From positions 106,141 to 170,140 of the forward strand of contig HF988637.1 in NCBI GenBank assembly GCA_000434675.1: a stretch of DNA of 64,000 nt. The letters are read 5' to 3'. The DNA is from Faecalibacterium sp. CAG:1138 (lineage in GTDB: Bacteria > Bacillota > Clostridia > Christensenellales > CAG-917). The position numbers and the translations under genes are program-made. Below are positions 1 to 64,000 of this stretch, one piece after another. The notes below the pieces were generated by a model. The model made no database searches and was not told the origin of the DNA. It saw only the letters and a list, made by a program, of their open reading frames with translations. Numbering within the stretch: the first letter of the stretch is position 1; the number at the start of each line of letters is the position of its first letter.

Positions 1-1
1 T

Positions 2-241
2 TTTGCTGTACGTTATAACAAAGTTGGGGCAATTTCTAATAGAGAATTGAAAAATATTTTCAATTCTTTTAATGAGGAAAACATTTCTTTCATAAAGAAA
101 AAATTGTTTGACAAATTAGATGTGTTTAAAGAGAAGTTGTTTCTTATTAACGAAGAAGAGTTAGGAAAAGAAATTATTAAGGAAAATATCGAAAAAGAAA
201 CAAATATAATTTGTTCCGTTTTGCAATTCTTTGGTGATTAA
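2..241 (+). CDS. 3' end of a gene truncated by the window edge (unknown function; Lys/Glu-rich helical tail)
   Basis: The reading frame of the 47..241 ORF stays open back to nt 2 with no stop. The TTG at 47 is therefore probably internal. Stop TAA 239-241 lies 1 nt before ATG 243 of the next gene, an operon-like junction. Confidence 0.4.
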   Translation, partial: FAVRYNKVGAISNRELKNIFNSFNEENISFIKKKLFDKLDVFKEKLFLINEEELGKEIIKENIEKETNIICSVLQFFGD

Positions 242-242
242 A

Positions 243-1712
243 ATGGATATAAAAATTGGGAAATTTACTTTAGAAACCTTGACTACCGGTATGTATGATA
301 GACCCAAAGATATATACCGAGAATATATTCAAAACGCGGTTGACTCTATAGATAATGCAATAGCTGAAGGTATATTACAACCGGGGAAAGATTGTATAGA
401 AATAAAAATAGATCGTTTAAATGGATGCATTACAATAATCGACAATGGAACAGGTGTTAGCTTATTAAAGGCACAAGACTATCTCCTTAACATAGGTGAT
501 TCCGTTAAGTTTAATACTAGTAATCGTGGCTTTCGAGGAATAGGTAGACTTGCGGGATTAGCGTATTGCGATGAGTTGATTTTTACAACAAGTTATTACG
601 GTGAAGAAACTAAGACGACCATTATATTTAATGCACATGAACTTAGAAAGAGTTTATACGCAATTGAGGACAATGGTTCGCTTGAAGAAGTTTTTACAAG
701 AGTAGTCTCTATTTCAAATGAACACGAAACCAAAAGCAAACACTATTTTTCAGTGACTTTGAGTGGGGTTTCTAACTCTGATGAAATATTAGATGATGTT
801 GAAGTTTATAAATATTTATCTCAAGTCGCACCAGCGCCATTTTCTCCTACTTTTAAGTGGAAAGATATCATTAATTCTAAACTTCTTTATAGGGGCTTAA
901 AAGTTAGCGAATACAATATTTTTATAGAGTCAGAAGAAAAGATTCAATTATATAAAAATTATAGTGATAGTTTTTTAGCTGATAGAGTGAGAAAATCTGA
1001 AGATAAAATTGAGGATATAGAAGAAAGAATCTTTAAAGATGACAATGATGAAATTTTGGCAATCTTATGGTTTGCTAAAACGGGTTATTCTGGTACTGTT
1101 CAAAATGATGCAGTAAAAGGTATAAGACTTAGGAAAGGAAATATCCAATTAGGAGAAAGATCGGTGTTAAATTCTTTCTTTAAAGATGAAAGATTTAATG
1201 GCTGGTTGATAGGAGAATTACATATTATTTCTCCAAATCTTATCCCTAATGCTCGTAGAGATAATTTGGAGAAAACGAATTCTTATTATAACCTTCAAGG
1301 ACAGTTGAGAGTATGGGCAGACGAGATTTCTGCAACTATTAGGAAAATATCCATTTCCAGAAATTCTGATAAAACAAATAAGAAATTAGAGAAAACGATT
1401 GAAGAAACACCTATTTCAGATATCACTATCGCAGACGTTGAAACCCTTCCTGAAATTATTATTAACGATAAACAAGAATATGACGACGTCGCTCACGCCG
1501 AGTTAATTAATCAATTGGATATCTTGATAAATAAAAAGCACGCTTGTACGAAATACAACGCATTAAATCTCCAAACCGGAATAACAATTGACGAAAAGAA
1601 GATTTTAGAGACGGTGCTTGATATTATACGGGAGAAATATCCAGATAAGGCAGACGGATTAATTTCGACGATTATAAAAGAATATAAATCAAAAGATTTA
1701 TCTAAGAGATGA
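243..1712 (+). CDS. GHKL-superfamily (HSP90/MORC/HATPase_c_3-like) ATPase
   Basis: Bergerat-fold motifs occur in order: N-box 'REYIQNAVDS', G1 'IIDNGTGV', G2 'GFRGIGRLAG'. RBS GGTGAT lies 4 nt upstream of ATG 243. The C-terminal ~300 aa carry no motif I recognise. Confidence 0.7.
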   Translation: MDIKIGKFTLETLTTGMYDRPKDIYREYIQNAVDSIDNAIAEGILQPGKDCIEIKIDRLNGCITIIDNGTGVSLLKAQDYLLNIGDSVKFNTSNRGFRGIGRLAGLAYCDELIFTTSYYGEETKTTIIFNAHELRKSLYAIEDNGSLEEVFTRVVSISNEHETKSKHYFSVTLSGVSNSDEILDDVEVYKYLSQVAPAPFSPTFKWKDIINSKLLYRGLKVSEYNIFIESEEKIQLYKNYSDSFLADRVRKSEDKIEDIEERIFKDDNDEILAILWFAKTGYSGTVQNDAVKGIRLRKGNIQLGERSVLNSFFKDERFNGWLIGELHIISPNLIPNARRDNLEKTNSYYNLQGQLRVWADEISATIRKISISRNSDKTNKKLEKTIEETPISDITIADVETLPEIIINDKQEYDDVAHAELINQLDILINKKHACTKYNALNLQTGITIDEKKILETVLDIIREKYPDKADGLISTIIKEYKSKDLSKR

Positions 1713-1718
1713 AATTTG

Positions 1719-1747
1719 TTGATTTTAACAAAACAAAATAGTATAAT
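1719..1747 (+). promoter_or_regulatory. sigma-70-type promoter for the riboswitch-controlled operon
   Basis: TTGATT (1719-1724), a 17-nt spacer, then TATAAT (1742-1747), immediately after the GHKL stop codon. Confidence 0.5.
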
Positions 1748-1769
1748 ATAACAAATATATATTTGACGC

Positions 1770-1955
1770 GAGTTGCAAGTAATTGCAGAAAGTAGGGGAA
1801 GAACGGTGAAAACCCGTCGCAACAGTCATTACGGTTATAGTCCGATTGCCTACCCGTTAAAGTAAGAATGTAAATTTTCTTGGGCAGTGAAGAAAAAGCA
1901 TTAAAGTCGAAAGACTATTTTTTGCGTGCTCGAAGAGTACGCAATTTTTATTTTA
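1770..1955 (+). promoter_or_regulatory. Cobalamin (B12) riboswitch, compact class-II/AdoCbl-variant-like aptamer plus terminator-type expression platform
   Basis: Aptamer core is 'GUAGGGGAAGAACGGUGAAAACCCGUCGCAACAGUCAUUACGGUUAUAGUCCGAUUGCCUAC' (1792-1853), closed by GUAGG/CCUAC. It contains the conserved GGGAA..GGUGAAAA..CC element and a B12-box-like 'AGUCCGAUUGCC'. An 8-bp hairpin GCGUGCUC-GAA-GAGUACGC (1924-1942) is followed by a U-rich tract just before the RBS AGGAGG. Confidence 0.7.
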
Positions 1956-1964
1956 GGAGGTTTT

Positions 1965-2396
1965 ATGAAAAAAGTTTTTAGTTTATTTGTTGGCGTATTA
2001 GTAATTGTGGTAGGATTGTTTTCTTTCGTAGGTTGTTCTCCCAAAGAGCCGTTAGTAATAAAAGAATCTGACACTTATATTGTAATAAACGTTTCTAATG
2101 AGCAAATGGACATTACAGATACTACGACTTTGGTTGATTATATGAATTCATTGAAGGACGATGGACAATTGACTTTTGAGATTAATAACGGAATGGTTAG
2201 TTCTGTAAATGGAATTGACAATCCAGCTGATTGGTCTAGTTGTTGGATGCTTTATACAAGCGATAGCGATAGTTCAAATACCGCATGGGGAACTATTGAG
2301 TACAATGGCAATGTTTATGGGTCTGCGGTGCTTGGTGCGGAATCTTTAATTATTAAAGATGGTTGTATGTATATTTGGGTTTTCCAATCTTTTTAG
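1965..2396 (+). CDS. Secreted lipoprotein with transcobalamin-like (DUF4430-type) C-terminal domain; putative B12-binding protein
   Basis: Signal peptide with lipobox 'SFVGC'. The C-terminus '..WMLY..G..YGSAVLGAESLIIKDGCMYIWVFQSF' fits the W-x-Y...G...DGD-x-I/Y-x-W pattern of DUF4430. It lies directly downstream of the B12 riboswitch. RBS AGGAGG precedes ATG 1965; the track start at 1926 is probably too far upstream. Confidence 0.55.
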   Translation: MKKVFSLFVGVLVIVVGLFSFVGCSPKEPLVIKESDTYIVINVSNEQMDITDTTTLVDYMNSLKDDGQLTFEINNGMVSSVNGIDNPADWSSCWMLYTSDSDSSNTAWGTIEYNGNVYGSAVLGAESLIIKDGCMYIWVFQSF

Positions 2397-2400
2397 TTAA

Positions 2401-2915
2401 ATGAATTCAGCAAAGAAAATAATATTGCCGGGAGTATTTACTGCATTACTTATCGGCGGACAATTAGCATTAAGTGGAATATCGGGTATAGAAGTTGTTA
2501 CGGTGCTTTTGTTGACGTTTGTTTACAAATATGGTATAGGGCAGGGGCTATTAGTTGCTAATTCTTTTTCATTACTTAGGTGTTTTATTTTTGGCTTTAT
2601 ACCAAACGTCATAGTATTATATTTAATTTATTATATTATAATATCTTTGTCCTTGTGTTTGGTTTTCTGGGAAAAGTATTTAGACACGAATATAGTATAA
2701 AAAAGCATATAATGGTGATTGTTGTCGCTGTTGTGATGACGGTTTTGTTTACTATAACAGATAACGTATTAACACCGTTAATATATGGTTTTACAGCGAA
2801 TACGGCTAAAGCATACTTCGTTGCTTCTTTATATACTGTAATCCCTCAAATTGTTTGTACATTTGCAACAGTATTAATAATCTTTCCGGGTTTGTTAAGA
2901 TTGTTAAAAGAATAA
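2401..2915 (+). pseudogene. Small polytopic membrane protein (ECF-transporter S-component-like, possibly CbrT-type) split by a 1-nt frameshift
   Basis: ORFs 2401..2700 and 2580..2915 are both all-TM and overlap. The hydrophobic reading continues across a frame change in the AT-rich stretch ~2630-2650. The combined length of ~170 aa with 5-6 TM segments is typical of S components. It is co-operonic with the riboswitch and lipoprotein. Confidence 0.4.
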
Positions 2916-3231
2916 ATGGCTAGGATTAAGGGTCTTAATTTTTTATTATTAAATTAATTTTTAACTAAACTAGCATAAAACCCTTGGTTAATGAAGTGTT
3001 CTGTGTTAAAACGGTTAAAATGACTAAATTGCGTTAAAGGCGTTAATATTTATTCGTAAATTACGTAATGTTGGTATAAGTTGATGTAAAATTTTTTACA
3101 AAGCGGTCAGATGTACCTAAACTTGGACATTTGACCGTTGCTATTTTTAGCGAAATTTTATATAATATATGACGTAAGTTGTCATATTTACTATGATATA
3201 ATAAGAGCAGACATTAGAAGGACTAGGAAAA

Positions 3232-5778
3232 ATGAAACAAGGGTATAGAATTATTTCAATTGAAGCGGCGGATATTTATCGTCACGAACAAGAAAACGGC
3301 GTTAGCGTTGGGTATAAAATGCCCGAAAGCAAAAGCGACGCATATTTTAAGTTGTTCAAAATCTATTTGGACAACTCGCTTGATTTGGTAGAACTTGAAA
3401 AGGCGTATACGCGCATTTGCCGTAAAAAGTTTTCTTTTCAAGATAAGAGCGAAAACGAATATACCCTTGCCGTAATAAATTTAAAGTTTAACTATACGTA
3501 CAAGCACCAAGATGGAAAGCCTATAAAAATAAAAGACTTGCGTGCGCATTTTTACGAAAATGGTTTTTATTTAGACGGCGTTCACTACGTAAGATATAAG
3601 CGTAGCGCGGGCAGTTCGCGTGAGGGTAAGTGCCTTTTTATAGACGAGCGTTTATATAAGGCAATGGATAAATGGAGTAGTTGTGGTTTGAAAGCGCAAA
3701 CTGACCTTGCTTCGTGGGAATCGTATAAGGCGTTATCCTTAAGTAGTATCAAATCAAATGTCAATATTCCGCTTGATGGAATACTTTTTGTTCCCGATTA
3801 TAAAAGCACGTTTACGGAAGAAGTAATATCAGTAGAACTTAAGGATGGCAAACTTGTAGCTGAACAAAAGCAAACGGAAATCACAAACGATATTTGGGAC
3901 GGCGAAAGCCTTTTGGACGAGAGTGTGTTTGAAAGCGGATATGCGGACAGACATATGTTACTGCTTCGTAACAAGTTCTTTAAGTCTTGTGCGTTCAGAA
4001 CGAAACTCCAAAAGTGGATAAAAGATAAAAATATTACACTTGACGACATAAAGAAAAGGGGATTTACGCTTGCAACAGACGTAAGCCAAATCGTAATGGT
4101 AACTACGCCTAACAGTTTGAAATACCTTAAATTTGCAGGTGGTCTTTCCGAGAAGAATATTCGCAAGTGGATAGAAAACGTAGATAATACTTTCGGCGTG
4201 GTGAAATGGGATAAAGACACGAGATTTTTTCACGGCGATATGGTGCAAAGCAGTTATCAACTTCTCAATACATTGGGCTTTGATAAAGCACAAGCGGAAG
4301 AATTATTAAAGCCGAGCTTTGATTATATTTCCCTTGTCCGTAACGACGTAGAATTTATGCGCTATCACTTTACCGATGCGTACGTAAGGGAGAAAGAAGA
4401 AAAAGAAAAGAAAGTTCCCGACGGACTTGCCGAGCGCGCCGACGTTATTTTTAGATTACTGTTTAGTTGTCCGTATTTTAACTGTACGGCTTTGTATGCT
4501 AATTTTAGAGATGACGTAGTAAGTGGACTTAAAAGTAATTTGCGCCGTGGACATGTTTTACTTAACGGAACGAACGCAACGTTGTTCGGTAATGGTCCTG
4601 AACTATTGAAATACATAGCAGGCGAAAGGGTAACAAGTGAATTAAAGAAAGGGCAAATATACTCTAAACGTTTTGCAAATGGCGCAAAACTTCTTTGCGT
4701 GCGCTCACCGCATATTACGATGGGCAATCTTTACTGCGTGGAAAATAATCTTAACGGCGATATTTGGAATTACTTTGATTTGGGTAAAAATATTGTGTGC
4801 GTAAACGCTATTGGAGAGAATATTCAACAGCGCCTAAACGGTTGTGATTACGACTCAGACGCTATGCTCATAACCGATGATAAGTTATTAGTAGAAGCAG
4901 CCGAGAAGCATAAAGAGAATTTCAAAGTGCCTGTTTGTAGTATTCCGTCTATGAGTAAAAACGGTCAAACCCTTGCCGAGCTTGACCACGATACGAGCGA
5001 AAATAAAATAGGTGAGATAGTAAACCTTTCGCAAAAGTTAAACAGTATTATATGGAACGAAATCCATCACGGCGCGCCCATAGAGAAAATCTTGGATATT
5101 TATAACGACGTTTGCAAACTTGCCGTTTTATCGGGATTGGAAATAGATAAGGCAAAGCGCGCTTACGACAACGTGAACGTCGGGAAAGAGCTTTCCGCCT
5201 TGCGTAAAAAGTATAATCGTCCTGCTCCTATTTTCTTTAAGGAGATAGACGAAAAAGGAAAAGAAAACGAGTACGCTTTTTACGATACTGCGATGGATTA
5301 TATTTATCAAGCCGTTAAAAAATTCAACTTCGTAAAATGCAAAAGGAAAAGAGTTAATTATATGCCTATCTCTTGGGTTGTGGGAGAAAATACAACTTCT
5401 GACAATGCTACCGATTATAGGCATAGAGATAAAATCATTGAAATTTGTGAAGAGTACAGAAAGAAAATTGACCGTTTGTATATGGAACTTCGTGTAGTGG
5501 ATAACCAAGAAAAAGAAGTTCTTTACGAAAGGATAGAAGAAGAAAAAGCCGAAAGAGATAAGCAAGTTTCCAAATGGCTAACGAGTAGAAACATTCTTAT
5601 ATTCGTGGCTCGTCATTATGAAAAGAATCGTCCGTCCGATTGGCGGATTTACGCGCCGATAGTTAATTCTCATCACTTTAAGGATTTTATGCTTAAAGGC
5701 GGTTCTCCCATAGGTTTCGTTGAAGAAAATGAAAATGGAAGTATTGTTGTATATGGCAAGAAATTCGCAAGAAAATGA
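3232..5778 (+). CDS. Putative single-subunit two-barrel RNA polymerase (YonO / eukaryotic-RdRP-like)
   Basis: 848 aa. 'LLCVRSPHITMGNLYCV' is followed ~40 aa later by 'LNGCDYDSDAMLITDD'. This is the h-R-x-P-x-h-x-x-G-[DN] strand plus the D-b-D-x-D metal loop of DPBB polymerases (beta' NADFDGD; RdRP DbDGD). The size matches the SPbeta YonO class. RBS GGACTAGGAAAA precedes ATG 3232. Confidence 0.5.
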   Translation: MKQGYRIISIEAADIYRHEQENGVSVGYKMPESKSDAYFKLFKIYLDNSLDLVELEKAYTRICRKKFSFQDKSENEYTLAVINLKFNYTYKHQDGKPIKIKDLRAHFYENGFYLDGVHYVRYKRSAGSSREGKCLFIDERLYKAMDKWSSCGLKAQTDLASWESYKALSLSSIKSNVNIPLDGILFVPDYKSTFTEEVISVELKDGKLVAEQKQTEITNDIWDGESLLDESVFESGYADRHMLLLRNKFFKSCAFRTKLQKWIKDKNITLDDIKKRGFTLATDVSQIVMVTTPNSLKYLKFAGGLSEKNIRKWIENVDNTFGVVKWDKDTRFFHGDMVQSSYQLLNTLGFDKAQAEELLKPSFDYISLVRNDVEFMRYHFTDAYVREKEEKEKKVPDGLAERADVIFRLLFSCPYFNCTALYANFRDDVVSGLKSNLRRGHVLLNGTNATLFGNGPELLKYIAGERVTSELKKGQIYSKRFANGAKLLCVRSPHITMGNLYCVENNLNGDIWNYFDLGKNIVCVNAIGENIQQRLNGCDYDSDAMLITDDKLLVEAAEKHKENFKVPVCSIPSMSKNGQTLAELDHDTSENKIGEIVNLSQKLNSIIWNEIHHGAPIEKILDIYNDVCKLAVLSGLEIDKAKRAYDNVNVGKELSALRKKYNRPAPIFFKEIDEKGKENEYAFYDTAMDYIYQAVKKFNFVKCKRKRVNYMPISWVVGENTTSDNATDYRHRDKIIEICEEYRKKIDRLYMELRVVDNQEKEVLYERIEEEKAERDKQVSKWLTSRNILIFVARHYEKNRPSDWRIYAPIVNSHHFKDFMLKGGSPIGFVEENENGSIVVYGKKFARK

Positions 5779-5927
5779 TAAAAAATGAAAGAGCTTGTCT
5801 TGAAAAGCGGATATAAAGAGAACAAAAATTAGCGGTTTTCCTTTCATAGAAAGGAAAAGGCTTGCCAAAAATTAAAAATGAGTAATCGGCGTAATAGAAC
5901 CCGTTTTTCAAAAGCGTGGAAATTAAG

Positions 5928-5957
5928 GCTCGACAGTGATAAACTGTCGGGCTTTTT
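5928..5957 (+). terminator. Rho-independent terminator after the polymerase-like gene
   Basis: GCTCGACAGT-gataa-ACTGTCGGGC followed by TTTTT. Confidence 0.65.
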
Positions 5958-6040
5958 CTAGGTCCAAAAGACAACTTAATATGGGGGGAATAGGTTGTTG
6001 TTGACGCTATAGCGAGGAACGTATTTGTCTTGCCAAATAC

Positions 6041-6078
6041 CGATTTTTCAAATCGCCTCGTTAGGGGACAACCCCTAA
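6041..6078 (+). promoter_or_regulatory. Candidate oriT region (two adjacent short inverted repeats upstream of mobC)
   Basis: CGATTT-ttc-AAATCG (6041-6055) and TTAGGGG-acaa-CCCCTAA (6061-6078) lie immediately 5' of the mobC/relaxase pair. I could not identify a nic consensus. Confidence 0.25.
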
Positions 6079-6112
6079 TACCCCGAAAACAAATAATAAA
6101 AAAGGAGGGAAG

Positions 6113-6430
6113 ATTATAGGAAACAGAACAAGAAAATTTGCCTACAATTTTAGGGCAAGCGAACAAGAGAAAAATTTAATAGATAGCGCAATAGCAAAAA
6201 GCGGACTTACGATAACGGACTTTGTAATTCGGGCAATTATTGATAAGCCTATTACCGTGATAGAAAACGGCAACGAGATTTTAGCCGAACTAAAACGGCA
6301 AGGCAACAACCTAAACCAAGTCGTTAGAAACAGTTATAACGGCTTGGTTACGGAAGAAGAAATAAAGGCGTGCATCAAAAGTCTGAAAGAACTATACCGC
6401 AAAATATCTATTGCAATCGGAGGTGGATAA
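6113..6430 (+). CDS. mobC: MobC-family relaxosome accessory protein (ORF absent from the supplied track; non-canonical start)
   Basis: The frame is open from 6065 and has no ATG/GTG/TTG. A strong RBS AAAGGAGGG (6101-6109) precedes ATT 6113 / ATA 6116. Translation '..RTRKFAYNFRASEQEKNLIDSAIAKSGLTITDFVIRAII....LAELKRQGNNLNQVVRNSYNG..' carries the MobC signature G-x-N-L-N-Q. Stop TAA 6428-6430 overlaps ATG 6430 of the relaxase (TAATG). Confidence 0.6.
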   Translation: MIGNRTRKFAYNFRASEQEKNLIDSAIAKSGLTITDFVIRAIIDKPITVIENGNEILAELKRQGNNLNQVVRNSYNGLVTEEEIKACIKSLKELYRKISIAIGGG

Positions 6431-7575
6431 TGCCACTTTTTAAGTGTAGTGCAAGCAAAGCAAAACCGAAAAACGGTATCGCGTATATCACCGACGAAAA
6501 GAAAGCAAAGATAGTGTCGGTTAGAAATCTTTTTGAAGACGAGGACTACGCACAGCAGTTTGACGAAACGGCAAGTCGGTTCGGCAAGGGGGATAAGTTT
6601 GAAGAGCGTAAATATTATCATTGTAAATTATCATGCGCACGTCAAGATAACGTTTCGCCTGAAAAGGCGCACGCTTACGCGGAAGAACTTACGGCAAAAT
6701 TATTTCAAAACTACGAGTGCGTAATCGCTACCCACACGGACACGCAAACGGTACATAGCCATATTATCGTAAACGCGGTGGACCCGATAACGGGTAAGAA
6801 ATTGCAGTTTAATAAACAAGACTACGTAAATATGAAAGACGAAGCGAATAGGATAGGGAAGAAATACGGGTTTAGCGAAACGGATTTTAGAAAGCGTGGT
6901 AAAAACAGCAGAACGGTAGTTGAGAAAAAGATAATGCTCAAAGGCGGTATTAGTTGGAAAGAAGAACTTAGAGAAGTAATTGCGGAAGCAACCAAAAACT
7001 CAACCACGCCTGACAACTTCAAGGATTATCTTGAAAAATGTTACGGCGTAAAAATCACAAGGGATGGAAAGGATTATTCTTACCTGCATCCCGACAAGCA
7101 AAAACCTATCCGAGGGGAAAAGCTCGGAACAAATTATACAAAAAAGGAGATTTTAAGGAAAATTGATGAACAAAATAACGGGCGAATATCCTCAGCCCAT
7201 AATCGAGGACCAACCGGTGGATATTTCAAGAAATCCGGCGATATTGGATTTACAAGAAGAAGCAAAAAGATTAACAGCAGAAGCGCGCGAGGCAATGTTT
7301 TTGCAAGCATTGGCGACATCGAGAGAGCAATGCAACGACTTGATTTTGACGCAAAATGTGCGAATCGCGGAACAGACGCAGCAAGTGAAGAACTTAGAAT
7401 GGAGCAACAAAAAGCTCGTGAACGAGCTGAGAGGAGACGTTTGGATGCTATCGAAAGAAGTCAAAGAGAGCAACAACCAATTGTCGAAGAGTCTCAACCA
7501 AACGCTGAGCAAGATATCGGAAACAGTAACGGACATCGAGCATCAAGTAAGTACAGCTACGGCAAAGGCGACTGA
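6430..7575 (+). CDS. Mobilisation relaxase (MobA/VirD2 relaxase family)
   Basis: N-terminal Tyr region 'NGIAYITDEKKA' and histidine-triad motif 'HTDTQTVHSHIIVNAV' (HxDx..HxH). The start is placed at ATG 6430, coupled to mobC. The track start at 6370 adds 20 unlikely residues. Confidence 0.8.
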   Translation: MPLFKCSASKAKPKNGIAYITDEKKAKIVSVRNLFEDEDYAQQFDETASRFGKGDKFEERKYYHCKLSCARQDNVSPEKAHAYAEELTAKLFQNYECVIATHTDTQTVHSHIIVNAVDPITGKKLQFNKQDYVNMKDEANRIGKKYGFSETDFRKRGKNSRTVVEKKIMLKGGISWKEELREVIAEATKNSTTPDNFKDYLEKCYGVKITRDGKDYSYLHPDKQKPIRGEKLGTNYTKKEILRKIDEQNNGRISSAHNRGPTGGYFKKSGDIGFTRRSKKINSRSARGNVFASIGDIERAMQRLDFDAKCANRGTDAASEELRMEQQKARERAERRRLDAIERSQREQQPIVEESQPNAEQDIGNSNGHRASSKYSYGKGD

Positions 7576-7810
7576 CGAAGCGGTAAGAGTGATGAAGCAA
7601 AGCATTACTAAAATGGCAGATAACGCCGTAATCGCTGTAAATGAAAGTGCCGGTAAGATGATGAGCGAGGTTAATAAAGCGAAGAAAGAAATTGAAAAAG
7701 CGAAAGACGGTATCCGTTTTGAAAGCGGTTTTAGAAAGTTTATGTTTTGGCTTTCACCCGTACTAGCGATTGCGCAAACCATTGCGCTTGCAATAGTGAT
7801 ATTTGGTTAA
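7166..7810 (+). CDS. Coiled-coil protein with C-terminal transmembrane anchor, nested out of frame in the relaxase 3' end
   Basis: It has its own RBS AAGGA (7155-7159) 6 nt before ATG 7166. It overlaps the relaxase by ~410 nt in another frame and is the only ORF covering 7576-7810. It ends in the TM segment 'FMFWLSPVLAIAQTIALAIVIFG'. Confidence 0.5.
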   Translation: MNKITGEYPQPIIEDQPVDISRNPAILDLQEEAKRLTAEAREAMFLQALATSREQCNDLILTQNVRIAEQTQQVKNLEWSNKKLVNELRGDVWMLSKEVKESNNQLSKSLNQTLSKISETVTDIEHQVSTATAKATDEAVRVMKQSITKMADNAVIAVNESAGKMMSEVNKAKKEIEKAKDGIRFESGFRKFMFWLSPVLAIAQTIALAIVIFG

Positions 7811-7840
7811 AAGAATTTTCTCAAAAGAATATAAAACAGC

Positions 7841-7869
7841 TTGACTATCTCGTGATATCACGGTATAAT
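7841..7869 (+). promoter_or_regulatory. Near-consensus sigma-70 promoter upstream of tnpV
   Basis: TTGACT (7841-7846), a 17-nt spacer, then TATAAT (7864-7869). Confidence 0.6.
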
Positions 7870-7899
7870 GTAGCTACAATAAATCTAAGGGAGGGTTTT

Positions 7900-8262
7900 A
7901 TGAACGTAGAAGAAATCATTAAAAAAGCGGAAAGAAACGAAGGGTTGACTGTGGAAGAAGTAAAAATCTATCAACAAGCAGTTAAACCTATAAAGCACGT
8001 TTACGGCAAGTATGGAACGCTTGCAAAACAGTATATTGAAGAGCATAACTTTGGTAAATTGTTAAGTTTAGCAGGGCAGTTGCCTGAATATTTGCACGGA
8101 GTAGATAAAGCCGCCGAAGAACTTTATGACGTTATGTGGGACAAACTTTCTAAAAGCGAACAGTATTGCCCTACGGGTAATTACTTGGAAGACGTTAAAA
8201 GAATTAACGCTATGAAACAAGTGATTGAAGAAGAGATTTTAAGCGAAATAGTTTATATTTAA
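7900..8262 (+). CDS. tnpV: TnpV-like transposon-encoded protein
   Basis: 'YGKYGTLAKQYIEEHNFGKLLSLAGQLPEYLHGVDKAAEELYD...INAMKQVIEEEILSEIVYI' resembles the TnpV family of Tn4451/Tn4453-type mobilisable transposons. RBS GGGAGGG precedes ATG 7900; the track start at 7747 overlaps the upstream gene. Confidence 0.6.
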   Translation: MNVEEIIKKAERNEGLTVEEVKIYQQAVKPIKHVYGKYGTLAKQYIEEHNFGKLLSLAGQLPEYLHGVDKAAEELYDVMWDKLSKSEQYCPTGNYLEDVKRINAMKQVIEEEILSEIVYI

Positions 8263-8274
8263 GGAGAAAATACA

Positions 8275-8493
8275 ATGGAAAAACAATTAACGCCGAAACA
8301 AAAGGCAAGAATTAAGTATGAAATCGTGCATAAGGAAGAGCGTGAGCAAGCAACAAGACAGTTTAACACGAGACTTCCTGTGAAAGAGCACGATGAAATA
8401 ATGGCTTTCTTAAAACAAAAAAGAATTTCAAAAGTAGATTTGATTAGATTAGGATATCAAACGCTAAGAAAAGAATTTGAAGAAAGCAAATAA
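8275..8493 (+). CDS. Small ribbon-helix-helix-like DNA-binding protein
   Basis: 72 aa. 'RQFNTRLPVKEHDEIMAFLKQKRISKVDLIRLGYQTL' has a strand-helix-helix pattern. RBS AAGGAGAAAA precedes the ATG. Confidence 0.4.
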   Translation: MEKQLTPKQKARIKYEIVHKEEREQATRQFNTRLPVKEHDEIMAFLKQKRISKVDLIRLGYQTLRKEFEESK

Positions 8494-8630
8494 CAGCGGG
8501 ACACTATATGTGCTTAATACACCCGTAATGTCGGGAATTAATAAGGAGAAAAATGATTGAATAGGGCATCCGTATTTATCTTTCCGTTAAAAGTGCGGAT
8601 ATCACCCTATAAAATAAAAATTAAGGAGAA

Positions 8631-8906
8631 TTGAATTATAAGGAATTAAATTTAAGAGAAGAAAAATTAAATAATGAAGTGGAAAATCAAGGTTGCTACA
8701 AAGCCCAAAACGTGGAGAAAATCGACAAGTCAAAAATAAATATGGAGGTGTTAAATAAGATTATCGCGTTTAAGATGTTAGAGATTATGCGTGATAACGA
8801 AATGATTGACGAGCGAGAATACGCCAAAATCGAAAAGAAGCGTTCTCAGTTTGGGGAAAGTGTAGTAAAGCAAAATAAATTATTTAAAGGAGGCGATTTA
8901 ACTTGA
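8631..8906 (+). CDS. Hypothetical protein upstream of and overlapping the serine recombinase start
   Basis: 91-aa ORF with TTG start after RBS AAGGAGAA. It overlaps the next gene by 4 nt. No motif recognised. Confidence 0.35.
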   Translation: MNYKELNLREEKLNNEVENQGCYKAQNVEKIDKSKINMEVLNKIIAFKMLEIMRDNEMIDEREYAKIEKKRSQFGESVVKQNKLFKGGDLT

Positions 8907-10678
8907 TTGAAAACGGAATGGTAATGCCCACTAACGTTAATTTTAACAGGGCAAGGCAAAGAAGAGTGGTTTTCTACGGACGAGTAAGCACGGAACACGA
9001 AGCGCAACTTTCGGCGTTAGAAAATCAGATGCAATGGTACGACGACGTGGCGGATAGAAATCCTAATTGGTATGTTATTAAGAAATATATCGACGAAGGG
9101 ATTACGGGAACGCAAGCGAAAAAGCGACCTGCATTTTTAAGGATGATACAAGACGCTAAACAAAAAAAGTTCGATTTAATCGTAACGAGAGAAGTGTGTA
9201 GATTTGCAAGAAACACGGTTGATACGCTTGTTGTTACGAGAGAGTTAAAAGAGTACGGCATCGAAGTCTATTTTGTGGAAGACAACATTTGGACGATGGA
9301 CGGAGACGGAGAATTAAGACTCACGATTATGGCAACGCTTGCGCAAGAAGAAAGCAGAAAAATTTCCGAACGTGTTCGAGCAGGGCAGAAAATCAGTAGA
9401 GACAAAGGCGTTTTGTATGGAAGTGGTAATATTCTTGGTTATGATAGGGACAAGGCAAAAGGAACTTACGTAATCAACGAAGAACAAGCCGAAACGGTGC
9501 GTATGATTTACGATATGTATTCGGCAGGCAAAGGAATATCTCAAATTCGTGACGAGATGATACGACTTAAAAGAAAAGATAGTTCGGGGTTAGTTAGATG
9601 GGAGAATGCGAAAGTATCACGAGTACTACATAACTCAACCTATAAAGGCTATCCTGCCTACTTAAAATCACGAAGAAATAATTTCCTTGACCAAAAAATT
9701 ATTTTAAACCGTGACGAAGATACCTATCTTTACGTAAAAGGCGATTTTGAGCCGATTATATCCGAAGAGCAATGGGATAGATGCAAGCAAATTAGAGAGC
9801 AACGTACAAGGTATAGAAAATTTCGCACGGAAAACGGGGAAGTTCTTCACAAAACGGGCATTCACGAAAGTAGCGACGTTTGGACGAAGAAATTAAAATG
9901 TAGATGCGGTTATAAAATGCGCAAAAACAAATGGCGTAAGAATAAAAACGGCGAAGTCACCTATGGATATAAATGCTATAACCAACTTAACTATGGTTCT
10001 AAGGATATTAGAATTGAAGCAGGGATTGACGATTCAAAAAGTTGTAATCTTAGAGAAATATGCGATTGGAAATTAGAAATGATGGCAAGGCATATTTTTG
10101 CAGGGTTATGGGGTAACAAGAAAGATATTCTAAATAACGTGTCCTCTTTATATCAAATCGGTGTGTTTCAAGAATATCAAAAAGCGGCGGAAATTAAGGC
10201 AACGGTTGATAAAGAGATAGCAAAGTTAGACGAAAAACTAAAACGCTTAACTCGTATGCGCTTGGAAGACGAAATTCCAAAAGAGTCTTACTTAGAACTC
10301 AAAAAGGAAATTGAGCAAGAGAAAATCGAACTTATAAACAAAAGGCGTATTCTTGATGCGGGGATGGTTCCAAACGAAGACGGGGAAGAAGAGCCTGCAA
10401 AAAAGGTGGAAGACTTCTTGTTGTCGAAAATGGATTTTACCGAACACTACGTAGATAGAGAAGTGATTAAACAGTTCGTTCATACCATTGTTCCCGTAAC
10501 GGAAACGTGCTTTAATTGGTATATGAACTTTGACTTAATTGACGTGCCAAACGACATGAAAAAGTTAGTATGGGAATTTACGATTGATTATAAATCGGCA
10601 AGGTCTTATAGAAAGGAAAAGAACGGTATGCTTAGACCAAATCAATGGCAAGATTTAACGGTAAAAGTGTTTATATAA
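8903..10678 (+). CDS. Large serine recombinase (TnpX/phage-integrase type)
   Basis: Resolvase catalytic domain: 'VVFYGRVSTEHEAQ' (catalytic Ser) and 'DLIVTREVCRFARN'. A recombinase domain follows, then the Cys-rich 'KCRCGYKMRKNKW...YKCYN' zinc ribbon and a C-terminal coiled coil. Total 591 aa. Confidence 0.9.
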   Translation: MIENGMVMPTNVNFNRARQRRVVFYGRVSTEHEAQLSALENQMQWYDDVADRNPNWYVIKKYIDEGITGTQAKKRPAFLRMIQDAKQKKFDLIVTREVCRFARNTVDTLVVTRELKEYGIEVYFVEDNIWTMDGDGELRLTIMATLAQEESRKISERVRAGQKISRDKGVLYGSGNILGYDRDKAKGTYVINEEQAETVRMIYDMYSAGKGISQIRDEMIRLKRKDSSGLVRWENAKVSRVLHNSTYKGYPAYLKSRRNNFLDQKIILNRDEDTYLYVKGDFEPIISEEQWDRCKQIREQRTRYRKFRTENGEVLHKTGIHESSDVWTKKLKCRCGYKMRKNKWRKNKNGEVTYGYKCYNQLNYGSKDIRIEAGIDDSKSCNLREICDWKLEMMARHIFAGLWGNKKDILNNVSSLYQIGVFQEYQKAAEIKATVDKEIAKLDEKLKRLTRMRLEDEIPKESYLELKKEIEQEKIELINKRRILDAGMVPNEDGEEEPAKKVEDFLLSKMDFTEHYVDREVIKQFVHTIVPVTETCFNWYMNFDLIDVPNDMKKLVWEFTIDYKSARSYRKEKNGMLRPNQWQDLTVKVFI

Positions 10679-10905
10679 CATAAGAATGATAAGGGAAAAA
10701 CTTAGAAAAAATTAAAACTGAATACAACCGCTACGGCGGATAAATATATGGATAATAGTATCGTGATAACAGCCTAAAACTAAACGGGCAATTTGTCGCT
10801 AAGGGCAAAAGATAACGAGCACAGGCGAACATCCGTAATCCGAGGGCGACCAAATAAGTCCGAAATCGGCTAAAAAACGCATAATTTATACTAAAACGCA
10901 CGAAA

Positions 10906-10940
10906 AGCAGTCATTCTTGCGAAAGAGTGACTGCTTTTTT
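10906..10940 (+). terminator. Rho-independent terminator downstream of the serine recombinase
   Basis: AGCAGTCA (10906-10913) pairs with TGACTGCT (10928-10935), followed by a T-run. Confidence 0.6.
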
Positions 10941-11061
10941 CTCTGCATTTAGTTCGTCAAAACTCGAAAAATACCCTAAAAAACGGGGGTGGTCAGAAAA
11001 ATGTTACACTTTCCCGTATATACGGATACAGGTAAAAGAGGGCGATAAAAGGAGCGTTTTT

Positions 11062-11616
11062 ATGGTAAAATATATACTTATGATAGAATATCTTTTGAAA
11101 AACAACAACTATTCTCAAGTTGCTACGCTATGCGGATGTTCGCGAATGACGGTATGGCGGGTCTTGCAGCGCATTGATTTTTTGAGTATTTCGCTTGACG
11201 AGATAAAGGAAATGAAGGAAGAAGAACTTCGCTTTTTACTGTTTCCCGAACGGATAAAAAAAGGTAACGGTTATTTGATACCCGACTTCAAATGGGAAGA
11301 ATTTCAAATGAGGAAACATCAATCTTCACTTCGGTTATGTTGGCGAAGATATTGCAAACGCGCTTTGAAACAAAATCTTAAAGCGTATAGTTGGGCAAGC
11401 TTTGTTTTCTTCTATGGTCAATTTCGTAAGCCGTGTTCTGATGAAGATGATCCAAAAGATAAAGTGAGAAACAAGTTGAAACATTATAATTTAATGCTGT
11501 CATATTGCAATCCAAACGGCGAGCAATATCAAAAGTTAAAGAAAGAAAAGGAAGAGTGGCTTAAATCACTACACCTTGACGAAAGCAAAATAGTAGACAA
11601 AACCTATGAGTTATAG
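11062..11616 (+). pseudogene. IS21-family transposase (IstA) N-terminal HTH fragment, lacking the DDE domain
   Basis: 'SQVATLCGCSRMTVWRVL', then '..LFPER.....YLIPDFKWEEFQMRKHQSSLRLCWRRY......AYSWASFVFFY', matches the IstA N-terminal layout (HTH, then LFP..PD...L.LLW.EY...YSYS.F). The ORF ends ~60 aa later with no catalytic domain and no istB. Confidence 0.5.
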
Positions 11617-11744
11617 GATAGTCAATAAATAAAAATGGAATTTATATATACAAAACGATAATAGAAAACACCATTTAAATGATTGCATAAACTCGGATAT
11701 TCGTAAAAGAACATTCGACTTTGTAATTTAATATAAGAAACATA

Positions 11745-11780
11745 AGAGAGAACAAGGATAAATGTTCTCTCTCTTTTTTA
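11745..11780 (+). terminator. Rho-independent terminator
   Basis: AGAGAGAACA-aggataaa-TGTTCTCTCT followed by CTTTTTT. Confidence 0.65.
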
Positions 11781-11856
11781 TGCCGTTTCGAGGGGTGATT
11801 TCCTATTTACGGTGAGAAAAATTATAATAATAACAGTAAATCGAAAGGAGTTTTCA

Positions 11857-12791
11857 ATGAAATACAAAGATTGGTTGGACGTATGGTTTGCGAACTACAT
11901 AGAGCCTTCGTCTAAAACGAAAACGTGCGAAAGATATTCGGAGATTATCGAAAAGCACTTGAAGGTAAAGTTGGGCGAGTACGAGCTTGAAGAACTGTCG
12001 CCCATCGTCATACAGAAGTATATTACCGAACTTATGCAGTCGGGCAATCTGACAACCGGAAAGGGGTTAGCGGCTAATTCCGTAAACAGGATTATTACGG
12101 TTATTCAGAATTCTCTGAAACTTGCGTATACGCTCGGAGAGCTAAAAGAGTACACGACAGACAAAATCAGACTACCGAAAACGAAAGAGAAAGAAGTATC
12201 CTGTTTTTCGCTTGCCGAACAGAAGAAGATAGAGCAGGCGGCGTTATCGAGTAAGAAGCGTAAATTCATCGGGATCGTGATTTGTCTTTATTCGGGTTGC
12301 GTATCGGAGAATTGCTTGCGCTTACTTGGGCAGATATTGATTTCACGAAAGGAACGCTTGCGGTGAACAAAACCTGCCACGACGGGCGAGATGAAAACGG
12401 GAATCTCTGCCGGATCACGGACTTGCCGAAAACAACTTCTTCCAAAAGAATGATTCCGCTTCCGAAGCAGTTGCTTCCCGTTCTGAAAGAATATAAGAGA
12501 AAAAGCATTTCGGAGTATGTTGTGGAATCGGAAAAGGGCGAGCCGCCTACGGTGCGATCTTATCAGAGAACCTTTGAACTTTTGCAAAAGCGTTTGCATA
12601 TTGAGCGTAAAGGTTTCCACTCGCTTCGGCATACGTTTGCTACACGCGCTTTGGAATGCGGGATGGACGTGAAAACATTGGCGGAGATATTGGGGCATAA
12701 AAACGCCACGGTAACGCTGAACAGATACGCCCATTCGCTTATGGAACACAAGCAGGATATGATGAATAAGCTCGGCAAAATTTTCAACTAA
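11857..12791 (+). pseudogene. Tyrosine site-specific recombinase (integrase/invertase family) interrupted by a 1-nt frameshift near 12297
   Basis: The N-terminal SAM-like domain (ORF 11857..12366) reads '..GIVICLYSG'. The text then continues in the next frame as 'LRIGELLALTWADIDF...' (ORF ..12791). The catalytic residues are in 'HSLRHTFATRALECG...LGHKNATVTLNRYAH'. The junction is at 'tcgggttgcg'. Confidence 0.8.
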
Positions 12792-12793
12792 AA

Positions 12794-12999
12794 AAGCCGT
12801 CTGTTAAAGCAATAGGTGAACAAAACCATAGACTTCGGACACCTATCGAGAGTATTTACGAATTTTATTATTTTTCTGACCGCGCGAAAGCACTGAACAT
12901 CGACTTTACTACCGTTTTATGGTATAATAAACATAATATTTGAGCCGTCTATTGCTTTAATAGGCGAACAAAATTCTGCGAGATAATTCACCTATCGGG
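12794..12999 (+). repeat. Module 1: ~57-nt structured repeat units R1 (12794-12850) and R2 (12942-12999) bracketing a promoter; candidate invertible promoter
   Basis: R1 core is CCGTCTGTT-AAAGC-AATAGGTG (12797-12818). R2 core is CCGTCTATT-GCTTT-AATAGGCG (12945-12966). The central pentamers are reverse complements, which gives a perfect 12-bp inverted repeat TTAAAGCAATAG (12804-12815 vs 12949-12960). Confidence 0.6.
12900..12928 (+). promoter_or_regulatory. Extended -10 promoter inside module 1, pointing at the SLOG gene
   Basis: TCGACT (12900-12905), a 17-nt spacer, then TGgTATAAT (12920-12928). Confidence 0.55.
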
Positions 13000-13009
13000 A
13001 GTCATTGAA

Positions 13010-13480
13010 TTGGATATTTTTCGGGTTTCATTTATAGGTCATAGAGTAGTGTACGAGTACCGGCAAGTCGAAGAAGAACTTGACGAAGTAATCGAATTAC
13101 TGCACCGTAAATATGGGTTTATAGACTTTAACGTGGGACGAAACGGCGAGTTTGACGAACTTGCCACACAAGCCGTCAGACGATTCCGAAGAGAATGGGA
13201 AGAGTGGTGCGAGCTTACGCTTGTCGAACCGTATCCCGTGGCGAACTTGGATATTATAGAGAAGTCTTATGATAGCGTTATTATCCCGACCGATAGGAAA
13301 TGCCATTACAAAGCGGCGATAGGAGAACGCAACAAATGGCTTGCCGAGAATTGCGATATGATGGTCGTCTATATCAAGCGTGATTATGGCGGTGCGTATA
13401 AATGCTATAAGTACGCACAGGAACTTGGTGTGCCGATTATGAATATAGCGGATAATATCAAAAATAATTACGAAAAGTAA
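13010..13480 (+). CDS. SLOG-superfamily / DUF1273-like (YpsA-type) protein
   Basis: 156 aa with TTG start after GGGAG. 'VSFIGHR' (compare the xTGHR start of DUF1273 proteins), 'VGRNGEFDELATQAV', '..ERNKWLAENCDMMVVYI...GGAYKCYKYAQELGVPIMNI' follow the Rossmann-like YpsA/DprA-LOG layout. Confidence 0.5.
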   Translation: MDIFRVSFIGHRVVYEYRQVEEELDEVIELLHRKYGFIDFNVGRNGEFDELATQAVRRFRREWEEWCELTLVEPYPVANLDIIEKSYDSVIIPTDRKCHYKAAIGERNKWLAENCDMMVVYIKRDYGGAYKCYKYAQELGVPIMNIADNIKNNYEK

Positions 13481-13535
13481 AAGTAGCGAAAGGTCGGATT
13501 TTTCAACCTTTTTCGCTTGGATAATGTTAGTTAAA

Positions 13536-13740
13536 AAGCCGTCTATTCGCATAATAGGCGAACAATCGAAAGAGTTGTGTTCACCTATCGAAAAGATTTA
13601 TGGAAAAACAAGAGATTTTCACTTGCGCAAAAAGGCTTTATATTGACCTTTCTTCTTTTTTATGGTATAATATAACATAGATTAAAGCCGCCTATTATGC
13701 GAATAGGCGAACAAAATAAAGTGTGTTTGTTCGTCTATCC
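13536..13740 (+). repeat. Module 2: repeat units R3 (13536-13592) and R4 (13685-13740) bracketing the hsdM promoter; candidate invertible promoter
   Basis: R3 core is CCGTCTATT-CGCAT-AATAGGCG (13539-13560). R4 core is CCGCCTATT-ATGCG-AATAGGCG (13688-13709). The pentamers are reverse complements, which gives a perfect 15-bp inverted repeat CTATTCGCATAATAG (13543-13557 vs 13692-13706). Confidence 0.6.
13643..13671 (+). promoter_or_regulatory. Near-consensus promoter inside module 2, pointing at hsdM
   Basis: TTGACC (13643-13648), a 17-nt spacer, then TATAAT (13666-13671), with TG at 13663-13664. Confidence 0.65.
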
Positions 13741-13788
13741 AAAGCAAGAAGCGGTAAATAAAAAGCCGAGAGCAGAGGATAAAGCACG

Positions 13789-15876
13789 ATGAGCGAAAAC
13801 AAGATACTTGATACAATGTGGGACGATAACCCGATAGACATCACGCAGGAAGCGAATTTTATATGGAGCATTGCCAACAAGTTGCGCGGCTCATATATGC
13901 CAGATAAATACGGCGACGTCGTAATTCCTATGACGATTCTGCGCCGTTTCGAGTGTGCGCTTGAAGCCACAAAGCAGGCGGTGTTAAAAGCCTATCAGTC
14001 AAACCCGAATTACCCGTCGAAAGCACTTTGCAAAATCGCGGGGTTTTCGTTCTATAACACGAGCGAGTACGACTTAAAAGAACTCTGCAACGATTCCAAG
14101 CATATTGCGGCGAACTTCAAAAATTATATCAGCGGTTTTTCGGCTAACGTAAAGGACATTTTTGCCGAACTTGAAATGGACAAGCATATCGACAAAATGG
14201 AAAAGGACGGCTGTCTGTATTCCGTTGTCGAGGCGTTTTCCGTGCTTGACCTATCCATAAAAACTTACGACAGTATCAAGATGGGATATATTTTTGAAAA
14301 CCTGATCGGCAGATTTTATCAGAACGTGGACGCCGGACAATTTTATACGGGCAGAGATATTATCAAATTGCTCGTAGAAATTTTGATGGCAGAAGGTTGC
14401 GACGATATTTTCGACAGCCACAAGGTTATTACCGTTCTCGACCAAGCCTGCGGAACGGGCGGTATGCTTTCCACGGCGTATACCTACATAAAACACTATA
14501 ATCCTACGGCGGAAGTCAAACTGTTCGGGCAGGAATTTATGGGGCAGTCTTACGCGGTAGGGCTTGCTGAAATGCTCATTAAAAATCAGGACTCGGATAA
14601 TTTCCGTCACGTCGATACGTTCAAAACCGATTGCTTTGCCGATACGAAAATGCGTTTCGTCATCGAAAACCCGCCGTTCGGCACACCGTGGTCGGGTAAA
14701 GACGCAAAGGACGGACAGGAGCAAGCCGTGCGCGACGAATACGCCAAAGGCGAAACGGGCAGATGGGGACACGGACTTCCGAGCGGTGGCGACTCACAAA
14801 TGATTTTCTTGCAGTCCGCCGTGGACAAAATGGACGACTTTTGCGGCAGAGCGGCGATTATCGAAAACGGCTCGCCGCTGTTTAACGGCGATACCGCTTC
14901 GGGTGAAAGTCAGATTCGCCGTTGGCTTTTGGAAAGCGACCTTATTGAAGCGATTATCGCTTTGCCGACCGATTTGTTCTACAACACGGGCATTCAGACC
15001 TACGTTTGGATTCTCTCGAAAAATAAGCGCAAAGAACGCAAAGGCAAAATACAACTCATCAACGCCGCCGAGATTTACCATAAACTGCGTAAAGCCGTCG
15101 GCAACAAGAAAAACGAAATTACGAGAGAGGACAGAAAGAGAATTACGCACCTTTACGCCGATTTCGTGCCGAGCGACCTTTGCAAGATTTACGATAACAC
15201 GGAGTTTCTTTACAAGGAATATGCCGTTATGCAACCGCTTCAACGCAGTTACGCTATCACGGAAGAGCGTATCGAGAAAATGCTGATGAAAGGCGCGCTT
15301 TCGGGCGTTTACGACGAAGCAAAGATTGCCGACTACGAAAGTCAGGGTGTTGCGCTTGCCGATAAGGATAAGAAAAAATACGAAGAAATGCTTGAAAGAA
15401 AGCCGTTATATGAGGACATTCTGCAAACGCTGAAAGAGCATATCTCGGACAAGGTGTATAAAGAACCGGAAAGTTTCATCAAGTGCCTTTCGGGAATTTT
15501 GTCGTGCGATAAAAAACTGACAGAGCGTATCGCGGACGGGCTTTCCGAGATGGACAAAACGGCGGAAATTCAGCGTGATAAAAAGGGCAATATTATTTAC
15601 GACAAAGAAACGCGCGACACCGAAATTGTGAAATATACCGAGGATATAGAAACCTATATGGCGCGTGAAGTGCTGCCTTACGTTCCGGACGCGAAATGGT
15701 TTTGGGAAGAAAATCTCGGCGCGAAAAAGCCCGTGATAAAAATCGGCGCAGAAATACCTTTTACAAGATATTTCTACAAGTACACTGAGCCTGAAAAGAG
15801 CGAAGTGTTGGAAGAAAAATTCCTAACGCTTGAAGAATCTGTTTCGGCTCGTATTGCCACATTATTCAAAAAGTGA
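13789..15876 (+). CDS. hsdM: Type I restriction-modification system, DNA methyltransferase subunit M (long form)
   Basis: SAM motif I 'VLDQACGTGGML' and catalytic motif IV 'VIENPPFG'. 695 aa. Followed directly by hsdS. Confidence 0.92.
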   Translation: MSENKILDTMWDDNPIDITQEANFIWSIANKLRGSYMPDKYGDVVIPMTILRRFECALEATKQAVLKAYQSNPNYPSKALCKIAGFSFYNTSEYDLKELCNDSKHIAANFKNYISGFSANVKDIFAELEMDKHIDKMEKDGCLYSVVEAFSVLDLSIKTYDSIKMGYIFENLIGRFYQNVDAGQFYTGRDIIKLLVEILMAEGCDDIFDSHKVITVLDQACGTGGMLSTAYTYIKHYNPTAEVKLFGQEFMGQSYAVGLAEMLIKNQDSDNFRHVDTFKTDCFADTKMRFVIENPPFGTPWSGKDAKDGQEQAVRDEYAKGETGRWGHGLPSGGDSQMIFLQSAVDKMDDFCGRAAIIENGSPLFNGDTASGESQIRRWLLESDLIEAIIALPTDLFYNTGIQTYVWILSKNKRKERKGKIQLINAAEIYHKLRKAVGNKKNEITREDRKRITHLYADFVPSDLCKIYDNTEFLYKEYAVMQPLQRSYAITEERIEKMLMKGALSGVYDEAKIADYESQGVALADKDKKKYEEMLERKPLYEDILQTLKEHISDKVYKEPESFIKCLSGILSCDKKLTERIADGLSEMDKTAEIQRDKKGNIIYDKETRDTEIVKYTEDIETYMAREVLPYVPDAKWFWEENLGAKKPVIKIGAEIPFTRYFYKYTEPEKSEVLEEKFLTLEESVSARIATLFKK

Positions 15877-15884
15877 GGTGCAAT

Positions 15885-17132
15885 ATGAGAGAGATGAAAG
15901 ACAGCGGAATATCTTGGGTAGGAGAGATACCCAAAGAGTGGAGTGTTTGGCGCAATAAATATATTTTTAAAATAACAAAGGATATTGTTTTGCCAAGCAA
16001 AAGTTACCAACTTTTATCGTTGACTACAACCGGAATAAAAGAAAAAGATGAAAACGATAATGGTGGAAAAGTGCCTGAAAATTATGATGGATATCAAATT
16101 GTTAAAGAAAATGATTTGGTAATGTGTCTATTTGATCTTGATTGTTCGGCAGTCTTTTCGGGTTTAAGCCCGTATAACGGTATGATTTCCCCGGCATACA
16201 AGGTCTTAAAAGTAAAGAAACGTATAGCAAACGAGCAGTATTATAGGTATTGGTTTAATTATGTTGGTTCAAAACGTTTTTATAAGCAATACTCTAAAAG
16301 TTTGAGATTCACGTTAAATGCTGATGAGTTTAATCGCTTATTTTCGCTTTTACCACCGCTTGACGAGCAACAGAGAATTGCGGAGTTTTTGGATAGGGAG
16401 TGCGGGAAGATTGACGGATTGAAAGCGGATATTCAGGCGCAGATTGATACGCTTGAACAATATAAGCGTTCCGTAATTACCGAAGCCGTTACTCACGGTC
16501 TGAATCCGTCCGCCCCGATGAAAGACAGCGGTATTCCGTGGGTGGGACAATTTCCAACTCATTGGACAAAGAAAAAGGGGAAGTATATTCTTCGTTATAT
16601 GTCTAAACCCGTAAAGCAAGATGACGGTGTTATAACCTGTTTCAGGGATGGAGAGGTTACGCTTCGCAGTAATCGCCGAGAAGATGGTTTTACGATGGCA
16701 GACAAAGAAATTGGTTATCAAGGCGTTGATGTGGGAGATTTGGTTGTTCACGGAATGGACGGTTTTGCCGGTGCTATCGGAATTTCGGATTCAAGAGGCA
16801 AAGCGTCACCTGTGCTAAACGTCTTAAATACAAAGCAAAATAAAAAATACATAATGTATTATTTGAGAAGTATGGCGTATGGGGATGTTTTTACGGCTTT
16901 ATCGACAGGAATCAGAGTACGTTCTTGCGATTTGAGGTGGAACAAACTTGCCGAATTGCTATATCCGTTGCCGCCGATAGATGAGCAAAATAATATTGTA
17001 AATTATATTGATGAGCAAATTGCTCGAACAAACGAGATTATCGCGGATAAAAAATCGCAAATCGAAACGCTTGACGGCTACAAAAAATCGCTCATTTACG
17101 AATATGTTACGGGCAAAAAGGAGGTGGGATAA
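15885..17132 (+). CDS. hsdS: Type I R-M specificity subunit S (two target-recognition domains)
   Basis: Duplicated conserved spacer regions 'LPPLDEQQRIAEFLDRECGKIDGL...LEQYKRSVITEAVTHGL' and 'LPPIDEQNNIVNYIDEQIARTNEII...LDGYKKSLIYEYVTGKK'. ATG 15885 follows RBS GAGGTG. Confidence 0.9.
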   Translation: MREMKDSGISWVGEIPKEWSVWRNKYIFKITKDIVLPSKSYQLLSLTTTGIKEKDENDNGGKVPENYDGYQIVKENDLVMCLFDLDCSAVFSGLSPYNGMISPAYKVLKVKKRIANEQYYRYWFNYVGSKRFYKQYSKSLRFTLNADEFNRLFSLLPPLDEQQRIAEFLDRECGKIDGLKADIQAQIDTLEQYKRSVITEAVTHGLNPSAPMKDSGIPWVGQFPTHWTKKKGKYILRYMSKPVKQDDGVITCFRDGEVTLRSNRREDGFTMADKEIGYQGVDVGDLVVHGMDGFAGAIGISDSRGKASPVLNVLNTKQNKKYIMYYLRSMAYGDVFTALSTGIRVRSCDLRWNKLAELLYPLPPIDEQNNIVNYIDEQIARTNEIIADKKSQIETLDGYKKSLIYEYVTGKKEVG

Positions 17133-17133
17133 A

Positions 17134-17484
17134 ATGGATATAAATTTAATGAGCGGTAATTTTTGTTCGGCTGAGCAGTATCATAGAGCCTTAGAAGAAG
17201 CCGAAAAAGAACAAAAACAGCAAAAAATCGAAGAAGAAAGAAAAATAGAAATATTAAATTCGCCGATTGTAGAACAATTGCGATCATTGGTTGAGCAAAG
17301 TAATAAACAAGTCAATGTTTTGCAAGAAGAAAACGAAATACGAAAACAGCAGGTGGCTAAACTTGAAGAAAGCGAAGAAAGAGCCAGAAAGGAAGCAAGA
17401 TCAGCGAAAAATCTCAGCATCATTTCATTTTGCGTGAGTACGGCAATAGCAATTGCTTCGGTGATTGTGTCGATAGTAAAATAA
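17134..17484 (+). CDS. Tail-anchored coiled-coil membrane protein (unknown function) embedded in the R-M operon
   Basis: ATG 17134 lies 1 nt after the hsdS stop (17130-17132). 116 aa: a Glu/Lys/Gln-rich heptad-like region, then the C-terminal TM 'LSIISFCVSTAIAIASVIVSIV'. The track's 17008 start overlaps hsdS and is rejected. Confidence 0.6.
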   Translation: MDINLMSGNFCSAEQYHRALEEAEKEQKQQKIEEERKIEILNSPIVEQLRSLVEQSNKQVNVLQEENEIRKQQVAKLEESEERARKEARSAKNLSIISFCVSTAIAIASVIVSIVK

Positions 17485-17505
17485 AATGAAAGGAGGGATA
17501 GAATA

Positions 17506-18438
17506 ATGTGGTGGGAATGGATGATATTTGCCATTGTGCTTGTGATTGTTCCATTTGGAGTAAAGGGTTTGAAAAAGCTTGCTTTTTCGGAAATTACACC
17601 GACAAAAGAACAAGAGCGTTATGCACGGAATAAAGCTGTTTTATATACGGCATTCTTTTGGCTCTGCGATTTGTTTGGCATGTCTTTTATCATAGACAAT
17701 ATCGCATGTCGCTTTGCGTTTGGCATTATGGTTATGATTTGTATCTTCGCAAATTTAGCAGTGCAACCTGTTGTTGGTGCAAAAGGTTTTTTGTCAAAAT
17801 TGGGGTTGATTGGTGACTTTTTGTGCGGTGTTGGATTTTCTATATATCTGATTTACATAATCCCAAACAAAGATTTGAGAACGGTTGTTTTGGCAATTGT
17901 CGCAGCGGTATATGGCGGAATGATGACTTTGGTCGGCGTTGCGTGGACAATAAAGAAAGGTGACAAAGATAGAAAAGAAGATTTACAGCGACTCGAAAAT
18001 GAACGAAAAGAAGAGGAACGTATAAAATATAGTCCTGTATTCAGCGTTGTGGAAAAAAACGCTGATCCTCAAAAACGAATATTAATTAATTTAAGCACGG
18101 TTGAAAACATAAATAAGATTACTACTAACAAAAAAAACAAGAACAACATCGAACTTTATCCAGTACTCATAGAAAATTCAAGCAAAATAGAGTTTTATGT
18201 GTACGGTTTTTTGTTCGATGGCGTTTTCTATGCGACACAAGAAAAATATCTCATAAAGAAAGATTATGGTTTTTGTGTTTATTTCGATGATGATTTGAGT
18301 TTTACATGCGAACATAAGATGGCTATTTGTGTAGAGGATTTGATAGAAAACAAATACGAGGCTGAATTAAATGGAATCGTTGAAAATAAAACTCTATACA
18401 TACGAGGAAATAAAAAATTGCAATTGATGGGAGCATAA
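17506..18438 (+). CDS. Polytopic membrane protein (about 5 N-terminal TM helices + ~140-aa soluble C-terminal domain), unknown function, embedded in the R-M operon
   Basis: RBS AAAGGAGGG (17489-17497) precedes ATG 17506. Stop 18436-18438 lies 1 nt before the hsdR ATG 18440. No recognisable catalytic motif. Visibly more AT-rich than flanking hsdM/hsdR. Confidence 0.6.
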   Translation: MWWEWMIFAIVLVIVPFGVKGLKKLAFSEITPTKEQERYARNKAVLYTAFFWLCDLFGMSFIIDNIACRFAFGIMVMICIFANLAVQPVVGAKGFLSKLGLIGDFLCGVGFSIYLIYIIPNKDLRTVVLAIVAAVYGGMMTLVGVAWTIKKGDKDRKEDLQRLENERKEEERIKYSPVFSVVEKNADPQKRILINLSTVENINKITTNKKNKNNIELYPVLIENSSKIEFYVYGFLFDGVFYATQEKYLIKKDYGFCVYFDDDLSFTCEHKMAICVEDLIENKYEAELNGIVENKTLYIRGNKKLQLMGA

Positions 18439-18439
18439 A

Positions 18440-21421
18440 ATGAATAATATACTCACAGAAAAAGAATATCAGCGGTTTATCATAGATAAGCTCGTTGCTG
18501 AAAACGGCTACGTAGAGCGGAAAAACGTGAAGTTCGACCGTAAGTTTGCTATCGACCGTGAAATGCTGTTCAAGTTTCTTGACGATACACAGCCCGAAGC
18601 GATGGCGCAGATTCGCAAGGTGTATAAAGACGTTACCGAAGATACGGTGGTGAACTTTATCAATACCGAAATCACGAAAGCGAAAAGCAGTCTGTTATCC
18701 GTATTAAAACACGGCGTGGAAATCGCGGGGTATAAGTTAGACCTTATGTATACCAAGCCCGCAACGACTTTCAATAAAGACTTGCTTATAAAATACAATA
18801 AAAATATCTTTTCCGTAATGGAAGAAGTGTGGGCGAGTGATACCGAGAGAATCGACCTTGTGGTTTTCCTGAACGGCTTTGCGATTATGTCGTTTGAACT
18901 CAAATGCAATTTTGCGGGGCAGAGCTATCAGGACGCGATTTTGCAATACCGCACGCAAAGAAACCCGAAAACGCGGTTGTTCTATTTCAAGGCGGGGTGT
19001 ATCGTCAACTTTGCAATGGACTTGGAAGAAGTGTATATGACGACGCGCCTTGCGAACGACGGCACGTTCTTTCTGCCGTTCAATATGGGTAGCGGCAACG
19101 GTATTGACGCGGGCAAGGGCAATCCCGTTTATCCCGACAAATATTCCGTCTATTATATGTGGGAAGATATACTCAAAAAAGATACGGTGTTAGACCTTAT
19201 CTCGGAGTTTATCTTTATCGAGCGCAAGGAAGAAACGGACGAAGTAACGGGCAAAACCACGGTAAAAGAAAAGGTGGTTTTTCCGCGCTATCATCAACTT
19301 GACGTGATCCGCAAAACGATAGCGGACGTGGAAGTCAACCGCACTTCGCAAAACTATCTGATACAGCACAGCGCGGGTTCGGGCAAAACGAATTCCATTG
19401 CGTGGCTTGCACACAGGCTTTCTTCGCTTCACGACGAAGAAAACAAAATCGTTTTTGATAATATCATCATCTGCACCGACCGCGTGGTGGTGGACAGGCA
19501 GTTGCAGGACGCGGTGCGCGGTATCGAACACAAGACGGGGCTTATTAAGGTGATGGACGATAAATGTTCGTCGGCAGACCTTGCTCTCGCGCTTCAAAGC
19601 AATATCAAGATTATCGGCACGACGATACAGAAATTTCCGTATATCGTGGACACGGTGAGAAATCTGAAAAACAAGACTTTTGCCGTGATTATCGACGAAG
19701 CGCATTCTTCCACCGCCGGAAAAGATATGGCGGCAATCACGATGACGCTCGGCGCGGGCGAAGTGGATTTTGAAGAAGGCGTTATCGATACGCAGGATAT
19801 GATTGCGGACGAAATCCGTCGCAACGGCAAGCAAAAGAACGTTTCTATGTTTGCCTTTACCGCAACACCGAAAGCGACTACTCTCGACTTGTTCGGCAGA
19901 TTGAACGCAAAAGGGCAGAAAGAAGCCTTCCACTTGTATTCGATGAAACAGGCGATAGAAGAAGGTTTTATTTTAGACGTGCTTGCCAACTTCACCGAAT
20001 ACAATACGTATTATCGGCTGAACAAAGAGATCTCGGAAGATCCGAAGTATAAGACGGCGGAAGCCAAAAAGCAAATCGCGCGGTTTGTGGAACTGCACGA
20101 AACGAATATCGCGCAAAGGGTGGAAGTGATTGTCGAACATTTCCGCACGACGGTTTTATCTGAACTCGGCGGAATGGCAAAGGCAATGGTGGTAACGGCT
20201 TCCCGCGCAAGTGCGGTGAAGTACCGACAGGCGTTTGAAGATTACGTTACCAAGAAAGGCTACGCGGGTATTCACGCGCTTGTGGCATTTTCGGGAAAAG
20301 TAAAACTGCCCGACGACGAAGCGGAATACACGGAAACGCTTCTGAACGGATTTTCGGAAGATAAACTGCCTAAAAAGTTTGATTCGGACGATTACAATGT
20401 TTTGCTTGTGGCGAACAAGTATCAGACGGGCTTCGACCAACCGAAACTTTGCGCAATGTACGTTTTGAAGAAGTTGCGCGGGGTGAACGCGGTGCAGACG
20501 TTGTCGCGCCTGAACCGTATCTGCCCGCCGTTTGAGAAAAAGACGTTTGTTCTCGATTTCGTGAATACATACGACGATATTGTCAAGGCGTTTGCGCCGT
20601 ATTATACCACGACGTTGCTTGCAAATTCGGTTACGCCGACGGCGGTATACGACTTGGAAGCGAAACTCGACGGATATATGATTTTAGATCCTTACGACTT
20701 GAATATGGCGGCAGAGATTATCTACAAAAAGATTATCGAATCAAAGGACAAAAATCAGTTGCGTTTCTATCTGCAACGCGCCGAGAAAAAGCTGAAAGAA
20801 TACGAATTGATGAAACAAATCGAGATAATGGCGGTCGTGCGGCATTTTATCCGGTTCTACGAGTTCCTGATACAGGTATCGTGTTTTGAGGACGTGGAGC
20901 TGCATAAAAAGTATTTGTTTTTGACTTATTTCGTGTCGTTCGTAAATATTTCTCAGCCGGGCGGCGGTTTCGATTTATCAGGCAAGATAAAAGCGGACAA
21001 CTTTATCCAAAAGAAAGGCGAAGAACATAAAACAACCAAAGTTACGCCCGATCCGATCGTAAAACTGCCGACGGCGGACGACTTTAATCTGAACGAGGAC
21101 AAAGTAAAACGCCTTTCGGAGATTATCGACGAAATCAACAGCAAAACGGGCAAAACCTACGATAACGACGTCGTAATCAAGGCAATGCTTCAAATCAAAG
21201 ACTTGATGATGAAGTCCGAAAAACTGCGCGAGAGTGCGAAAGCAAACACGGAAAGCGACTTTGCGTTTTCGTATTTCGACGGTATCGACGACGCGCTGAT
21301 CGAGGGACTTTCGCAAAATCAGGACTTTTTCTCGTTGCTTCTTTCTAACGACGAAATGAAGAAAGAGGTTCTTGGTATCTTCGTCAGCGAGATTTACAAG
21401 AGCTTGAGAGAAGATAAATAA
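18440..21421 (+). CDS. hsdR: Type I R-M restriction subunit R (nuclease + SF2 helicase/translocase)
   Basis: N-terminal PD-(D/E)xK-like 'RIDLVVFLNGFAIMSFELK'. Helicase motif I 'QHSAGSGKTNSIAW' and motif II 'VIIDEAHSS'. 993 aa. Confidence 0.92.
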   Translation: MNNILTEKEYQRFIIDKLVAENGYVERKNVKFDRKFAIDREMLFKFLDDTQPEAMAQIRKVYKDVTEDTVVNFINTEITKAKSSLLSVLKHGVEIAGYKLDLMYTKPATTFNKDLLIKYNKNIFSVMEEVWASDTERIDLVVFLNGFAIMSFELKCNFAGQSYQDAILQYRTQRNPKTRLFYFKAGCIVNFAMDLEEVYMTTRLANDGTFFLPFNMGSGNGIDAGKGNPVYPDKYSVYYMWEDILKKDTVLDLISEFIFIERKEETDEVTGKTTVKEKVVFPRYHQLDVIRKTIADVEVNRTSQNYLIQHSAGSGKTNSIAWLAHRLSSLHDEENKIVFDNIIICTDRVVVDRQLQDAVRGIEHKTGLIKVMDDKCSSADLALALQSNIKIIGTTIQKFPYIVDTVRNLKNKTFAVIIDEAHSSTAGKDMAAITMTLGAGEVDFEEGVIDTQDMIADEIRRNGKQKNVSMFAFTATPKATTLDLFGRLNAKGQKEAFHLYSMKQAIEEGFILDVLANFTEYNTYYRLNKEISEDPKYKTAEAKKQIARFVELHETNIAQRVEVIVEHFRTTVLSELGGMAKAMVVTASRASAVKYRQAFEDYVTKKGYAGIHALVAFSGKVKLPDDEAEYTETLLNGFSEDKLPKKFDSDDYNVLLVANKYQTGFDQPKLCAMYVLKKLRGVNAVQTLSRLNRICPPFEKKTFVLDFVNTYDDIVKAFAPYYTTTLLANSVTPTAVYDLEAKLDGYMILDPYDLNMAAEIIYKKIIESKDKNQLRFYLQRAEKKLKEYELMKQIEIMAVVRHFIRFYEFLIQVSCFEDVELHKKYLFLTYFVSFVNISQPGGGFDLSGKIKADNFIQKKGEEHKTTKVTPDPIVKLPTADDFNLNEDKVKRLSEIIDEINSKTGKTYDNDVVIKAMLQIKDLMMKSEKLRESAKANTESDFAFSYFDGIDDALIEGLSQNQDFFSLLLSNDEMKKEVLGIFVSEIYKSLREDK

Positions 21422-21509
21422 TTTCGGATATCGCAGCATTTTTTCGGCTGCCGAGTGCAAAAATATAATTAAAATGATTTGGAGGAAAATATGTCAAACC
21501 GAATAGCAA

Positions 21510-22361
21510 TTGTGTGGGATTTTGACAGGACCTTTATATGTTTCTGAACGGATGAAAGAAATACCGGAATTTCAGGAAAATCAAAAATTGCTAGATGAAC
21601 TTGGTATTGCAACCTATAATTATTTTAATGCTGTCTATGTTTTGAACAAAAAAATAGATTCAGATAGAAATAAATTCTTTTCAAAAAAATATATAGAAAA
21701 AATGGATGAATATGCAGATAAAGGACTGCTGCTTTATTTTCTTGAAACTCCGGATATTGATTTGCTTGATGAAGAATTGACGGAAAATTATTTAATTGAC
21801 ACTTATTTATATAATGATTGTCTTGGTTTCAAAATAATGCTTGATAGATATGTAAGCATACTTAATCCAAGCCCTATTATGCGAAGGAAGAGTGAAGATA
21901 TAATTGTAGCTATTAATCTTTTGAACGAAGGTTGTTACCGTTCAGCAGCCAGAAATATTTTTGCTTTATTAGAAAGTGAACACAAGCGTTGTGCAAATGC
22001 GTTTGAAGGATATTTTACAAAAAAGAAAGAGTATAGAAAGGGGCATGAGCGAGCAAATAAGATAAAAGATTTATTGGATAAAATCAGTATAGAATGGGAA
22101 CAGCATAGTTGGGAAAAAATTAATAATTACTATAAAAAGATTTTCGCTAATGACAAGATTGAAGATATTTGTTTTAGGAACGGTATTGTTCATGGAGATT
22201 ATTCAGAAGATGCCATTGATACTAACGCCGTGGAAGTCGGTAAGTTAGTTTTATTGTGGCTAAATTTAAGATTGTTAGCGGACAGTTTAAGTATTTTTGA
22301 AGATGGCTACAACAGTGTGCTTTCCTATTTAACGGGATGGGCAATAGACCAAGAATCTTAA
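21510..22361 (+). CDS. Putative HEPN-like protein (Rx4H motif); 5' end uncertain (possible frameshift or upstream mini-ORF)
   Basis: 'ICFRNGIVHGDY' gives R-x4-H near the C-terminus of a mostly helical protein. The only strong RBS (GGAGGAAAAT) serves ATG 21491, which opens an 18-codon ORF 'MSNRIAIVWDFDRTFICF' in another frame (21491-21547). Alternative in-frame start: ATG 21552. Confidence 0.4.
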   Translation: MCGILTGPLYVSERMKEIPEFQENQKLLDELGIATYNYFNAVYVLNKKIDSDRNKFFSKKYIEKMDEYADKGLLLYFLETPDIDLLDEELTENYLIDTYLYNDCLGFKIMLDRYVSILNPSPIMRRKSEDIIVAINLLNEGCYRSAARNIFALLESEHKRCANAFEGYFTKKKEYRKGHERANKIKDLLDKISIEWEQHSWEKINNYYKKIFANDKIEDICFRNGIVHGDYSEDAIDTNAVEVGKLVLLWLNLRLLADSLSIFEDGYNSVLSYLTGWAIDQES

Positions 22362-22589
22362 TTTAAGGAAAGAAAAAGAGATGAATGCCCCTATAAACGC
22401 CCCTGTAAAAAATATGCATTCAAAAAGTGGGTGACCCCTGAATACACACGGTGGTACATATATTGTTGCTAGGTATGTAACGAATTGCGGTTTAGATAAG
22501 CATCTAATAAATATAGACCCTAAATCTTACACATCAGTATGGTACGACTGTATTGCATTTTATAGACCCCCGTTTTGGACACACGGACA

Positions 22590-22624
22590 CAAGCGAACAT
22601 CAAAAACCCGGGGCTAAAGGGCTA
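22590..22624 (+). repeat. Direct repeat copy 1 (att-like) at the right edge of the accessory region
   Basis: CAAGCGAACATCAAAAACCCGGGGCTAAAGGGCTA; 32/35 identical to the copy at 22685-22719, 95 bp downstream. Confidence 0.8.
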
Positions 22625-22684
22625 TCGGTTTTGAAGAGAGCTTGAGACGCAAGATTGAGATATTACTATATCGCAATAAAGGCG

Positions 22685-22719
22685 CAAGCGAACATCAAAA
22701 ACCAGGGGCTAAAAGACTA
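22685..22719 (+). repeat. Direct repeat copy 2 (att-like)
   Basis: CAAGCGAACATCAAAAACCAGGGGCTAAAAGACTA. Confidence 0.8.
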
Positions 22720-22741
22720 AAAAACAAAACAACAATCAATT

Positions 22742-22768
22742 CAGCCGTCCGAAAGGGCGGCTGTTTTT
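22742..22768 (+). terminator. Rho-independent terminator closing the accessory region
   Basis: CAGCCGTCC-gaaa-GGGCGGCTG (9 bp, one G-U pair) followed by TTTTT. Confidence 0.75.
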
Positions 22769-22984
22769 GTGTGTGGAAAGTTTGACTTTATTTTATAGTA
22801 TTTATACATTACCTTATATAAAGACTGAAAACTATTATGACAAATGCGGGTAAAATAGAATACTTTGCACGAAAATCGCCGCAAAAGCAAAATATGACTG
22901 AATTCCACAGAAAAAGTTGAAAAATCGGGTAGGAGTTTTTGATTTTTTGTCGTAGTTAATATTAGCAAGATTTTCGAGGTAAGA

Positions 22985-24787
22985 ATGGCAAGAGAAGGAT
23001 ATCCTCTCGACTGGATGGCCGAACTTAAAAGCAAAAACGACATCGTTTCGGTTGTTTCGCGCTACGTCAGGTTGGACTACAAGGGCGGAAGATACTGGGG
23101 CTGTTGTCCGTTTCATCACGAAAAAACTCCTTCGTTCACGGTGAATCAGAGGGAGGGTTTTTACTATTGCTTCGGTTGCCACGCAGGGGGCGACGTCGTG
23201 AAATTCGTGCAGGAAATGGAGAACGTGGGGTTTCCGGAGGCTATCAAGCTGCTGGCGGACGCCGCGGGTATGCAGGTTCCCGAAACCGAAAAGAGCGAAG
23301 CTCTTCAGACGGAAAAGAAATACCGCGACAGGCTTTACGCCGCGCTCAAGGAGGCGGCAGGCCATTATTACAGAAACCTCGCAGACCCGGTCGTCGGGAA
23401 AAAGGTCAGAGAATATCTGGCAAAGCGCAAGATTCCGTCGGACGTGGTGGTTAGGTTCGGGCTTGGCTACAGCAAGGATTTTAATTCCGTCATAGACTAT
23501 CTTAGGGAAAAAGGCTTTTCCGACAAGGAGATTCTGGATTCGGGCGTCGGCACCAAAAACAAAAACGGTTCGCTTTACGACGCGCTTGCGGACAGGCTTA
23601 TAGTTCCGATTATAAACAGGGCCGACAAGGTGGTTGCTTTCGGCGGCAGAATTCTGGAGAAAAAGGACGGCGTCGCAAAATATCGCAACACCACGAACAC
23701 GCCCGTTTTTGAAAAAAACAAAACGCTTTTCGGTATAAATATCGCCAAAAAACAACGTCAGAAGGCGGGGATAACGGAGGTTATCATCGTCGAAGGATAT
23801 ATGGACGTCATCAGCCTCAACAAAGTGGGCATCGCAAACGCGGTTGCGGGCATGGGGACGGCTCTTTGCGACGGACAAGCCAGAGAGCTTAAGTATCTGT
23901 CCGACAGAGTTTACGTCTGCTACGACGGCGACGGCGCGGGGCAGAACGCCGCGGCAAAAAGTTTGGAAGTGCTGGAAAAAGCGGGGCTTGAAATTTTCGT
24001 CATAACGCTTACGGGCGGCATGGACCCTGACGACGTGGCAAATAAGCTTGGGCAAAAAGGCTTTTTCGACCTTATGGAAAAGGCGCTCCCGCTCACCGAT
24101 TACAAACTGAAGCTTGTGGAAGACAGGTGCAACATGGCGACTGCCAACGGCAGGGCGAAATATGCCACGGGCGCAATGGAGGTTTTGAGAGGGCTAAGTA
24201 ACCCTACGGAGAGGGACGTGTACGTCGGCGTGGTTTCGGAAAAGAGCAGGATACCGGACGAACAACTGAGGAAGTATTTTTCGGGCGAGCTGAAACTGAC
24301 GGCAGACGACGATAGCGAGCCGCCAAAGCCGCTTAAAGCCCCTGAAAACGACGAAACGAAAGAGGACAAGCCGTCCGCGCCGTACTTGAATTCTGCCGAA
24401 TACGTCTTAAAATGCCTGCTGTACGCAAAGCCGTTTGCGAAGCTTCAGGACGTGGCGGAAGAGTTTTTGACCTACGCGCCGCACAAAGAGGTTTACGCGT
24501 ATCTCAAAATGACGGACGAAAACGGCAAAACGCCGTCGCCCGGAATGCTGTTTGACTTTATGGACAGCACCGACGAAGTGCTCGGCATCATTCAGGGCGA
24601 TTTCGGAGTGCAGGACGAGCAGTCGCAAAAGAAAGTTTACACAGACTGTGTACGAAAACTCAAAAAAGAATATTACAACAAAATAATCAAGGACCTTTTG
24701 ACCGAATATTCGTCGGCGGACGACGAAAAAAAGGCCGAGATTGCGGAAAAAATCAAAGAATACCAAATTTTAATGAGAAAAAATTGA
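22985..24787 (+). CDS. dnaG: DNA primase
   Basis: CHC2 zinc finger 'CCPFHHEKTPSFTV..CFGCHAGG', Toprim 'IIVEGYMDV'. dnaG-rpoD synteny. Confidence 0.95.
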   Translation: MAREGYPLDWMAELKSKNDIVSVVSRYVRLDYKGGRYWGCCPFHHEKTPSFTVNQREGFYYCFGCHAGGDVVKFVQEMENVGFPEAIKLLADAAGMQVPETEKSEALQTEKKYRDRLYAALKEAAGHYYRNLADPVVGKKVREYLAKRKIPSDVVVRFGLGYSKDFNSVIDYLREKGFSDKEILDSGVGTKNKNGSLYDALADRLIVPIINRADKVVAFGGRILEKKDGVAKYRNTTNTPVFEKNKTLFGINIAKKQRQKAGITEVIIVEGYMDVISLNKVGIANAVAGMGTALCDGQARELKYLSDRVYVCYDGDGAGQNAAAKSLEVLEKAGLEIFVITLTGGMDPDDVANKLGQKGFFDLMEKALPLTDYKLKLVEDRCNMATANGRAKYATGAMEVLRGLSNPTERDVYVGVVSEKSRIPDEQLRKYFSGELKLTADDDSEPPKPLKAPENDETKEDKPSAPYLNSAEYVLKCLLYAKPFAKLQDVAEEFLTYAPHKEVYAYLKMTDENGKTPSPGMLFDFMDSTDEVLGIIQGDFGVQDEQSQKKVYTDCVRKLKKEYYNKIIKDLLTEYSSADDEKKAEIAEKIKEYQILMRKN

Positions 24788-24805
24788 ACGTCCGAGGAGG
24801 TTTAT

Positions 24806-25861
24806 ATGGACAACAAAACATCGCCGTTGCAGGTTGAAATAGACAAGCTGATAACCTTAGGCAAACAAAAGGGAATGGTGACAGAAGACGAAATCATGGC
24901 CAGACTGGAGCACCTTAATTCCTCTGCCGAAGATATGGAAGCCGTCTTCAAAGCCCTGGAAGCGGCGGGAGTGAAGATAAAAGAAGACGAACCCGTCAAC
25001 GACGCCGAGCTGGTTGAAAAAATCATGAGCGAGGCAAATGTCGACGACTCGGTGAAGGTTTATCTTAAAGACATAGGAAAGGTTCCGCTTCTCACCAAGG
25101 AGGAGGAAATCGAGCTTGCAAAACGCATGGAAGCCGGCGACGAAGAGGCAAAAGCAAAACTGTCGGAAGCCAACCTCAGACTGGTTGTCAACCTTGCCAA
25201 ACGCTACGTCGGACGCAACCTTCATTTCCTGGACCTCATTCAGGAAGGCAACATGGGACTTATGAAGGCGGTTGAAAAATTCGACTATACGAAAGGCTTC
25301 AAATTCAGCACCTACGCCACCTGGTGGATTCGTCAGGCGATAACGAGGGCCATTGCCGATCAGGGCAGAACCATTCGTATTCCGGTACATATGGTTGAAA
25401 CCATCAACAAGCAAGTTCGCGCAACCAGACAGCTTCTGCAAAAGCTCGGCCGCGAACCGACCCCTGCGGAAATCGCCGAATACCTCGGTTGCAGTGAAGA
25501 GAGAGTGCGTGAAATTCAGAAAATCGCGCAGGATCCCGTGTCGCTGGAAACCCCTATCGGCGAAGAGGAAGACAGTCATCTCGGCGATTTCGTCGAGGAC
25601 AGAGGCGCATTAAGCCCTGTGGAAGTTACCGAAAGTCAGCTTCTTAAGGAACAGCTTGTCAGAGTGCTTAACACTCTTACTCCGCGTGAAGAAAAGGTTC
25701 TGCGTCTGCGCTACGGCCTGGACGACGGACACCCGAGAACGCTTGAGGAAGTCGGCAAGGAATTTAACGTAACTCGTGAACGTATCCGTCAGATCGAGGC
25801 GAAAGCGCTCAGAAAGCTTCGCCATCCTAACCGCATCAAGCACCTCAAAGATTATCAATAA
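24806..25861 (+). CDS. rpoD: Primary RNA polymerase sigma factor (SigA/RpoD)
   Basis: Region 2 '[41 protein letters not shown]'. Region 4 '[28 protein letters not shown]'. Confidence 0.97.
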
Positions 25862-26499
25862 TGAACGGTTTGGACAAAAGACTTTCCGAAATAGTCTCTA
25901 ATCTAAAACCCGGCGACAGGGTGGCCGACGTCGGCTGCGACCACGGAAAAGTTGCGGTGGCGGCGGTGAAAATAACCGAAAACCGAGTGATTGCCACGGA
26001 TATTTCCGCGCCGAGCCTGAAAAAGGCGGTGGAGCTGGCGGACAGATCGGGCGTTTCGGATATGATAGATTTCAGAGTCGGCGACGGCGTTAGCGTGCTG
26101 AAAAACGGCGAGGCCGACACGTTGGTCGTTGCCGGTATGGGCGGCATCGAGATTGCAGGAATGATCGGGACGCTCGAATTTAAGAAATACGTTTTGTGTC
26201 CGCATTCTTCGGAAGAAGAGCTTCGCGAAAAAATCATAAGCGAAAAAATAGTCATTCAGCGCGATTATCCGGTGTTTTCCAAGGGTAAATTTTACCGCAT
26301 AATAGTTGCCGGCGAAGGCGAAAAAGCCGAAAACGACTATACCGAAGCCGAGCTTTTGTTCGGAAAGACCGACGAGGGCGACAGGGAAGAATACCTTTCC
26401 TTCGAAAAACAAAAGATTCAATCGGTCGAAAAAGTGGCTCGGGGCGAAAGAAAGGCGCAGCTTCAGAGAGAGCTGGCGCTTTTGGAGGAATTGAAATGA
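25861..26499 (+). CDS. trmK: tRNA (adenine22-N1)-methyltransferase TrmK-like
   Basis: SAM-MTase start 'RLSEIVSNLKPGDRVADVGCDHGK'. It holds the position after rpoD and before NIF3, as Bacillus yqfN does. ATG overlaps the rpoD stop by 1 nt. Confidence 0.75.
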   Translation: MNGLDKRLSEIVSNLKPGDRVADVGCDHGKVAVAAVKITENRVIATDISAPSLKKAVELADRSGVSDMIDFRVGDGVSVLKNGEADTLVVAGMGGIEIAGMIGTLEFKKYVLCPHSSEEELREKIISEKIVIQRDYPVFSKGKFYRIIVAGEGEKAENDYTEAELLFGKTDEGDREEYLSFEKQKIQSVEKVARGERKAQLQRELALLEELK

Positions 26500-27260
26500 A
26501 AGTAAGGGAACTTACGTACTTTATCGAATCTATGGCTCCCGTCGAATCGGCGTTGGGGTATGACAATCCGGGGCTTTTGATCGGAAGTCCCGACGACGAA
26601 GTGAAAAAAGTGCTCGTTACGTTGGACGTTACGTCCGAAGTGGTTGACGAAGCGGTGGAAAAGGGCTGTGATTTCATACTCAGTCACCATCCCGTCATCT
26701 GGGCGGGCATAAAAAAACTTACGCCGGAATATCCGACGGCAGATCCCGTCGTTAAGGCGATTCGCGCGGGCATAGACGTCTATGCGGCGCATACCAACGT
26801 CGACGCAATGGCCGGCAACATGAGCTGGGAGCTTTTGAAAGACCTCGGTTGCGACTCGGCAGAACCGCTTTTCGACAACGGTTTCGGGGCAGTGGGCGAC
26901 GTTAAGGAAATAAAATACCGCGATCTTGCGGCGAAAGTGGCGAAAATTTTGGACGAAAACGTCAGAACCATCGGAAATCTGGACGAAACCGTCAAAAGGG
27001 TGGCGACCGTTTCGGGAGCCGCCGGCGACACCGAAGACGTTAAACAAGCGCTAAGTAAGAGCGCGGACGTCTATATAACCGCAGAGCTTAAACACCACGT
27101 TGCGGTGGCGGCAAAATCGGCGGGCTTCAAAATCATCGAAGTCAGCCATTACGCAAGCGAATTCAGCTTCGTGAAAATTTTCGAAAGACTTTTGGACGGC
27201 GTCATCGAAACCGCTTGCGCCAAAAGTCAAAAAAATCCGTACAACAAGGAGATTTTGTAG
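26496..27260 (+). CDS. NIF3-family dinuclear metal-centre protein (YqfO-like)
   Basis: 'CDFILSHHPVIW' and C-terminal 'ITAELKHH..IEVSHYASE' metal-ligand motifs. Synteny with trmK. Confidence 0.85.
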   Translation: MKVRELTYFIESMAPVESALGYDNPGLLIGSPDDEVKKVLVTLDVTSEVVDEAVEKGCDFILSHHPVIWAGIKKLTPEYPTADPVVKAIRAGIDVYAAHTNVDAMAGNMSWELLKDLGCDSAEPLFDNGFGAVGDVKEIKYRDLAAKVAKILDENVRTIGNLDETVKRVATVSGAAGDTEDVKQALSKSADVYITAELKHHVAVAAKSAGFKIIEVSHYASEFSFVKIFERLLDGVIETACAKSQKNPYNKEIL

Positions 27261-27261
27261 A

Positions 27262-27966
27262 ATGAAACTTGACAGCATCTTGGCATATCAGGACGTGGAC
27301 ATGCGTCTTTACGCTTTGGAAAAAGAAGTCAGCGGCAGCGACGCCAGCAAGCTCGTTGCAAAGTACAGAGAGCTTATGAAGGAATATTCCGGCGGGCTTA
27401 TAAGGTCTAACGCCGAAATGGACGAGGCCGTCAAGCTTGCGAAACGTCAGGCGGACGAACTTGTCGCGCTGGAAGCGAAAATCGACGATATGGCTCACAT
27501 AAACATCGAGGACGCAGGCATAGAGGAACTTGAGCTTTACGAAAAGGAAGCGCAAAAGCTTGCCGCCGAAGCCGACGCTTTCAAACGCGCTATGGACGAA
27601 AACGAAGCGCAAATGAAGAAAATTTTGCAAAATTTTGACGAAAAAGTCAAACAATGCGCCGTTTGCAAGAAAAAACTTGACGAGGCAAACGCCGCCTTCA
27701 AGCAACTTATCGACAGCAAGGGCGAGGAAGTTACCGCCATCAAACGCCGTCTGGCCGAAATCAAAAAGGACGTTCCGGAGGACGTTATGGAGATGTATAT
27801 AAAACGCAGAAACGGCAAAAAAATGCCTGCGTTCGTGCCGCTCAATCCGGAATTCAAGGCGTGCAGATGCGGCGTTAAGCTTTTGGACAACGCCCTTAAA
27901 AATCTGCAAAATCCGGGCGACGTGGTGGAATGTCAGAGCTGCGGCAGATTGGTTTATATAAAATAA
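27262..27966 (+). CDS. COG1579-type coiled-coil zinc-ribbon protein
   Basis: Long coiled coil, then 'CRCGVKL....CQSCGRLVYI' C4 ribbon. The conserved partner of NIF3 genes. Confidence 0.7.
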   Translation: MKLDSILAYQDVDMRLYALEKEVSGSDASKLVAKYRELMKEYSGGLIRSNAEMDEAVKLAKRQADELVALEAKIDDMAHINIEDAGIEELELYEKEAQKLAAEADAFKRAMDENEAQMKKILQNFDEKVKQCAVCKKKLDEANAAFKQLIDSKGEEVTAIKRRLAEIKKDVPEDVMEMYIKRRNGKKMPAFVPLNPEFKACRCGVKLLDNALKNLQNPGDVVECQSCGRLVYIK

Positions 27967-31068
<3,102 letters not shown>

Positions 31069-31070
31069 AA

Positions 31071-31101
31071 AAAGGCCTCCCGAACGGGAGGCTTTGATTT
31101 T
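31071..31101. terminator. Bidirectional rho-independent terminator between convergent lacZ and galT
   Basis: AAAAAAA-GGCCTCCC-gaac-GGGAGGC-TTTGATTTTTT. Confidence 0.8.
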
Positions 31102-32646
31102 TTATTCTTCTTCGAAACCGCATTTTGACATAAAGCGGTCGAAGGCTTTTCGGCCTTTTTGATCGGCTTTGAAAACGGCGGTGGTTTCGAGGATTTTTAT
31201 GCAGGTTTTGTTGATATAGTCGGTGATAACGTCGCCGGCTTCGCCTTCGGACAGGTTGAGGCCGTTGTCGTTTGCAAGCTGCGCAATCATGCCGACGTGC
31301 TTGAAGAGCGGGTGCTCGGGATCGGAAAGTTCCTTGAAGTTAAGAGGTGTTTCGCCCGTAAGGTATTTTCTGATTTCCACGGCTTCTTTGGCAAGTCTGC
31401 CCGGAAGAATGAACAAGCCCATAACTTCGATTATGCCGATTGCTTCCTTTTTGATGTTGTGCATGTCTTCGGTCGGGTGGAAGATGCCGTAAGGGTGTTT
31501 TTCGTCGGTGCGGTTGTTGCGCAGAATGAGGTCGAAACGATAGTTTCCGTCGTCGGTTTTTTGCGCGACAGGGGTGACGGTGTTGTGTGGAGTTTCGTCC
31601 GTGAACGCCAGAATATCGACGGTTTTGTCGCTGTATGTCTTCCAGGTTTCGAAAATGTGATTTGTGAGAGCAATCACTTTTTCTGCGTCGGAGCCTTCGA
31701 TCCTGACGACGCTGTTGTACCAGTCGGCAATGCCTGCGGTTACGCCTTCAAAGTCCGGGTGACGGAACTTTTTGAGGTAAGCGGTTTTCATTTCAGGCAG
31801 AACCTTTGCGCCGCCTTGGTAGTGATCGTGCGCAAGAATGCTGCCGCCGACAATAGGAAGCGGAGCGTTGCTGCCGATGAAATAATGAGGGAAGGTATCC
31901 ACGAAATCGGCCATATGCTTAAATGAATTTACGTCCAGATGCATCGGGCGATGTTCGTCGGAAAAGCAGATGCAGTGATTGTCGAAATAAACGTACGGGC
32001 TGAATTGCAGCCACCATTTTTCGTCGTTCAAAAACAGCGGAACGGCCCTGAGGGTTTGCCTTGCGGGTTTTTGAAGATTGCCCCACCAGCCGACGTTTTC
32101 CACGCAGAGCGGGCACTTAGGGTAGTTGGTTTGCGGAGCTTTCGACGCCGCAAGCACGGCTTTCGGATCCTTTTCGGGTTTTGCGAGGTTTATGGTGATT
32201 TTGACGCTGCCTTTTTCGGTCGGAACTTCCCAGCCTATATTTTTGTCGATGTCAACCTTGCGGATATAATTGTTTGCCACGGAAAGGTCGAAAAGATATT
32301 TGGTGGCGGCTTTGACGCCGCTTTCCGCCGCTACGTCGTCGAAATTTTTGATAACGGCGCTCGGCATCGGCGTCAAAATGCCCATGATTTTGGTTTCAAA
32401 CAGCAGTTTTTCCTGTTCAGTGGTAAGCTTTTTTCGGACGGCGTAGTCGGTGATTTCGTCCAGAACGGTCTGAATCGGCCTGTAAGTTACGGCAGGTTCC
32501 GCAGGCTCTGGCACTTTAAGCTCGGCAAGCAGAAGGTTTCGGACGTAAACCCCGTCGTCGGGATTAAGAGACAGCTTTTTTTCGGCGTAAAGCATAAGCT
32601 CGGCCACACAATTTGCGATTTTGGCGACGTCGGTTTGTTTTGGCAT
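31102..32646 (-). CDS. galT: UDP-glucose--hexose-1-phosphate uridylyltransferase (type 2 GalT)
   Basis: 514 aa (Firmicutes long type). Active-site 'SILAHDHYQGG' (HxHxQ). Confidence 0.88.
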   Translation of the reverse strand: MPKQTDVAKIANCVAELMLYAEKKLSLNPDDGVYVRNLLLAELKVPEPAEPAVTYRPIQTVLDEITDYAVRKKLTTEQEKLLFETKIMGILTPMPSAVIKNFDDVAAESGVKAATKYLFDLSVANNYIRKVDIDKNIGWEVPTEKGSVKITINLAKPEKDPKAVLAASKAPQTNYPKCPLCVENVGWWGNLQKPARQTLRAVPLFLNDEKWWLQFSPYVYFDNHCICFSDEHRPMHLDVNSFKHMADFVDTFPHYFIGSNAPLPIVGGSILAHDHYQGGAKVLPEMKTAYLKKFRHPDFEGVTAGIADWYNSVVRIEGSDAEKVIALTNHIFETWKTYSDKTVDILAFTDETPHNTVTPVAQKTDDGNYRFDLILRNNRTDEKHPYGIFHPTEDMHNIKKEAIGIIEVMGLFILPGRLAKEAVEIRKYLTGETPLNFKELSDPEHPLFKHVGMIAQLANDNGLNLSEGEAGDVITDYINKTCIKILETTAVFKADQKGRKAFDRFMSKCGFEEE

Positions 32647-32745
32647 AAAAAACCTCTTTTAAAGTATTTGCAACGTTATTGTTGCTCTTTGAAAATATAT
32701 GTGTTATACTTTTACTATCAATAATTATACACTCGCGAGGCTATA

Positions 32746-34011
32746 ATGGCAATCAAATTCTTCGCAGAACTTGAAAACACCGACAAATTTTTGTCCGTCG
32801 TAGGCGGGCTTTACAGCCGTCATAATCTGGGCGCGCAGCAAAAGCGTTACGTCGATCTGTACCTTTCGCACAAAAACAATTTTTCCGTTTCGGATTGCGA
32901 CTTTTTCTCTTCGTCGGGAAGGATAGAAGTGCTCGGCAATCACACCGACCACAACAACGGCAAGGTTCTTGCCGCGGCGATAAGTCTGGACACTTTGGCC
33001 TGCGTGACCAAAACCGACGACAACTACATAAAAATACTCTCCGGCGGTTATCCTATTTTCATCGTCAACGTCGACAAGGTTCTCGCTTCCGAAAAGGAGC
33101 GCGGCACTTCCGTGGCGCTCGTCAAGGGCGTCTGCAACTGGTTTAAGGAAAACGACTACAAGGTGGGCGGGTTCGTGGCAACGATGGTGAGCGACGTCAT
33201 AAAGGGCGCGGGCGTTTCGTCGAGCGCGTCGTTCGAGGTGCTTATCGCCGAAATTCTCAACGTTTTGTATAACGACGGCAAAATGTCCGCAATAGAAAAA
33301 GCCGTCGCCTCCCAGTACGCCGAATATTTCTATTTCGGCAAGCCGTGCGGACTGCTGGATCAGTCGGCGATTGCACTGGGCGACGTCAGTTATATCGACT
33401 TTAAGGATCCGCTTAAAATGCAGGTGAAAAACTACGATCTGCCTTTCGACGATCTGGACATCGTTATCGCAAACGCCGGCGGCGACCACAGCGACCTCAC
33501 CGCAAACTACGCTGCAATCCGCTCGGAAATGGAAGAAGTCGCGGGGCTTTTTGGCAAAAAGGTTTTGAGAGAAGTGAACGAAGACGAGTTCTACGCTTCG
33601 ATAAAGGACCTGAAACAAAAAGTTTCGGGAAGGGCTATACTTCGCGCAATGCACTTTTTTGAGGAAAACAAACGCGTGGAAGACGCGGTGAAGGCTTTGG
33701 AAAAAGCCGACGAAGCGGCTTTTCTGAAAGCGGTGAACGACAGCGGCGAATCCAGCTACAAAATGCTTCAGAACTGCTATCCCGAAAACGACAAGGTGCA
33801 GTCGGTTCCGCTTGCGCTTGCGGTGGTGAAACGCCGTCCGGAGGTTAAGGCCTGCCGTATTCACGGCGGAGGCTTTGCCGGCACGATCATTTGTTTCGTC
33901 GAAAAATCGGGTTCCGAACGCTTTATCGAAGCGATAAAACCCGTTTTCGGAGAAAACAACATTTTCAATCTTGCAATAAGAAAAGTCGGCGCAACCAAAA
34001 TCGACTTCTGA
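32746..34011 (+). CDS. galK: Galactokinase-family GHMP kinase
   Basis: 'GRIEVLGNHTDHNNG' galactokinase signature, GHMP motif 'GAGVSSSASFEV'. Divergent from galT. Confidence 0.8.
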   Translation: MAIKFFAELENTDKFLSVVGGLYSRHNLGAQQKRYVDLYLSHKNNFSVSDCDFFSSSGRIEVLGNHTDHNNGKVLAAAISLDTLACVTKTDDNYIKILSGGYPIFIVNVDKVLASEKERGTSVALVKGVCNWFKENDYKVGGFVATMVSDVIKGAGVSSSASFEVLIAEILNVLYNDGKMSAIEKAVASQYAEYFYFGKPCGLLDQSAIALGDVSYIDFKDPLKMQVKNYDLPFDDLDIVIANAGGDHSDLTANYAAIRSEMEEVAGLFGKKVLREVNEDEFYASIKDLKQKVSGRAILRAMHFFEENKRVEDAVKALEKADEAAFLKAVNDSGESSYKMLQNCYPENDKVQSVPLALAVVKRRPEVKACRIHGGGFAGTIICFVEKSGSERFIEAIKPVFGENNIFNLAIRKVGATKIDF

Positions 34012-34019
34012 GGTGTCAA

Positions 34020-34943
34020 ATGAATTTATTAGGTTATTTGCTTTCGGCTCCTAACAACGTGGCTTTCACCATAGGCAGGCTTTCCGTGCAATGGTACGGC
34101 CTTATCCTTACTTCCGCCATGGTTCTGGGGCTTGTGTGCATAATTCTGCTGGGGAAAGAGCAAAAGATCAAGTCGGACGATATGATAACTTTGTTTTTGT
34201 ATATCATACCGCTGGCCGTCATTTTTGCAAGGCTGGTGTACGTTATCGTCAGGCCCGAGTATTTCCCGATAAAATCCATCGGCATAAAAGAATGGATCGA
34301 AAACGGCGGTATCGGCACCCCGACGCCCGAAAACAGCCTCATAAATCTTTTTGCAATATGGGAAGGAGGCATCACGATAGTCGGCGGCGTAATCGGCGGA
34401 CTTCTGGGCGGCTGGCTGTTTAGCAGAAAATACAAAATCAAATTCAGCACTCTGGCCGACATTTGCGTGCCCGTTCTTCTGATGTGTCAGGCAATCGGCC
34501 GTTGGGGCAACTATATGAATCAAGAGGCCTACGGCCTCGTCGTAACCGATCCTAAATGGCAATGGTTCCCTTTCGCCGTTTATATCGACGCGGTGGGCGA
34601 GTGGCATCTGGCAACCTTTTTCTATGCGTTCGTCATAAATCTTCTGGGCGCTTTGGCGATTTACCTTTGCACCAGAAAGAACAAAGTCAAAGGCTTGGCG
34701 GTGTTTATGTATCTTACGATATATTGCACCAAACGTTTCTTTATGGAATTTATTCGCCTTGACGCAGTTAAAACGGCCAGCGGAATCGGCGTTACGCAGA
34801 TAGCAATGCTTATCGGCGCTTTAATCGGCGTCGTGGGCGGTATATTATATTATAAACACGGCGTTCTCAATCTTAAGCGCGCCGAAATAAAAGAGGAGAT
34901 TGCCGCAGCCGAAGAAAAGGCGATAGCGGGCAAAAAATTATGA
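34020..34943 (+). CDS. lgt: Prolipoprotein diacylglyceryl transferase
   Basis: 'GRWGNYMNQEAYG' Lgt signature; polytopic. RBS GAGGTG precedes ATG 34020 (the track start at 33891 overlaps galK). Confidence 0.9.
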   Translation: MNLLGYLLSAPNNVAFTIGRLSVQWYGLILTSAMVLGLVCIILLGKEQKIKSDDMITLFLYIIPLAVIFARLVYVIVRPEYFPIKSIGIKEWIENGGIGTPTPENSLINLFAIWEGGITIVGGVIGGLLGGWLFSRKYKIKFSTLADICVPVLLMCQAIGRWGNYMNQEAYGLVVTDPKWQWFPFAVYIDAVGEWHLATFFYAFVINLLGALAIYLCTRKNKVKGLAVFMYLTIYCTKRFFMEFIRLDAVKTASGIGVTQIAMLIGALIGVVGGILYYKHGVLNLKRAEIKEEIAAAEEKAIAGKKL

Positions 34944-36370
34944 GAAACTTAACACTTCTTACCGACTTTTACCAACTCACCATGATGAACGGTTATCTTA
35001 AGTGCGGCACTGCCGACAGAGAGGCCGTTTTCGACGTTTTTTATCGCGGCGGAGCCGAACTCAGCTACGTCGTAACCGCAGGCCTCGAGCAGGTTGTGGA
35101 GTACATCGAAAATCTTCATTTCGAAGAAACGGACATCGAATATCTGAGAGGTCTTAAATGCTTTGACGAGGAATTTTTGACTGCGCTTAAAAACTTCAAA
35201 TTCACGGGCGACGTCTATTCCGTTCCGGAAGGCACGGTTATGTTCCCGTTCGAACCGCTTCTGACGGTCAAAGCGCCGCTGTTTCAGGCGCAACTGGTGG
35301 AAACGGCCATTCTTTGCATTTTGAATCACCAGACGCTCATCGCCACCAAGGCCGCAAGGCTTTCAAACGCCACCAAATCCACCATTTTGGAATTCGGATT
35401 AAGACGCGCGCAAGGCCCTGACGCAGGCATCTACGGTGCGAGAGCGGCCTATATCGGCGGTTGCAGAAGCACAAGCAACGTTCTTGCGGGACAAATGTTC
35501 GACATAGCCGTCAAAGGCACGCACGCGCACGCATGGGTTATGAGTTTCCCTGACGAACTGTCGGCTTTCAGGGCTTACGCGGAGCTTTATCCCGACAACT
35601 GCCTGCTTCTCGTGGACACTTACGACACCTTAAAGAGCGGCGTTCCAAACGCCATAAAGGTTTTTGACGAGCTGAAAGCGAAAGGCTACAAGCCGTCCGG
35701 CATCAGACTGGACAGCGGCGATCTGGCGTATCTGAGCAAACAGGCCAGAAAGATGCTTGACGCGGCAGGCCACGAGGACTGCAAAATTTTCGCGTCGGGC
35801 GACATCGACGAAGATGTTTTGTTGAGCTTGCAGATTCAGGGCGCGAAAATCGACATCTACGGCATCGGCACGAGGCTTATCACCAGCTATCGTCAACCGA
35901 GCCTCGGCGGCGTTTATAAGCTTGCCGCCATGGAAGACGAAAACGGCGTGCTGGTTCCGAAAATGAAGCTTTCGGACAGCAAGGTGAAAATGACCAATCC
36001 GGGGCTTAAAAAAGTCGTCAGGCTTTATAACGCGGACGGCATGGCCGAAGCGGACCTTATCTGTTTGAAGGAGGAAACCTTCGACACCACCAAACCGCTG
36101 ACCATCTATCATCCCGAAAAGCACTGGATTTCCAAAACCTTGGAAAACTTCACGGTAAAGGAATTGCAAATTACCGTTTTTGAAAAGGGCAAACAGGTTT
36201 ATAATCTTCCGAATCTTCACGAAATCGGCCGTCACGAAGACGAAAGCATGGCCGAATTCCACGAGGAATACAGAAGAACCTTGTATCCTGCCGAGTTCAA
36301 AGTCGATCTTTCCGACAAGCTTTACGACCTCAAAATGAGCATAATCAGAAAAAACGGCAAAAACATATAA
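34940..36370 (+). CDS. pncB: Nicotinate phosphoribosyltransferase
   Basis: 476 aa. N-terminal 'LLTDFYQLTMMNGY', '..GLRRAQGPDAG..' NAPRTase pattern. Confidence 0.88.
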   Translation: MRNLTLLTDFYQLTMMNGYLKCGTADREAVFDVFYRGGAELSYVVTAGLEQVVEYIENLHFEETDIEYLRGLKCFDEEFLTALKNFKFTGDVYSVPEGTVMFPFEPLLTVKAPLFQAQLVETAILCILNHQTLIATKAARLSNATKSTILEFGLRRAQGPDAGIYGARAAYIGGCRSTSNVLAGQMFDIAVKGTHAHAWVMSFPDELSAFRAYAELYPDNCLLLVDTYDTLKSGVPNAIKVFDELKAKGYKPSGIRLDSGDLAYLSKQARKMLDAAGHEDCKIFASGDIDEDVLLSLQIQGAKIDIYGIGTRLITSYRQPSLGGVYKLAAMEDENGVLVPKMKLSDSKVKMTNPGLKKVVRLYNADGMAEADLICLKEETFDTTKPLTIYHPEKHWISKTLENFTVKELQITVFEKGKQVYNLPNLHEIGRHEDESMAEFHEEYRRTLYPAEFKVDLSDKLYDLKMSIIRKNGKNI

Positions 36371-36537
36371 GGATTTTTGACACACATAACCGATTTTTTG
36401 ACACAGCCTTCGGAATTCGCGTTCGGAGGCGTGTTTTTTTTGTTAAAAATAAAAGTATAGAGAAAAATCGCTTGACAGAATCCGAAAAAAAAGATAAGAT
36501 ATCTGTAAAGGTTAAGGCCTTTACACCGAGGTGCGAT

Positions 36538-36870
36538 ATGATTGAATTTCAAAAAAACCTCTCCTATTCCGACCTGAACGCCGTTTACGGCAGTCTGCTC
36601 ACCGAAAAGCAGAGGGAGTTTTTGGAACTTTATTACGACTGCGACGTTTCCCTTAACGAAATTGCCGAGCAATACGGCATTTCCCGCCAGGCGGTGAGGG
36701 ACGCGATAGTCAGAGGCGAAAAAGCGCTTTCCGAATTCGAAGCGAAACTCGGACTTTTGAAGCGACGCGCCGAAACCGCAGATAAACTGAAAAAAGCGGT
36801 GGAACTTATCGACTCGGACAATCAAAAATCGGCGAAGGAAATCCTGACTTCGCTTATCGAGGAGGAATAA
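36538..36870 (+). CDS. ylxM: YlxM/UPF0122 HTH protein (SRP-operon associated)
   Basis: 'LLTEKQREFLELYYDCDVSLNEIAEQYGISRQAVRDAI'. Immediately upstream of ffh. Confidence 0.85.
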   Translation: MIEFQKNLSYSDLNAVYGSLLTEKQREFLELYYDCDVSLNEIAEQYGISRQAVRDAIVRGEKALSEFEAKLGLLKRRAETADKLKKAVELIDSDNQKSAKEILTSLIEEE

Positions 36871-36871
36871 T

Positions 36872-38203
36872 ATGGCTTTTGACAGCTTAAGCGACAAAAT
36901 CAACCACATTTTTTCCAAACTGAAGAATAAGGGCAAGGTTACGGAGCTGGAAATCAAGCAGACCATGCGCGAAATCAGAGTCGCGCTTCTGGAGGCCGAC
37001 GTAAACTACGCCGTCGCAAAGGACTTTTGCCAAAAGGTTTCCGACAAAGCGGTGGGCGAAGACGTCCTAAAAGGCCTGAATCCTGCCCAACAAATCATAA
37101 AAATCGTCAACGAAGAGCTTATAGCTCTTATGGGCAGCCAGAACGCCAAGCTTTCCGTGGCTTCCAAACCGCCTACGATCATAATGATGTGCGGTTTGCA
37201 GGGCGCGGGCAAAACCACCATGTGCGGCAAGCTTGCTTTGCACCTTAAAAAGCAGAACAAAAAAGTGCTTCTGGCGGCTTGCGATATCTACAGACCGGCC
37301 GCAATAAAACAGTTGCAGGTTGTGGGCGAAAAAGTCAAAACTCCGGTTTTCACGATGGGGCAGATAGATCCGGTGAAAATTGCGAAATGCGCCGTTGAAG
37401 AAGCGTTGAAGCAGGGCGCCGACACGCTTATCGTCGACACGGCGGGCAGGCTTCACATCGACGAAGCCTTGATGACCGAACTTCAGAACGTCAAAGCCGC
37501 GGTATCTCCGCAGGAGATATTGCTGGTCGTGGACAGCATGACGGGCCAGGACGCGGTAAACGTAGCCCAAACTTTCAACGAGAAACTGGACGTAACGGGC
37601 GTTATTCTTACCAAGCTCGACGGCGACACCCGCGGCGGTGCGGCGCTTTCGATAAAAGCCGTTACCGGCAAACCTATCAAGTTTTGCGGCATAGGCGAAA
37701 AACCCGAAGATCTGGAGCCGTTTTATCCGGACAGAATGGCGTCGAGGATTCTCGGCATGGGCGACGTGCTCACCCTCATAGAGAAGGCGCAGAACGCTTT
37801 TTCCGAAGAAGAGGCTCTTGCCCTTACCAAAAAACTTAAGGAAAAAACCTTCACGCTTCAGGACTATCTCAATCAGCTTGACAGCGTCAAAAAAATGGGC
37901 AACCTCAAAGATATGCTCAAATTGATTCCGGGCATGGGCAAACAGCTCGCCAACGCCGACATCGACGAATCGAAGATTGCAAGGACCAAAGCGATCATTC
38001 AGTCTATGACGCCGTACGAAAGGGCGCATCCGGAAATACTGAAGGCTTCCAGACGAAAGAGAATAGCGGCGGGAAGCGGCACCAGCATTCAGGAAGTCAA
38101 CCAGATGCTCAAGCAGTTCGAAATGTCCAGAGAAATGATGAAGCAAATGTCGGGCGGCGGCGCAAAACGTTTTATGCGCGGCGGCTTCCCGGGAATGAAA
38201 TAG
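36872..38203 (+). CDS. ffh: Signal recognition particle protein Ffh
   Basis: GTPase motifs 'GLQGAGKTT', 'DTAGR', 'TKLDGD'. Met-rich M domain. Confidence 0.97.
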   Translation: MAFDSLSDKINHIFSKLKNKGKVTELEIKQTMREIRVALLEADVNYAVAKDFCQKVSDKAVGEDVLKGLNPAQQIIKIVNEELIALMGSQNAKLSVASKPPTIIMMCGLQGAGKTTMCGKLALHLKKQNKKVLLAACDIYRPAAIKQLQVVGEKVKTPVFTMGQIDPVKIAKCAVEEALKQGADTLIVDTAGRLHIDEALMTELQNVKAAVSPQEILLVVDSMTGQDAVNVAQTFNEKLDVTGVILTKLDGDTRGGAALSIKAVTGKPIKFCGIGEKPEDLEPFYPDRMASRILGMGDVLTLIEKAQNAFSEEEALALTKKLKEKTFTLQDYLNQLDSVKKMGNLKDMLKLIPGMGKQLANADIDESKIARTKAIIQSMTPYERAHPEILKASRRKRIAAGSGTSIQEVNQMLKQFEMSREMMKQMSGGGAKRFMRGGFPGMK

Positions 38204-38276
38204 CAAACCTCAACCTTTAGGTTGAAACATATTAAAAAATACATTACAAAGGCTTAGGCCTAATAAGGAGAAAACA

Positions 38277-38528
38277 ATGGCAGTTAAACTCAGACTCACC
38301 CGTATGGGCGCAAAGAAAGCACCTTTCTATCGCATCGTCGTTATGGACGGCAGAAAAGCACGTGACGGTCAGTACATCGAACAAATCGGTTACTATGATC
38401 CGACCAAAGAACCGGCAGTCGTCAAAATCGACACCGAAATCGCCAAAAAATGGCTCGACAACGGCGCTCAACCTACCGAAACCGTACGTTCTTTGCTCAA
38501 GAGCGCGGGCGTTATCGAAAGCAAATAG
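38277..38528 (+). CDS. rpsP: 30S ribosomal protein S16
   Basis: '[22 protein letters not shown]'. Confidence 0.97.
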
Positions 38529-38546
38529 TTCGAGGCAGAGCAAGTA

Positions 38547-38780
38547 ATGCAGGATTTGGTTCAATTTATAGTAACAAACCTTGCTGACGACGCGGAAAAC
38601 ATCGACGTAGAGCTTATCGAAAACGACAATAATTCCGAGATAATCATCACCGCTCCGAAATCGGAAATCGGCAAGATTATCGGTAAGCAAGGACGCATTG
38701 CAAAAGCCATCAGAACGCTTGTTAAGGCGGGTGGCAGCAAGACCGGAAAACGTTACGTCGTTACCATCAACGAAAAATGA
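38547..38780 (+). CDS. khpA: KH-domain RNA-binding protein (YlqC/KhpA)
   Basis: 77 aa. 'IGKIIGKQGRIAKAIRTLV' GxxG KH motif. rpsP-khpA-rimM synteny. Confidence 0.9.
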   Translation: MQDLVQFIVTNLADDAENIDVELIENDNNSEIIITAPKSEIGKIIGKQGRIAKAIRTLVKAGGSKTGKRYVVTINEK

Positions 38781-39283
38781 CTGACTTTTTGACGGTTGGC
38801 AAAATTTTGAAGGCTCAAGGTATAAAGGGGGAAGTGAAAATCGTTCCTCTTACCGACGACCCTCAAAGATTCAAGAAGCTGAAAACGGTGTTTATAGGGC
38901 CGAACAAGCCCCTGAACATCGATTTTTTGCGTTTTGACGATCGTTTCGTCTATGTCAAATTTGCCGAGTGCAACAACAGAAACGACGCGGAAGCGCTTTC
39001 GGGGAAAGAGATTCTCGTCGAAAGAGCCGACGCCGTGAAGCTGCCGAAGGGCAGGTATTTCATCGTGGACGTCGTGGGCTGCGACGCGGTACTCGGCGGC
39101 AAGGTCATCGGCAAAGTTACCGACGTAAATCAGAATGCGCCGATTGACGTTTACGTTCTTGACGACGGCAAAATTATGTTCCCGTCCGCCGAAAACGTAC
39201 TTGAAAAAGTGGACGTAGAAAACAAAACGATCACCTTAAACGAAGAGGCCTTTTCGCGCCTTGCGGTGTATGATAACCTTTAA
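38777..39283 (+). CDS. rimM: 16S rRNA processing protein RimM
   Basis: 'VGKILKAQGIKGEVKI' PRC-barrel family start. Synteny. Confidence 0.92.
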   Translation: MTDFLTVGKILKAQGIKGEVKIVPLTDDPQRFKKLKTVFIGPNKPLNIDFLRFDDRFVYVKFAECNNRNDAEALSGKEILVERADAVKLPKGRYFIVDVVGCDAVLGGKVIGKVTDVNQNAPIDVYVLDDGKIMFPSAENVLEKVDVENKTITLNEEAFSRLAVYDNL

Positions 39284-39953
39284 GATTTTAACTCTGTTTC
39301 CCGAATTTTACTCATGCCTGAAAAGCGGCATAATCGGCAAGGCCATCGAGCGTGGCCTTTTCGGCGTGGAAATAGTGAATATCCGCGACTACAGCGAGGA
39401 CAAGCACAAGCGTTGCGACGACTATCCTTTCGGCGGAGGCGCGGGCATGGTTATGACGCCCGATCCTATTCACAAGGCAATTTGCGCCGTGGATCCGGAG
39501 CATAAGGCGAGAAGGATTTTTATGTCGCCGAGAGGGCAGGTGCTTACGCAAAAGAAGGTCAAAGAGCTTTCGTCGGGCGAGGAAATTCTGTTTTTGTGCG
39601 GCAGCTACGAGGGCGTCGATCAGCGAGTTGTGGACATGGACATCGACGAGGAATTGTCGATAGGCGACTACGTTCTGACGAGCGGCGATCCCGCGGCTCT
39701 CGTTACGCTTAATTCCGTCGTAAGATACGTTCCCGGCGTTCTGGGAAGCGAGCAGTCCACCGAGGAAGAGAGCTTCAGCACGAATTTGCTGGAATATCCG
39801 CAATACACGAGGCCGCAAAACTATATGGGCATGGAAGTGCCGGAGGTTCTCGTCAGCGGAAATCACGGGTTGGTTGACAAGTGGCGCTATGAAAAAGCTT
39901 TGGAAATCACCAAAAAGCGCCGTCCCGATCTTTTGGAAAAGGAGGGCGAGTGA
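39270..39953 (+). CDS. trmD: tRNA (guanine37-N1)-methyltransferase
   Basis: 'ILTLFPEF', 'DDYPFGGGAGMVM', 'SIGDYVLTSG'. Confidence 0.95.
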   Translation: MITFKILTLFPEFYSCLKSGIIGKAIERGLFGVEIVNIRDYSEDKHKRCDDYPFGGGAGMVMTPDPIHKAICAVDPEHKARRIFMSPRGQVLTQKKVKELSSGEEILFLCGSYEGVDQRVVDMDIDEELSIGDYVLTSGDPAALVTLNSVVRYVPGVLGSEQSTEEESFSTNLLEYPQYTRPQNYMGMEVPEVLVSGNHGLVDKWRYEKALEITKKRRPDLLEKEGE

Positions 39954-40798
39954 TGGGCGTCATTCAATGGTACCCGGGGCACATGACCAAGGCCACCAGA
40001 GAAATGGAGGAAAACGTCAAAAAATGCGACGTCATCGTCTATGTTCTGGACAGCAGGGCGATTTCCGCCTGCATAAACCCGAAATTTGACCAAATTATAA
40101 AAAACAAACCCGTGTTGTACGTTTTCAACAAGGCCGACACCGTCGAGCCGTTTATGCTTAAGCCTTGGTGCGACAAGTTCGAAAAAGAAGGCAAAACCTA
40201 CGTCAAAGCCAACAGCGTGGCGGGGAAGGAAAGCGGCCTTATTGTTGCAAAACTGAAAGAACTTTGCTTTGCAAAACTGGAAAACTATCGGAAAAAAGGC
40301 GTAAACGCTTCGATAAGGGCGATGGTTCTGGGGATACCTAACGGCGGAAAGTCCACGCTCATCAACAGCCTGTGCAGTGGCAAAAAAACCGTAACGGGCG
40401 ACCGGCCGGGCGTAACCAAAGGCCAGCAGTGGATTGCCGTGTCGAAGGGGATAGACCTGCTGGACACTCCGGGCACGCTTTGGCCGAGCTTCGAGGATCA
40501 GGAGACAGCAAAGCATCTCGTTTACATCGGAAGCATAAAGGACGACGTCGTGGACAAAAACGAAATCTGTCTGTTCTTTTTGGGCTTTATGCAGCAGCAC
40601 TATCCGAAAAATCTTTGCGAAAGGTACAATCTTTCTGTCCTTTCGGAAACGCCGATTGAAATTTACGAGCAGATCGCCCGCGCAAGAGGTTACGTCGTCA
40701 GAGGCGGCCAAATAGATTACGACCGCACCGCGGCCGCCGTTTTGGACGATTTCAGAAAACAACGCTTAGGCAAACTGATACTGGAATATCCCGACTGA
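39953..40798 (+). CDS. rbgA: Ribosome biogenesis GTPase A (YlqF/RbgA)
   Basis: 'IQWYPGHMTKA'. Circularly permuted GTPase: 'NKAD' precedes 'GIPNGGKST'. Confidence 0.93.
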   Translation: MGVIQWYPGHMTKATREMEENVKKCDVIVYVLDSRAISACINPKFDQIIKNKPVLYVFNKADTVEPFMLKPWCDKFEKEGKTYVKANSVAGKESGLIVAKLKELCFAKLENYRKKGVNASIRAMVLGIPNGGKSTLINSLCSGKKTVTGDRPGVTKGQQWIAVSKGIDLLDTPGTLWPSFEDQETAKHLVYIGSIKDDVVDKNEICLFFLGFMQQHYPKNLCERYNLSVLSETPIEIYEQIARARGYVVRGGQIDYDRTAAAVLDDFRKQRLGKLILEYPD

Positions 40799-40800
40799 AT

Positions 40801-41424
40801 ATGAAACAAAACACCGACGTTCAAAGTCTTCTGACTTACGAAAAATATTACCTCGAAAAAGGTTGCAGGTATATCTGCGGCGTGGACGAGGTCGGAAGAG
40901 GGCCGCTTGCGGGCCCCGTTACCGTGTGCGCGGTTATTATGGATTTGGATAAACTCGTTAGCGGCGTAAACGACAGCAAAAAGCTGACGGCAAAGAAAAG
41001 AGAGGCGCTCTACGACAAAATCATCGCCTCCGCAATCGACTACAAAATCGTCAGTCTGGACAACGACGTTATCGACCGAATCAACATTTTAGCGGCCACA
41101 AAAGAGGCAATGAAACAGGCGGTTTGCGGTTTGAAGGTGAAACCCGACGTCGTTCTGGTGGACGCGGTGAAGCTGGAAATTCCTTATTCCGTACATTCCA
41201 TAATCCACGGCGACGCGCTCAGCTATTCCATAGGCGCGGCGTCGATTCTGGCGAAGGTTTACCGCGACAGACTGATGGACGACTATGACAAAATTTTCCC
41301 CGAATACGGGTTTTCGTCCAACAAAGGTTACGGCAGCGCAAAGCATATCGCCGCCCTGAAAGAGTTCGGTCCCACGCCGATCCACAGAAAAACTTTCATT
41401 AAAAACTTTTGTTCGGAGGAGTAG
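40801..41424 (+). CDS. rnhB: Ribonuclease HII
   Basis: 'GVDEVGRGPLAGPV', '..DSKKL..'. Confidence 0.95.
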   Translation: MKQNTDVQSLLTYEKYYLEKGCRYICGVDEVGRGPLAGPVTVCAVIMDLDKLVSGVNDSKKLTAKKREALYDKIIASAIDYKIVSLDNDVIDRINILAATKEAMKQAVCGLKVKPDVVLVDAVKLEIPYSVHSIIHGDALSYSIGAASILAKVYRDRLMDDYDKIFPEYGFSSNKGYGSAKHIAALKEFGPTPIHRKTFIKNFCSEE

Positions 41425-41763
41425 ATGAATTCCAGAAAAGAGGGGGTATCGGGCGAGGAGCTTGCCATAGAATATCTCAAAAAACAAGGGCTTAAAGTGG
41501 TGGAGCAAAACGTCAGAATGACCGTCGGCGAAATAGACGTCGTGTGCTACGACGGGGACGTTCTGGTGTTTGTGGAAGTGAAAACCAGAAGCACGCTTGC
41601 TTTCGGCGATCCGTTGGAGGCCATCGACAGGCGCAAGGTGCAAAAGTACAGGAAAATGGCGGAAGAATACATCGTCAGACGTCGTTTGTTCGACAAAGAC
41701 GTTCGTTTCGACGCCGTGGGCATCGTGGGCGACTCGATAAACTACGTTCCCGACGCTTTTTGA
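41425..41763 (+). CDS. yraN: YraN-family (UPF0102) endonuclease-like protein
   Basis: 'GEIDVVCYDGDVLVFVEVKTR' PD-(D/E)xK core. Confidence 0.88.
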   Translation: MNSRKEGVSGEELAIEYLKKQGLKVVEQNVRMTVGEIDVVCYDGDVLVFVEVKTRSTLAFGDPLEAIDRRKVQKYRKMAEEYIVRRRLFDKDVRFDAVGIVGDSINYVPDAF

Positions 41764-41783
41764 TAAAAAAATATTTATTTTTT

Positions 41784-41817
41784 GCCGACAGGCCGCCAAA
41801 ACGCTTGTCGGCTTTTA
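41784..41817 (+). terminator. Probable terminator after yraN
   Basis: GCCGACA...TGTCGGC (15-nt loop) followed by TTTT. Confidence 0.45.
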
Positions 41818-41908
41818 TATTTTATGCTAAAATATTTGCATTATGACTTCGGGCGGTCCTCTGCCGGCGGGGCAAGAACGCTTAGTAAATTTTTGGAGGT
41901 AAAGTCAC

Positions 41909-42256
41909 ATGAGCAACATTATCGATTTAATTGAAAGCGAAGGTATTCGCAAGGATCTGCCTAACTTCAACGTAGGCGACACCGTCAAAGTTTTCGTCAA
42001 AGTCGTCGAAGGCAACAAAGAACGTCTTCAGGCTTACGAAGGCACCGTCATCGCAAGAAAGAACGGCGGCATTCGCGAAACTTTCACCGTTCGTCGTATC
42101 TGCTACGGCGTCGGCGTTGAAAGAACGTTCCCTTTGAACAGTCCGAAAATCGACAGAATCGAAATCGTAAGACGCGGTCGTGTTCGTCGCGCCAAGTTGT
42201 ACTACCTGCGTGATCGCAAGGGCAAGGCAGCTAAAGTCAAAGAAATCAAGAGATAA
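41909..42256 (+). CDS. rplS: 50S ribosomal protein L19
   Basis: '[37 protein letters not shown]'. Confidence 0.97.
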
Positions 42257-42261
42257 CGAAA

Positions 42262-44292
42262 ATGAAAAAATTTACCGCTGTTCTGCTGGTGTTGGTGATA
42301 GCGGGCATGATCATTTCGCTTGCCGGATGCGACAAAGACGTCGTGTATGGCGAGAAAAGCGAACTGATTCAATACGGCTCGTTCGAATCGAGCGTAGCGG
42401 AAAACCACTGGAAGAGCAAATATTCTTCCGCAACGGTTCAGAAGGTTACTCTCAGCGAATCCACCGACAGCACTCACAAAAACGTGGGCAAAATCACGGC
42501 CGCCAAGTCGGATTATGCCTACATGTATCAAACGATTGCGGTCAACAATTCCGCCATATATCGTTTGACGATCGACATTAAAGTCACAACGGTAACCTCT
42601 TCCAAAGAAGACGCTGTGTCCGTAAGGCTCAGCACCAACGTTCACAGTCCGCTCGTAAGCATCGGAAGCGGGGACAACCAGTGGCATACTTACGAAGTTT
42701 ATTTCAAGGTGGCCGACGGCGAAACCGCAGATTTGATGCTTTGTCTGGGCAGTGAAACGGCGAAAGCTTCCGGCGTGGCTATGTTCGACAACGTTTCCGT
42801 TCAGAGAGTCAAATCGGCTCCGTCCGGCGCGTCCGTTCTGAAAATCAAGCAGTATAAAGCCGAAGAAGCGGGCAAGAGCACCGCAGGCGTCTGGTACGAC
42901 GTTCTTCTTGCCGTGTTCACCGTGGTTCTTTGCGTGGCCGTTTACGTCGCAATGCGTCGTTTTTACGCCAAAGAAAGCGAATCGGGCGAAGACAAAGCGC
43001 TTTTCGGAAACTCCTACGTTACCTTGACGATCAGCCTCGTTGCGGCGTTTTTGGTAAGATTTTTGCTTTCCTACTTCGTGTTTGCGGACAGTCATCTTTC
43101 CGCGCACCTCGTCGAAACGATAAAGGAAGTCGGCAAAGTTTCGTTGGATAAGGTTTACACCACCGACGTAACCGCGGCTCCGGGCGGCATGTTCATTATG
43201 TGGGCGGTCGCAAAAGTCGCCGCGCTTCTGAAGGTCAACACGGTCGTCGGCATTGCTGTTCTCGCAAGCGCGCCTGCCGTTCTGGCCGAGGTCGTAACCG
43301 TTTACTGCATTTTCGTTCTGGCCAGAAAGTTCGGCAATGAAAAATCCGCGGGTCTGTATTCTTTGCTTTACGCGCTTCTGCCGCTCACGTTCACCGTTGC
43401 GGCGCAGAGCGGATACGAAATTTCCGTTCTGACGATGCTCGTCGTGTTGGTTGCGGTGATGCTTCTGGACAAAAAGTACGTCGGTATGTTCGTTTTCAGC
43501 ACCTTGGCGTTTTTGCTTACCGAAAAAGCAATCGTCATCGTTCCGTTCGTTCTGACTTACGCCGTCTATATGTCGGTGAAGGACAGGGAAGTGCTGAAAA
43601 AAGTCTGCATATCCGCCGCTTGCTCCTTGGCCGGCTGGTTTTTGCTCAGCTTGCCGCTCAACGTCAAAAATCCGCTTAACGTTTTCAAGGTTTACTGGGA
43701 TTTGACGTTCACGAGCCAGATTTGCGTGGACAACGCTTTCAACCTCTACGCAATTTTCGGACTTAACGACGGCAGAGCGGTGAACACCGCAGCTATGGTT
43801 TTGAACGCGCTGTTTATGGTGGCGTTCGGCGTGCTTGTCATTTGCCTGTATTTCAAAAACCGTCATCGTGCGGAATTTCTGATGCTTGCAGGCTTGTTTA
43901 TGATCGGCGTTTCGACGTGCTGCTTAAATCAAAGCGCAGTCAGCCTCGTTCCGGGCCTCGCTATGCTTCTCGTATATGCGATAGTTTCCGGCGACAAACG
44001 CTTCTACGCCTTGTTCGTTGCCTTTGCAACCTTGGGATTCGTGAACTACGCTTCGCTCCTCAACCTGCAATCGGCATTCGGCACGGCACACGTTGAGGTG
44101 GGCTTCGGCGCCAAAAACGCGCTGCTCATCGTCGGCAGCATCGTGGCGGTCGTCCTCACCGGCGTTTACGGCTGGTTGGCGTACAAAGTCACAATCAATG
44201 ACGATCACAGGGAAATCACCCCTCTCTACGACAGAACCGGCGTTGCTTTCAAAAACTGGGTTCTGAGAATGATGGGAAAAGAAGCTCTCTGA
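42262..44292 (+). CDS. Large membrane protein: lipobox signal, ~190-aa extracytoplasmic beta-rich (CBM-like) domain, polytopic C-terminal region (possibly GT-C-type glycosyltransferase)
   Basis: 'MIISLAGC' lipobox. 'YGSFES...W' resembles CBM4/9-like starts. At least 10 hydrophobic segments. 'DNAFNLYAIFG' resembles a loop motif of ALG6/ALG8-type GT-C enzymes. Function not established. Confidence 0.5.
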   Translation: MKKFTAVLLVLVIAGMIISLAGCDKDVVYGEKSELIQYGSFESSVAENHWKSKYSSATVQKVTLSESTDSTHKNVGKITAAKSDYAYMYQTIAVNNSAIYRLTIDIKVTTVTSSKEDAVSVRLSTNVHSPLVSIGSGDNQWHTYEVYFKVADGETADLMLCLGSETAKASGVAMFDNVSVQRVKSAPSGASVLKIKQYKAEEAGKSTAGVWYDVLLAVFTVVLCVAVYVAMRRFYAKESESGEDKALFGNSYVTLTISLVAAFLVRFLLSYFVFADSHLSAHLVETIKEVGKVSLDKVYTTDVTAAPGGMFIMWAVAKVAALLKVNTVVGIAVLASAPAVLAEVVTVYCIFVLARKFGNEKSAGLYSLLYALLPLTFTVAAQSGYEISVLTMLVVLVAVMLLDKKYVGMFVFSTLAFLLTEKAIVIVPFVLTYAVYMSVKDREVLKKVCISAACSLAGWFLLSLPLNVKNPLNVFKVYWDLTFTSQICVDNAFNLYAIFGLNDGRAVNTAAMVLNALFMVAFGVLVICLYFKNRHRAEFLMLAGLFMIGVSTCCLNQSAVSLVPGLAMLLVYAIVSGDKRFYALFVAFATLGFVNYASLLNLQSAFGTAHVEVGFGAKNALLIVGSIVAVVLTGVYGWLAYKVTINDDHREITPLYDRTGVAFKNWVLRMMGKEAL

Positions 44293-44307
44293 TAAACCGA
44301 TAAATTA

Positions 44308-44339
44308 CCCTCGCAGTCTGCGAGGGTTTTTTGTTTTTT
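44308..44339 (+). terminator. Rho-independent terminator
   Basis: CCCTCGCAG-t-CTGCGAGGG followed by TTTTTTGTTTTTT. Confidence 0.8.
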
Positions 44340-44510
44340 CCCGCACGACGTGCGTGCGAAGACAATACTTAAATATAATATGTGCTTATTTAAGTACATT
44401 ATTAAGTCGGCAAAAAAACGCCTTATTTTTCAAAAAAACGCATACAATTATATTGCATTTTCCGTCATAGTTTGCTACACTAAATGATAGTTATTCTATG
44501 GAGATTTGAA

Positions 44511-46043
44511 ATGCTTGCAAAAGTTAATACGTTCGCTCTTTCCGGCCTCGAAGGCTACAAGGTGGACGTGGAAGTCGATTTGAATCAAGGGTTGCCGGGC
44601 GTGGAAATGGTAGGGCTTGCCTCCGCCAGCGTCCGAGAAGCCAAAGAAAGGATACGAAGCGCCATAAAAAACGTCGGGTACACCTATCCCTTAAAAAGGA
44701 TAACCGTCAACCTTGCCCCAGCCGACACCAGAAAGGACGGCTCGACGTTCGACCTTCCGATAGCCGTCGGCATACTTGCCGCCAGCGAACAGATGGAACG
44801 CTCGGTTTATAAGGAATTTATAATTATGGGCGAGCTTTCCCTAAACGGCGAGCTGAGGAAAATCGACGGCGTTTTGCCGCTTATCATAAGCGCGTATCAG
44901 CAAGGATATTCGAAATTTATTCTTCCTGCGGACAACGCTGCGGAAGCCAGCTTTATCGAAGGCGTCAAGGTTTATGCGGCAAAAAGCCTCAGGGACGTGG
45001 TGGAATTTCTGAACGGGGACGAGGCTTTGGCTCCCGTTCCGCACAAAAAGTACGACGAAATGGTGAACGAAACGCAGTACGCCGTGGACTTTGCCGACGT
45101 AAAAGGGCAGACTACCGCAAAACGCGCTTTGGAAATCGCCGTTGCGGGAGGGCATAACGTTCTTCTTATAGGGCCGCCGGGCGCGGGCAAAACCATGCTT
45201 TCAAGATGCGTGCCGACGATTATGCCCGATATGAGCTTTGACGAAGCGATCGAGGTTACGAAGATTCATTCGGTTGCGGGCGTTTTAGACAGTCAGGTGG
45301 GGATAATCACCGTCAGGCCGTTCCGCGCGCCGCATCATACGGCAAGCTTGCCGTCGCTTGTGGGCGGAGGTTCCAACGCTATGCCGGGCGAAGTCAGTCT
45401 GGCGCACAACGGCGTGCTGTTTTTGGACGAAATGCCCGAATACGACAGAAAAAAACTGGAAAGTCTGAGAGGTCCGCTGGAGGACAAAACGGTTACTATC
45501 GCGCGCGCCGCAAGAACGGTGGAATATCCTGCGAACTTTATGCTTATCGCAAGTATGAATCCTTGTCCGTGTGGCAATTATGGCAGTAAGACGGCGGTGT
45601 GCAAATGCTCGCCGACGCAAATTCACAATTATCTTGCAAAAATCAGCGGTCCGCTTCTGGACAGAATAGATCTGCAAATCGAAGTCGACAGCGTCAGCTA
45701 CGGCGAACTTAGAGACAAAACCGCGCTGGAGTCGTCCGCCGACATAAAACGCCGCACCAACGCCGTCAGAAATCTTTGCCGCAGCCGCTTCAAGGGTACG
45801 GGCGTTCTCACCAACAGCCAGATGACCAACAGGCAGATAAAGGAATTTTGCGCTTTGGACGACAGATGCGAACAGCTTTTGGAAAAAGCGTTTCAGAAGC
45901 TCAATCTTTCCGCAAGGGCAACTTCGAGAGTGCTGAAGGTTGCAAGGACCATTGCCGACCTCGACGGCAGCGAAAACATCAGGCCGGAACATATCGCCGA
46001 AGCCGTGCAGTATCGGTCTTTGGACAGAAAATACAGAAACTGA
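44511..46043 (+). CDS. comM: YifB/ComM-family Mg-chelatase-like AAA+ ATPase
   Basis: 'MLAKVNTFALSGLEGYKVDVEVDL', Walker A 'GPPGAGKTM', 'VLFLDEMPE'. Confidence 0.92.
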   Translation: MLAKVNTFALSGLEGYKVDVEVDLNQGLPGVEMVGLASASVREAKERIRSAIKNVGYTYPLKRITVNLAPADTRKDGSTFDLPIAVGILAASEQMERSVYKEFIIMGELSLNGELRKIDGVLPLIISAYQQGYSKFILPADNAAEASFIEGVKVYAAKSLRDVVEFLNGDEALAPVPHKKYDEMVNETQYAVDFADVKGQTTAKRALEIAVAGGHNVLLIGPPGAGKTMLSRCVPTIMPDMSFDEAIEVTKIHSVAGVLDSQVGIITVRPFRAPHHTASLPSLVGGGSNAMPGEVSLAHNGVLFLDEMPEYDRKKLESLRGPLEDKTVTIARAARTVEYPANFMLIASMNPCPCGNYGSKTAVCKCSPTQIHNYLAKISGPLLDRIDLQIEVDSVSYGELRDKTALESSADIKRRTNAVRNLCRSRFKGTGVLTNSQMTNRQIKEFCALDDRCEQLLEKAFQKLNLSARATSRVLKVARTIADLDGSENIRPEHIAEAVQYRSLDRKYRN

Positions 46044-46044
46044 A

Positions 46045-47127
46045 ATGGAATTTAACAAAAACGTTCAGGCGCTTATCGCGCTGAACGGCTTGGAAATAGG
46101 TCTTTCCAGAAAACATAACGCGGTGTCGCTGTTCGAGCAGCCTGCCGACATGTTTACTGAAGCGGAGGACGCGCTCTTCGAGCTTAAAAAAGCCGTGGGC
46201 GAAGAAAACGCTTTGACTCTTTTGAAAAATCTGAAAAGCGACTACGTTTCCGACAGAGCGAAAGAAATGGAAAAAGAGGGCGTTTTTGCGGTGTCTTATC
46301 TCGACGGCGAGTACCCTGAAATTTTCGACGGGGTTTATCCGAAGCCGCTCTTGCTTTACGTCAAGGGGAACGTTTCGCTCTTAAAGTCGGAAACCGTGGC
46401 GGTTGCCGGGCCGAGAAAACCGACTCGCTATGCCGAAACGGTAACTTACGATTTCTGCACCGAATTTGCAAAAGCGGGGCTTACCGTCGTTTCGGGGCTT
46501 GCCGCGGGCATAGACGGCACGGCGCACAGGGCCGCGCTCGACGCGGGCGGAAAAACCGTTGCGGTGGTTGCCAACGGACTGGACGTAGTTTATCCGGCGG
46601 AGCACAGGGGACTTAGGGAGAGCATTCTTCTTAATGATGGTTTAATAATTTCGGAGTATAAATTAAAGACAAAACCGAATGCCTATCAGTTCCCCGAACG
46701 AAACAGACTTATATGCGGCCTGGCAAAAGCGTTGTTCGTTCCCGAAGCCGCGTCGAAAAGCGGAACGATGATAACTTTGAACCTTGCCGCCGAGCAGGGG
46801 AAAGAGGTTTTTATCACGCCGTCCAACATCAATAACCCCGAAGCCTCCGGCAGCAACAAATGCCTTCAACAGGGCGCGAGAATGGCGCTTTCGGCCTCGG
46901 ACGTTCTGGACTTTTACGATTTGTCCTTAGGCGCAAAATCAAAAGCGGTGCAGATAAGTTTGTCGGAACAAGTGATTCTGGACGTGCTGAAACAGGGCGA
47001 AATGCATTTCGAGGAAATTCTCGAAAAAAGCGAATTTAACGTCAACGAGCTTCAAAGTATCCTTGCGGAGATGGAAATCGACGACCTCGTCGTCAAATCC
47101 GACGGAAACTTTTACTCTTTGAGATAA
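46045..47127 (+). CDS. dprA: DNA-processing protein DprA (Smf)
   Basis: 'GLAAGIDGTAHRAAL', 'FPERNRLICGL'. ATG 46045 lies just after the comM stop. Confidence 0.92.
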   Translation: MEFNKNVQALIALNGLEIGLSRKHNAVSLFEQPADMFTEAEDALFELKKAVGEENALTLLKNLKSDYVSDRAKEMEKEGVFAVSYLDGEYPEIFDGVYPKPLLLYVKGNVSLLKSETVAVAGPRKPTRYAETVTYDFCTEFAKAGLTVVSGLAAGIDGTAHRAALDAGGKTVAVVANGLDVVYPAEHRGLRESILLNDGLIISEYKLKTKPNAYQFPERNRLICGLAKALFVPEAASKSGTMITLNLAAEQGKEVFITPSNINNPEASGSNKCLQQGARMALSASDVLDFYDLSLGAKSKAVQISLSEQVILDVLKQGEMHFEEILEKSEFNVNELQSILAEMEIDDLVVKSDGNFYSLR

Positions 47128-47137
47128 TGGAGAAGAA

Positions 47138-49279
47138 ATGAAAAAACTTTTTATAGTCGAATCGCCTAACAAGGCGAAAACAATTCAGAAATACCTCGGG
47201 AACGACTACGTCGTTATGGCGTCGAGCGGACACGTGAGGGATCTGAACCCGAAGGCCTTGAGTGTGGAAATCGAAAACAACTTCAAACCTATCTACGAAG
47301 TCAACGCCGACAAAAAGGAAATCATCAAAAAACTTAAGGCGGCGGTCAGACAATATCCCGAAGTTTATCTCGCAACCGACCCGGACCGCGAAGGCGAAGC
47401 CATAAGCTGGCATCTTCAGAAGGTTCTGGAGCTTCCGGAAGGGCAGAAAAACCGCATAACCTACAACGAAATCACCAAAAAAGCCATACTCGACGCAATC
47501 GAACATCCGCGCGAGATAGATATGAAACTGGTGGACGCGCAACAGGCGAGAAGGGTTCTGGACAGGCTCGTGGGGTTCAAAATTTCCCCGATTCTTTCAA
47601 ACAAAATCAAAACCGGCAGTTCGGCCCAAAAAGCGCAATCTGCGGGCAGAGTTCAATCGGTGGCTTTGGAAATGATTGTCACCAGAGAACGCGAAATAAG
47701 GGATTTTAAGCCTGAAGAGTACTGGACGGTTTCGGCAATGATGCTGAAAAACGGCCTTCCAAACCTCAAAAAGAACGTTGTCAAAACCACTTTCAACGAC
47801 GTTGACGGCAAAAAAGTTAAACTGCAAAACAAGGAACAAACCGACAAAATCGTGGCGCAGATTGCCTCCGCAAAGCGTTTTTGGGTGGACAGCGCCGTAA
47901 AGAGCGAAGCGAAAGGTCGTCCGCAGCCTCCGTTCACGACGTCCACTCTTCAACAGGACGCTTCGCAAAAGCTCAATATGCAGGCAACCGTAACCATGCG
48001 TCTCGCGCAACAACTTTACGAGGGCGTGGACATCGGCGGCGACACCGTTGCGCTGGTTACCTATATCCGTACCGACAGCGTCCGTATCAATCCGGAAATG
48101 CAGTTTGCAACCCTCAAATATATCCGCGAAAACTACGGCGAAGCCTACGCGCCTAAACGCCCTAACGTTTACAAAACCAAGGCCGACGCGCAGGACGCTC
48201 ACGAAGCCATAAGGCCTATTCACCTCGACAGAACGCCTGAAAGCCTGTCGGGAAAAATCGACAAAAACCTTTTGCGCCTCTACAAGCTTATTTACGACCG
48301 CTATCTAGCAAGTCAGATGTCCGACGCGGTTTACGACACTTTGAAGGTGCATATAAACGGCGACGGCGCCGACGGCAGGGAATACGGCTTCAAGCTGACG
48401 GGAAGGACCGTCAAATTCGACGGCTTCACCGTGCTTTACAACCAGACTTCCTCCGATGACGAAGAGGATGACACCGCAAAAACTCTCCCGAAAATCGAAG
48501 AGGGCGACGAGCTTACGGTCAAAGAAGTTTTGCCGGAGCAAAAATTCACCAAACCGCCTTCAAGATATAACGACGCAACCATCATCAAGGCTATGGAAGA
48601 AAACGGCATCGGCCGTCCGTCCACTTACGCGCAGATCGTGTCCAAGCTCGAAAAGCAGGCATACATCAAGCGCGAAAGCAAAGCTTTGGTTCCGACGGAA
48701 CTGGGGGAAGTTATATGCGACTATCTGGTGCTTCACTTCCCGCAGATTATGGACCTCAAGTTCACCGCGAAAATGGAAGGCGCTCTGGACAGAGTGGCCG
48801 AGGACGGAGTGGAATGGCAACGCGTCATCGCCAGCTTCTATCCTAAGTTCCACCAGCAGCTTATGGCTGCGGGCAGAAACGGCAACAAGGTTCACATGGA
48901 AGAAAAACAATCGGGCGTCAAATGCGAAAAATGCGGCGCTACGATGGTGATAAAAGAGGGCAAATACGGCAAATTCCTCGCTTGCCCGAACTACCCGAAG
49001 TGCAAAAACATCAAGTCGCTTTCCGAAGTGGTCGGCAAATGCCCGAAATGCGGAAAGGACGTTCTGAAACGCACTTCTCACAGCGGAAAAACTTTTTACG
49101 GCTGCAGCGGTTATCCTCAATGCGACTTCGTGTCGTGGGAGATTCCGGCGCCGTACTTCTGCCCGAAATGCGGCGGAGTGATGAAAGTTACCGAGCTTAA
49201 AAACGGAGTCAAATACACCTGCGTAAACAGAAACTGCGCGCATTCCGAAACTATCGTCAAAAAAGAGGAACATAATTGA
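47138..49279 (+). CDS. topA: DNA topoisomerase I
   Basis: Toprim 'LFIVESPNKAKTI', 'ATDPDREGE'. C-terminal repeated CxxC zinc ribbons. Confidence 0.96.
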   Translation: MKKLFIVESPNKAKTIQKYLGNDYVVMASSGHVRDLNPKALSVEIENNFKPIYEVNADKKEIIKKLKAAVRQYPEVYLATDPDREGEAISWHLQKVLELPEGQKNRITYNEITKKAILDAIEHPREIDMKLVDAQQARRVLDRLVGFKISPILSNKIKTGSSAQKAQSAGRVQSVALEMIVTREREIRDFKPEEYWTVSAMMLKNGLPNLKKNVVKTTFNDVDGKKVKLQNKEQTDKIVAQIASAKRFWVDSAVKSEAKGRPQPPFTTSTLQQDASQKLNMQATVTMRLAQQLYEGVDIGGDTVALVTYIRTDSVRINPEMQFATLKYIRENYGEAYAPKRPNVYKTKADAQDAHEAIRPIHLDRTPESLSGKIDKNLLRLYKLIYDRYLASQMSDAVYDTLKVHINGDGADGREYGFKLTGRTVKFDGFTVLYNQTSSDDEEDDTAKTLPKIEEGDELTVKEVLPEQKFTKPPSRYNDATIIKAMEENGIGRPSTYAQIVSKLEKQAYIKRESKALVPTELGEVICDYLVLHFPQIMDLKFTAKMEGALDRVAEDGVEWQRVIASFYPKFHQQLMAAGRNGNKVHMEEKQSGVKCEKCGATMVIKEGKYGKFLACPNYPKCKNIKSLSEVVGKCPKCGKDVLKRTSHSGKTFYGCSGYPQCDFVSWEIPAPYFCPKCGGVMKVTELKNGVKYTCVNRNCAHSETIVKKEEHN

Positions 49280-50571
49280 AAGTAAAAGTCGTCGGCGCAG
49301 GTCTTGCAGGCTCGGAAGCCGCCTATCAGCTTCTGAAAAGAGGAGCGGAGGTGGAACTGGTGGAAATGCGCCCTGAAAAATTCACTCCCGCACACAAAAC
49401 CGCGGGCTTTGCCGAGCTGGTTTGCAGCAACAGCCTTAAAAGCATGGATCCGGATACCTCGTCCGGCGCTTTGAAAACCGAGCTTGCCGCCTTGGACAGC
49501 CTTATTTTGCGATGCGCATACAGCGCAAAGGTGGAAGCCGGCGGCGCGCTTGCCGTGGACAGAGCGAAGTTTTCGGCTGCGGTGGAAAATGAACTGAGAA
49601 GTTTCCCGAACCTTACCGTAACCACCAAAGAAGAAGTCGAGCTTTCGGACGAAATGCCCGTCATCTATGCGACCGGCCCCTTGACTTCCGACAGGCTTTG
49701 CGACAGCATTTTTCAGAAAAACGGCAAAGATTTGCATTTTTTTGACGCAATCGCACCTATCGTTGACAAAAACAGCATCGATATGAGCAAAGCCTTTTAC
49801 GGCGGAAGATACAATAAGGGCGGCGACGACTATCTGAATCTTCCTATGAACAAGGAAGAATATCTCGCTTTTTACGACGCGCTTATATCCGCCAAAACCG
49901 TCGAGCTAAAAGACTTCGAGGGCACGGAGGTTTTCGAAGGCTGTATGCCTATCGAGGTTATGGCAAAGCGAGGCGCGGACACCATGCGCTTCGGGCCGCT
50001 TAAACCGGTGGGGCTTTTCGGACCGAACGGCGAAAAGTACTATGCGGTCGTTCAGCTGAGGAAAGAAACGAACGAAGGCGCGGCTTTCAATATGGTGGGA
50101 TTTCAGACCAACCTGACGTACGGGGAGCAGAAACGCGTTTTCGGCATGATTCCGGCGCTTAGAGAAGCGGAATTTCTGCGTTACGGCGTTATGCATCGCA
50201 ACACCTATCTGGACTCGCCGAGGGTTCTGGACGAAACTTTCAAACTTAAAAACAGCAAAAATATCTACTTTGCCGGTCAGATCACCGGGGTAGAGGGATA
50301 TATGGAGAGCGCTATGAGCGGACTTCTGGCGGCGATTTTCCTTTACAGGGAGCAGAGGGGGCTTGAAAAAGTCCTGCCGCCCCAAAGCACCGTTTGCGGC
50401 GCGCTTACCAACTACATAGCTCATTCGTCGGACAAAAATTTTCAGCCGATGAACAGCAACTTCGGCATATTGCCGGACATCGCCGTTCGCGACAAAAAGC
50501 TTAGAAAAAAGCTTTACGCCGAACGCAGCAAAAACGATATTGGGGTTTTTGCGGACATCGTCAACGTTTAG
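49276..50571 (+). CDS. trmFO: Methylenetetrahydrofolate--tRNA-(uracil54-C5)-methyltransferase TrmFO
   Basis: FAD motif 'VVGAGLAGSEAAYQL'. topA-trmFO-hslVU synteny. TTG start. Confidence 0.92.
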   Translation: MKVKVVGAGLAGSEAAYQLLKRGAEVELVEMRPEKFTPAHKTAGFAELVCSNSLKSMDPDTSSGALKTELAALDSLILRCAYSAKVEAGGALAVDRAKFSAAVENELRSFPNLTVTTKEEVELSDEMPVIYATGPLTSDRLCDSIFQKNGKDLHFFDAIAPIVDKNSIDMSKAFYGGRYNKGGDDYLNLPMNKEEYLAFYDALISAKTVELKDFEGTEVFEGCMPIEVMAKRGADTMRFGPLKPVGLFGPNGEKYYAVVQLRKETNEGAAFNMVGFQTNLTYGEQKRVFGMIPALREAEFLRYGVMHRNTYLDSPRVLDETFKLKNSKNIYFAGQITGVEGYMESAMSGLLAAIFLYREQRGLEKVLPPQSTVCGALTNYIAHSSDKNFQPMNSNFGILPDIAVRDKKLRKKLYAERSKNDIGVFADIVNV

Positions 50572-50589
50572 CGTTGAAAGGAGATTTAC

Positions 50590-51120
50590 ATGGAATTCAG
50601 AGGTACCACAATCTGCGCAGTCAAAAAAGGCGACAGCACCGTGATTGCCGGCGACGGACAGGTCACGATGGGCGAAAGCGTGATTTTCAAGGGCACTGCG
50701 AAAAAAGTCAAACGTATTTATAACGGCAAAGTCGTTTTGGGCTTTGCGGGAAGCGTGTCGGACGCTTTTGCGCTCAGCGAAAAATTCGAAGCCATGCTCA
50801 ACAAGTACGGCGGCAATCTGACGAGAAGCGCCGTCGAGCTGGTGGAGCTTTGGCGCAACGACAAAGCGAGAAAACTGGAGGCAATGATGATCGTTGCCGA
50901 TCACGACCACCTTCTCATAATTAACGGCGGCGGCGACGTAATCGAACCCGACGGCGGCGTCTGCGCTATAGGAAGCGGCGGCAACTACGCTTATTCCGCG
51001 GCGAAAGCGCTCATCGAAAACACCGATCTTTCCGCCGAAGAAATCGCAGTCAAGGCCATGCACATCGCGGCCGACATCTGCGTTTTCACAAATCACAACC
51101 TGACGGTTGAAAAGGTATAG
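50590..51120 (+). CDS. hslV: ATP-dependent protease subunit HslV
   Basis: '[10 protein letters not shown]' N-terminal Thr nucleophile region. Confidence 0.95.
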
Positions 51121-51130
51121 GAGGCAAGTT

Positions 51131-52447
51131 ATGGATTTGACACCTAAACAAACGGTTCAGGAACTGGACAGATACATCATCGGTCAGTCGTCTGCCAAAA
51201 AGGCGGTTGCCATAGCTCTCAGAAATCGTTACAGAAGAAGCAAGCTTCCCGAAGAACTCAGGGAAGAGATAACCCCGAAAAACATCATTATGAAAGGCCC
51301 TACCGGCGTCGGCAAGACGGAAATTGCAAGAAGGCTTGCGAAAATCGTCAAAGCGCCGTTCGTCAAGGTGGAAGCCACCAAGTTCACCGAAGTGGGCTAC
51401 GTCGGCCGCGACGTCGAATCCATGATAAGAGAGCTTGTGGAAGCCTCCATAAGAATGGTCAGGGAAGAAAAGATAAAAGAGGTTCAGCCTAAAGTTACCG
51501 AAATCGCCGAAAGAAAGGTGGTCGAAGCGGTGCTTCCGATAAGAAAGCAAAATGCCTCGGAAACGCCGGACGCACTTTTGAAGGAAGAAATTTTGCAGGA
51601 GCTTCGCCAAGGAAAACTCGACAATCTCGAGATTATGCTTGACGTGGTGGAGCAGCCGAAGCCTATTCAGCTCAATGCGCAGGAAACGCAGGAAATCGAC
51701 ATCGGCAGCATTTTCGGCGGCTTTATGGGAGGAAAACGCAAGAAAAAGCGCAAAGTTACCGTAAAACAGGCGATGGAAATCATTTCGTCCGATGAAGCGT
51801 CCAGGCTTATCGACGAAGACGCGATAAACACCGAAGCTCTTCGCCGCGCCGAGCAGGACGGCATCGTCTTTATCGACGAAATCGATAAGATCGCGGGTTC
51901 AGGCCGTCAGGGCGGTGGCCCGGACGTCAGCCGCGAGGGCGTGCAGAGAGATATTCTGCCGATCGTCGAAGGTTGTACCGTGAAAACCAAATACGGCAAC
52001 ATCAGAACCGATTATATGCTGTTTATCGCGGCGGGCGCATTCCACGTCAGCCAGATAACCGACCTAATTCCGGAGCTTTTGGGAAGATTCCCCGTGAAGG
52101 TGGAGCTTGACAACCTCACCAAGGACGACTTCGTCAAGATTCTGACGCAGGTCGACAACGCGCTTATCCGCCAGTACACCGAGCTTCTGAAGGTCGATCA
52201 CGTCGTGCTGAAATTCACCGACGACGCAGTGGACGAAATCGCAAAAATCACCGAAGCGGAAAACGAAACCATGGAAAATCTCGGCGCAAGAAGGCTGCAC
52301 ACCGTTATGGAACGCCTCATCGAAGACTTGAGCTTCAACGCCGGAGGCGACATGCCCGACACCGAGGTTACCATAGACAAGGACTACGTCGACAAAAATC
52401 TGGCGTCGAGTCTGGACGACACCAACTTCAGGAAATACATTTTATAG
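51131..52447 (+). CDS. hslU: ATP-dependent protease ATPase subunit HslU
   Basis: 'TPKQTVQELDRYIIGQ', Walker A 'GPTGVGKTEIARRLA'. Confidence 0.96.
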   Translation: MDLTPKQTVQELDRYIIGQSSAKKAVAIALRNRYRRSKLPEELREEITPKNIIMKGPTGVGKTEIARRLAKIVKAPFVKVEATKFTEVGYVGRDVESMIRELVEASIRMVREEKIKEVQPKVTEIAERKVVEAVLPIRKQNASETPDALLKEEILQELRQGKLDNLEIMLDVVEQPKPIQLNAQETQEIDIGSIFGGFMGGKRKKKRKVTVKQAMEIISSDEASRLIDEDAINTEALRRAEQDGIVFIDEIDKIAGSGRQGGGPDVSREGVQRDILPIVEGCTVKTKYGNIRTDYMLFIAAGAFHVSQITDLIPELLGRFPVKVELDNLTKDDFVKILTQVDNALIRQYTELLKVDHVVLKFTDDAVDEIAKITEAENETMENLGARRLHTVMERLIEDLSFNAGGDMPDTEVTIDKDYVDKNLASSLDDTNFRKYIL

Positions 52448-52456
52448 GAGAGGGAA

Positions 52457-53704
52457 ATGATAAACATTCCAAAAGGTACGAAAGACGTACTGCCGTCGGA
52501 AAGCTACAAGTGGCACTACGTTGAGGACGACATCAGAAAGGTGGCGGGGCTGTTCGGACTGTCCGAAATCCGCACTCCGACTTTCGAGCATACGGAACTG
52601 TTTTTGCGCGGCGTCGGCGACACCACCGACATCGTCAACAAAGAAATGTACACCTTCAACGACAAGGGCGGAAGAAGCATAACCCTTAAGCCCGAAGGCA
52701 CGGCGGGCGTTGCGAGAAGCTTTGTGGAAAACGGGCTTTCGAACTTGCCTATGCCGGTGAAAATGTATTATATAACTCCGGTCTTCCGCTACGAAAAACC
52801 GCAAGCGGGAAGGTATAGGGAGCATCACCAGTTCGGCGTTGAAATTTACGGCGCGGAAAGCTCGGCGGCGGACGTGGAGGCCATATCCATAGCAAAGACG
52901 CTGTTCGATACGGTGGGGCTTAAAAAGCTGGAGCTTAACCTCAACAGCATCGGTTGCAGAAATTGCAGAAAGGACTATAACGCGGCTCTCAGGAACTATC
53001 TTGCCGCCAACGTTTCGGAAATGTGCGCTTCCTGCAAAGAGCGTTTTGAAAAAAATCCGCTCAGGATTTTGGACTGCAAAGAAGAAAAATGCAAAAAAAT
53101 CACTTTAAATGCGCCGAAAACCATTGACTTTTTGTGCAACGAGTGCAAAAATCACTTTGAGGGCGTAAAAAAAGGTCTGGACCAAGTGGGCATACCTTAC
53201 GTCGTCAATCCGCAAATCGTGAGAGGGTTGGACTACTACACCCGCACGGTGTTTGAATTCGTCAGCACGGATATAGGCGCGCAGGGCACCGTATGCGGCG
53301 GCGGAAGATACAATCATCTCGTGGAAGAAGTGGGCGGAAAAGCTACGCCGGCGGTCGGATTCGGCATGGGCGTGGAACGACTTTTGAACGTTCTGGAAGC
53401 GCTGAATCTGCTGCCGGATAATCACGAGAGCGTCAAGGTTTACGTTGCGCCTATAGGCGAAGCGGCGGCGGACGCGGCGAGAGTTCTGGTTTCAAAGCTC
53501 AGAAAAGCCGGCATATCCGCAGACACCGATCTTATGGGAAGAAGCGTAAAAGCACAAATGAAATACGCCGACAAAATCGGAGCCAAATACACGCTCTGCT
53601 TGGGCGACGACGAAATACAGCGCGGGGTAGCCACTCTCAAAAACATGCTTTCCGGCGAAAGCGCGGAAGTGAACCTCGAAAGCCTTTCAACTTACAAATT
53701 TTAA
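52457..53704 (+). CDS. hisS: Histidine--tRNA ligase
   Basis: 'PKGTKDVLP', 'FRYEKPQAGRYREHHQFG' class II motif 2. Confidence 0.96.
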   Translation: MINIPKGTKDVLPSESYKWHYVEDDIRKVAGLFGLSEIRTPTFEHTELFLRGVGDTTDIVNKEMYTFNDKGGRSITLKPEGTAGVARSFVENGLSNLPMPVKMYYITPVFRYEKPQAGRYREHHQFGVEIYGAESSAADVEAISIAKTLFDTVGLKKLELNLNSIGCRNCRKDYNAALRNYLAANVSEMCASCKERFEKNPLRILDCKEEKCKKITLNAPKTIDFLCNECKNHFEGVKKGLDQVGIPYVVNPQIVRGLDYYTRTVFEFVSTDIGAQGTVCGGGRYNHLVEEVGGKATPAVGFGMGVERLLNVLEALNLLPDNHESVKVYVAPIGEAAADAARVLVSKLRKAGISADTDLMGRSVKAQMKYADKIGAKYTLCLGDDEIQRGVATLKNMLSGESAEVNLESLSTYKF

Positions 53705-53720
53705 CAAGAGGAATACATCT

Positions 53721-55538
53721 ATGGCAGAATTTATCAACGGTTTGAAAAGAACAAACATGTGCGGCGACCTGACCGCAAAAGACGAAGGCAAAAACGTGGT
53801 CGTCATGGGCTTTGCCGCAAAAGTCAGAAACCTCGGCAACCTCATCTTCATCGACCTGAGGGACAGAACCGGTCTTGTGCAGATTGCGTTTGACGGCTCG
53901 AAAAACGCAGACCTCTTCGAAAAAGCGGAAGCCGTCGGAAACGAATACGTTCTCGCGGTTGCCGGCGTCGTGCAGCTGAGAACCGGCAAAAACGTCAACC
54001 CTAACATGAAGACCGGCGAAGTGGAAATTTTGGCCACCGACGTCAGAATTCTGAACGAAGCGGAGAACCCTCCGTTCTTCATTCAGGACGACGTGAACAC
54101 CCGCGAAAGCCTGAGGCTTCAATATCGTTATCTCGACCTCAGACGTCCGTATCTTCAGAACCTTCTTATGCTCAGAAGTCAGATTGCGCACGTCACCAGA
54201 AACTATCTTGCCGAAAACGGTTTTTTGGAAATCGAAACTCCGTGCCTCGGCAAATCTTCTCCGGAAGGCGCGAGGGACTATCTCGTTCCTAGCCGCGTGC
54301 ACCCGGGCGCGTTCTATGCGCTTCCGCAAAGCCCGCAGCTTTACAAACAGCTTCTTATGGTGGCGGGTTACGACCGTTATTATCAGATTGCGCGTTGCTT
54401 CCGCGACGAGGATCTGAGGGCAAACCGTCAGCCTGAATTCACGCAAATCGACATCGAAATGAGCTACGTCGAACGCGACGAAGACGTTATGCAAATGGCC
54501 GAAGGCCTCATCAAACGTATCTTCAAGGAAGTCAAGGGCATAGACTTTGGGGACAAACCGTTCAGAAGAATGACCTGGCAAGAGAGTATGGACCGTTTCG
54601 GCAGCGACAAGCCTGACACTCGTTTCGGCCTCGAACTTCAAAACATCTCCGACGAAGTGAAGGACTGCGGATTTTCCGTGTTCACTTCTGCTTTGGAAAA
54701 CGGCAAACGCGGCAGCGTCAGGGCAATAGTGGTTCCGGGCGGCGCGGACAAGTTCACCAGAAAGGAAATCGACAAGCTTTCCGAATTCGTCAAGGATTAC
54801 GGCGCAAAAGGCCTTGCCTGGACGGCGCTTAAGGAAGGCGGCACCACCTCCAGCTTCTACAAGTTCCTCTCCGAGGACACGCAAAAAGCCATCGAAACCA
54901 AGCTCGGCGCAAAAACCGGCGACATCATCTTCGTGGTTGCTTCTCCGAAGAACAAAGTGGTTTACGACAGCCTCGGCGCGCTCAGGTTGGAGCTTGCTAA
55001 ACGTTTGGATCTCGTTCCGGACAGATACGACATTTTGTGGATCAAAGACTTCCCGCTTATGGAATACAGCGACGAAGACGGCCGCTACTACGCAACTCAC
55101 CACCCGTTCACAATGCCGAACATCGACGACTTGCCGCTTCTTGACAAGTTCGAAACAATCGGCGACGCAAGGGCGGTGGCCTACGACCTCGTCATCAACG
55201 GACAGGAAGCGGGCGGCGGTTCCATTCGTATCCACCATCAGGATTTGCAACATCGTATGTTCCAGCTTCTGGGACTTACCGAAGAAACCATCAAGGAGCG
55301 TTTCGGTTACTTCATCGAAGCGTTCAAATACGGCGCGCCTCCTCACGGCGGTCTCGCTTTCGGTCTGGACAGACTGGTTATGCTTCTCGGCGGCACCGAC
55401 AACATCAAAGACGTCATCGCTTTCCCGAAAGTGCAAAACGCCAGCTGCCTGATGAGCGGCGCTCCGGACTTCGTGGAAGATCAACAGCTTACGGATCTTT
55501 CCATCGCAGTCACCAAAAAAGAAAACAGAGAGGTATAA
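53721..55538 (+). CDS. aspS: Aspartate--tRNA ligase
   Basis: 'YQIARCFRDEDLRANRQPEFTQID', 'GGGSIRIH', 'PPHGGLAFGLDRL'. Confidence 0.97.
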   Translation: MAEFINGLKRTNMCGDLTAKDEGKNVVVMGFAAKVRNLGNLIFIDLRDRTGLVQIAFDGSKNADLFEKAEAVGNEYVLAVAGVVQLRTGKNVNPNMKTGEVEILATDVRILNEAENPPFFIQDDVNTRESLRLQYRYLDLRRPYLQNLLMLRSQIAHVTRNYLAENGFLEIETPCLGKSSPEGARDYLVPSRVHPGAFYALPQSPQLYKQLLMVAGYDRYYQIARCFRDEDLRANRQPEFTQIDIEMSYVERDEDVMQMAEGLIKRIFKEVKGIDFGDKPFRRMTWQESMDRFGSDKPDTRFGLELQNISDEVKDCGFSVFTSALENGKRGSVRAIVVPGGADKFTRKEIDKLSEFVKDYGAKGLAWTALKEGGTTSSFYKFLSEDTQKAIETKLGAKTGDIIFVVASPKNKVVYDSLGALRLELAKRLDLVPDRYDILWIKDFPLMEYSDEDGRYYATHHPFTMPNIDDLPLLDKFETIGDARAVAYDLVINGQEAGGGSIRIHHQDLQHRMFQLLGLTEETIKERFGYFIEAFKYGAPPHGGLAFGLDRLVMLLGGTDNIKDVIAFPKVQNASCLMSGAPDFVEDQQLTDLSIAVTKKENREV

Positions 55539-55541
55539 TGT

Positions 55542-55850
55542 ATGAAACTTTCATCCAAGGAACAATTTGACGCGCTTCTGGCAGGGAACAAACCCGTCGT
55601 GGTCGATTTCTTCGCCACCTGGTGCGGCCCGTGCAAAATGTTTGCGCCGACCTTCGAAGCCGCGGCCGAAAAGCACGCCGACATCGAATTTTTGAAGGTT
55701 GACGTCGACGAATTCGAGGACCTTGCCGTAAGCCTCGGCATCAGCTACGTCCCGACGATCATGCTCTTTAAGGGCGGCGAAAAGATAGACTATTTCGTCG
55801 GTCCTAAAAAAGAGGAGGACTTCGAAGCCTTCCTTAAACAAGCGTTATAA
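55542..55850 (+). CDS. trxA: Thioredoxin
   Basis: 'FFATWCGPCKM'. Confidence 0.95.
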   Translation: MKLSSKEQFDALLAGNKPVVVDFFATWCGPCKMFAPTFEAAAEKHADIEFLKVDVDEFEDLAVSLGISYVPTIMLFKGGEKIDYFVGPKKEEDFEAFLKQAL

Positions 55851-55864
55851 TTCAGCGTAAAACC

Positions 55865-55892
55865 AAAGCCACGCCGGACGGCGTGGCTTTTT
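55865..55892. terminator. Bidirectional terminator between trxA and the convergent small ORF
   Basis: AAAGCCACGCC-ggac-GGCGTGGCTTT followed by TT. Confidence 0.75.
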
Positions 55893-56235
55893 ACGTGTTT
55901 TTCTCCATAAGCTTTTTGAGGGCCTGATTTATTTCGTTGGGCACTGCGGAAGCGGGCTTCGTCTCGCTTTCAGAGGGCGGCGCGGGGACGGCTGCATCAG
56001 GCGTTTCGACGTTTGCGGTTTTTGCCGCGCCGAAAGACGCAATCATCTGAAACATAGCTTTGGTTTTGTCGTCCAGATTCAAGCCGTTAAAAAGGGCGGA
56101 AACGTCGCCCGATTTCAGCTTTTCAATCATTTCGGGGAGCTTGGAAACGTCAAAGCCGCCGCTTGGGGCGGTTTTTTGATTGCTTGAGCTGCCCTTTAAG
56201 GCAAGAAGAAGAGGAAGCACTGTCTGAAGATTCAT
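55891..56235 (-). CDS. Hypothetical small protein
   Basis: RBS AGGTGA precedes the ATG at 56235 (minus strand). N-terminal hydrophobic 'MNLQTVLPLLLALKG', Pro/Ala-rich middle. No motif recognised. Confidence 0.45.
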   Translation of the reverse strand: MNLQTVLPLLLALKGSSSNQKTAPSGGFDVSKLPEMIEKLKSGDVSALFNGLNLDDKTKAMFQMIASFGAAKTANVETPDAAVPAPPSESETKPASAVPNEINQALKKLMEKNT

Positions 56236-56295
56236 GGTTTCACCTATCACGTTCACAGTATATGCCGAATATAAATGATGAGTGCGGAGGTGAGT

Positions 56296-56583
56296 ATGGA
56301 TTTCAAAACCTTTTCAGAAGATCACAAGGTCGCAAAAAGCCCGAATAGCTCTGCGTCCCAAAGTGAAAAAATAACCGAAAGCAATGTCAGAGAAGCCTTG
56401 GACAGCGTAAAAGGAATGTCCGAAAACGAAATTATGTCCGAAATATTCAAGCGCGCGGCCAAGGGCAAGGCGGACGGAACCTTCAACCCCGAAGCTCTTA
56501 AAAAGGCCGCGGAAAACGTCAGGCCTATGCTGACGCCGGAGCAGTGCAAAAAACTTGACGACATTCTGGGGGCTCTGTTGTAG
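56296..56583 (+). CDS. Hypothetical small protein upstream of the S8 peptidase
   Basis: RBS GGAGGTGAG precedes ATG 56296. Its stop abuts the peptidase GTG start at 56584. Confidence 0.45.
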   Translation: MDFKTFSEDHKVAKSPNSSASQSEKITESNVREALDSVKGMSENEIMSEIFKRAAKGKADGTFNPEALKKAAENVRPMLTPEQCKKLDDILGALL

Positions 56584-57627
56584 GTGGGGAAGGACGTAAT
56601 CGTTTATCTTAAAAGCCTCGGCTACGTCAGGCATCTTCCGAGCGCTTTCGACGTAAAAAGGGTGTATCCGTTCCTGAGCGCCGTAGGAGCGACCGTGGCC
56701 GATGATTTTGAAACGGAAAATTTGCCCTACGTCGAACATATCGCAACGGGCGGCAGAGTGTTTGCGCTTGCCGCAAAAACGCGAAATATGCGCGATTTTC
56801 GTCCCAAAACCGTAGGAAGAAACCTCACGGGCAAAGGGGTGGGCCTTTGCGTCATCGACACGGGCATATCCGCGCACCCCGACTTTTGCATTCCCCGAAA
56901 CCGAATCGTTGCTTTCAAGGACGTTTACGGCGGCAAGGAAGAGGTTTACGACGACAACGGCCACGGCACGTTCGTTGCGGGGGTTGCGGCGGGCGGAGGA
57001 GTGGCTTCGGGAAAAGAGGTGTCGGGCGTGGCGAGCGAAGCGGATATCGTTGCCGTCAAGGCAATAGGAAAGAGCGGCGAGTGCGGACTTTTCAGCGTGC
57101 TTGACGCAATGCAGTGGGTTGTCGATAACAAGGATCGACACGGCATCAAAGTGGTTTGTATGTCGTTCGGGGCAAATCCCGTCGACTACGCGGATCCGTT
57201 GGAGCGCGGCGCGGACGTTTTGATAAAAAACGGCATAACCGTGGTTGCCTCGGCGGGGAACAGCGGTCAAGGGGGAGTGAAATCGCCCGGGACCGGAAAA
57301 AAAGTTTTGACAGTGGGGAGCGTCGATGATAATAATATTGTTGCTGGCTTTTCGTCTTATGGAGAAGTTGGTGGAAAATTTAAGCCGGAAATCTATGCGC
57401 CCGGCGTTGAGATAAAGGGCGTAGGACAGGCAAACGATCTTTACGTCAGGATGTCGGGAACTTCTGTTTCCGCGCCTTACGTTGCGGGCGCGGCCGCGCT
57501 TTTATACGAAAAATATCCCACGGCCACGCCTTGGCAAATCAAAAAGCTTTTGCTTTCGTTTTCTGACGAATTTGGCGGCGTACGGGTGCTTAACGCGTCA
57601 AAAATCGCCGAAAGTATTATGAAATAG
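56584..57627 (+). CDS. Subtilisin-like serine peptidase (S8 family)
   Basis: Catalytic triad contexts 'VIDTGI' (Asp), 'HGTFVAG' (His), 'GTSVSAPYVAGAAALL' (Ser). Confidence 0.9.
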   Translation: MGKDVIVYLKSLGYVRHLPSAFDVKRVYPFLSAVGATVADDFETENLPYVEHIATGGRVFALAAKTRNMRDFRPKTVGRNLTGKGVGLCVIDTGISAHPDFCIPRNRIVAFKDVYGGKEEVYDDNGHGTFVAGVAAGGGVASGKEVSGVASEADIVAVKAIGKSGECGLFSVLDAMQWVVDNKDRHGIKVVCMSFGANPVDYADPLERGADVLIKNGITVVASAGNSGQGGVKSPGTGKKVLTVGSVDDNNIVAGFSSYGEVGGKFKPEIYAPGVEIKGVGQANDLYVRMSGTSVSAPYVAGAAALLYEKYPTATPWQIKKLLLSFSDEFGGVRVLNASKIAESIMK

Positions 57628-57652
57628 CGGCTTTTTTAGAATTATCCGTCAT

Positions 57653-58789
57653 TTAACGGAATTTTGCCGCAATCGACTTTACGGCCGACAAAAGCTTGTC
57701 GGCCTCTTTTTCGGTGTTGTCCACGCCTATTCCCACGCGCACGGCGCCCACGTCCAAAGTTTCGTTTGCGTTGTGCACCAGCGGCGCGCAGTGAAGCCCC
57801 GCACGAACGGCAACGTGATATTTTTCGTTCAAAATGTCGCCGACCTCCGTGCTGTCGGCGCCTTTTACGTTGAAGCTTACGACGCCCGTAAAGCAGTCGT
57901 CTGCCGTGTAAAGCGTTACGCCGGGGATTTTTTTGAGGCCGTATATGATTTTTTCCGAAAGCTTTTCGATGTGCTTTCGTGAGGCTTCGGCGTGCTTGAA
58001 GCTCCATTTGGCGCCCTCCAAAAGCCCCGCGATGCCTGCGGCGTTAAGGGTGCCCGCTTCCAAGCTTTCGGGAGGGGACTTTGGCATATAAACGCTGTCG
58101 CTGTCGGTACCCGTTCCGCCTAAAAGAAGCGGTCTGACGTTCAGATTTCGCTTGAAAATCAGAAAGCCCGTTCCTTGCGGGCCGTGAAGGCCTTTGTGCC
58201 CGGGGGCGGCAAGCATGGATATATTCATTTCCTTGACGTTGATTTTCGTCAGCGGCACTGCCTGCGCGCCGTCTGCAAGCAGGGTAACGTTGTGGCCGGC
58301 GCATATTTTCCCGATTGCGGCAAGGTCCGTTGTCATACCCGTTACGTTGCTTTGTGCGGTAACGACGGCAAGGCGGGTGTCGTTTCCAAGCATACGTTCG
58401 AAGTGGGCGGGATTTATTTTTCCGAAGCGGTCGGGATTGAGAACCGATAGGGAGATTACGTTTTCGTCCTTAAGCTTAAAGAGCGGGCGGAGAACGCTGT
58501 TGTGCTCCAGAGCCGTGGTTACGACGTGCGTTTTGGGTATAACCGTTCCGAATATAGCAAGGTTCAGGGCCTCGGTGCAGTTTTTGGTGAAAACCAGTTC
58601 GTAGTCGTCGTCCGCGCCGAGCGCCGACAAAAGATAGGCGCGCGCGTTTTCCACCAGCATACTTGCGCGGATAGCGTCCCTGTGCGCTCCTCGGCCGGGA
58701 TTTGCGCTGTTTTTAAGTTCTTTTACGACGGCTTTTCGGACGGATTTTGGCTTAAAACGCGAAGTGGCCGCATTGTCGAAATAAATCAT
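57653..58789 (-). CDS. Cysteine desulfurase-family class V aminotransferase
   Basis: 'MIYFDNAATS'. PLP-lysine context 'AAPGHKGLHGPQGTGFL'. Confidence 0.88.
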   Translation of the reverse strand: MIYFDNAATSRFKPKSVRKAVVKELKNSANPGRGAHRDAIRASMLVENARAYLLSALGADDDYELVFTKNCTEALNLAIFGTVIPKTHVVTTALEHNSVLRPLFKLKDENVISLSVLNPDRFGKINPAHFERMLGNDTRLAVVTAQSNVTGMTTDLAAIGKICAGHNVTLLADGAQAVPLTKINVKEMNISMLAAPGHKGLHGPQGTGFLIFKRNLNVRPLLLGGTGTDSDSVYMPKSPPESLEAGTLNAAGIAGLLEGAKWSFKHAEASRKHIEKLSEKIIYGLKKIPGVTLYTADDCFTGVVSFNVKGADSTEVGDILNEKYHVAVRAGLHCAPLVHNANETLDVGAVRVGIGVDNTEKEADKLLSAVKSIAAKFR

Positions 58790-58906
58790 ATAACCTCCGT
58801 AACGCAGATTTTGTTTTTACAATATAATATATTAAAAAGCTCGGAGATAAATTCTAAGGCATATTCCGCCGAGACGAGTTTTCTACATAAAAAATCGAGG
58901 TGGGGT

Positions 58907-59167
58907 ATGGTTTATCTTCTGACGGCGTTCCGCTCGAGGGCGCATACTTTGAGATTTTACGATCTTTTGAGGTCCTACAAGGTTAATTGCAGGGTGGTGA
59001 ACACGCCCAAAGAGGCGAAGGTCGGCTGCGGAATTTCGGTGAAATGCGGGCCGGAGGCTTCGGGCTACGTCAATTTGTCTCTCCTGAAAACGGGGTTTCC
59101 GACATTCATCGGAGTTTTCAAGGTAACGGAGGAAGGCGGCAAAAAGAATTTTTTGAAGATTTTCTGA
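58907..59167 (+). CDS. DUF3343-like small protein (putative S/Se carrier partner of the desulfurase)
   Basis: 'LLTAFRSRAHTLRFYDLLRSYKVNCRVVNTPKEAKVGCGISVKC' fits the DUF3343 pattern (..P.P...s.CG.a.). Divergent from the desulfurase. ATG 58907 follows GAGGTGGGG. Confidence 0.55.
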   Translation: MVYLLTAFRSRAHTLRFYDLLRSYKVNCRVVNTPKEAKVGCGISVKCGPEASGYVNLSLLKTGFPTFIGVFKVTEEGGKKNFLKIF

Positions 59168-59394
59168 CAAAAACCAAAGGTCGGATAATGTCGCTTTGGC
59201 GAATAAAAATAATTTTTTTGAATTTATTTGATTTTTTTGTAAAAAATAAAAAAATCACAAAATTTGCTTAAAAATCGCCAAAAATTTCTCAAAATCAAAA
59301 ATAATCTTTTGAAATCAATAATTTTTGCCATTGACAGAAAGTTTATTTTTTGCTATCGTAGAACTCGTAAAAAAAAGGGGGAGAAATTTTTACG

Positions 59395-59736
59395 ATGGCA
59401 CAAAAATCAACTATATCGCAACTTGCAAACACGGCGAAGAACAGAATTCGCCAAGGCTACGGTTTCAGGGGTAACGCGGCTTTGAAAATAGATCCGAAAA
59501 GGATTTACTCGGCAGAGAGAACGACGGTGTTTTCCTCGGACGTCGTGGACTGCTACAGAATTTACGACGCCATTCTGCGCGCCGAAAAGAGCGTCGAAAG
59601 TCCGCTGAAGCTGCTTATCGACTACGACTATTTCGAAAGACTGGGGCAGGAAGAAAAACAACGCTACATTTTCAAATTGTCGGAAGCTTACATAAGCGTA
59701 AAACGGCAACTGGAGGACAAACGCGGCGTAAAATAG
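59395..59736 (+). CDS. Hypothetical protein
   Basis: 113-aa ORF downstream of the promoter-like TTGACA (59331-59336). No motif recognised. Confidence 0.45.
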   Translation: MAQKSTISQLANTAKNRIRQGYGFRGNAALKIDPKRIYSAERTTVFSSDVVDCYRIYDAILRAEKSVESPLKLLIDYDYFERLGQEEKQRYIFKLSEAYISVKRQLEDKRGVK

Positions 59737-59843
59737 AAAAAGATTTAGGGCGACGGGCCAAAATAGGCTCGGTCGCTCGTTTTTTTTGTTGCAGGCATTT
59801 GGAGATTTGGCTATAACGTGCTAAAATATATACGGAGATATTT

Positions 59844-62024
59844 ATGTACGATTTATCTATTGAACTCAACGAACAACAGATACGGGCCGTCGAAGACACC
59901 GACGGTCAGATTTTGGTTATCGCAGGTGCAGGCAGCGGCAAAACCCGCGTGCTTATTTCGAGGATAGCCTATCTCATAAAAAATTGCGGCGTTGATCCGT
60001 ACGAAATTCTGGCCATAACCTTCACTAACAAGGCGGCCAAGGAAATGCTGGAGAGGCTTCACGCCGCGGTGGGCGAGAACGCAAACGTGTGGGCAATGAC
60101 GTTCCACAGCTTTTGCGCGCGCATTCTGCGCCGCGACGCGGACAGGATAGGTTACACGTCTAACTACACGATTTACGACGAAAGCGACAGAGAAAAAACC
60201 ATAAAAAGGGTGTGCGCGGATCTCAAAATCGAGGATCAGAAGCAAAAGGAAAGGATCGTATGCTACATTTCGGACGCAAAATCCTTCGGAATGACTCCGC
60301 CAAAGTTCAGGCTGGAATACGCGCACCTCAAGGACGCCGACCTTGCCGCCACCGTTTACGAGCAGTATCAGGAAAAGCTTTTAGAGTCCAACGCAATGGA
60401 CTTCGACGATTTGCTTTTGAACGCCGTAAACTTGTTTTTGACGTGTCCGGACGTTCTGGAGAGGTATCAGAACCGCTTCCGCTACATAAACGTCGACGAA
60501 TTTCAGGATACGAACGCCACGCAGTATCTTCTCATAAAGCTGCTTGCGGGAAAGCACGGCAACATTTTTGCCGTCGGCGACGAGGATCAGAGCATATACA
60601 GCTGGCGCGGCGCGGAAATAAAGAACATTCTGGACTTCAAAAAGGAGTTTCCGGAAGTCAAAACCTATATGCTGGAGCGCAATTACCGCTCCACTTCGCA
60701 GATTCTTAACGCCGCAAACCGCCTTATCGCAAACAACAAACAGCGCCTTGCCGCCAAAAATCTTTGGACCGACAAGACCGACGGCGAGCAAATTGCCGTT
60801 TGCAGCGCAGGCTCCGACCGCGACGAAGCGGACTACGTCGTCAAACAGATAGACATGCTGCGCCGCACGGGCTATAAATATCGCGACATTGCGGTTTTGT
60901 CCCGCATAAACGCGCTCAGCCGCACCTTCGAAGAAAAATTCAACGCTTACGGCATACCGTACAAGGTTTACGGCGGCTTCAAGTTCTACGAAAGGAAGGA
61001 AGTCAAGGACGTTCTGGCCTATTTCAAGGTCGTAAGCAATCCGAAGGATGAGGAGAGCATACTCCGAATTATCAATTTTCCTAAACGCGGCATCGGCGAC
61101 GGGGCGATAAACGAAATTTCGGCTTTCTGCAAAAGCGAAGGGCTGGACCTTGTGGACGGCATTTTGGGGATAGATTCCGCCACCGTTTCGACGGGAACGA
61201 AGAAAAAGATTTCCGCATTCCGCGACGTTTTGTGCCGACTGATGCAAAACGAACAGACGATGTCCATGACCGACTACGCAAAAAGCGTGCTGGAAGTGTC
61301 GGGGCTTGAAAATTTCTACAAATCGTCCGAAGAGGAGGCCGACAGGCTGGAAAACGTCAACGAGCTTTTGTCGTCCATTGCCTATTTCGCTTCCGACAAC
61401 GAGGGCGCAACTATGTCCGACTTTTTGCAATCGGTTGCGCTGGTGTCCGACACAGACGACATTCTGGACGACGACTTCGTAACGCTGGCCACCGTGCACG
61501 CGGTGAAAGGCTTGGAGTTTGCCGCCGTGTTTATCGTGGGACTGGAGGAGAACATTTTCCCTCTCGAACGATGCGTCGACAAAGGCGAGCTGGAGGAGGA
61601 AAGACGGCTTATGTACGTTGCCGTTACGAGGGCCAGAAAAAAGCTGTTCTGCACTTATGCGGGGCGTCGTTTCAGGTTCAACTCCGTCGTTTACAACAGA
61701 AAAAGCCGTTTCATAGACGAAATGAAGGGCGCGTCGGCGGAAAAACCGCAGATTCCTGCGCGTCCGCAAAATCTTTTCGCACCGCAGCCTAAAACGCAAA
61801 AAGCCACCACGCCGCTTCTGGATCTTGCGGCAAAACCAAAAACCATAAGCACCGATTTTTCCGCGTTCAAGGTGGGAACCAAGGTGAAGCATAAAAAGTT
61901 TGGGGAAGGGGAAATAATTGCAGTGTTCGGCGACGGCATGGATATGGCCGCGCAAATCAAATTTCAGACGGTGGGCGTGAAAAAGCTGCTGCTTCTTATC
62001 GCAAACCTCGAAATCGTGGAGTAA
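59844..62024 (+). CDS. pcrA: ATP-dependent DNA helicase PcrA (UvrD family)
   Basis: Motif I 'AGAGSGKTRVL', motif II 'INVDEFQDTN', 'YRSTSQIL'. Confidence 0.95.
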   Translation: MYDLSIELNEQQIRAVEDTDGQILVIAGAGSGKTRVLISRIAYLIKNCGVDPYEILAITFTNKAAKEMLERLHAAVGENANVWAMTFHSFCARILRRDADRIGYTSNYTIYDESDREKTIKRVCADLKIEDQKQKERIVCYISDAKSFGMTPPKFRLEYAHLKDADLAATVYEQYQEKLLESNAMDFDDLLLNAVNLFLTCPDVLERYQNRFRYINVDEFQDTNATQYLLIKLLAGKHGNIFAVGDEDQSIYSWRGAEIKNILDFKKEFPEVKTYMLERNYRSTSQILNAANRLIANNKQRLAAKNLWTDKTDGEQIAVCSAGSDRDEADYVVKQIDMLRRTGYKYRDIAVLSRINALSRTFEEKFNAYGIPYKVYGGFKFYERKEVKDVLAYFKVVSNPKDEESILRIINFPKRGIGDGAINEISAFCKSEGLDLVDGILGIDSATVSTGTKKKISAFRDVLCRLMQNEQTMSMTDYAKSVLEVSGLENFYKSSEEEADRLENVNELLSSIAYFASDNEGATMSDFLQSVALVSDTDDILDDDFVTLATVHAVKGLEFAAVFIVGLEENIFPLERCVDKGELEEERRLMYVAVTRARKKLFCTYAGRRFRFNSVVYNRKSRFIDEMKGASAEKPQIPARPQNLFAPQPKTQKATTPLLDLAAKPKTISTDFSAFKVGTKVKHKKFGEGEIIAVFGDGMDMAAQIKFQTVGVKKLLLLIANLEIVE

Positions 62025-62027
62025 ATT

Positions 62028-63971
62028 ATGGACAGAATGAAAGAGCTGGTGGAGCTTATGAACCGCTACGCCGAAATGTATTACACCTACGACGCGCCGA
62101 TAATCGCCGACGCCGAGTACGACAAGCTCTACGACGAGCTTAAAGCCCTCGAGGAATTTACGGGGGTGGTTTTGCCGAATTCTCCGACGAGGCGCGTCGG
62201 CGGCGAAACGCTTAAGGAATTTAAGGAATATCGCCACAGCCACAAGCTTTACAGCCTTGACAAGTGCCAGTCGAAAGAGGAATTTGCCCTTTGGGCAAGC
62301 CGCACCGAAAAAACTTTGGGATATATGCCGGAGCTTACCGTGGAATACAAGTTCGACGGCCTTACGGTGAACCTCGTTTACGAAGGCGGCAATCTGATTT
62401 CCGCGGCAACGAGAGGCAACGGACTTGTGGGCGAGGACATCACGGCGCAGGCAAAAACCATCAAAAACGTTCCGCAAACGATAGATTACAAAGGGCACGT
62501 CGAAGTTCAGGGCGAGGGCATAATGCGCTTGTCGGTTTTGGAAAAATACAACAAAAAGTATCCCGACGACAGGCTTAAAAACGCGCGCAACGCCGCGGCG
62601 GGCGCCATCAGAAATCTCGATCCGAAAGTTACCGCCAAACGCAATCTGGACGTCATGTGCTACAACGCCGAAGGCGATCCCGACTTTTCCACGCAGGCCG
62701 AAATGCGTGATTTTATCATAAAAAACGGCTTCGGAACGGTGGATTATTTCAAAACCGTGAAGACCGTGAAAGACGCTTACGCACGGATGGACGAAATCGA
62801 AAAAGCTCGCCCGACGCTGGACTTTTTGATTGACGGAATAGTTTTCAAGGTCAACGACGTTTCGGCAAGAGAAACCTTGGGAGAAACGGAAAAATTTCCG
62901 AGATGGGCCGTTGCCTACAAATTCAAAGCAGAGGAGGCAACCACCGTTATGAAGGACGTGGTGTGGCAGGTTTCGAGAACCGGCAAACTGACTCCGCTTG
63001 CAGTGCTTGAGCCGGTGGACCTTTGCGGCACGACGGTCAGGCGCGCCACCTTGAACAACTACGGCGACATTATGAAAAAGAAAGTCAAAATCGGAAGCCG
63101 CGTTTTCATCAGGCGTTCCAACGACGTAATTCCCGAAATACTGGGAGTGGCGGAGGATTATCCTGATTCGAAACCCGTCGAAAAGCCGAAATTCTGCCCT
63201 GAATGCGGCAGTCCGGTGAGGGAAGAAAACGTGTTTTTGTATTGCACCAACGACGTCAGCTGCGCGCCGCAAATAGTTTCCAAAATCACGCACTTTGCCG
63301 AAAAGGCCGCAATGAACATCGAGGGCCTTTCGGACAGAACCGTGGAGCAGCTTTACAACGATTTGCAGGTCAAGGAGTTTTCCGACCTCTATCGCCTCAC
63401 TTTTGACGAGCTTATGACGCTTGACGGATTCAAGGACAAAAAGGCGCAGAATCTTTTGGATTCAATAGAAAAGAGCAAGGAAACCACTCTCCAAAGATTT
63501 TTGTACGCGCTGGGCATTCCGAACATCGGACAAAAGGCTGCAAAAGAGCTTGCCAAAAAGTTCGGAACGCTTGACGCCGTCAAATCGGCGACTGTGGAAG
63601 ATATTCAACAAATCGACGATTTCGGCGAAATTATGGCCAAATCGGTGGTAAATTACTTTGAAAAACCCGCTAATTCAGAACAGTTGCGGCTTTTGGAAGA
63701 GGCAGGAGTGCGGTTTGTCGATAGCGATAATTCGGCTGACGACAGCGGAAGCTTTGCGGGGCTTAGGGTGGTTCTTACGGGCACGCTTTCAAAGTTTAAG
63801 CGCAGCGAAGCGCAGAAGCTTATAGAGGACAGAGGCGGCGAAGTGCTGTCGGCGATTTCATCCAAGGTCAATCTGGTGGTTGCCGGAGAAGAGGCCGGAA
63901 GCAAACTGCAAAAGGCCTTGAAAGCGGGCATAAAAATCGTGGACGAAGCGGAATTTGAGAGTATGTTATAA
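62028..63971 (+). CDS. ligA: NAD-dependent DNA ligase
   Basis: Adenylation 'VEYKFDGLTV', zinc finger 'CPECGS..', HhH and C-terminal BRCT ('VVLTGTL..'). Confidence 0.96.
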   Translation: MDRMKELVELMNRYAEMYYTYDAPIIADAEYDKLYDELKALEEFTGVVLPNSPTRRVGGETLKEFKEYRHSHKLYSLDKCQSKEEFALWASRTEKTLGYMPELTVEYKFDGLTVNLVYEGGNLISAATRGNGLVGEDITAQAKTIKNVPQTIDYKGHVEVQGEGIMRLSVLEKYNKKYPDDRLKNARNAAAGAIRNLDPKVTAKRNLDVMCYNAEGDPDFSTQAEMRDFIIKNGFGTVDYFKTVKTVKDAYARMDEIEKARPTLDFLIDGIVFKVNDVSARETLGETEKFPRWAVAYKFKAEEATTVMKDVVWQVSRTGKLTPLAVLEPVDLCGTTVRRATLNNYGDIMKKKVKIGSRVFIRRSNDVIPEILGVAEDYPDSKPVEKPKFCPECGSPVREENVFLYCTNDVSCAPQIVSKITHFAEKAAMNIEGLSDRTVEQLYNDLQVKEFSDLYRLTFDELMTLDGFKDKKAQNLLDSIEKSKETTLQRFLYALGIPNIGQKAAKELAKKFGTLDAVKSATVEDIQQIDDFGEIMAKSVVNYFEKPANSEQLRLLEEAGVRFVDSDNSADDSGSFAGLRVVLTGTLSKFKRSEAQKLIEDRGGEVLSAISSKVNLVVAGEEAGSKLQKALKAGIKIVDEAEFESML

Positions 63972-64000
63972 AGGTTCGGGCGAAATTTGTCGCCCGAATT

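What the first reader, a model, noticed from the sequence alone, without database searches (positions are those of the whole stretch)
12794..13740. Two promoter cassettes flanked by palindromic sites with pair-specific, reverse-complemented 5-bp centres: candidate orthogonal invertons in front of a SLOG gene and the Type I R-M operon
Four copies of a ~57-nt unit occur in direct order: R1 12794-12850, R2 12942-12999, R3 13536-13592, R4 13685-13740. Each unit starts with a palindromic core.
- R1: CCGTCTGTT-AAAGC-AATAGGTG
- R2: CCGTCTATT-GCTTT-AATAGGCG
- R3: CCGTCTATT-CGCAT-AATAGGCG
- R4: CCGCCTATT-ATGCG-AATAGGCG
The arms are conserved in all four units. The asymmetric centre of R1 is the exact reverse complement of R2 (AAAGC/GCTTT), and that of R3 is the exact reverse complement of R4 (CGCAT/ATGCG). 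The two pairs share no centre sequence.
Orientation of a palindromic-arm site is defined by its centre. R1/R2 and R3/R4 are therefore functionally inverted sites, with perfect 12-bp and 15-bp inverted repeats. Each pair brackets an equal-sized segment of 148-149 bp centre to centre. Each segment contains a strong promoter pointing right: TCGACT-17-TGgTATAAT and TTGACC-17-TATAAT.
Tyrosine recombinases require identity of the crossover (spacer) region between partner sites. Within-pair identity with between-pair divergence is what heterospecific lox/FRT-type sites look like. It would allow two independent ON/OFF switches without deleting the gene between them.
A tyrosine recombinase gene lies immediately upstream (11857-12791). 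As assembled, both promoters are ON.
Basis: partly seen in the sequence, partly recalled or inferred. Interest (0 to 1): 0.85.

Follow-up and report, generated by a model that had tools for sequence, protein, structure and literature searches.

The report
Tandem invertible promoters controlling defence genes
Two short promoter segments next to a recombinase gene are real DNA flip-switches, found in both orientations in related human-gut bacteria, and each uses its own private crossover sequence, so one enzyme could switch a small SLOG gene and a restriction-modification operon on and off independently.

Summary

- **Sites.** The four lox-like sites (9-nt arm, 5-nt centre, 8-nt arm) are the only ones in the window. 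They form two inverted-repeat pairs around strong sigma-70 promoters.
- **Flipped alleles.** About 60 related human-gut contigs carry exactly the predicted flipped alleles. Module 1 is flipped in every relative where it can be scored. Module 2 occurs in both orientations within at least three Type I R-M haplotypes and in a variant that drives BREX.
- **States.** In-silico flips of the window reproduce natural OFF/OFF and OFF/ON loci. The window is ON/ON.
- **Centres.** Across recombinase relatives down to about 65% identity I found 12 different centre pairs, always exact reverse complements. Some differ by compensatory changes. One identical recombinase sits beside two different centre pairs.
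- **No cross-pair events.** The gene between the modules is never inverted.
- **Window state.** The window's recombinase has a 1-nt frameshift, so this copy is probably locked ON/ON.
- **Inferred.** In the OFF state the flipped promoter runs into the left site, which becomes a hairpin followed by a U-run (terminator-like).
- **Classification.** This is a new variant of a known kind, the tyrosine-recombinase inverton.
- **Unexplained.** Each unit has a third arm-like box, and homology with relatives ends exactly after it.

The parts
11857..12791 (+). Tyrosine recombinase gene, disrupted by a 1-nt deletion in a T run at 12297-12298 (gggttgcg here, gggtttgcg in relatives).
   Evidence: Pfam Phage_int_SAM_3 and Phage_integrase on the two ORF pieces. 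The intact 311-aa relative carries the LRIGE Arg, HSLRHTF and NRYAH motifs. 31 of 33 full-length relatives are intact; the window reads a stop at codon 169.
12790..12818 (.). Left site of switch 1 (R1): A-run 12790-12795, then arm CCGTCTGTT, centre AAAGC (12806-12810), arm AATAGGTG.
   Evidence: An A-run to the left of the left site is present in all lineages examined.
12806..12958 (.). Invertible segment 1 (centre to centre, 153 nt including both centres). It carries promoter P1 and the R1 third box.
   Evidence: Found reverse-complemented in 50 relatives with complete site pairs. The crossover is confined to TTAAAGCAATAG. The in-silico flip matches relatives.
12840..12848 (+). Third arm-like box of unit R1 (CACCTATCG).
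   Evidence: Direct repeat family D2. It copies the left arm and is complementary to the right arm. Present in most lineages.
12900..12928 (+). Promoter P1: TCGACT-17-TATAAT with TG extension, pointing at the SLOG gene.
   Evidence: Relatives have TTGACT-17-TATAAT on the opposite strand.
12945..12997 (.). Right site of switch 1 (R2: CCGTCTATT-GCTTT-AATAGGCG, 12945-12966) plus its third box CACCTATCG (12989-12997).
   Evidence: Homology with five relatives ends exactly after this box.
13010..13480 (+). YpsA-like SLOG protein gene (156 aa), driven by P1 when switch 1 is ON.
   Evidence: No Pfam hit for the protein itself. Relatives at 32-37% identity match PF06908 YpsA. AlphaFold model pLDDT 89.4; best PDB match is B. 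subtilis YpsA 2nx2, TM 0.72, E 7.7e-7, followed by DprA and ThsA SLOG.
13489..13511 (.). Terminator-like hairpin between the SLOG gene and switch 2.
   Evidence: Conserved in relatives, including L001, which lacks the recombinase and the SLOG gene.
13533..13560 (.). Left site of switch 2 (R3): A-run, then CCGTCTATT-CGCAT-AATAGGCG.
   Evidence: On the minus strand it reads as a hairpin followed by a T-run.
13548..13701 (.). Invertible segment 2 (centre to centre). It carries promoter P2 and the R3 third box (13582-13590).
   Evidence: Found in both orientations in relatives with the same flanking haplotypes.
13643..13671 (+). Promoter P2: TTGACC-17-TATAAT with TG extension, pointing at hsdM.
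   Evidence: On the minus strand in the OFF relative L029.
13688..13739 (.). Right site of switch 2 (R4: CCGCCTATT-ATGCG-AATAGGCG, 13688-13709) plus its third box CGTCTATCC (13731-13739).
   Evidence: (I2, I8).
13789..21421 (+). Type I R-M operon driven by P2: hsdM 13789-15876, hsdS 15873-17132, unknown ORF 17506-18438, hsdR 18440-21421.
   Evidence: Pfam N6_Mtase/HsdM_N, Methylase_S, and HSDR_N/ResIII/SWI2_SNF2. No hsdS-type inverted repeats in the operon.

Best explanation
These are two adjacent, independently invertible promoter cassettes (invertons), most likely served by the tyrosine recombinase encoded immediately upstream.

**Site grammar.** Each site is a complete lox/FRT-like core: two inverted 8-9-nt arms (consensus C-R-Y-CTATT / AATAGGYG) around a 5-nt centre. 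An odd-length centre cannot be its own reverse complement, so it gives the site a polarity. The two sites of a pair carry reverse-complementary centres, so they are inverted repeats. Recombination within the centre flips the roughly 150-bp segment between them.

**ON state.** A near-consensus sigma-70 promoter reads through the right site into the cargo. That site forms a short hairpin with no U-tail. Switch 1 drives a YpsA-like SLOG gene. Switch 2 drives hsdM-hsdS-hsdR.

**OFF state.** The promoter faces left. The left site is now an extended palindrome followed by a U5-6 run, which would terminate the transcript after about 45 nt.

**Independence.** The two pairs share arms but not centres. 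Tyrosine recombinases need identical crossover regions, so R1 can only partner R2, and R3 only R4. The switches therefore flip independently, and the gene between them is neither deleted nor inverted.

**This copy.** The recombinase gene is frameshifted, so the locus is probably frozen ON/ON.

**Shown:** the site anatomy, natural alleles in both orientations, covariation of centres, and absence of cross-pair events.
**Inferred:** that this recombinase is the catalyst, promoter activity, OFF-state termination, and switching within a single population.
For: - **Anatomy and chance level:**
- **Flipped module 1:** seen in L004 with an intact recombinase, and flipped in all 50 relatives with a complete module 1 site pair; L060 reads as OFF too.
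- **Module 2 upstream of Type I R-M, complete pairs:** ON in L061 and the window (also L001, which has a decayed centre); OFF in L010, L017, L027, L029, L059 and L066. Partial loci: ON in L004, L023 and L067; OFF in L022.
- **Module 2 upstream of BREX type 1:** ON in L056; OFF in 7 loci with complete pairs, plus 3 partial loci.
- **Recurrent flipping:** ON and OFF share flanking haplotypes in at least three R-M groups and in the BREX group, which implies at least four independent flips.
- **In-silico flips reproduce natural alleles:** 96.6-97.0% against 84-85%.
- **Centres:** 12 distinct pairs, all exact reverse complements: AAAGC, AAAGT, AAAAC, CGCAT, CGTGT, AGCAC, ATCGT, AGAGT, AGTGT, ATGAT, ATAGT and AGTAT. 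They include compensatory changes, for example AAAGC/GCTTT to AAAGT/ACTTT in L049 and L067.
- **Same protein, different centres:** the identical recombinase P0188 lies next to ATGAT/ATCAT in L075 and ATAGT/ACTAT in L076.
- **Same protein, both orientations:** the identical recombinase P0179 lies next to a switch that is ON in L078 and L085 and OFF in L079-L082, L086 and L087.
- **Decay without the enzyme:** L001, with no adjacent recombinase, has a mismatched centre and a degraded arm.
- **OFF-state transcripts:** they fold as an inverted-repeat hairpin followed by U5-6 (z = -2.7 and -3.9).
- **Recombinase:** Pfam domains and catalytic motifs are present.
Against: - Module 1 is ON only in the window (1 of 51 complete pairs), so routine switching of module 1 is not shown. 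The single ON copy sits beside a broken recombinase.
- All orientation evidence comes from assembled consensus sequences of different samples. I had no read-level evidence of mixed orientations within one population. The only hint is that eight contigs end inside an inverton.
- No experiment links this recombinase to the sites.
- The promoters and the OFF-state terminator are consensus and folding predictions only.
- The (ON, OFF) combination was not observed.
- L018 joins R2 to the right flank of R4. That could be a cross-unit event, although the junction lies in 16 identical bases and is equally explained by homologous deletion or by ancestry.
Confidence: 0.85

Rival explanations
1. The units are boundaries of mobile or exchangeable cassettes (integron-like, or natural recombinase-mediated cassette exchange). 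In this reading the recombinase also moves the switch, or swaps cargo, at the third box. Inversion would then be only one of its reactions. This is an addition to the best explanation, not an alternative to it.
For: - Homology ends exactly after the third box (CACCTAT) in five different downstream contexts: L013, L026, L034, L037 and L050.
- A sharp left boundary at TGCAATCAATAGTG interrupts leucine-rich-repeat (LRR) surface-protein genes after the SIGxxA motif, and a UvrD-like gene.
- In L026 a 1390-bp recombinase-plus-switch unit is flanked by TGCA on both sides, inside an LRR gene.
- The L013 junction falls on a box-like pseudo-site (CTTATCGC) in a VirB4-like gene that is intact in L040.
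- The same recombinase and module 1 precede Type I R-M, BREX or other genes.
- The identical recombinase P0179 has several different upstream neighbours.
Against: - No empty target site was found among the loci held.
- The centres at the putative left and right ends do not match in L026.
- Integron integrase models score far below their cut-offs (59 bits against 265).
- The junctions could be microhomology deletions, preserved by selection because the functional switch ends there.
Confidence: 0.15
2. The inversions are rare, unprogrammed accidents at short inverted repeats, caused by host recombination or replication errors. The adjacent recombinase would then be an unrelated integrase.
For: - Module 1 is flipped relative to all others only once, in the window.
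- The window's recombinase is a pseudogene.
- PHROGs classes the protein with phage integrases.
Against: - The perfect repeats are only 12-18 bp.
- There are at least four independent flips of module 2.
- The same recombinase-plus-switch architecture, with a new centre pair each time, recurs down to about 65% recombinase identity.
- Breakpoints are always within the centre.
- Centres covary.
Confidence: 0.06
3. The palindromes act at the RNA level. They would be hairpins with complementary (kissing) loops, or alternative hairpins (arm 1 with arm 2, versus arm 2 with the third box) that regulate the downstream genes without any DNA rearrangement.
For: - Each core can fold as an 8-9-bp hairpin with a 5-nt loop, and paired loops are complementary.
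- The third box can pair with the right arm. The module 2 leader folds at -21.7 kcal/mol, z = -4.0.
Against: - Physically inverted DNA alleles exist.
- R1 and R3 lie upstream of the promoters in the ON state.
- No Rfam family matches convincingly; the best local hit (29.7 bits) is a plant microRNA model far below its 171-bit threshold.
- RNA folding may still contribute to OFF-state termination or to leader function.
Confidence: 0.03
4. The apparent flips are assembly artefacts at inverted repeats.
For: Eight contigs end inside an inverton, which shows that assemblers struggle at these sites.
Against: - About 60 independent assemblies from different studies and assemblers agree on clean, full-length flipped alleles with unique flanks on both sides.
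- The repeats are shorter than the k-mer sizes assemblers commonly use (my own general knowledge, not checked here).
Confidence: 0.01

Closest known systems
E. coli fimS switch with FimB/FimE (tyrosine-recombinase invertible promoter)
   Same: A short promoter-bearing segment bounded by inverted repeats. Linked tyrosine recombinase gene or genes. ON/OFF control of the adjacent operon. (My own knowledge of the system.)
   Different: - fimS has 9-bp repeats with flanking half-sites and needs IHF and Lrp; here each end is a full palindromic lox-like site with a free 5-nt centre.
- Here two switches sit in tandem, sharing arms but using different centres.
- The cargo is a defence system.
- NCBIfam FimB/FimE-type invertase models score far below their cut-offs (22-25 bits against about 221).
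Clostridioides difficile RecV-dependent switches (cwpV, flgB, cmrRST, pdcB)
   Same: A Firmicute tyrosine recombinase inverts short regulatory segments to give phase variation (abstracts of PMC7446863, PMC8844915 and PMC9286219). One enzyme serves several switches. Inverted-repeat sequence affects invertibility (PMC12282940).
   Different: - RecV acts on switches scattered around the genome, and several of them work after transcription initiation.
- Here the recombinase is adjacent to its switches, which carry the promoter itself.
- Here the sites are palindromic with exchangeable centres.
- Homology to RecV was not tested because I had no RecV sequence.
Gut-microbiome invertons found by PhaseFinder-type surveys (Jiang et al. 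2019; PMC11892184; PMC11602134)
   Same: Invertible promoters in human-gut bacteria. PMC11892184 reports a Clostridia-dominated inverton group (group 139) statistically linked to an adjacent tyrosine recombinase group (group 35), with a previously unpublished repeat motif.
   Different: - I could not establish whether group 139 is this family. The motif was not in the supplementary text held.
- In what I read of those surveys I did not find pair-specific centres, tandem orthogonal switches, or R-M/BREX operons under promoter inversion. R-M hits there are hsdS-altering inversions.
Engineered heterospecific lox/FRT sites (lox511, lox2272, F3, F5)
   Same: Identical recombinase-binding arms with different spacers, where recombination is restricted to sites sharing a spacer. 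This is the same logic that would keep the two switches independent. (Established knowledge of Cre and FLP.)
   Different: - Those sites are man-made variants with 8-bp spacers and 13-bp arms; here they are natural, with 5 variable bases and 8-9-nt arms.
- Spacer specificity here is inferred from natural variation, not measured.
Phase-variable Type I R-M hsdS shufflons, e.g. pneumococcal SpnD39III/ivr with CreX/PsrA (PMC7672463, PMC9881135)
   Same: A tyrosine recombinase next to a Type I R-M locus. Several distinct inverted-repeat pairs within one locus, each recombining with its own partner.
   Different: - Those inversions rearrange hsdS coding sequence to change specificity.
- Here there is one hsdS with no internal repeats, and the whole operon is switched ON or OFF through its promoter.

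Membership tests
Tyrosine-recombinase invertible promoter (inverton) | A short DNA segment bounded by a pair of inverted repeats. | tested here: met
   R1/R2 18 nt at 89% (12 perfect); R3/R4 21 nt at 95% (18 perfect); segments of 148 and 149 bp.
Tyrosine-recombinase invertible promoter (inverton) | A promoter inside the segment, directed at the neighbouring gene in one orientation. | tested here: met
   10/12 and 11/12 sigma-70 matches with TG extension. Same promoters on the opposite strand in L029. Consensus level only; activity was not measured.
Tyrosine-recombinase invertible promoter (inverton) | Both orientations occur in nature, with breakpoints in the repeats. | tested here: met
   across samples. 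Mixed orientation within one population could not be tested because no reads were available.
Tyrosine-recombinase invertible promoter (inverton) | A linked site-specific recombinase with catalytic residues. | tested here: met
   Phage_integrase and SAM_3 domains. R, HxxR, H and Y motifs in the intact relative. The window's own copy is frameshifted.
Tyrosine-recombinase invertible promoter (inverton) | Inversion depends on that recombinase. | not testable with these tools
   Needs genetics or heterologous expression. Indirect support: co-occurrence across lineages, and decay of the site pair where no recombinase is adjacent.
Heterospecific lox/FRT-type site set | Each site is two inverted binding arms around an asymmetric spacer. 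| tested here: met
   CTATT-N5-AATAG grammar in every site of every lineage examined.
Heterospecific lox/FRT-type site set | One enzyme accepts different spacers. | tested here: inconclusive
   The identical protein P0188 lies beside ATGAT/ATCAT in L075 and ATAGT/ACTAT in L076. One recombinase gene lies beside two centre types in all tandem loci. This is association, not activity.
Heterospecific lox/FRT-type site set | Recombination occurs only between sites that share a spacer. | tested here: inconclusive
   No inversion of the SLOG gene in any locus that holds it together with the recombinase or cargo. The partners of a pair always match and the two pairs always differ. L018 is ambiguous.
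Type I R-M hsdS shufflon (epigenetic inverton) | Duplicated hsdS or target-recognition-domain segments bounded by inverted repeats within the R-M locus. | tested here: not met
   A single hsdS. Only weak 16-25-nt repeats at 80-88% in 13700-22500.
Integron (IntI, attI, attC cassettes) | An integron-type integrase, with attC-bounded cassettes that excise and insert. | tested here: not met
   Integron integrase models score 59 and 34 bits against cut-offs of 265 and 435. The segments between units invert and do not excise.
Described cis-regulatory RNA (Rfam) | A match to a curated covariance model at its gathering score. | tested here: not met
   Nothing at threshold in 11000-15000. The best hit overlapping the units is a plant microRNA model at 29.7 bits against a 171-bit threshold.
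YpsA / SLOG superfamily (gene 13010-13480) | YpsA-type SLOG fold and family motifs. | tested here: met
   Model pLDDT 89.4. Top PDB match YpsA 2nx2 (TM 0.72, E 7.7e-7), then DprA and ThsA SLOG. Three homologues at about 32-37% identity match PF06908. The protein itself is below the Pfam threshold.

The most novel reading that the evidence does not exclude
The recombinase plus its invertible promoter is a portable unit. The third box at the right end and the AATAGTGAA half-site at the left end would be attachment half-sites. The same enzyme would then both flip the promoter and insert or re-join the cassette in front of new genes, which amounts to natural recombinase-mediated cassette exchange. 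On this reading a large family of gut-Firmicute recombinases (over 6000 relatives) spreads ready-made phase-variation switches onto defence systems and surface proteins, and it uses a freely evolvable 5-nt centre as an address that keeps co-resident switches orthogonal.
Probability: 0.15. Interest if true: 0.85.

Novelty: new variant of a known kind. Interest (0 to 1): 0.6.

Why it matters
- **Defence switched as a whole.** Whole anti-phage systems (Type I R-M here, BREX type 1 in close relatives) and a SLOG gene in uncultured gut Clostridia appear to be switched ON and OFF by promoter inversion. Most assembled populations carry them OFF. This bears on how defence costs and phage pressure are balanced in the gut.
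- **Independent switches from one enzyme.** This is a natural case of a principle otherwise known from engineering. One recombinase with constant arms and interchangeable crossover centres could run several independent one-bit switches side by side without deleting the DNA between them.
- **Testable site sets.** The 12 natural centre variants, and identical enzymes paired with different centres, offer candidate orthogonal site sets for a small tyrosine recombinase.
- **Compact design.** If the inferred OFF-state terminator built into the recombination site is real, it is an unusually compact insulating design.

Tried and rejected
- **Rfam.** A scan of 11000-15000 at permissive E-values and of the whole window at gathering thresholds found no RNA family for the units.
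- **Genome and viral scans.** The genome-contig scan with the ON-state pattern returned only seven loci. Two were true relatives (L001, L004), one was a distant relative (L007) and the rest were chance matches. The viral-contig scan gave one chance match.
- **SLOG gene by sequence.** Sequence and profile searches against PDB found nothing useful. PADLOC and NCBIfam found nothing. Only the fold comparison and transitive Pfam matches resolved it.
- **hsdS shufflon.** Rejected: one hsdS and no repeats.
- **Integron.** Rejected.
- **Literature.** Jiang et al. 2019 is not held. The supplementary text of PMC11892184 does not contain the motif. I therefore could not decide whether inverton group 139 in that paper is this family. 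I found no paper describing promoter inversion of Type I R-M or BREX operons by this family, but the library is incomplete.
- **Empty target site.** A search among the loci held, to test the mobile-cassette idea, found none. It only showed that the L013 junction lies on a pseudo-site of a gene that is intact in L040.
- **Homopolymer regex.** A regular-expression count of the T run at the frameshift matched nothing, so I used ORF lengths instead.
Full report
**1. Observation**

The core sites are:
- R1 12797-12818: CCGTCTGTT-AAAGC-AATAGGTG
- R2 12945-12966: CCGTCTATT-GCTTT-AATAGGCG
- R3 13539-13560: CCGTCTATT-CGCAT-AATAGGCG
- R4 13688-13709: CCGCCTATT-ATGCG-AATAGGCG

. A degenerate pattern for the core finds only these four places in the 64-kb window, against 0.12 expected by chance. 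Start-to-start spacing is 148, 594 and 149 nt.

R1/R2 form an 18-nt inverted repeat at 89%, with a perfect 12-nt core. R3/R4 form a 21-nt repeat at 95%. The two modules are paralogues, 76% identical over about 215 columns.

Each module contains a strong sigma-70-type promoter on the + strand:
- TCGACT-17-TATAAT at 12900-12928 (10/12)
- TTGACC-17-TATAAT at 13643-13671 (11/12)

Both have a TG extension.

**2. Surrounding genes**

- **11857-12791:** a tyrosine recombinase (Phage_int_SAM_3 and Phage_integrase), split into two ORFs.
- **13010-13480:** a 156-aa protein with no direct Pfam hit.
- **13789-21421:** hsdM, hsdS, an unknown 310-aa ORF and hsdR.
- **Upstream:** a large serine recombinase (8903-10678) and a helix-turn-helix (HTH) protein.

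The 156-aa protein is a YpsA-type SLOG protein:
- Three homologues at about 32-37% identity match PF06908.
- A confident model (pLDDT 89.4) matches B. subtilis YpsA best (2nx2, TM 0.72, E 7.7e-7), followed by DprA and the ThsA SLOG domain.

**3. Flipped alleles exist**

A genome scan returned L004, from a Clostridiales metagenome-assembled genome (MAG). It has the same locus with an intact recombinase, and the segment between R1 and R2 is reverse-complemented. Its left site reads CCGTCTGTT-AAAGC-AATAGACGG, followed by the promoter on the opposite strand. Its right site reads TCACCTATT-GCTTT-AATAGGCG.

A metagenome scan used a pattern that matches R2 and the R-M-type R4 in either orientation. 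It returned 60 human-gut contigs. BLAST of window pieces and a listing of all sites gave these counts:

| Switch | OFF (flipped) | ON (as in the window) |
|---|---|---|
| Module 1 | all 50 relatives with a complete pair; L060 also reads as OFF | window only |
| Module 2 before Type I R-M, complete pairs | L010, L017, L027, L029, L059, L066 | L061, window; also L001 with a decayed centre |
| Module 2 before Type I R-M, partial loci | L022 | L004, L023, L067 |
| Module 2 variant (CGTGT/ACACG) before BREX type 1 | 7 complete pairs, plus 3 partial loci | L056 |

The BREX cargo is BrxA, BrxB, BrxC and PglX.

ON and OFF copies share flanking haplotypes in three R-M groups and in the BREX group. Module 2 must therefore have flipped at least four separate times.

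I rebuilt the window with 12806-12958 and/or 13548-13701 reverse-complemented:
- L029, L010 and L059 match the OFF/OFF version at 96.6-97.0%, against 84-85% for the window as assembled.
- L061, L067 and L004 match OFF/ON best.
- The window is ON/ON.

Three of the four possible states are therefore seen in nature.

The distinguishing arm bases stay with their flanks. The G of CTGTT stays with R1, and CCGT and CCGC stay put. This confines the crossover to TTAAAGCAATAG in module 1 and to the 18 identical bases in module 2.

**4. Centres covary, and the grammar is family-wide**

In L049 and L067 both centres of module 1 have changed together, from AAAGC/GCTTT to AAAGT/ACTTT. L060 has AAAAC/GTTTT.

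The recombinase has more than 6000 relatives at E below 1e-30. In every relative locus I opened, the gene is followed by the same architecture. It has an A-run, a palindromic site, a segment of about 130-170 bp with a near-consensus promoter, and a second site whose centre is the exact reverse complement of the first.

| Locus | Recombinase identity | Centre pair | State |
|---|---|---|---|
| L044 | 96.6% (nucleotide) | AGCAC/GTGCT | OFF |
| L047 | 74% (nucleotide) | ATCGT/ACGAT | OFF |
| L007 | 65-66% (nucleotide) | AGAGT/ACTCT | OFF by eye |
| L071 | 66% (protein) | AGTGT/ACACT | OFF |
| L075 | 69% (protein) | ATGAT/ATCAT | OFF |
| L076 | same protein as L075 | ATAGT/ACTAT | not called |
| L069 | 75% (protein) | ATAGT/ACTAT | ON |
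| P0179 loci | 68% (protein) | AGTAT/ATACT | ON in L078, L085; OFF in L079-L082, L086, L087 |

. Contigs L083 and L084 end at the left site of the P0179 switch.

That makes 12 distinct centre pairs, all reverse complements. Each pairing has a chance probability of 1/1024.

The one exception is L001. It has module 2 and the R-M operon next to a tRNA gene but no recombinase or SLOG gene in the 7 kb upstream. Its centres differ at one base (CGCAT and ATGTG), and one arm is degraded. That is what decay of an unused site pair would look like.

**5. Independence**

In all tandem loci the two pairs have different centres. In every locus that holds the SLOG gene with the recombinase or the cargo, all are on the same strand. 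I therefore saw no R2-with-R3 or R1-with-R4 inversion. Module 2 flips while module 1 stays OFF.

This fits the established rule that tyrosine recombinases need identical crossover regions. It is the logic of engineered heterospecific lox and FRT sites.

L018 has the R2 centre joined to the right flank of R4, with the SLOG gene and module 2 absent. The junction lies within 16 bases that R2 and R4 share. It could be a homologous deletion or an ancestral single-switch form, and it is not evidence of cross-centre site-specific recombination.

**6. How it most likely works**

*Shown:* the sites, the orientations and the covariation.

*Inferred:*
- The adjacent recombinase binds the arms and exchanges strands across the centre. 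The overlap is probably 5-7 nt, T-NNNNN-A.
- In the ON state the promoter reads through the right site, an 8-9-bp hairpin with no U-tail, into the cargo.
- In the OFF state the left site becomes an extended palindrome, for example AAAGCCGTCTATT-CGCAT-AATAGGCGGCTTT in L029.
- The flipped promoter's transcript would then be GCCG..CGGC followed by U5-6. It folds with z-scores of -2.7 and -3.9.
- The A-run to the left of the left site, which provides that U-tail, is present in every lineage I examined.

The switch therefore looks self-insulating in the OFF state.

**7. State of this copy**

The window's recombinase lacks one T (gggttgcg at 12294-12301, against gggtttgcg in relatives) and reads a stop at codon 169. 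Of 33 full-length copies, 31 are intact. The window is also the only sequence with module 1 ON. The simplest reading is a locked ON/ON variant. A homopolymer sequencing error cannot be excluded.

**8. Rivals**

- **RNA-only mechanism** (kissing loops or alternative hairpins): contradicted by the physically flipped DNA and by the lack of any Rfam match.
- **hsdS shufflon:** excluded by the single hsdS and the absence of repeats.
- **Integron:** excluded.
- **Accidental inversions:** unlikely, given the 12-18-bp repeats, the recurrent flips and the conserved architecture.
- **Assembly artefact:** unlikely, given about 60 concordant assemblies.

**9. Comparison with known systems**

It works like fimS with FimB/FimE and like the RecV switches of C. 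difficile (PMC7446863, PMC8844915, PMC9286219, PMC12282940). It belongs with the gut invertons catalogued by PhaseFinder-type surveys.

PMC11892184 reports a Clostridia inverton group (group 139) linked to an adjacent tyrosine recombinase group, with an unpublished motif. I could not determine whether that is this family.

Phase variation of Type I R-M and BREX in the papers I found concerns coding-sequence inversions of hsdS and pglX (PMC7672463, PMC9881135), not promoter flipping of the operon.

The features I did not find described are:
- lox-like sites with a free 5-nt centre;
- tandem switches that share arms but not centres;
- a terminator built into the OFF-state site;
- defence operons as cargo.

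**10. Unexplained**

Each unit ends with a third box, CACCTATC in the window lineage, about 29 nt after the start of the right arm. It copies the left arm and is complementary to the right arm, and it tracks the arm sequence in other lineages. It could be an accessory binding site that biases direction, since ON and OFF distribute the boxes differently. It could also form an alternative hairpin.

Several boundaries are unusually sharp:
- Homology between relatives ends exactly after this box in five different contexts.
- One class of loci has a sharp left boundary at TGCAATCAATAGTG, which interrupts LRR surface-protein genes and a UvrD-like gene.
- In L026 a 1390-bp unit of recombinase plus switch sits inside an LRR gene, with TGCA on both sides.
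- The L013 junction falls on a box-like pseudo-site of a VirB4-like gene that is intact in L040.

This suggests that the recombinase may also move or re-join the cassette. I found no empty site, so it remains a lead.

**11. Verdict**

It is a new variant of a known kind: a tyrosine-recombinase inverton in tandem, with orthogonal pairs, controlling a SLOG gene and a Type I R-M operon. This copy is probably locked ON.

Noticed in passing
window 1780-1859 (+): AdoCbl-II (cobalamin) riboswitch aptamer, 46.9 bits against a gathering score of 36.5.
   Followed up: no
window 8903-10678 and 10927-11616 (+): A large serine recombinase (Resolvase and Recombinase domains) and an HTH protein lie directly upstream of the tyrosine recombinase. 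The 10552-11591 region is 73-77% identical in L029, L053 and L065. The locus may sit on an integrative element.
   Followed up: partly
window 17134-18439 (ORF 17506-18438, 310 aa): This segment between hsdS and hsdR is absent from relatives L017, L027, L029, L061 and L066, where the end of hsdS abuts the start of hsdR. The ORF has no family match.
   Followed up: partly
window 15946-16349 and 16566-17035 (hsdS): The target-recognition regions of hsdS are not conserved among otherwise 95%-identical relatives, so specificity domains appear to be swapped between strains.
   Followed up: no
L064 (reverse-complement orientation) 7064-10392: In the BREX relatives PglX is split into a 617-aa N-terminal part and two C-terminal-like ORFs (271 and 249 aa). 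Both end in DSFE(E/T)SWDFKKHPLI. They look like alternative PglX end cassettes, as described for gene-altering inversions in PMC9881135.
   Followed up: no
L013, L026, L034, L037, L050 (right junctions); L015, L025, L026, L041, L043, L052, L054 (left junctions): Homology ends exactly after the third box CACCTAT in five contexts. A sharp left end at TGCAATCAATAGTG interrupts LRR surface-protein genes right after the SIGxxA motif. This could be a mobile recombinase-plus-switch cassette.
   Followed up: partly
L054 (orfX fused to hsdM); L018 (R2 fused to the R4 flank); L040 (recombinase stop at codon 131): Several relatives carry deletions or disruptions within the locus. The region is rearrangement-prone.
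   Followed up: partly
L004, L014, L022, L023, L045, L067, L083, L084: Eight contigs terminate inside an inverton. That is expected if the underlying populations contain both orientations and the assembly graph branches there.
   Followed up: no
L061 75-150; L001 1000-1076: Many relatives carry the locus next to a tRNA gene (tRNA-Asn in L061, tRNA-Pro in L001), a typical position for a genomic island.
   Followed up: no
L078 3288-6518; L071 5260-8930; L075 5295-8462: In more distant relatives the same type of switch precedes a 1474-aa LRR_5 surface protein, a 1258-aa protein with no domain, or a 1055-aa helicase-like protein. The cargo range therefore goes beyond defence systems.
   Followed up: partly

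Follow-up and report, generated by a model that had tools for sequence, protein, structure and literature searches.

Extra recombinase-binding motifs beside a recombination site are known from several systems, among them DR1/DR2 of the IntI1 attI site and the third FRT repeat. In the IRS of Tn4430, which is recombined by TnpI, the extra motifs DR1 and DR2 bind regulatory subunits that set the geometry and the direction of the reaction (PMC2847244). Among the invertible switches, E. coli fimS is served by the short recombinases FimB and FimE, and the cwpV switch of C. difficile (RecV) is OFF by default, with about 5% of the cells ON (PMC2784873). The cwpV terminator and the orientational control of fimE are precedents for hairpins in the OFF state (PMC2784873). 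Inverton group 139 of the Clostridia, together with tyrosine invertase group 35, was described with PhaseFinderDC, and reads showed such invertons to flip (PMC11892184).

A switch upstream of a SLOG gene had been predicted in the window, which is the whole stretch of 64,000 nucleotides from Faecalibacterium sp. CAG:1138 that was analysed. The gene order on its plus strand is serine recombinase, HTH protein, tyrosine recombinase, module 1, a 156-aa ORF, module 2 and the hsd genes. The reading preferred here, to which a probability of about 0.7 is given, is that module 1 is a tyrosine-recombinase invertible promoter (inverton) and serves as the ON/OFF switch of the YpsA-like SLOG gene, with the third arm of its units as a likely accessory half-site. 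The features of this part of the window are as follows.

8903-10678, plus strand: large serine recombinase
10927-11616, plus strand: HTH protein
11812-12791, plus strand: tyrosine recombinase gene, Xer-like, two domains, frameshifted
12794-12999, plus strand: module 1
12796-12821, plus strand: site 1 (R1 core), made up of L arm, 7-bp overlap and R arm
12805-12959, no strand: invertible segment from overlap to overlap, about 150 bp, reverse-complemented in every related locus
12838-12846, plus strand: third half-site (GACACCTAT) of unit R1, placed 24 nt after AATAG and within the invertible segment
12900-12928, plus strand: promoter TCGACT-17-TATAAT with a TG-extended -10, facing the SLOG gene in the window (ON)
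12944-12969, plus strand: site 2 (R2 core), made up of L arm, 7-bp overlap and R arm
12987-12995, plus strand: third half-site (TTCACCTAT) of unit R2, placed 25 nt after AATAG and at the right edge of the conserved cassette
12997-13012, plus strand: Shine-Dalgarno sequence GGGAG (12997-13001), read GGGAG(T), and TTG start codon at 13010
13010-13480, plus strand: 156-aa SLOG/YpsA-like gene under module 1, assigned by a fold match

Site 1 consists of the L arm GCCGTCTGT (12796-12804), the overlap TAAAGCA (12805-12811) and the R arm ATAGGTGAAC (12812-12821), and site 2 of the L arm GCCGTCTAT (12944-12952), the overlap TGCTTTA (12953-12959) and the R arm ATAGGCGAAC (12960-12969). The sites lie 148 bp apart and have palindromic arms. 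As the overlap of site 2 is the reverse complement of that of site 1, strand exchange would invert the promoter segment. The coordinates of the original prediction for module 1 all agreed with the sequence on re-checking. R1 begins 3 nt past the recombinase stop codon (12789-12791), and the inverted repeat TTAAAGCAATAG (12804-12815) and CTATTGCTTTAA (12949-12960), which had been predicted to enclose the promoter, is exact. A lone inverted repeat of this kind carries little weight, because about 0.8 repeats of 12 nt within 200 nt are expected by chance in 64 kb (own calculation).

The units R1 to R4 are direct repeats of about 60 nt each, and their CTATT-N5-AATAG centres are reverse-complemented within each pair (AAAGC/GCTTT in module 1, CGCAT/ATGCG in module 2). 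The composite of R arm and third arm, AATAGGYGAAC-N17-20-CRYCTAT, matched four times in the window against 0.00 expected matches and is not a chance product. The same four sites were the only copies in the 1.49-Mb genome. In a scan of 108 genomes of the same family only that of the window was positive, the site being absent from the 107 others, and annotated plasmid and phage records gave no match to the switch. The promoter of module 1 was the second-best sigma-70-like match in 11600-14000 and, with its counterpart in module 2, made up the two best; its score of 10/12 in the window and 11/12 in the relatives is a consensus match only. The TTG start codon lies 8 nt beyond GGGAG, and the SLOG ORF begins 50 nt after site 2. 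The earlier placement of R2 in the leader of the ON transcript fits this arrangement, on the basis of the promoter prediction.

Alignment of the sites across families gave arms of the form (G)TTC-R-Y-CTAT (YC-R-Y-CTAT), 9-10 bp long, around a 7-bp overlap T-N5-A. Two types of arm were distinguished, the R-type (AATAG-RYGAAC, GTTCRCCTAT) and the L-type (AATAG-ACGGC / GCGAC, GCCGTCTRT), and the L-type arm adjoins the recombinase stop codon and an A-run. The 326-aa Xer-like recombinase encoded next door would bind the (G)TTC-R-Y-CTAT half-sites that flank the 7-bp overlap. Both sites are L-overlap-R hybrids in the ON orientation, and in the OFF orientation one is L-overlap-L' and the other R'-overlap-R. 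A direction bias by a weak L arm, as with lox66/lox71, was considered and rejected; because CCGTCTATT, the inner 9 nt of these arms, agrees with the half-site consensus YC-R-Y-CTATT, a lower affinity of the L arm is not arguable from the sequence.

Two scans of species-representative genomes yielded 16 related loci in Clostridia MAGs with 92-97% identity. According to BLAST, the stretch corresponding to window positions 12798/12804 to 12960/12966 was inverted with respect to both flanks in all related loci carrying the segment. In these relatives the inverted L arm of site 2 (AATAGACGGC) stands in place of the right half of site 1, and their OFF junctions are AAAAAAGCCGTCTGTTAAAGCAATAGACGGC (L arm-overlap-inverted L arm) and TTGTTCACCTATTGCTTTAATAGGCGAAC (inverted R arm-overlap-R arm). 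These are exactly the reciprocal products predicted for an exchange inside the cores of the L-overlap-R sites of the window. All 16 loci on genome contigs were OFF. A search of metagenome contigs with the general site gave 52 matches, of which 51 were real and all 51 OFF, and the ON-junction pattern had no match in these contigs. In this comparison between genomes, the window is the only ON copy of module 1, against 67 other copies that are OFF; 67 is an upper count of independent assemblies, because the two collections overlap in part.

The original prediction had been made dependent on finding the segment in the opposite orientation. That orientation was found in every related copy, so that it is the norm and the window the exception, and the switch upstream of the SLOG gene is upheld. 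Inverted sites bracket a short segment, the promoter lies inside it and the gene downstream, and both orientations occur between genomes, as is required of an inverton. As judged from these alignments, inversion of the module 1 segment with reciprocal junctions is established. The census points to an OFF bias of module 1, and active reversibility is suggested by the one ON lineage, by module 2 and by other members of the family.

The sister switch, module 2, has the same arms as module 1 and a different overlap. Its features are given below.

13533-13740, plus strand: module 2 region, followed by hsdM, hsdS, an unannotated ORF and hsdR
13543-13738, plus strand: module 2, sister switch before hsdM, with cores at 13543-13557 (CGCAT) and 13692-13706 (ATGCG)
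13582-13588 and 13732-13738: third half-sites of module 2
13643-13671: promoter of module 2

Module 2 was ON in four loci (L132, L007, L253 and L257) and OFF in about 17 others. Module 1 was OFF in L132, L253 and L257, where module 2 is ON, and by this comparison of loci the two modules flip independently of each other. Independent flipping is expected if strand exchange requires identity of the overlaps. The combination of the same arms with a different overlap would therefore allow one recombinase to run two independent switches.

Recombinase homologues with 56-74% amino acid identity, in about 40 further loci, are accompanied by a similar cassette with family-specific centres, and the first site lies 11-20 nt after the stop codon of these homologues. 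Among the members of the family L168, L170 and L172 were ON and L148, L155, L161, L169, L190 and L193 were OFF; most were OFF. Six contigs (L129, L146, L165, L166, L173 and L174) stop within or directly at a recombination site, L129 within the overlap of site 2. Such ends look like an assembly fork at a polymorphic inversion and are indirect evidence of one. A self-mobile 1.25-kb cassette of recombinase and switch was also considered. It was rejected, since the breakpoint at 11743 is an alternative left flank shared by L234, L237 and L247 and does not represent independent insertions.

The recombinase gene of the window is split over two frames (11812-12366 and 12282-12791), and the Pfam matches to PF14659 (2.2e-12) and PF00589 (5.5e-27) lie in two different frames. 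When aligned to L075 and L133, whose 326-aa genes are intact, the window proved to lack one nucleotide at about 12296/12297, immediately ahead of the catalytic Arg (GLRIGE); it reads TCGGG-TTGCG there, and the intact genes read TCGGGATTGCG. The 326-aa gene is intact in 49 of 56 related loci, and the intact relatives show the catalytic signature R..HxxR..H/W..Y (GLRIGE, HSLRHT, LGH, NRYAH). The frameshift could be an assembly error. With the recombinase frameshifted, the module 1 switch is probably frozen ON. Rescue in trans by a paralogue of 62% identity on contig C25, the only intact one in the genome, was considered unlikely, as that enzyme uses GTGCATCAA half-sites.

For comparison with the window, the relatives were re-inverted in silico, which gave 47 distinct sequences over about 260 nt. 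The window had only two private substitutions in this length, neither of which is shared by any of the 47 relatives. One of them (12901 T>C) changes the -35 from TTGACT, found in 47/47 distinct relatives, to TCGACT. The other (13002 G>T) changes the Shine-Dalgarno sequence from GGGAGG, found in all relatives, to GGGAGT. By their positions, both are substitutions that would weaken expression signals, and the chance that both fall within the approximately 23 signal bases is about 0.008 (own calculation). The SLOG ORF is intact and has two private amino acid changes. The pattern of substitutions is consistent with a frozen-ON lineage that has lowered its expression.

None of the 67 other copies is ON, although most have an intact recombinase, and module 1 might therefore be normally fixed OFF; the window would then hold one inversion that was rare or accidental, or else an assembly error, in place of programmed switching. 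This explanation is considered unlikely. The junctions of the window are the exact reciprocal products of an exchange in the 15-bp cores, and the shared core repeat of 12-15 nt is probably too short for an unsupported flip by the assembler. Module 2, with the same arms, occurs in both orientations among the relatives, contig L129 stops inside the overlap of a site, and the private -35 and Shine-Dalgarno substitutions fit a lineage that has existed in the ON state. Furthermore, a switch that is OFF by default, such as cwpV (about 5% ON, PMC2784873), would likewise be assembled OFF every time. Programmed inversion of the promoter is preferred to a fixed OFF state.

The third arm of each unit had been predicted to pair with the right core arm. 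In R2 the pairing of ATAGGCGAA (12960-12968) with TTCACCTAT (12987-12995) exists, with 8/9 Watson-Crick pairs and one C.A mismatch; a single imperfect pairing of 9 nt would be unremarkable on its own. The motif C-R-Y-CTA-[TA] was found beside 27 of 69 oriented sites, always at an offset of 24-25 and beside R-type arms only, never beside L-type arms, and the control orientation gave 2 matches at random offsets. The likeness of the third arm to the core arms stops at ...CTAT, where the overlap begins in a core site, so that the third arm is a putative bare binding element. Alignment of the sites demonstrates its conservation and its fixed spacing of 24-25 across diverged switch families. In OFF copies two third arms lie symmetrically about the R'-overlap-R site. 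In the switch of the C25 paralogue, with the half-site GTGCATCAA, a third copy likewise lies about 16 bp outside the outer arm.

Homology to the window ended at 12994-13000 (0-5 nt past ...CTAT) in six contigs with five different right flanks. Since the homology ends just past the third arm, the third arm is the edge of the cassette and not part of the leader of a particular gene. The third arm of L161 directly abuts the RBS (0 nt), that of module 1 is 1 nt from it, and the distance grows to about 17 nt in L155 and to about 40 nt in module 2 (range 0 to >40). By this comparison, the contact of third arm and RBS is specific to module 1 and is not conserved in other families; the third arm adjoins the RBS only because the cargo gene is joined directly to the right edge of the cassette. 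The third half-site inside the segment has been lost in L155, L161 and L141, and L169 is without any. As inversion families exist that lack the inner copy or all copies, the third half-site is not essential for inversion.

Extra copies of the core-arm motif at a defined position are typical of TnpI/IRS-type sites, and such copies were found here. The third arm is most likely an accessory half-site of the recombinase, and not an RNA element, and the recombinase presumably binds to it. It would be a docking site for an extra recombinase subunit, which would shape the synapse or bias the direction of the reaction.

The third arm could also act in a leader RNA, in which the R arm would pair either with the L arm or with the third arm, and these alternative hairpins would tune the translation of the SLOG gene or the stability of its mRNA. 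The pairing is present (8/9 in R2 and 7 to 13 bp in R1, R3 and R4), R2 lies downstream of the predicted start site, the partners of the stem change together between families (CACCTAT, CATCTAT, GCATCAA) with a constant loop size, and the third arm of L161 also contacts GGAGG. However, the predicted ON leader (12935-13025) had an MFE of -15.4 kcal/mol with a z of +0.26 against shuffles, and in the MFE structure the L arm is paired with the R arm and the third arm is left unpaired. Pairing of R arm and third arm in 17 units from diverged families amounted to 85.6% against 84.9% in shuffled units (192 of 500 shuffles reached or exceeded it). The covariation score of the 17 units, which is weak evidence as only two positions vary, was reached by 82 of 500 shuffles and did not go beyond column composition. 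Because the covariation was not above that of the shuffles, the complementarity of R arm and third arm is that of two copies of one consensus and does not represent compensation.

All 47 distinct relatives retain the central C.A mismatch of R2 and R3. R1 and R3, which lie upstream of the promoters, contain the element as well, and OFF copies carry it on both sides of site 2; in all these positions it lies outside the switch transcript. The varying distance to the RBS also argues against a leader RNA. The Rfam search returned no family for module 1, with only a sub-threshold plant miRNA artefact in its region, and a cobalamin riboswitch was found elsewhere in the window only. Neither covariation nor unusual stability was seen in the leader, and a role of the third arm in RNA pairing or as a leader switch was not supported. 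The complementarity of R arm and third arm fits an RNA hairpin and a DNA cruciform equally well. A leader RNA is regarded as improbable, and the accessory half-site remains the preferred explanation of the third arm.

A function of the third arm unrelated to recombinase binding, such as an operator (e.g. of the HTH protein at 10927-11616), a breakpoint of cargo exchange or the end of an element, is very improbable; the ends of homology in the six contigs and the arm-overlap boundary after CTAT, the expected cut point of a tyrosine recombinase, would suit this, but the third arm matches the core arms of the recombinase in each family and changes with them, the HTH gene is unlinked in most relatives (homology starts at 11743 or 11660 in most loci), and the new right flanks show no partner arm.

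It had been predicted that inversion would aim the promoter antisense into the recombinase gene. The geometry is correct, as the OFF promoter TTGACT-17-TATAAT (11/12) faces that gene; the implied read-through into the gene is doubtful, given a predicted hairpin and U6 at site 1. On the minus strand in the OFF orientation, site 1 as the perfect L-overlap-L' palindrome is followed by UUUUUU about 10 nt after the predicted start and folds with -13.3 kcal/mol. This hairpin has a 9-bp stem and an inner stem, and the ON orientation has only a weak hairpin. A simple terminator scan did not pick up the minus-strand hairpin, because the stem has an A.C mismatch. On the plus strand, the same palindrome follows right after the recombinase stop codon in the OFF orientation (-16.2 kcal/mol, z -5.3) and is broken up in the ON orientation. 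The A-run that separates site 1 from the recombinase stop codon is seen again in other families. The flipped promoter probably does not read antisense into the recombinase gene; in the OFF state it would fire into the L-overlap-L' palindrome and U6, a terminator-like dead end.

RNA reading through OFF site 2 was predicted to fold with -42.9 kcal/mol (z -5.8) by pairing of ACUCUCGAUAGGUG, from the inverted R1 unit, with CACCUAUCGGGAG, and this fold covers the Shine-Dalgarno sequence. A read-through RNA that reached the SLOG gene could bury its Shine-Dalgarno sequence in this hairpin of -43 kcal/mol. The predicted folds suggest termination and occlusion of the Shine-Dalgarno sequence in the OFF state. 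Occlusion as a general feature of such switches was rejected, as it applies only to module 1; the RBS of module 2 is about 40 nt further on.

A wider interpretation is offered tentatively and is itself rather doubtful. According to it, module 1 would be a self-insulating and direction-biased cassette with various cargo and several switches per recombinase, whose sites have three jobs (unlike ON and OFF synapses, a two-way terminator and an anti-Shine-Dalgarno sequence). The ON synapse would be formed by two hybrid sites with one accessory subunit each. In the OFF synapse, a bare L-L' palindrome would face an R'-R palindrome with two accessory subunits, which would lead to a strong default-OFF bias. 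The L-L' palindrome would serve as the two-way terminator and the inverted R1 unit as the anti-Shine-Dalgarno sequence. The third arm would mark the exact end of the cassette, where different cargo would be attached, and different overlaps would allow a single recombinase to operate several independent switches.

The product of the gene under module 1 had been called a SLOG protein. A direct Pfam search with it gave no family match. Three of 15 homologues matched PF06908 (YpsA), the best with 3.2e-7. The AF2 model (pLDDT 88) best matched B. subtilis YpsA (2nx2; E 9.4e-7, TM 0.77), and the next structural matches were DprA, LOG and ThsA-SLOG. The YpsA/SLOG fold is borne out by the PF06908 homologues and the 2nx2 match. 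Overexpression of YpsA blocks cell division in B. subtilis (PMC6459960, PMC7376506), and a default-OFF switch would therefore be sensible. The window offers what is probably a natural locked-ON allele, and its weakened -35 and RBS are a hint that constant SLOG expression is costly. A complete Type I restriction operon and the neighbouring YpsA-like gene are carried on a mobile element of gut Clostridia, each with a flip switch of its own. In the resulting model of the site, which is open to inversion assays, arms of 9-10 bp flank a 7-bp overlap, and the third half-site is 24-25 bp away.

Module 1 resembles the IRS of TnpI in that its two-arm core sites are accompanied by further copies of the putative recombinase-binding motif. 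TnpI-type systems resolve or integrate DNA, whereas module 1 inverts a promoter, and it has one extra motif per R arm, inverted to that arm and about 16 bp away. Inverton group 139 and the PhaseFinder promoters of the gut are similar in being intergenic segments of about 200 bp in gut Clostridia with an adjacent tyrosine-type recombinase. Group 139 is likened to module 1 by its description and not by its repeat sequence, and the portion of the report that presents it does not describe a third half-site, an asymmetry of L and R arms or a built-in terminator (PMC11892184). In cwpV, as predicted for module 1, the orientation decides on a stem-loop with a U-tract at the junction of repeat and segment (PMC2784873). 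The invertible segment of cwpV does not include the promoter, and it is the transcript of the gene itself that the terminator blocks. In contrast, the promoter of module 1 lies inside the segment, and its terminator-like hairpin would stop the flipped promoter and the recombinase transcript. A third half-site at a fixed distance, the asymmetry of L and R arms, a recombination site that would double as a terminator and two orthogonal switches that one enzyme would serve, all of them deduced by computation, appear not to have been described before.

The closest likeness is to fimS of E. coli, in which a short promoter segment also lies between inverted sites beside its own tyrosine recombinase gene. 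The half-sites likewise differ across each core, so that the composition of the sites changes with the orientation, and the recombinase gene is followed by an orientation-dependent terminator (orientational control of fimE, PMC2784873), which in module 1 is a candidate one. Module 1 differs from fimS in having one Xer-like 326-aa recombinase instead of the short FimB/FimE pair, in the extra half-sites at a fixed 24-25 bp and in a terminator-like hairpin that is built from the recombination site itself. Moreover, one enzyme would serve two switches of the kind seen in the window, and the different overlaps that keep them apart are a natural counterpart of heterospecific lox sites. By function and membership module 1 is a fimS-type inverton, a general phenomenon that is already known, and what it adds is its anatomy and a proposed role of the accessory half-site that can be tested.

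Compared with 47 distinct relatives, the switch region of module 1 (about 260 nt), the invertible promoter segment upstream of the SLOG gene, carried only two substitutions that were private to the window. The substitution at window 12901 changed the -35 element from TTGACT to TCGACT, and that at window 13002 changed the Shine-Dalgarno sequence from GGGAGG to GGGAGT. Judged from the altered motifs, both changes would lower expression, and they are found in the sole ON copy, whose recombinase is dead. The SLOG open reading frame (window 13010-13480) contained premature stops or truncations in 7 of 40 distinct relatives. It seems that the gene is decaying, either in certain copies that stay permanently OFF or where the mosaic breakpoints 13379 and 13465 lie. 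Elsewhere in the window, an AdoCbl-II (cobalamin) riboswitch (1780-1859, 46.9 bits) was located upstream of an open reading frame at 1926-2396; it has no relation to the module 1 switch.

The contigs of the related loci L146, L165, L166, L173, L174 and L129 terminated exactly in or at a recombination site, shortly 3' of the recombinase gene. This is the pattern expected if the assembler meets both orientations within one sample. In L216, L227, L234, L237, L247 and L202 the homology to the window ended, at the equivalent of window 12994-13000, within a few bases 3' of the third arm (...CACCTAT), the extra half-site copy beyond the R-type arm. Five distinct sequences followed the third arm in these loci, and several of the five right flanks had no gene start near the end of homology. 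This end may mark a boundary of the cargo or element, or it may result from a deletion or from the recombinase breaking the DNA at the half-site.

Unusual arrangements of sites were also present. In L220, site 2 of module 1 (at 10835, minus strand of L220) was joined to the right flank of R4, a unit of the sister switch module 2, so that hsdM followed directly; both the SLOG gene and module 2 were absent. The arrangement looks as if the direct-repeat units R2 and R4 had recombined with each other. L108 and L153 contained two isolated R'-overlap-R palindromes (L108 positions 2050 and 2920), each flanked on both sides by third half-sites. Their centres, ACGAC and ACAAT, were unrelated, and a search for a partner site for either palindrome found none.

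The genome of the window contains a further system on another contig:

Contig C25, locus L264, approximately 1911-3250: second recombinase and promoter switch.

This recombinase is intact, belongs to the same family as that of the window (62% identity), and has a promoter switch of its own in the OFF orientation. Additional half-site pairs were present within the switch segment, and an extra half-site was again found, about 16 bp past the outer arm. The half-site, GTGCATCAA, with the overlap CAAAATA/TATTTTG, differs from that of module 1.

What the first reader, a model, noticed from the sequence alone, without database searches (positions are those of the whole stretch)
13536..13740. Module 2 detail: the only evident promoter of hsdM-hsdS-orfA-orfB-hsdR sits inside the second bracketed segment
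TTGACC-17-TATAAT (13643-13671) lies between the 15-bp perfect inverted repeat CTATTCGCATAATAG (13543-13557 / 13692-13706). The five downstream genes are separated by 1-21 nt and I see no other obvious promoter. Flipping this ~150-bp piece would therefore silence methylase, specificity, restriction and the two embedded membrane genes together.
Phase-variable Type I systems are usually described as hsdS shufflons or SSR switches. A whole-operon promoter inversion would be a different route to a phasevarion.
Basis: partly seen in the sequence, partly recalled or inferred. Interest (0 to 1): 0.7.

Follow-up and report, generated by a model that had tools for sequence, protein, structure and literature searches.

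The report
Flippable promoter driving a restriction-modification operon
A 150-base DNA segment carrying the only good promoter of a complete Type I restriction-modification operon is a genuine recombinase-flipped switch, found in the opposite orientation in related gut-bacterial elements, but in this genome the neighbouring recombinase gene is broken, so the switch is probably stuck ON.

Summary
The repeat is 18 nt perfect (13543-13560 / 13689-13706) and is the only such repeat in the window. It brackets TTGACC-17-TGgTATAAT, the only strong promoter ahead of hsdM-hsdS-orfA-orfB-hsdR.

Each repeat is a recombination site: palindromic arms (CGYCTATT/AATAGGCG) around a 5-nt asymmetric core (CGCAT vs ATGCG). 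A tyrosine recombinase gene lies just upstream, followed by a first, similar module (core AAAGC/GCTTT) that drives a YpsA-like gene (g156).

In four independent relatives (L016, L109, L110, L111) the module-2 interior is inverted, with breakpoints inside the cores, while the flanking g156 and hsdM stay colinear. Flipping the window in silico reproduces L110 with one mismatch. More than 30 relatives show module 1 inverted. A distant subfamily shows both states with intact recombinases.

All close relatives with an intact recombinase have the promoters pointing backwards (OFF). The window's clone has a 1-nt deletion in the recombinase and both promoters forward, so it is most likely locked ON.

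A sister module drives brxA-brxB. I found no published promoter inverton controlling a whole Type I operon. Verdict: real, and a new variant of a known kind.

The parts
11857..12791 (+). Tyrosine recombinase gene, split by a 1-nt deletion (one T lost at about 12297; GGTTTGCG in intact copies, GGTTGCG here). N-terminal part 11857-12366 (SAM-like core-binding domain); C-terminal part in another frame, 12282/12297-12791 (catalytic domain).
   Evidence: Pfam PF14659 and PF00589 fall on two ORFs in different frames. The fused 311-aa reconstruction is colinear with intact homologues at 97% identity through ...ICLYSGLRIGELLAL.... Base-level comparison with intact loci shows the lost T. The same split is present in at least 6 independent assemblies.
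12798..12818 (+). Module 1 left recombination site (CGTCTGTT-AAAGC-AATAGGTG; core 12806-12810).
   Evidence: The same site is the inversion junction in more than 30 relatives.
12900..12928 (+). Module 1 promoter TCGACT-17-TGgTATAAT, facing g156.
   Evidence: 10/12 with TG. In relatives it reads TTGACT-17-TGgTATAAT and lies on the opposite strand.
12946..12966 (+). Module 1 right recombination site (CGTCTATT-GCTTT-AATAGGCG; core 12954-12958, the reverse complement of the left core).
13010..13480 (+). g156: a 156-aa YpsA/DprA-like SLOG-fold protein, and the conserved first-tier output of module 1.
   Evidence: Homologues at 36-66% identity sit directly after the recombinase and first module in many distant loci. 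3 of 15 family members match Pfam YpsA PF06908. AlphaFold2 model has pLDDT 88.8. Top PDB fold hit is B. subtilis YpsA 2nx2 (TM 0.72, E 5e-7), then DprA.
13540..13560 (+). Module 2 left recombination site (CGTCTATT-CGCAT-AATAGGCG; core 13548-13552).
   Evidence: It is the inversion junction in L016, L109, L110 and L111.
13582..13590 (+). Accessory half-site CACCTATCG of site 2L, about 30 nt right of the core site. In the present orientation it lies inside the invertible segment.
   Evidence: Direct-repeat family D2. Its position is conserved across the family.
13643..13671 (+). Module 2 promoter TTGACC-17-TGgTATAAT (-35 at 13643-13648, TG at 13663-13664, -10 at 13666-13671), facing hsdM.
   Evidence: 11/12 with TG. 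It is the only strong + strand promoter before or within the operon. It lies on the opposite strand in L016, L109, L110 and L111.
13689..13709 (+). Module 2 right recombination site (CGCCTATT-ATGCG-AATAGGCG; core 13697-13701, the reverse complement of the left core).
13730..13739 (+). Accessory half-site TTCGTCTATC of site 2R, outside the invertible segment, in the hsdM 5' leader.
   Evidence: (I12).
13789..21421 (+). Cargo operon: hsdM 13789-15876, hsdS 15873-17132, orfA about 17134-17484 (coiled coil plus C-terminal transmembrane helix), orfB 17506-18438 (multi-transmembrane), hsdR 18440-21421.
   Evidence: Pfam HsdM_N/N6_Mtase, Methylase_S, and HSDR_N/ResIII/SWI2_SNF2. There is no internal strong promoter, no hsdS duplication and no SSR. 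orfA and orfB match no curated family.

Best explanation
Window 13540-13709 is a site-specific invertible promoter (an inverton) that acts as the ON/OFF switch of a complete Type I restriction-modification operon. It belongs to a two-tier switch carried on a mobilizable island. A tyrosine recombinase (11857-12791) recognises core sites made of two inverted half-sites (CGYCTATT / AATAGGCG) around a 5-nt asymmetric core. The two sites of a module carry reverse-complementary cores, so recombination inverts the roughly 149 nt between them. Module 1 (core AAAGC) and module 2 (core CGCAT) have different cores, which should keep them from recombining with each other (inferred from the known spacer-homology rule of tyrosine recombinases). 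In the orientation seen here, the extended -10 promoter reads through the right site into hsdM. In the opposite orientation, the promoter reads into the left site. That site then becomes a 13-bp GC-rich palindrome followed by a T-run (terminator-like), and the right site becomes a long palindrome with accessory half-sites on both sides, just upstream of hsdM. The operon is then left without a promoter (inferred). Relatives with an intact recombinase are almost all assembled in this backward state. The window's clone has lost one base in the recombinase gene and has both modules forward. It is most likely a phase-locked ON variant that expresses g156 and the R-M operon constitutively. What is shown: the sites, the promoter, inversion with breakpoints in the cores among natural variants, the recombinase linkage, and the frameshift. 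What is inferred: which enzyme performs the inversion, the transcriptional consequences, the directional bias, and the locked state.
For: Anatomy: establish the unique 18-nt perfect inverted repeat, the palindromic arms with rc cores, and the 11/12 TG promoter. Recombinase: Pfam SAM-like and catalytic domains lie directly upstream, and the fused protein has the R..HxxR..H..Y motifs and is colinear with abundant intact homologues. Inversion of module 2: the interior lies on the opposite strand (96-99% identity) with colinear g156 and hsdM (99%) in L016, L109, L110 and L111; the junction sequences are as predicted; the in-silico flip between cores reproduces L110 from the left site to the hsdM ATG with 1 mismatch, and over a 301-nt window gives 11 mismatches against 94 unflipped. 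Inversion of module 1 is seen in more than 30 loci. An independent subfamily shows both states with intact 307-aa recombinases: L157 versus L163/L167, 8 versus 80 mismatches of 497 after the in-silico flip. Family-wide, about 90 site pairs next to recombinase homologues (58-100% identity) enclose TTGACT-17-TGnTATAAT, and the accessory half-sites are conserved in position. State-specific hairpins: the left junction in the flipped state folds at -13.6 kcal/mol with a T5-6 tail on the strand the flipped promoter transcribes; the right junction folds at -44 kcal/mol; the present state has only 8-bp stems. No other promoter was found, and no shufflon or SSR. The frameshift is present in every forward-state contig and in no backward-state locus. 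L109 carries the exact deletion product expected from the forward state of module 1. Several contigs end exactly at the outer edge of a site.
Against: No read-level data exist, so switching within one population is not shown directly. The orientation differences are between assemblies from different samples. All nine contigs of the window's clone have the same orientation, and the cis recombinase is a pseudogene, so in this genome the element may never flip. The forward/forward state linked to the frameshift is a single clone (n = 1 evolutionary event). Nearly all intact-recombinase assemblies are in one state, which could also mean that inversion is rare. The promoter and terminator roles come from consensus scans and folding, not from transcript data. 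A weak undetected promoter or read-through from g156 could keep low-level hsdM expression in the flipped state. That the adjacent recombinase is the enzyme responsible rests on linkage alone.
Confidence: 0.75

Rival explanations
1. The element still switches in this genome. Either a paralogous recombinase encoded elsewhere in the chromosome acts in trans on these sites, or low-level -1 frameshifting or transcriptional slippage at GGGTTG restores enough recombinase.
For: Several genomes carry two or more paralogues of this recombinase family, for example two loci each in CASERZ01 (L033, L044) and SVUK01 (L037, L077). One recombinase evidently serves sites with different cores. Both reading frames of the split gene remain otherwise intact.
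Against: No paralogue lies in the 64-kb window. The frameshift site is not a canonical slippery heptamer or a long homopolymer. All nine contigs of the clone are forward at both modules, and none of their ends falls at a site edge. The forward/forward state is otherwise never seen as a consensus among close relatives, which fits a locked state.
Confidence: 0.15
2. The orientation differences are old, fixed inversions (or rare RecA-dependent events between the short repeats) and not programmed, reversible switching. On this view the repeats are relics and the promoter is in effect constitutive in each lineage.
For: Consensus orientation is uniform within each close lineage, and no within-sample heterogeneity was measured.
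Against: An 18-21-nt repeat is far too short for efficient homologous recombination. The site architecture (palindromic arms, rc cores that differ between modules, accessory half-sites at fixed distance) is conserved next to recombinase homologues from 58 to 100% identity while the core sequences vary, which indicates selection on the recombination function. The same inversion is seen independently in a distant subfamily among near-identical elements from different samples. The R-M genes remain intact in backward-state loci. Contig breaks fall at site edges.
Confidence: 0.07
3. The palindromic sites are regulatory hairpins, operators or terminators (for example repressor-binding sites or attenuators flanking a fixed promoter) and are not recombination sites.
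For: Each site is a hairpin, and on the minus strand it scores as terminator-like.
Against: This does not explain the reverse-complementary cores within each pair (about 1/1024 per pair by chance, seen in both modules and in about 90 pairs family-wide). It also does not explain the natural variants in which the interior is exactly inverted between the cores. A hairpin or terminator role is compatible with the inverton model as a second function.
Confidence: 0.02
4. The opposite orientations are assembly artefacts caused by the inverted repeats.
For: Inverted repeats can confuse assemblers, and several contigs break in or near the modules.
Against: The repeat (21 nt) is shorter than the k-mers used (31 to 141), so orientation is resolved by k-mers that span the junctions. 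More than 30 independent assemblies made with different assemblers agree by lineage. The junction sequences are exact and reproducible.
Confidence: 0.01

Closest known systems
E. coli fimS switch (FimB/FimE tyrosine recombinases, invertible promoter of type 1 fimbriae)
   Same: A promoter sits on a short invertible segment. Tyrosine recombinase genes lie next to it. Sequences flanking the repeats differ between the two orientations, which in fim underlies FimE's ON-to-OFF bias (established knowledge). Most genomes are assembled OFF.
   Different: The segment here is 149 nt against 314 bp, and the sites are 21-nt with palindromic arms around a 5-nt core against 9-bp repeats. Accessory half-sites share the core half-site sequence. 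There is one recombinase gene and two tandem modules with different cores. The cargo is a Type I R-M operon, not fimbriae. The recombinase shows no detectable close relationship to FimB/E beyond the Pfam family.
Gut-bacterial promoter invertons (Bacteroides Mpi/Tsr-controlled promoters; Clostridioides difficile RecV switches such as cwpV, flgB, cmrRST, pdcB; the PhaseFinder catalogue)
   Same: Small invertible regulatory segments in gut anaerobes, often with a locally encoded recombinase. Loss of the recombinase gives phase-locked strains (recV mutants, PMC7446863). State-dependent terminators are known for cwpV (from my own knowledge).
   Different: Reported cargo is mostly surface structures, signalling genes and some resistance genes. 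I found no report of a complete hsdMSR or brxAB operon behind such a promoter. The site family CGYCTATT-N5-AATAGRCG and this recombinase clade (Clostridia, Christensenellales and Oscillospiraceae MAGs) did not appear in the held literature.
Type I hsdS shufflons / epigenetic invertons (S. pneumoniae SpnD39III-PsrA, B. fragilis, Mycoplasma pulmonis hsd loci)
   Same: Type I R-M phase variation driven by a locus-encoded tyrosine recombinase acting on inverted repeats. In M. pulmonis, inversions also switch R-M activity on and off (Dybvig & Yu 1994, cited in PMC11892184).
   Different: Those systems recombine hsdS coding sequences to change specificity. Here there is a single hsdS, no repeats in coding sequence, and what flips is the operon's promoter, so M, S and R (plus two embedded genes) would be switched together.
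Phage lambda-type attP/attB versus attL/attR site logic, and engineered integrase 'flip' memory modules
   Same: In one state there is a simple site without accessory arms and a complex site with arms on both sides. In the other state there are two hybrid sites with one arm each. This is the arrangement produced when attP and attB are placed in inverted orientation.
   Different: The accessory half-sites have the same sequence as the core half-sites, and the recombinase lacks a separate arm-binding domain. No Xis-like directionality factor has been identified. This is an analogy of architecture only.
Heterospecific lox/FRT spacer variants
   Same: One recombinase serves several site pairs that differ only in the central spacer (AAAGC, CGCAT, CGTGT, AGCAC and others). 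By the spacer-homology rule this confines recombination to cognate pairs.
   Different: The arrangement here is natural, not engineered, and the spacer is 5 nt between the palindromic arms. Insulation between modules is inferred, not tested. L106 shows that the modules can still recombine through their shared arms.

Membership tests
Invertible promoter (inverton) | A short segment bounded by inverted repeats | tested here: met
   18-nt perfect / 21-nt inverted repeat at 13540-13560 and 13689-13709, unique in the window.
Invertible promoter (inverton) | A promoter inside the segment, oriented towards a downstream gene in one state | tested here: met
   TTGACC-17-TGgTATAAT at 13643-13671, scoring 11/12. 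This is a consensus match only; no transcript data are available.
Invertible promoter (inverton) | Both orientations occur in nature with breakpoints in the repeats | tested here: met
   L016, L109, L110 and L111 are inverted relative to the window and L001-L008. The two orientations come from different assemblies, not from one population.
Invertible promoter (inverton) | Both orientations coexist within a clonal population (reversible switching) | not testable with these tools
   No read data are available. The only indirect hints are contig ends at site edges and the L157 versus L163/L167 pair.
Invertible promoter (inverton) | A site-specific recombinase is responsible | tested here: inconclusive
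   A tyrosine recombinase is adjacent in the window and in about 160 related loci. Catalysis was not tested, and the window's copy is frameshifted.
Tyrosine recombinase (Phage_integrase, PF00589) | Intact ORF with the catalytic R...HxxR...H/W...Y residues and an N-terminal core-binding domain | tested here: not met
   The domains and motifs are present (GLRIGEL, HSLRH, LGH, RYAH), but they are split over two frames by a 1-nt deletion. Intact in relatives.
Type I restriction-modification system | HsdM, HsdS and HsdR genes are all present | tested here: met
   Pfam HsdM_N plus N6_Mtase; Methylase_S (two TRD stretches); HSDR_N plus ResIII/SWI2_SNF2 plus T1R_D3.
hsdS shufflon / SSR-type phase-variable Type I system | Multiple hsdS copies or fragments with inverted repeats, or simple-sequence repeats in hsdM or hsdS | tested here: not met
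   There is a single hsdS. No inverted repeat above 80-88% over 16-25 nt lies in 13700-22500, no SSR is present, and the only homopolymer is A8 in orfB.
Phasevarion | Phase-variable methyltransferase expression that changes expression of a regulon | not testable with these tools
   This needs methylome and transcriptome data from ON and OFF populations.
YpsA/DUF1273 SLOG family (for g156) | Sequence or fold match to YpsA | tested here: met
   The window protein itself falls below Pfam thresholds, but 3 of 15 homologues match PF06908. The AlphaFold2 model's best PDB hit is YpsA 2nx2, TM 0.72, E 5e-7.

The most novel reading that the evidence does not exclude
This is an undescribed family of two-tier, integrase-like promoter switches on mobile elements of gut Clostridia. 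They toggle whole phage-defence operons (Type I R-M here, BREX in sister elements) and surface proteins. One tyrosine recombinase serves several modules that are insulated from each other by heterospecific 5-nt cores. An attP/attB-versus-attL/attR arrangement of accessory half-sites gives the switch a strong OFF bias. The conserved first-tier output, a YpsA/DprA-like SLOG protein, is a functional partner: for example a directionality factor, or a licensing or restriction-alleviation factor that lets a cell survive turning on restriction over an unmethylated chromosome.
Probability: 0.25. Interest if true: 0.85.

Novelty: new variant of a known kind. Interest (0 to 1): 0.7.

Why it matters
Phase-variable R-M systems are known to act through repeat-tract slippage in a methyltransferase gene, or through shuffling of hsdS specificity domains (review PMC11868660). 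A promoter flip that turns methylase, specificity and nuclease subunits on and off together is a different logic. It would make phage defence, and any methylation-dependent gene regulation, an all-or-none bet-hedging trait carried on a mobilizable island.

It also raises a concrete and testable problem: how a cell with an unmethylated chromosome survives switching on a co-transcribed restriction enzyme.

The family supplies natural ON, OFF, locked-ON (recombinase frameshift) and promoter-deleted variants of the same element. It also supplies a compact recombinase and site set with heterospecific cores, which could be useful for building independent genetic switches in Clostridia.

For metagenomics, the defence repertoire of these gut bacteria cannot be read from gene content alone.

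Tried and rejected
1. Looking for the opposite orientation among near-identical contigs found through the exact g156 protein: all nine loci (L001-L009) have the window's orientation.

2. An exact-protein look-up of HsdM found nothing on record. The look-up of the abundant g156 variant P0127 returned one short contig.

3. A scan of viral contigs with the promoter interior gave 0 hits.

4. Contig ends as evidence of within-sample heterogeneity. A strict site filter gave only 2 of 76 ends at sites (P 0.01-0.08). A uniform null gives a strong enrichment of ends within 275 nt (24 of 76), but short contigs inflate that figure. I kept only the four or five exact coincidences, as suggestive evidence.

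5. Pfam, NCBIfam and PADLOC gave nothing significant for g156, orfA, orfB or the 283-aa ORF. A PDB sequence-profile search for g156 gave nothing. Only the homologue scan and the fold search identified g156.

6. Considered and rejected: an hsdS shufflon or SSR switch; an internal or alternative promoter; an integron attC-like or REP-like element (no supporting feature, and the inverted natural variants explain the repeats); programmed ribosomal frameshifting in the recombinase (no slippery heptamer).

7. The Jiang et al. 2019 PhaseFinder paper could not be read. I therefore cannot exclude that its catalogue lists invertons near R-M genes.

Full report
OBSERVATION. CTATTCGCATAATAG lies at 13543-13557 and its reverse complement at 13692-13706. 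The perfect inverted repeat is actually 18 nt (13543-13560 / 13689-13706), and 21 nt with one mismatch. It is the only perfect inverted repeat of 15 nt or more with arms within 300 nt in the whole 64-kb window, and 29 of 30 dinucleotide-preserving shuffles contained none. Between the arms lies TTGACC-17-TATAAT (13643-13671). It is preceded by TG, scores 11/12, and is the best promoter-like site in the region. From 13700 to 22500 the number of promoter-like sites equals the shuffle expectation. No + strand site there scores 10/12 or better with a TG, and none lies between 13707 and the hsdM ATG. The downstream genes are HsdM, HsdS, two unannotatable genes and HsdR by Pfam. They are packed with a 4-nt overlap or gaps of 1-21 nt.

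Four similar units lie in the same direction, at 12793, 12941, 13535 and 13684. Each reads AGCCGYCTRTT - 5 nt - AATAGGYGAACAA, and a further half-site (CACCTATCG or CGTCTATCC) follows about 30 nt to the right. The units form two pairs 148-149 nt apart. Within a pair the flanks are direct repeats and only the 5-nt core is reverse-complementary: AAAGC/GCTTT for module 1 and CGCAT/ATGCG for module 2. Each module contains an extended -10 promoter facing downstream. Two inverted half-sites around a short asymmetric spacer is the standard layout of a tyrosine-recombinase core site. Directly upstream, with its stop codon abutting module 1, is a tyrosine recombinase gene whose SAM-like and catalytic domains lie in different frames. 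Joining the frames gives a 311-aa protein with the GLRIGEL, HSLRH, LGH and RYAH motifs. It is colinear with abundant intact homologues at 97% identity. The defect is the loss of one T: GGTTTGCG or GGATTGCG in intact copies, GGTTGCG here. From this anatomy I predicted the flipped state. The left site should become a short perfect palindrome (AAAGCCGYCTATT-core-AATAGRCGGCTTT). The right site should become a long palindrome with accessory half-sites on both sides.

TEST BY NATURAL VARIANTS. Contigs encoding the identical g156 protein (L001-L009, from several human-gut samples) are essentially the same clone. All share the frameshift and the window's orientation at both modules. Contigs carrying intact recombinases (L010, L011) have module 1 in the opposite orientation, with exactly the predicted junctions.

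I then scanned the species-representative genomes and the metagenome contigs with a recombinase alignment, which gave 160 loci. In every close locus with an intact recombinase (more than 30), the module-1 interior is on the opposite strand relative to the recombinase gene and g156. In L016, L109, L110 and L111, the module-2 interior (96-99% identical to the window's) is on the opposite strand, while g156 and hsdM (99% identical) remain colinear. Inverting the window in silico between the two cores reproduces L110 from the left site to the hsdM start codon with a single mismatch. Over a 301-nt comparison this is 11 mismatches, against 94 without the flip. The breakpoints therefore lie inside the 5-nt cores, as expected for conservative site-specific recombination.

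A distant subfamily (recombinase about 61% identical, intact at 307 aa) shows both states among near-identical elements from different samples. L157 flipped in silico matches L163 with 8 mismatches in 497 nt against 80 unflipped, and a 170-nt block is 100% identical in reverse orientation. L109 carries a single module-1 site whose sequence is the exact deletion product of the two sites in the forward state, with 1 mismatch in 115. This shows that the forward state has occurred in an intact-recombinase lineage.

FAMILY. About 90 site pairs next to recombinase homologues of 58-100% identity enclose a TTGACT-17-TGnTATAAT promoter. The pairs are 127-171 nt apart, have reverse-complementary cores of many different sequences, and come from MAGs labelled Clostridia, Christensenellales, Oscillospiraceae and others. 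The accessory half-sites about 30 nt from the core are conserved in position. In the common state they flank the right-hand site on both sides and are absent from the left-hand site. In the rare forward examples (the window and L163), each site has one. This matches attP/attB versus attL/attR logic, although the recombinase has no separate arm-binding domain.

A homologue of g156 follows the first module in many distant loci. g156 is a divergent YpsA/DprA-type SLOG protein. Second-tier cargo varies: the Type I operon in the window, L016 and L109-L111; brxA-brxB in L094 and L097, with a truncated brxA in L093; and a BspA-type LRR surface protein in L027. The whole region sits in a low-GC island carrying a relaxase, TnpV and a large serine recombinase. 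This is a Tn4451-like mobilizable element, inserted next to dnaG-rpoD.

HOW IT MOST LIKELY WORKS. Shown: the sites, the promoter, the recombinase linkage, and inversion at the cores. Inferred: the rest.

The recombinase inverts each module independently, because recombination requires matching cores; this follows the established spacer-homology rule for Cre, FLP and Xer-type enzymes. In the forward state, the promoter transcribes through an 8-bp hairpin into hsdM. The leader is about 110 nt and the RBS AGAGGA lies at 13774-13779.

In the backward state, the promoter transcribes into the left junction. That junction then folds as a 13-bp GC-rich stem followed by T5-T6 on that strand, which is terminator-like. 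The right junction forms a hairpin of about -44 kcal/mol directly upstream of the cargo gene. With no other promoter, the operon should be silent.

Nearly all consensus assemblies with an intact recombinase are backward. This suggests a strong OFF bias, whether intrinsic (from the asymmetric accessory sites, as with FimE) or selective.

The window's clone is the only close lineage that is forward at both modules, and the only one with a broken recombinase. The simplest reading is that a rare ON/ON cell lost the recombinase and became locked ON, like recV mutants of C. difficile (PMC7446863). This association rests on one evolutionary event.

COMPARISON WITH WHAT IS KNOWN. Promoter invertons with a local tyrosine recombinase are a known kind (fimS; Bacteroides and C. 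difficile switches). Type I phase variation by inversion is also known, but it acts on hsdS coding sequences (PMC7672463, PMC7641763, PMC5903667, PMC7394358). A 2025 review lists only SSR switching and recombinational shuffling of target-recognition domains for R-M systems (PMC11868660). BREX inversions have been reported within pglX (PMC9881135). Seven full-text searches found no promoter inverton controlling a whole hsdMSR or brx operon, and nothing on this recombinase and site family. I could not read the PhaseFinder paper itself, so a catalogue-level listing cannot be excluded. The operon shows none of the usual Type I phase-variation features.

VERDICT. There are two qualifications: this particular copy is probably fixed ON, and the transcriptional and epigenetic consequences are untested. 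It is a new variant of a known kind, with several unusual features: whole defence operons as cargo, two tiers with heterospecific cores, att-like accessory architecture, a conserved SLOG partner, and natural locked and deleted derivatives. My confidence that 13540-13709 is a bona fide invertible promoter element is about 0.9. My confidence that it is currently locked in this genome is about 0.75-0.8. My confidence that flipping silences the operon is about 0.75. The 0.75 given for the best explanation is for the whole statement taken together. Interest: 0.7.

Noticed in passing
window 12290-12300 (recombinase gene 11857-12791): There is a 1-nt deletion (one T of GGTTTGCG) just before the codons for the catalytic-arginine motif GLRIGEL. 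It splits the tyrosine recombinase into two ORFs. It is fixed in all contigs of this clone and absent from all relatives whose modules are in the opposite orientation.
   Followed up: yes
window 12798-12966 (module 1) and 13010-13480 (g156): A first invertible promoter module (core AAAGC/GCTTT) drives a conserved 156-aa YpsA/DprA-like SLOG protein. The order recombinase, then inverton, then g156 is conserved down to about 36% g156 identity, which suggests that g156 is a functional partner of the switch.
   Followed up: partly
L109:5173-5187: Module 1 is reduced to a single hybrid site (core ACTTT). It equals the deletion product of the two sites in the forward state, so the promoter has been excised. 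This indicates both that the forward state occurred in an intact-recombinase lineage and that this state is prone to deletion.
   Followed up: yes
L106:6094-6191: A crossover within the shared right arm (AATAGGCGAACAAAAT) of sites 1R and 2R has deleted g156 and module 2. hsdM now sits 97 nt behind module 1.
   Followed up: yes
L010:2243-2720 and L012; window 13362-13379 / 14182-14200: g156 is fused to an internal piece of hsdM at a CAAGC microhomology. The g156 side of the junction (GTCGTCTATATCAAGC) contains a recombinase half-site-like CGTCTAT. Many database proteins are chimeras of g156 or recombinase N-termini with unrelated domains, which suggests a rearrangement hot spot.
   Followed up: partly
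L094:2980-4431, L097:6686-8135, L093:6686-7317: A sister second-tier module (core CGTGT/ACACG, with the same promoter) sits upstream of brxA-brxB, the first genes of BREX operons. The rest of the BREX operon is not present downstream in these loci.
   Followed up: partly
window 1-24000: This is a low-GC island (31-44% GC against about 50% for the rest). It carries a GHKL-ATPase protein (231-1712), a MobA/VirD2 relaxase (6370-7575), TnpV (7747-8262) and a large serine recombinase (8903-10678). This is a Tn4451-like mobilizable element, ending next to host dnaG (22985-24787) and rpoD (24806-25861).
   Followed up: partly
window 15873-18438; L002, L109-L111: hsdS is only 38-47% identical between the window and L109-L111, although hsdM and hsdR are 96-99% identical, so the specificity subunit has been swapped. 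orfB (multi-transmembrane, 17506-18438) is absent from those loci. In L002, which belongs to the same clone, an AbiJ_NTD4/Abi_C gene follows hsdM. Variable defence-like genes are therefore embedded in the operon.
   Followed up: no
3' ends of L030, L077, L134, L172 and L087: These contigs end exactly (0-3 nt) at the outer edge of a recombination-site palindrome. That is where the two orientations would diverge in an assembly graph, so this may reflect mixed orientations within those samples.
   Followed up: partly
window 13759-13768: TAAAAAGCCG, the left flank of site 2L (13532-13541), recurs just upstream of the hsdM ribosome-binding site without the rest of a site. Its significance is unknown.
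   Followed up: no
window 11062-11616 (ORF 10927-11616): An HTH_23 protein gene lies directly upstream of the recombinase. It is conserved in the close relatives (L010-L014, L111) but not in distant ones. It may be a regulator or accessory factor of the switch.
   Followed up: no
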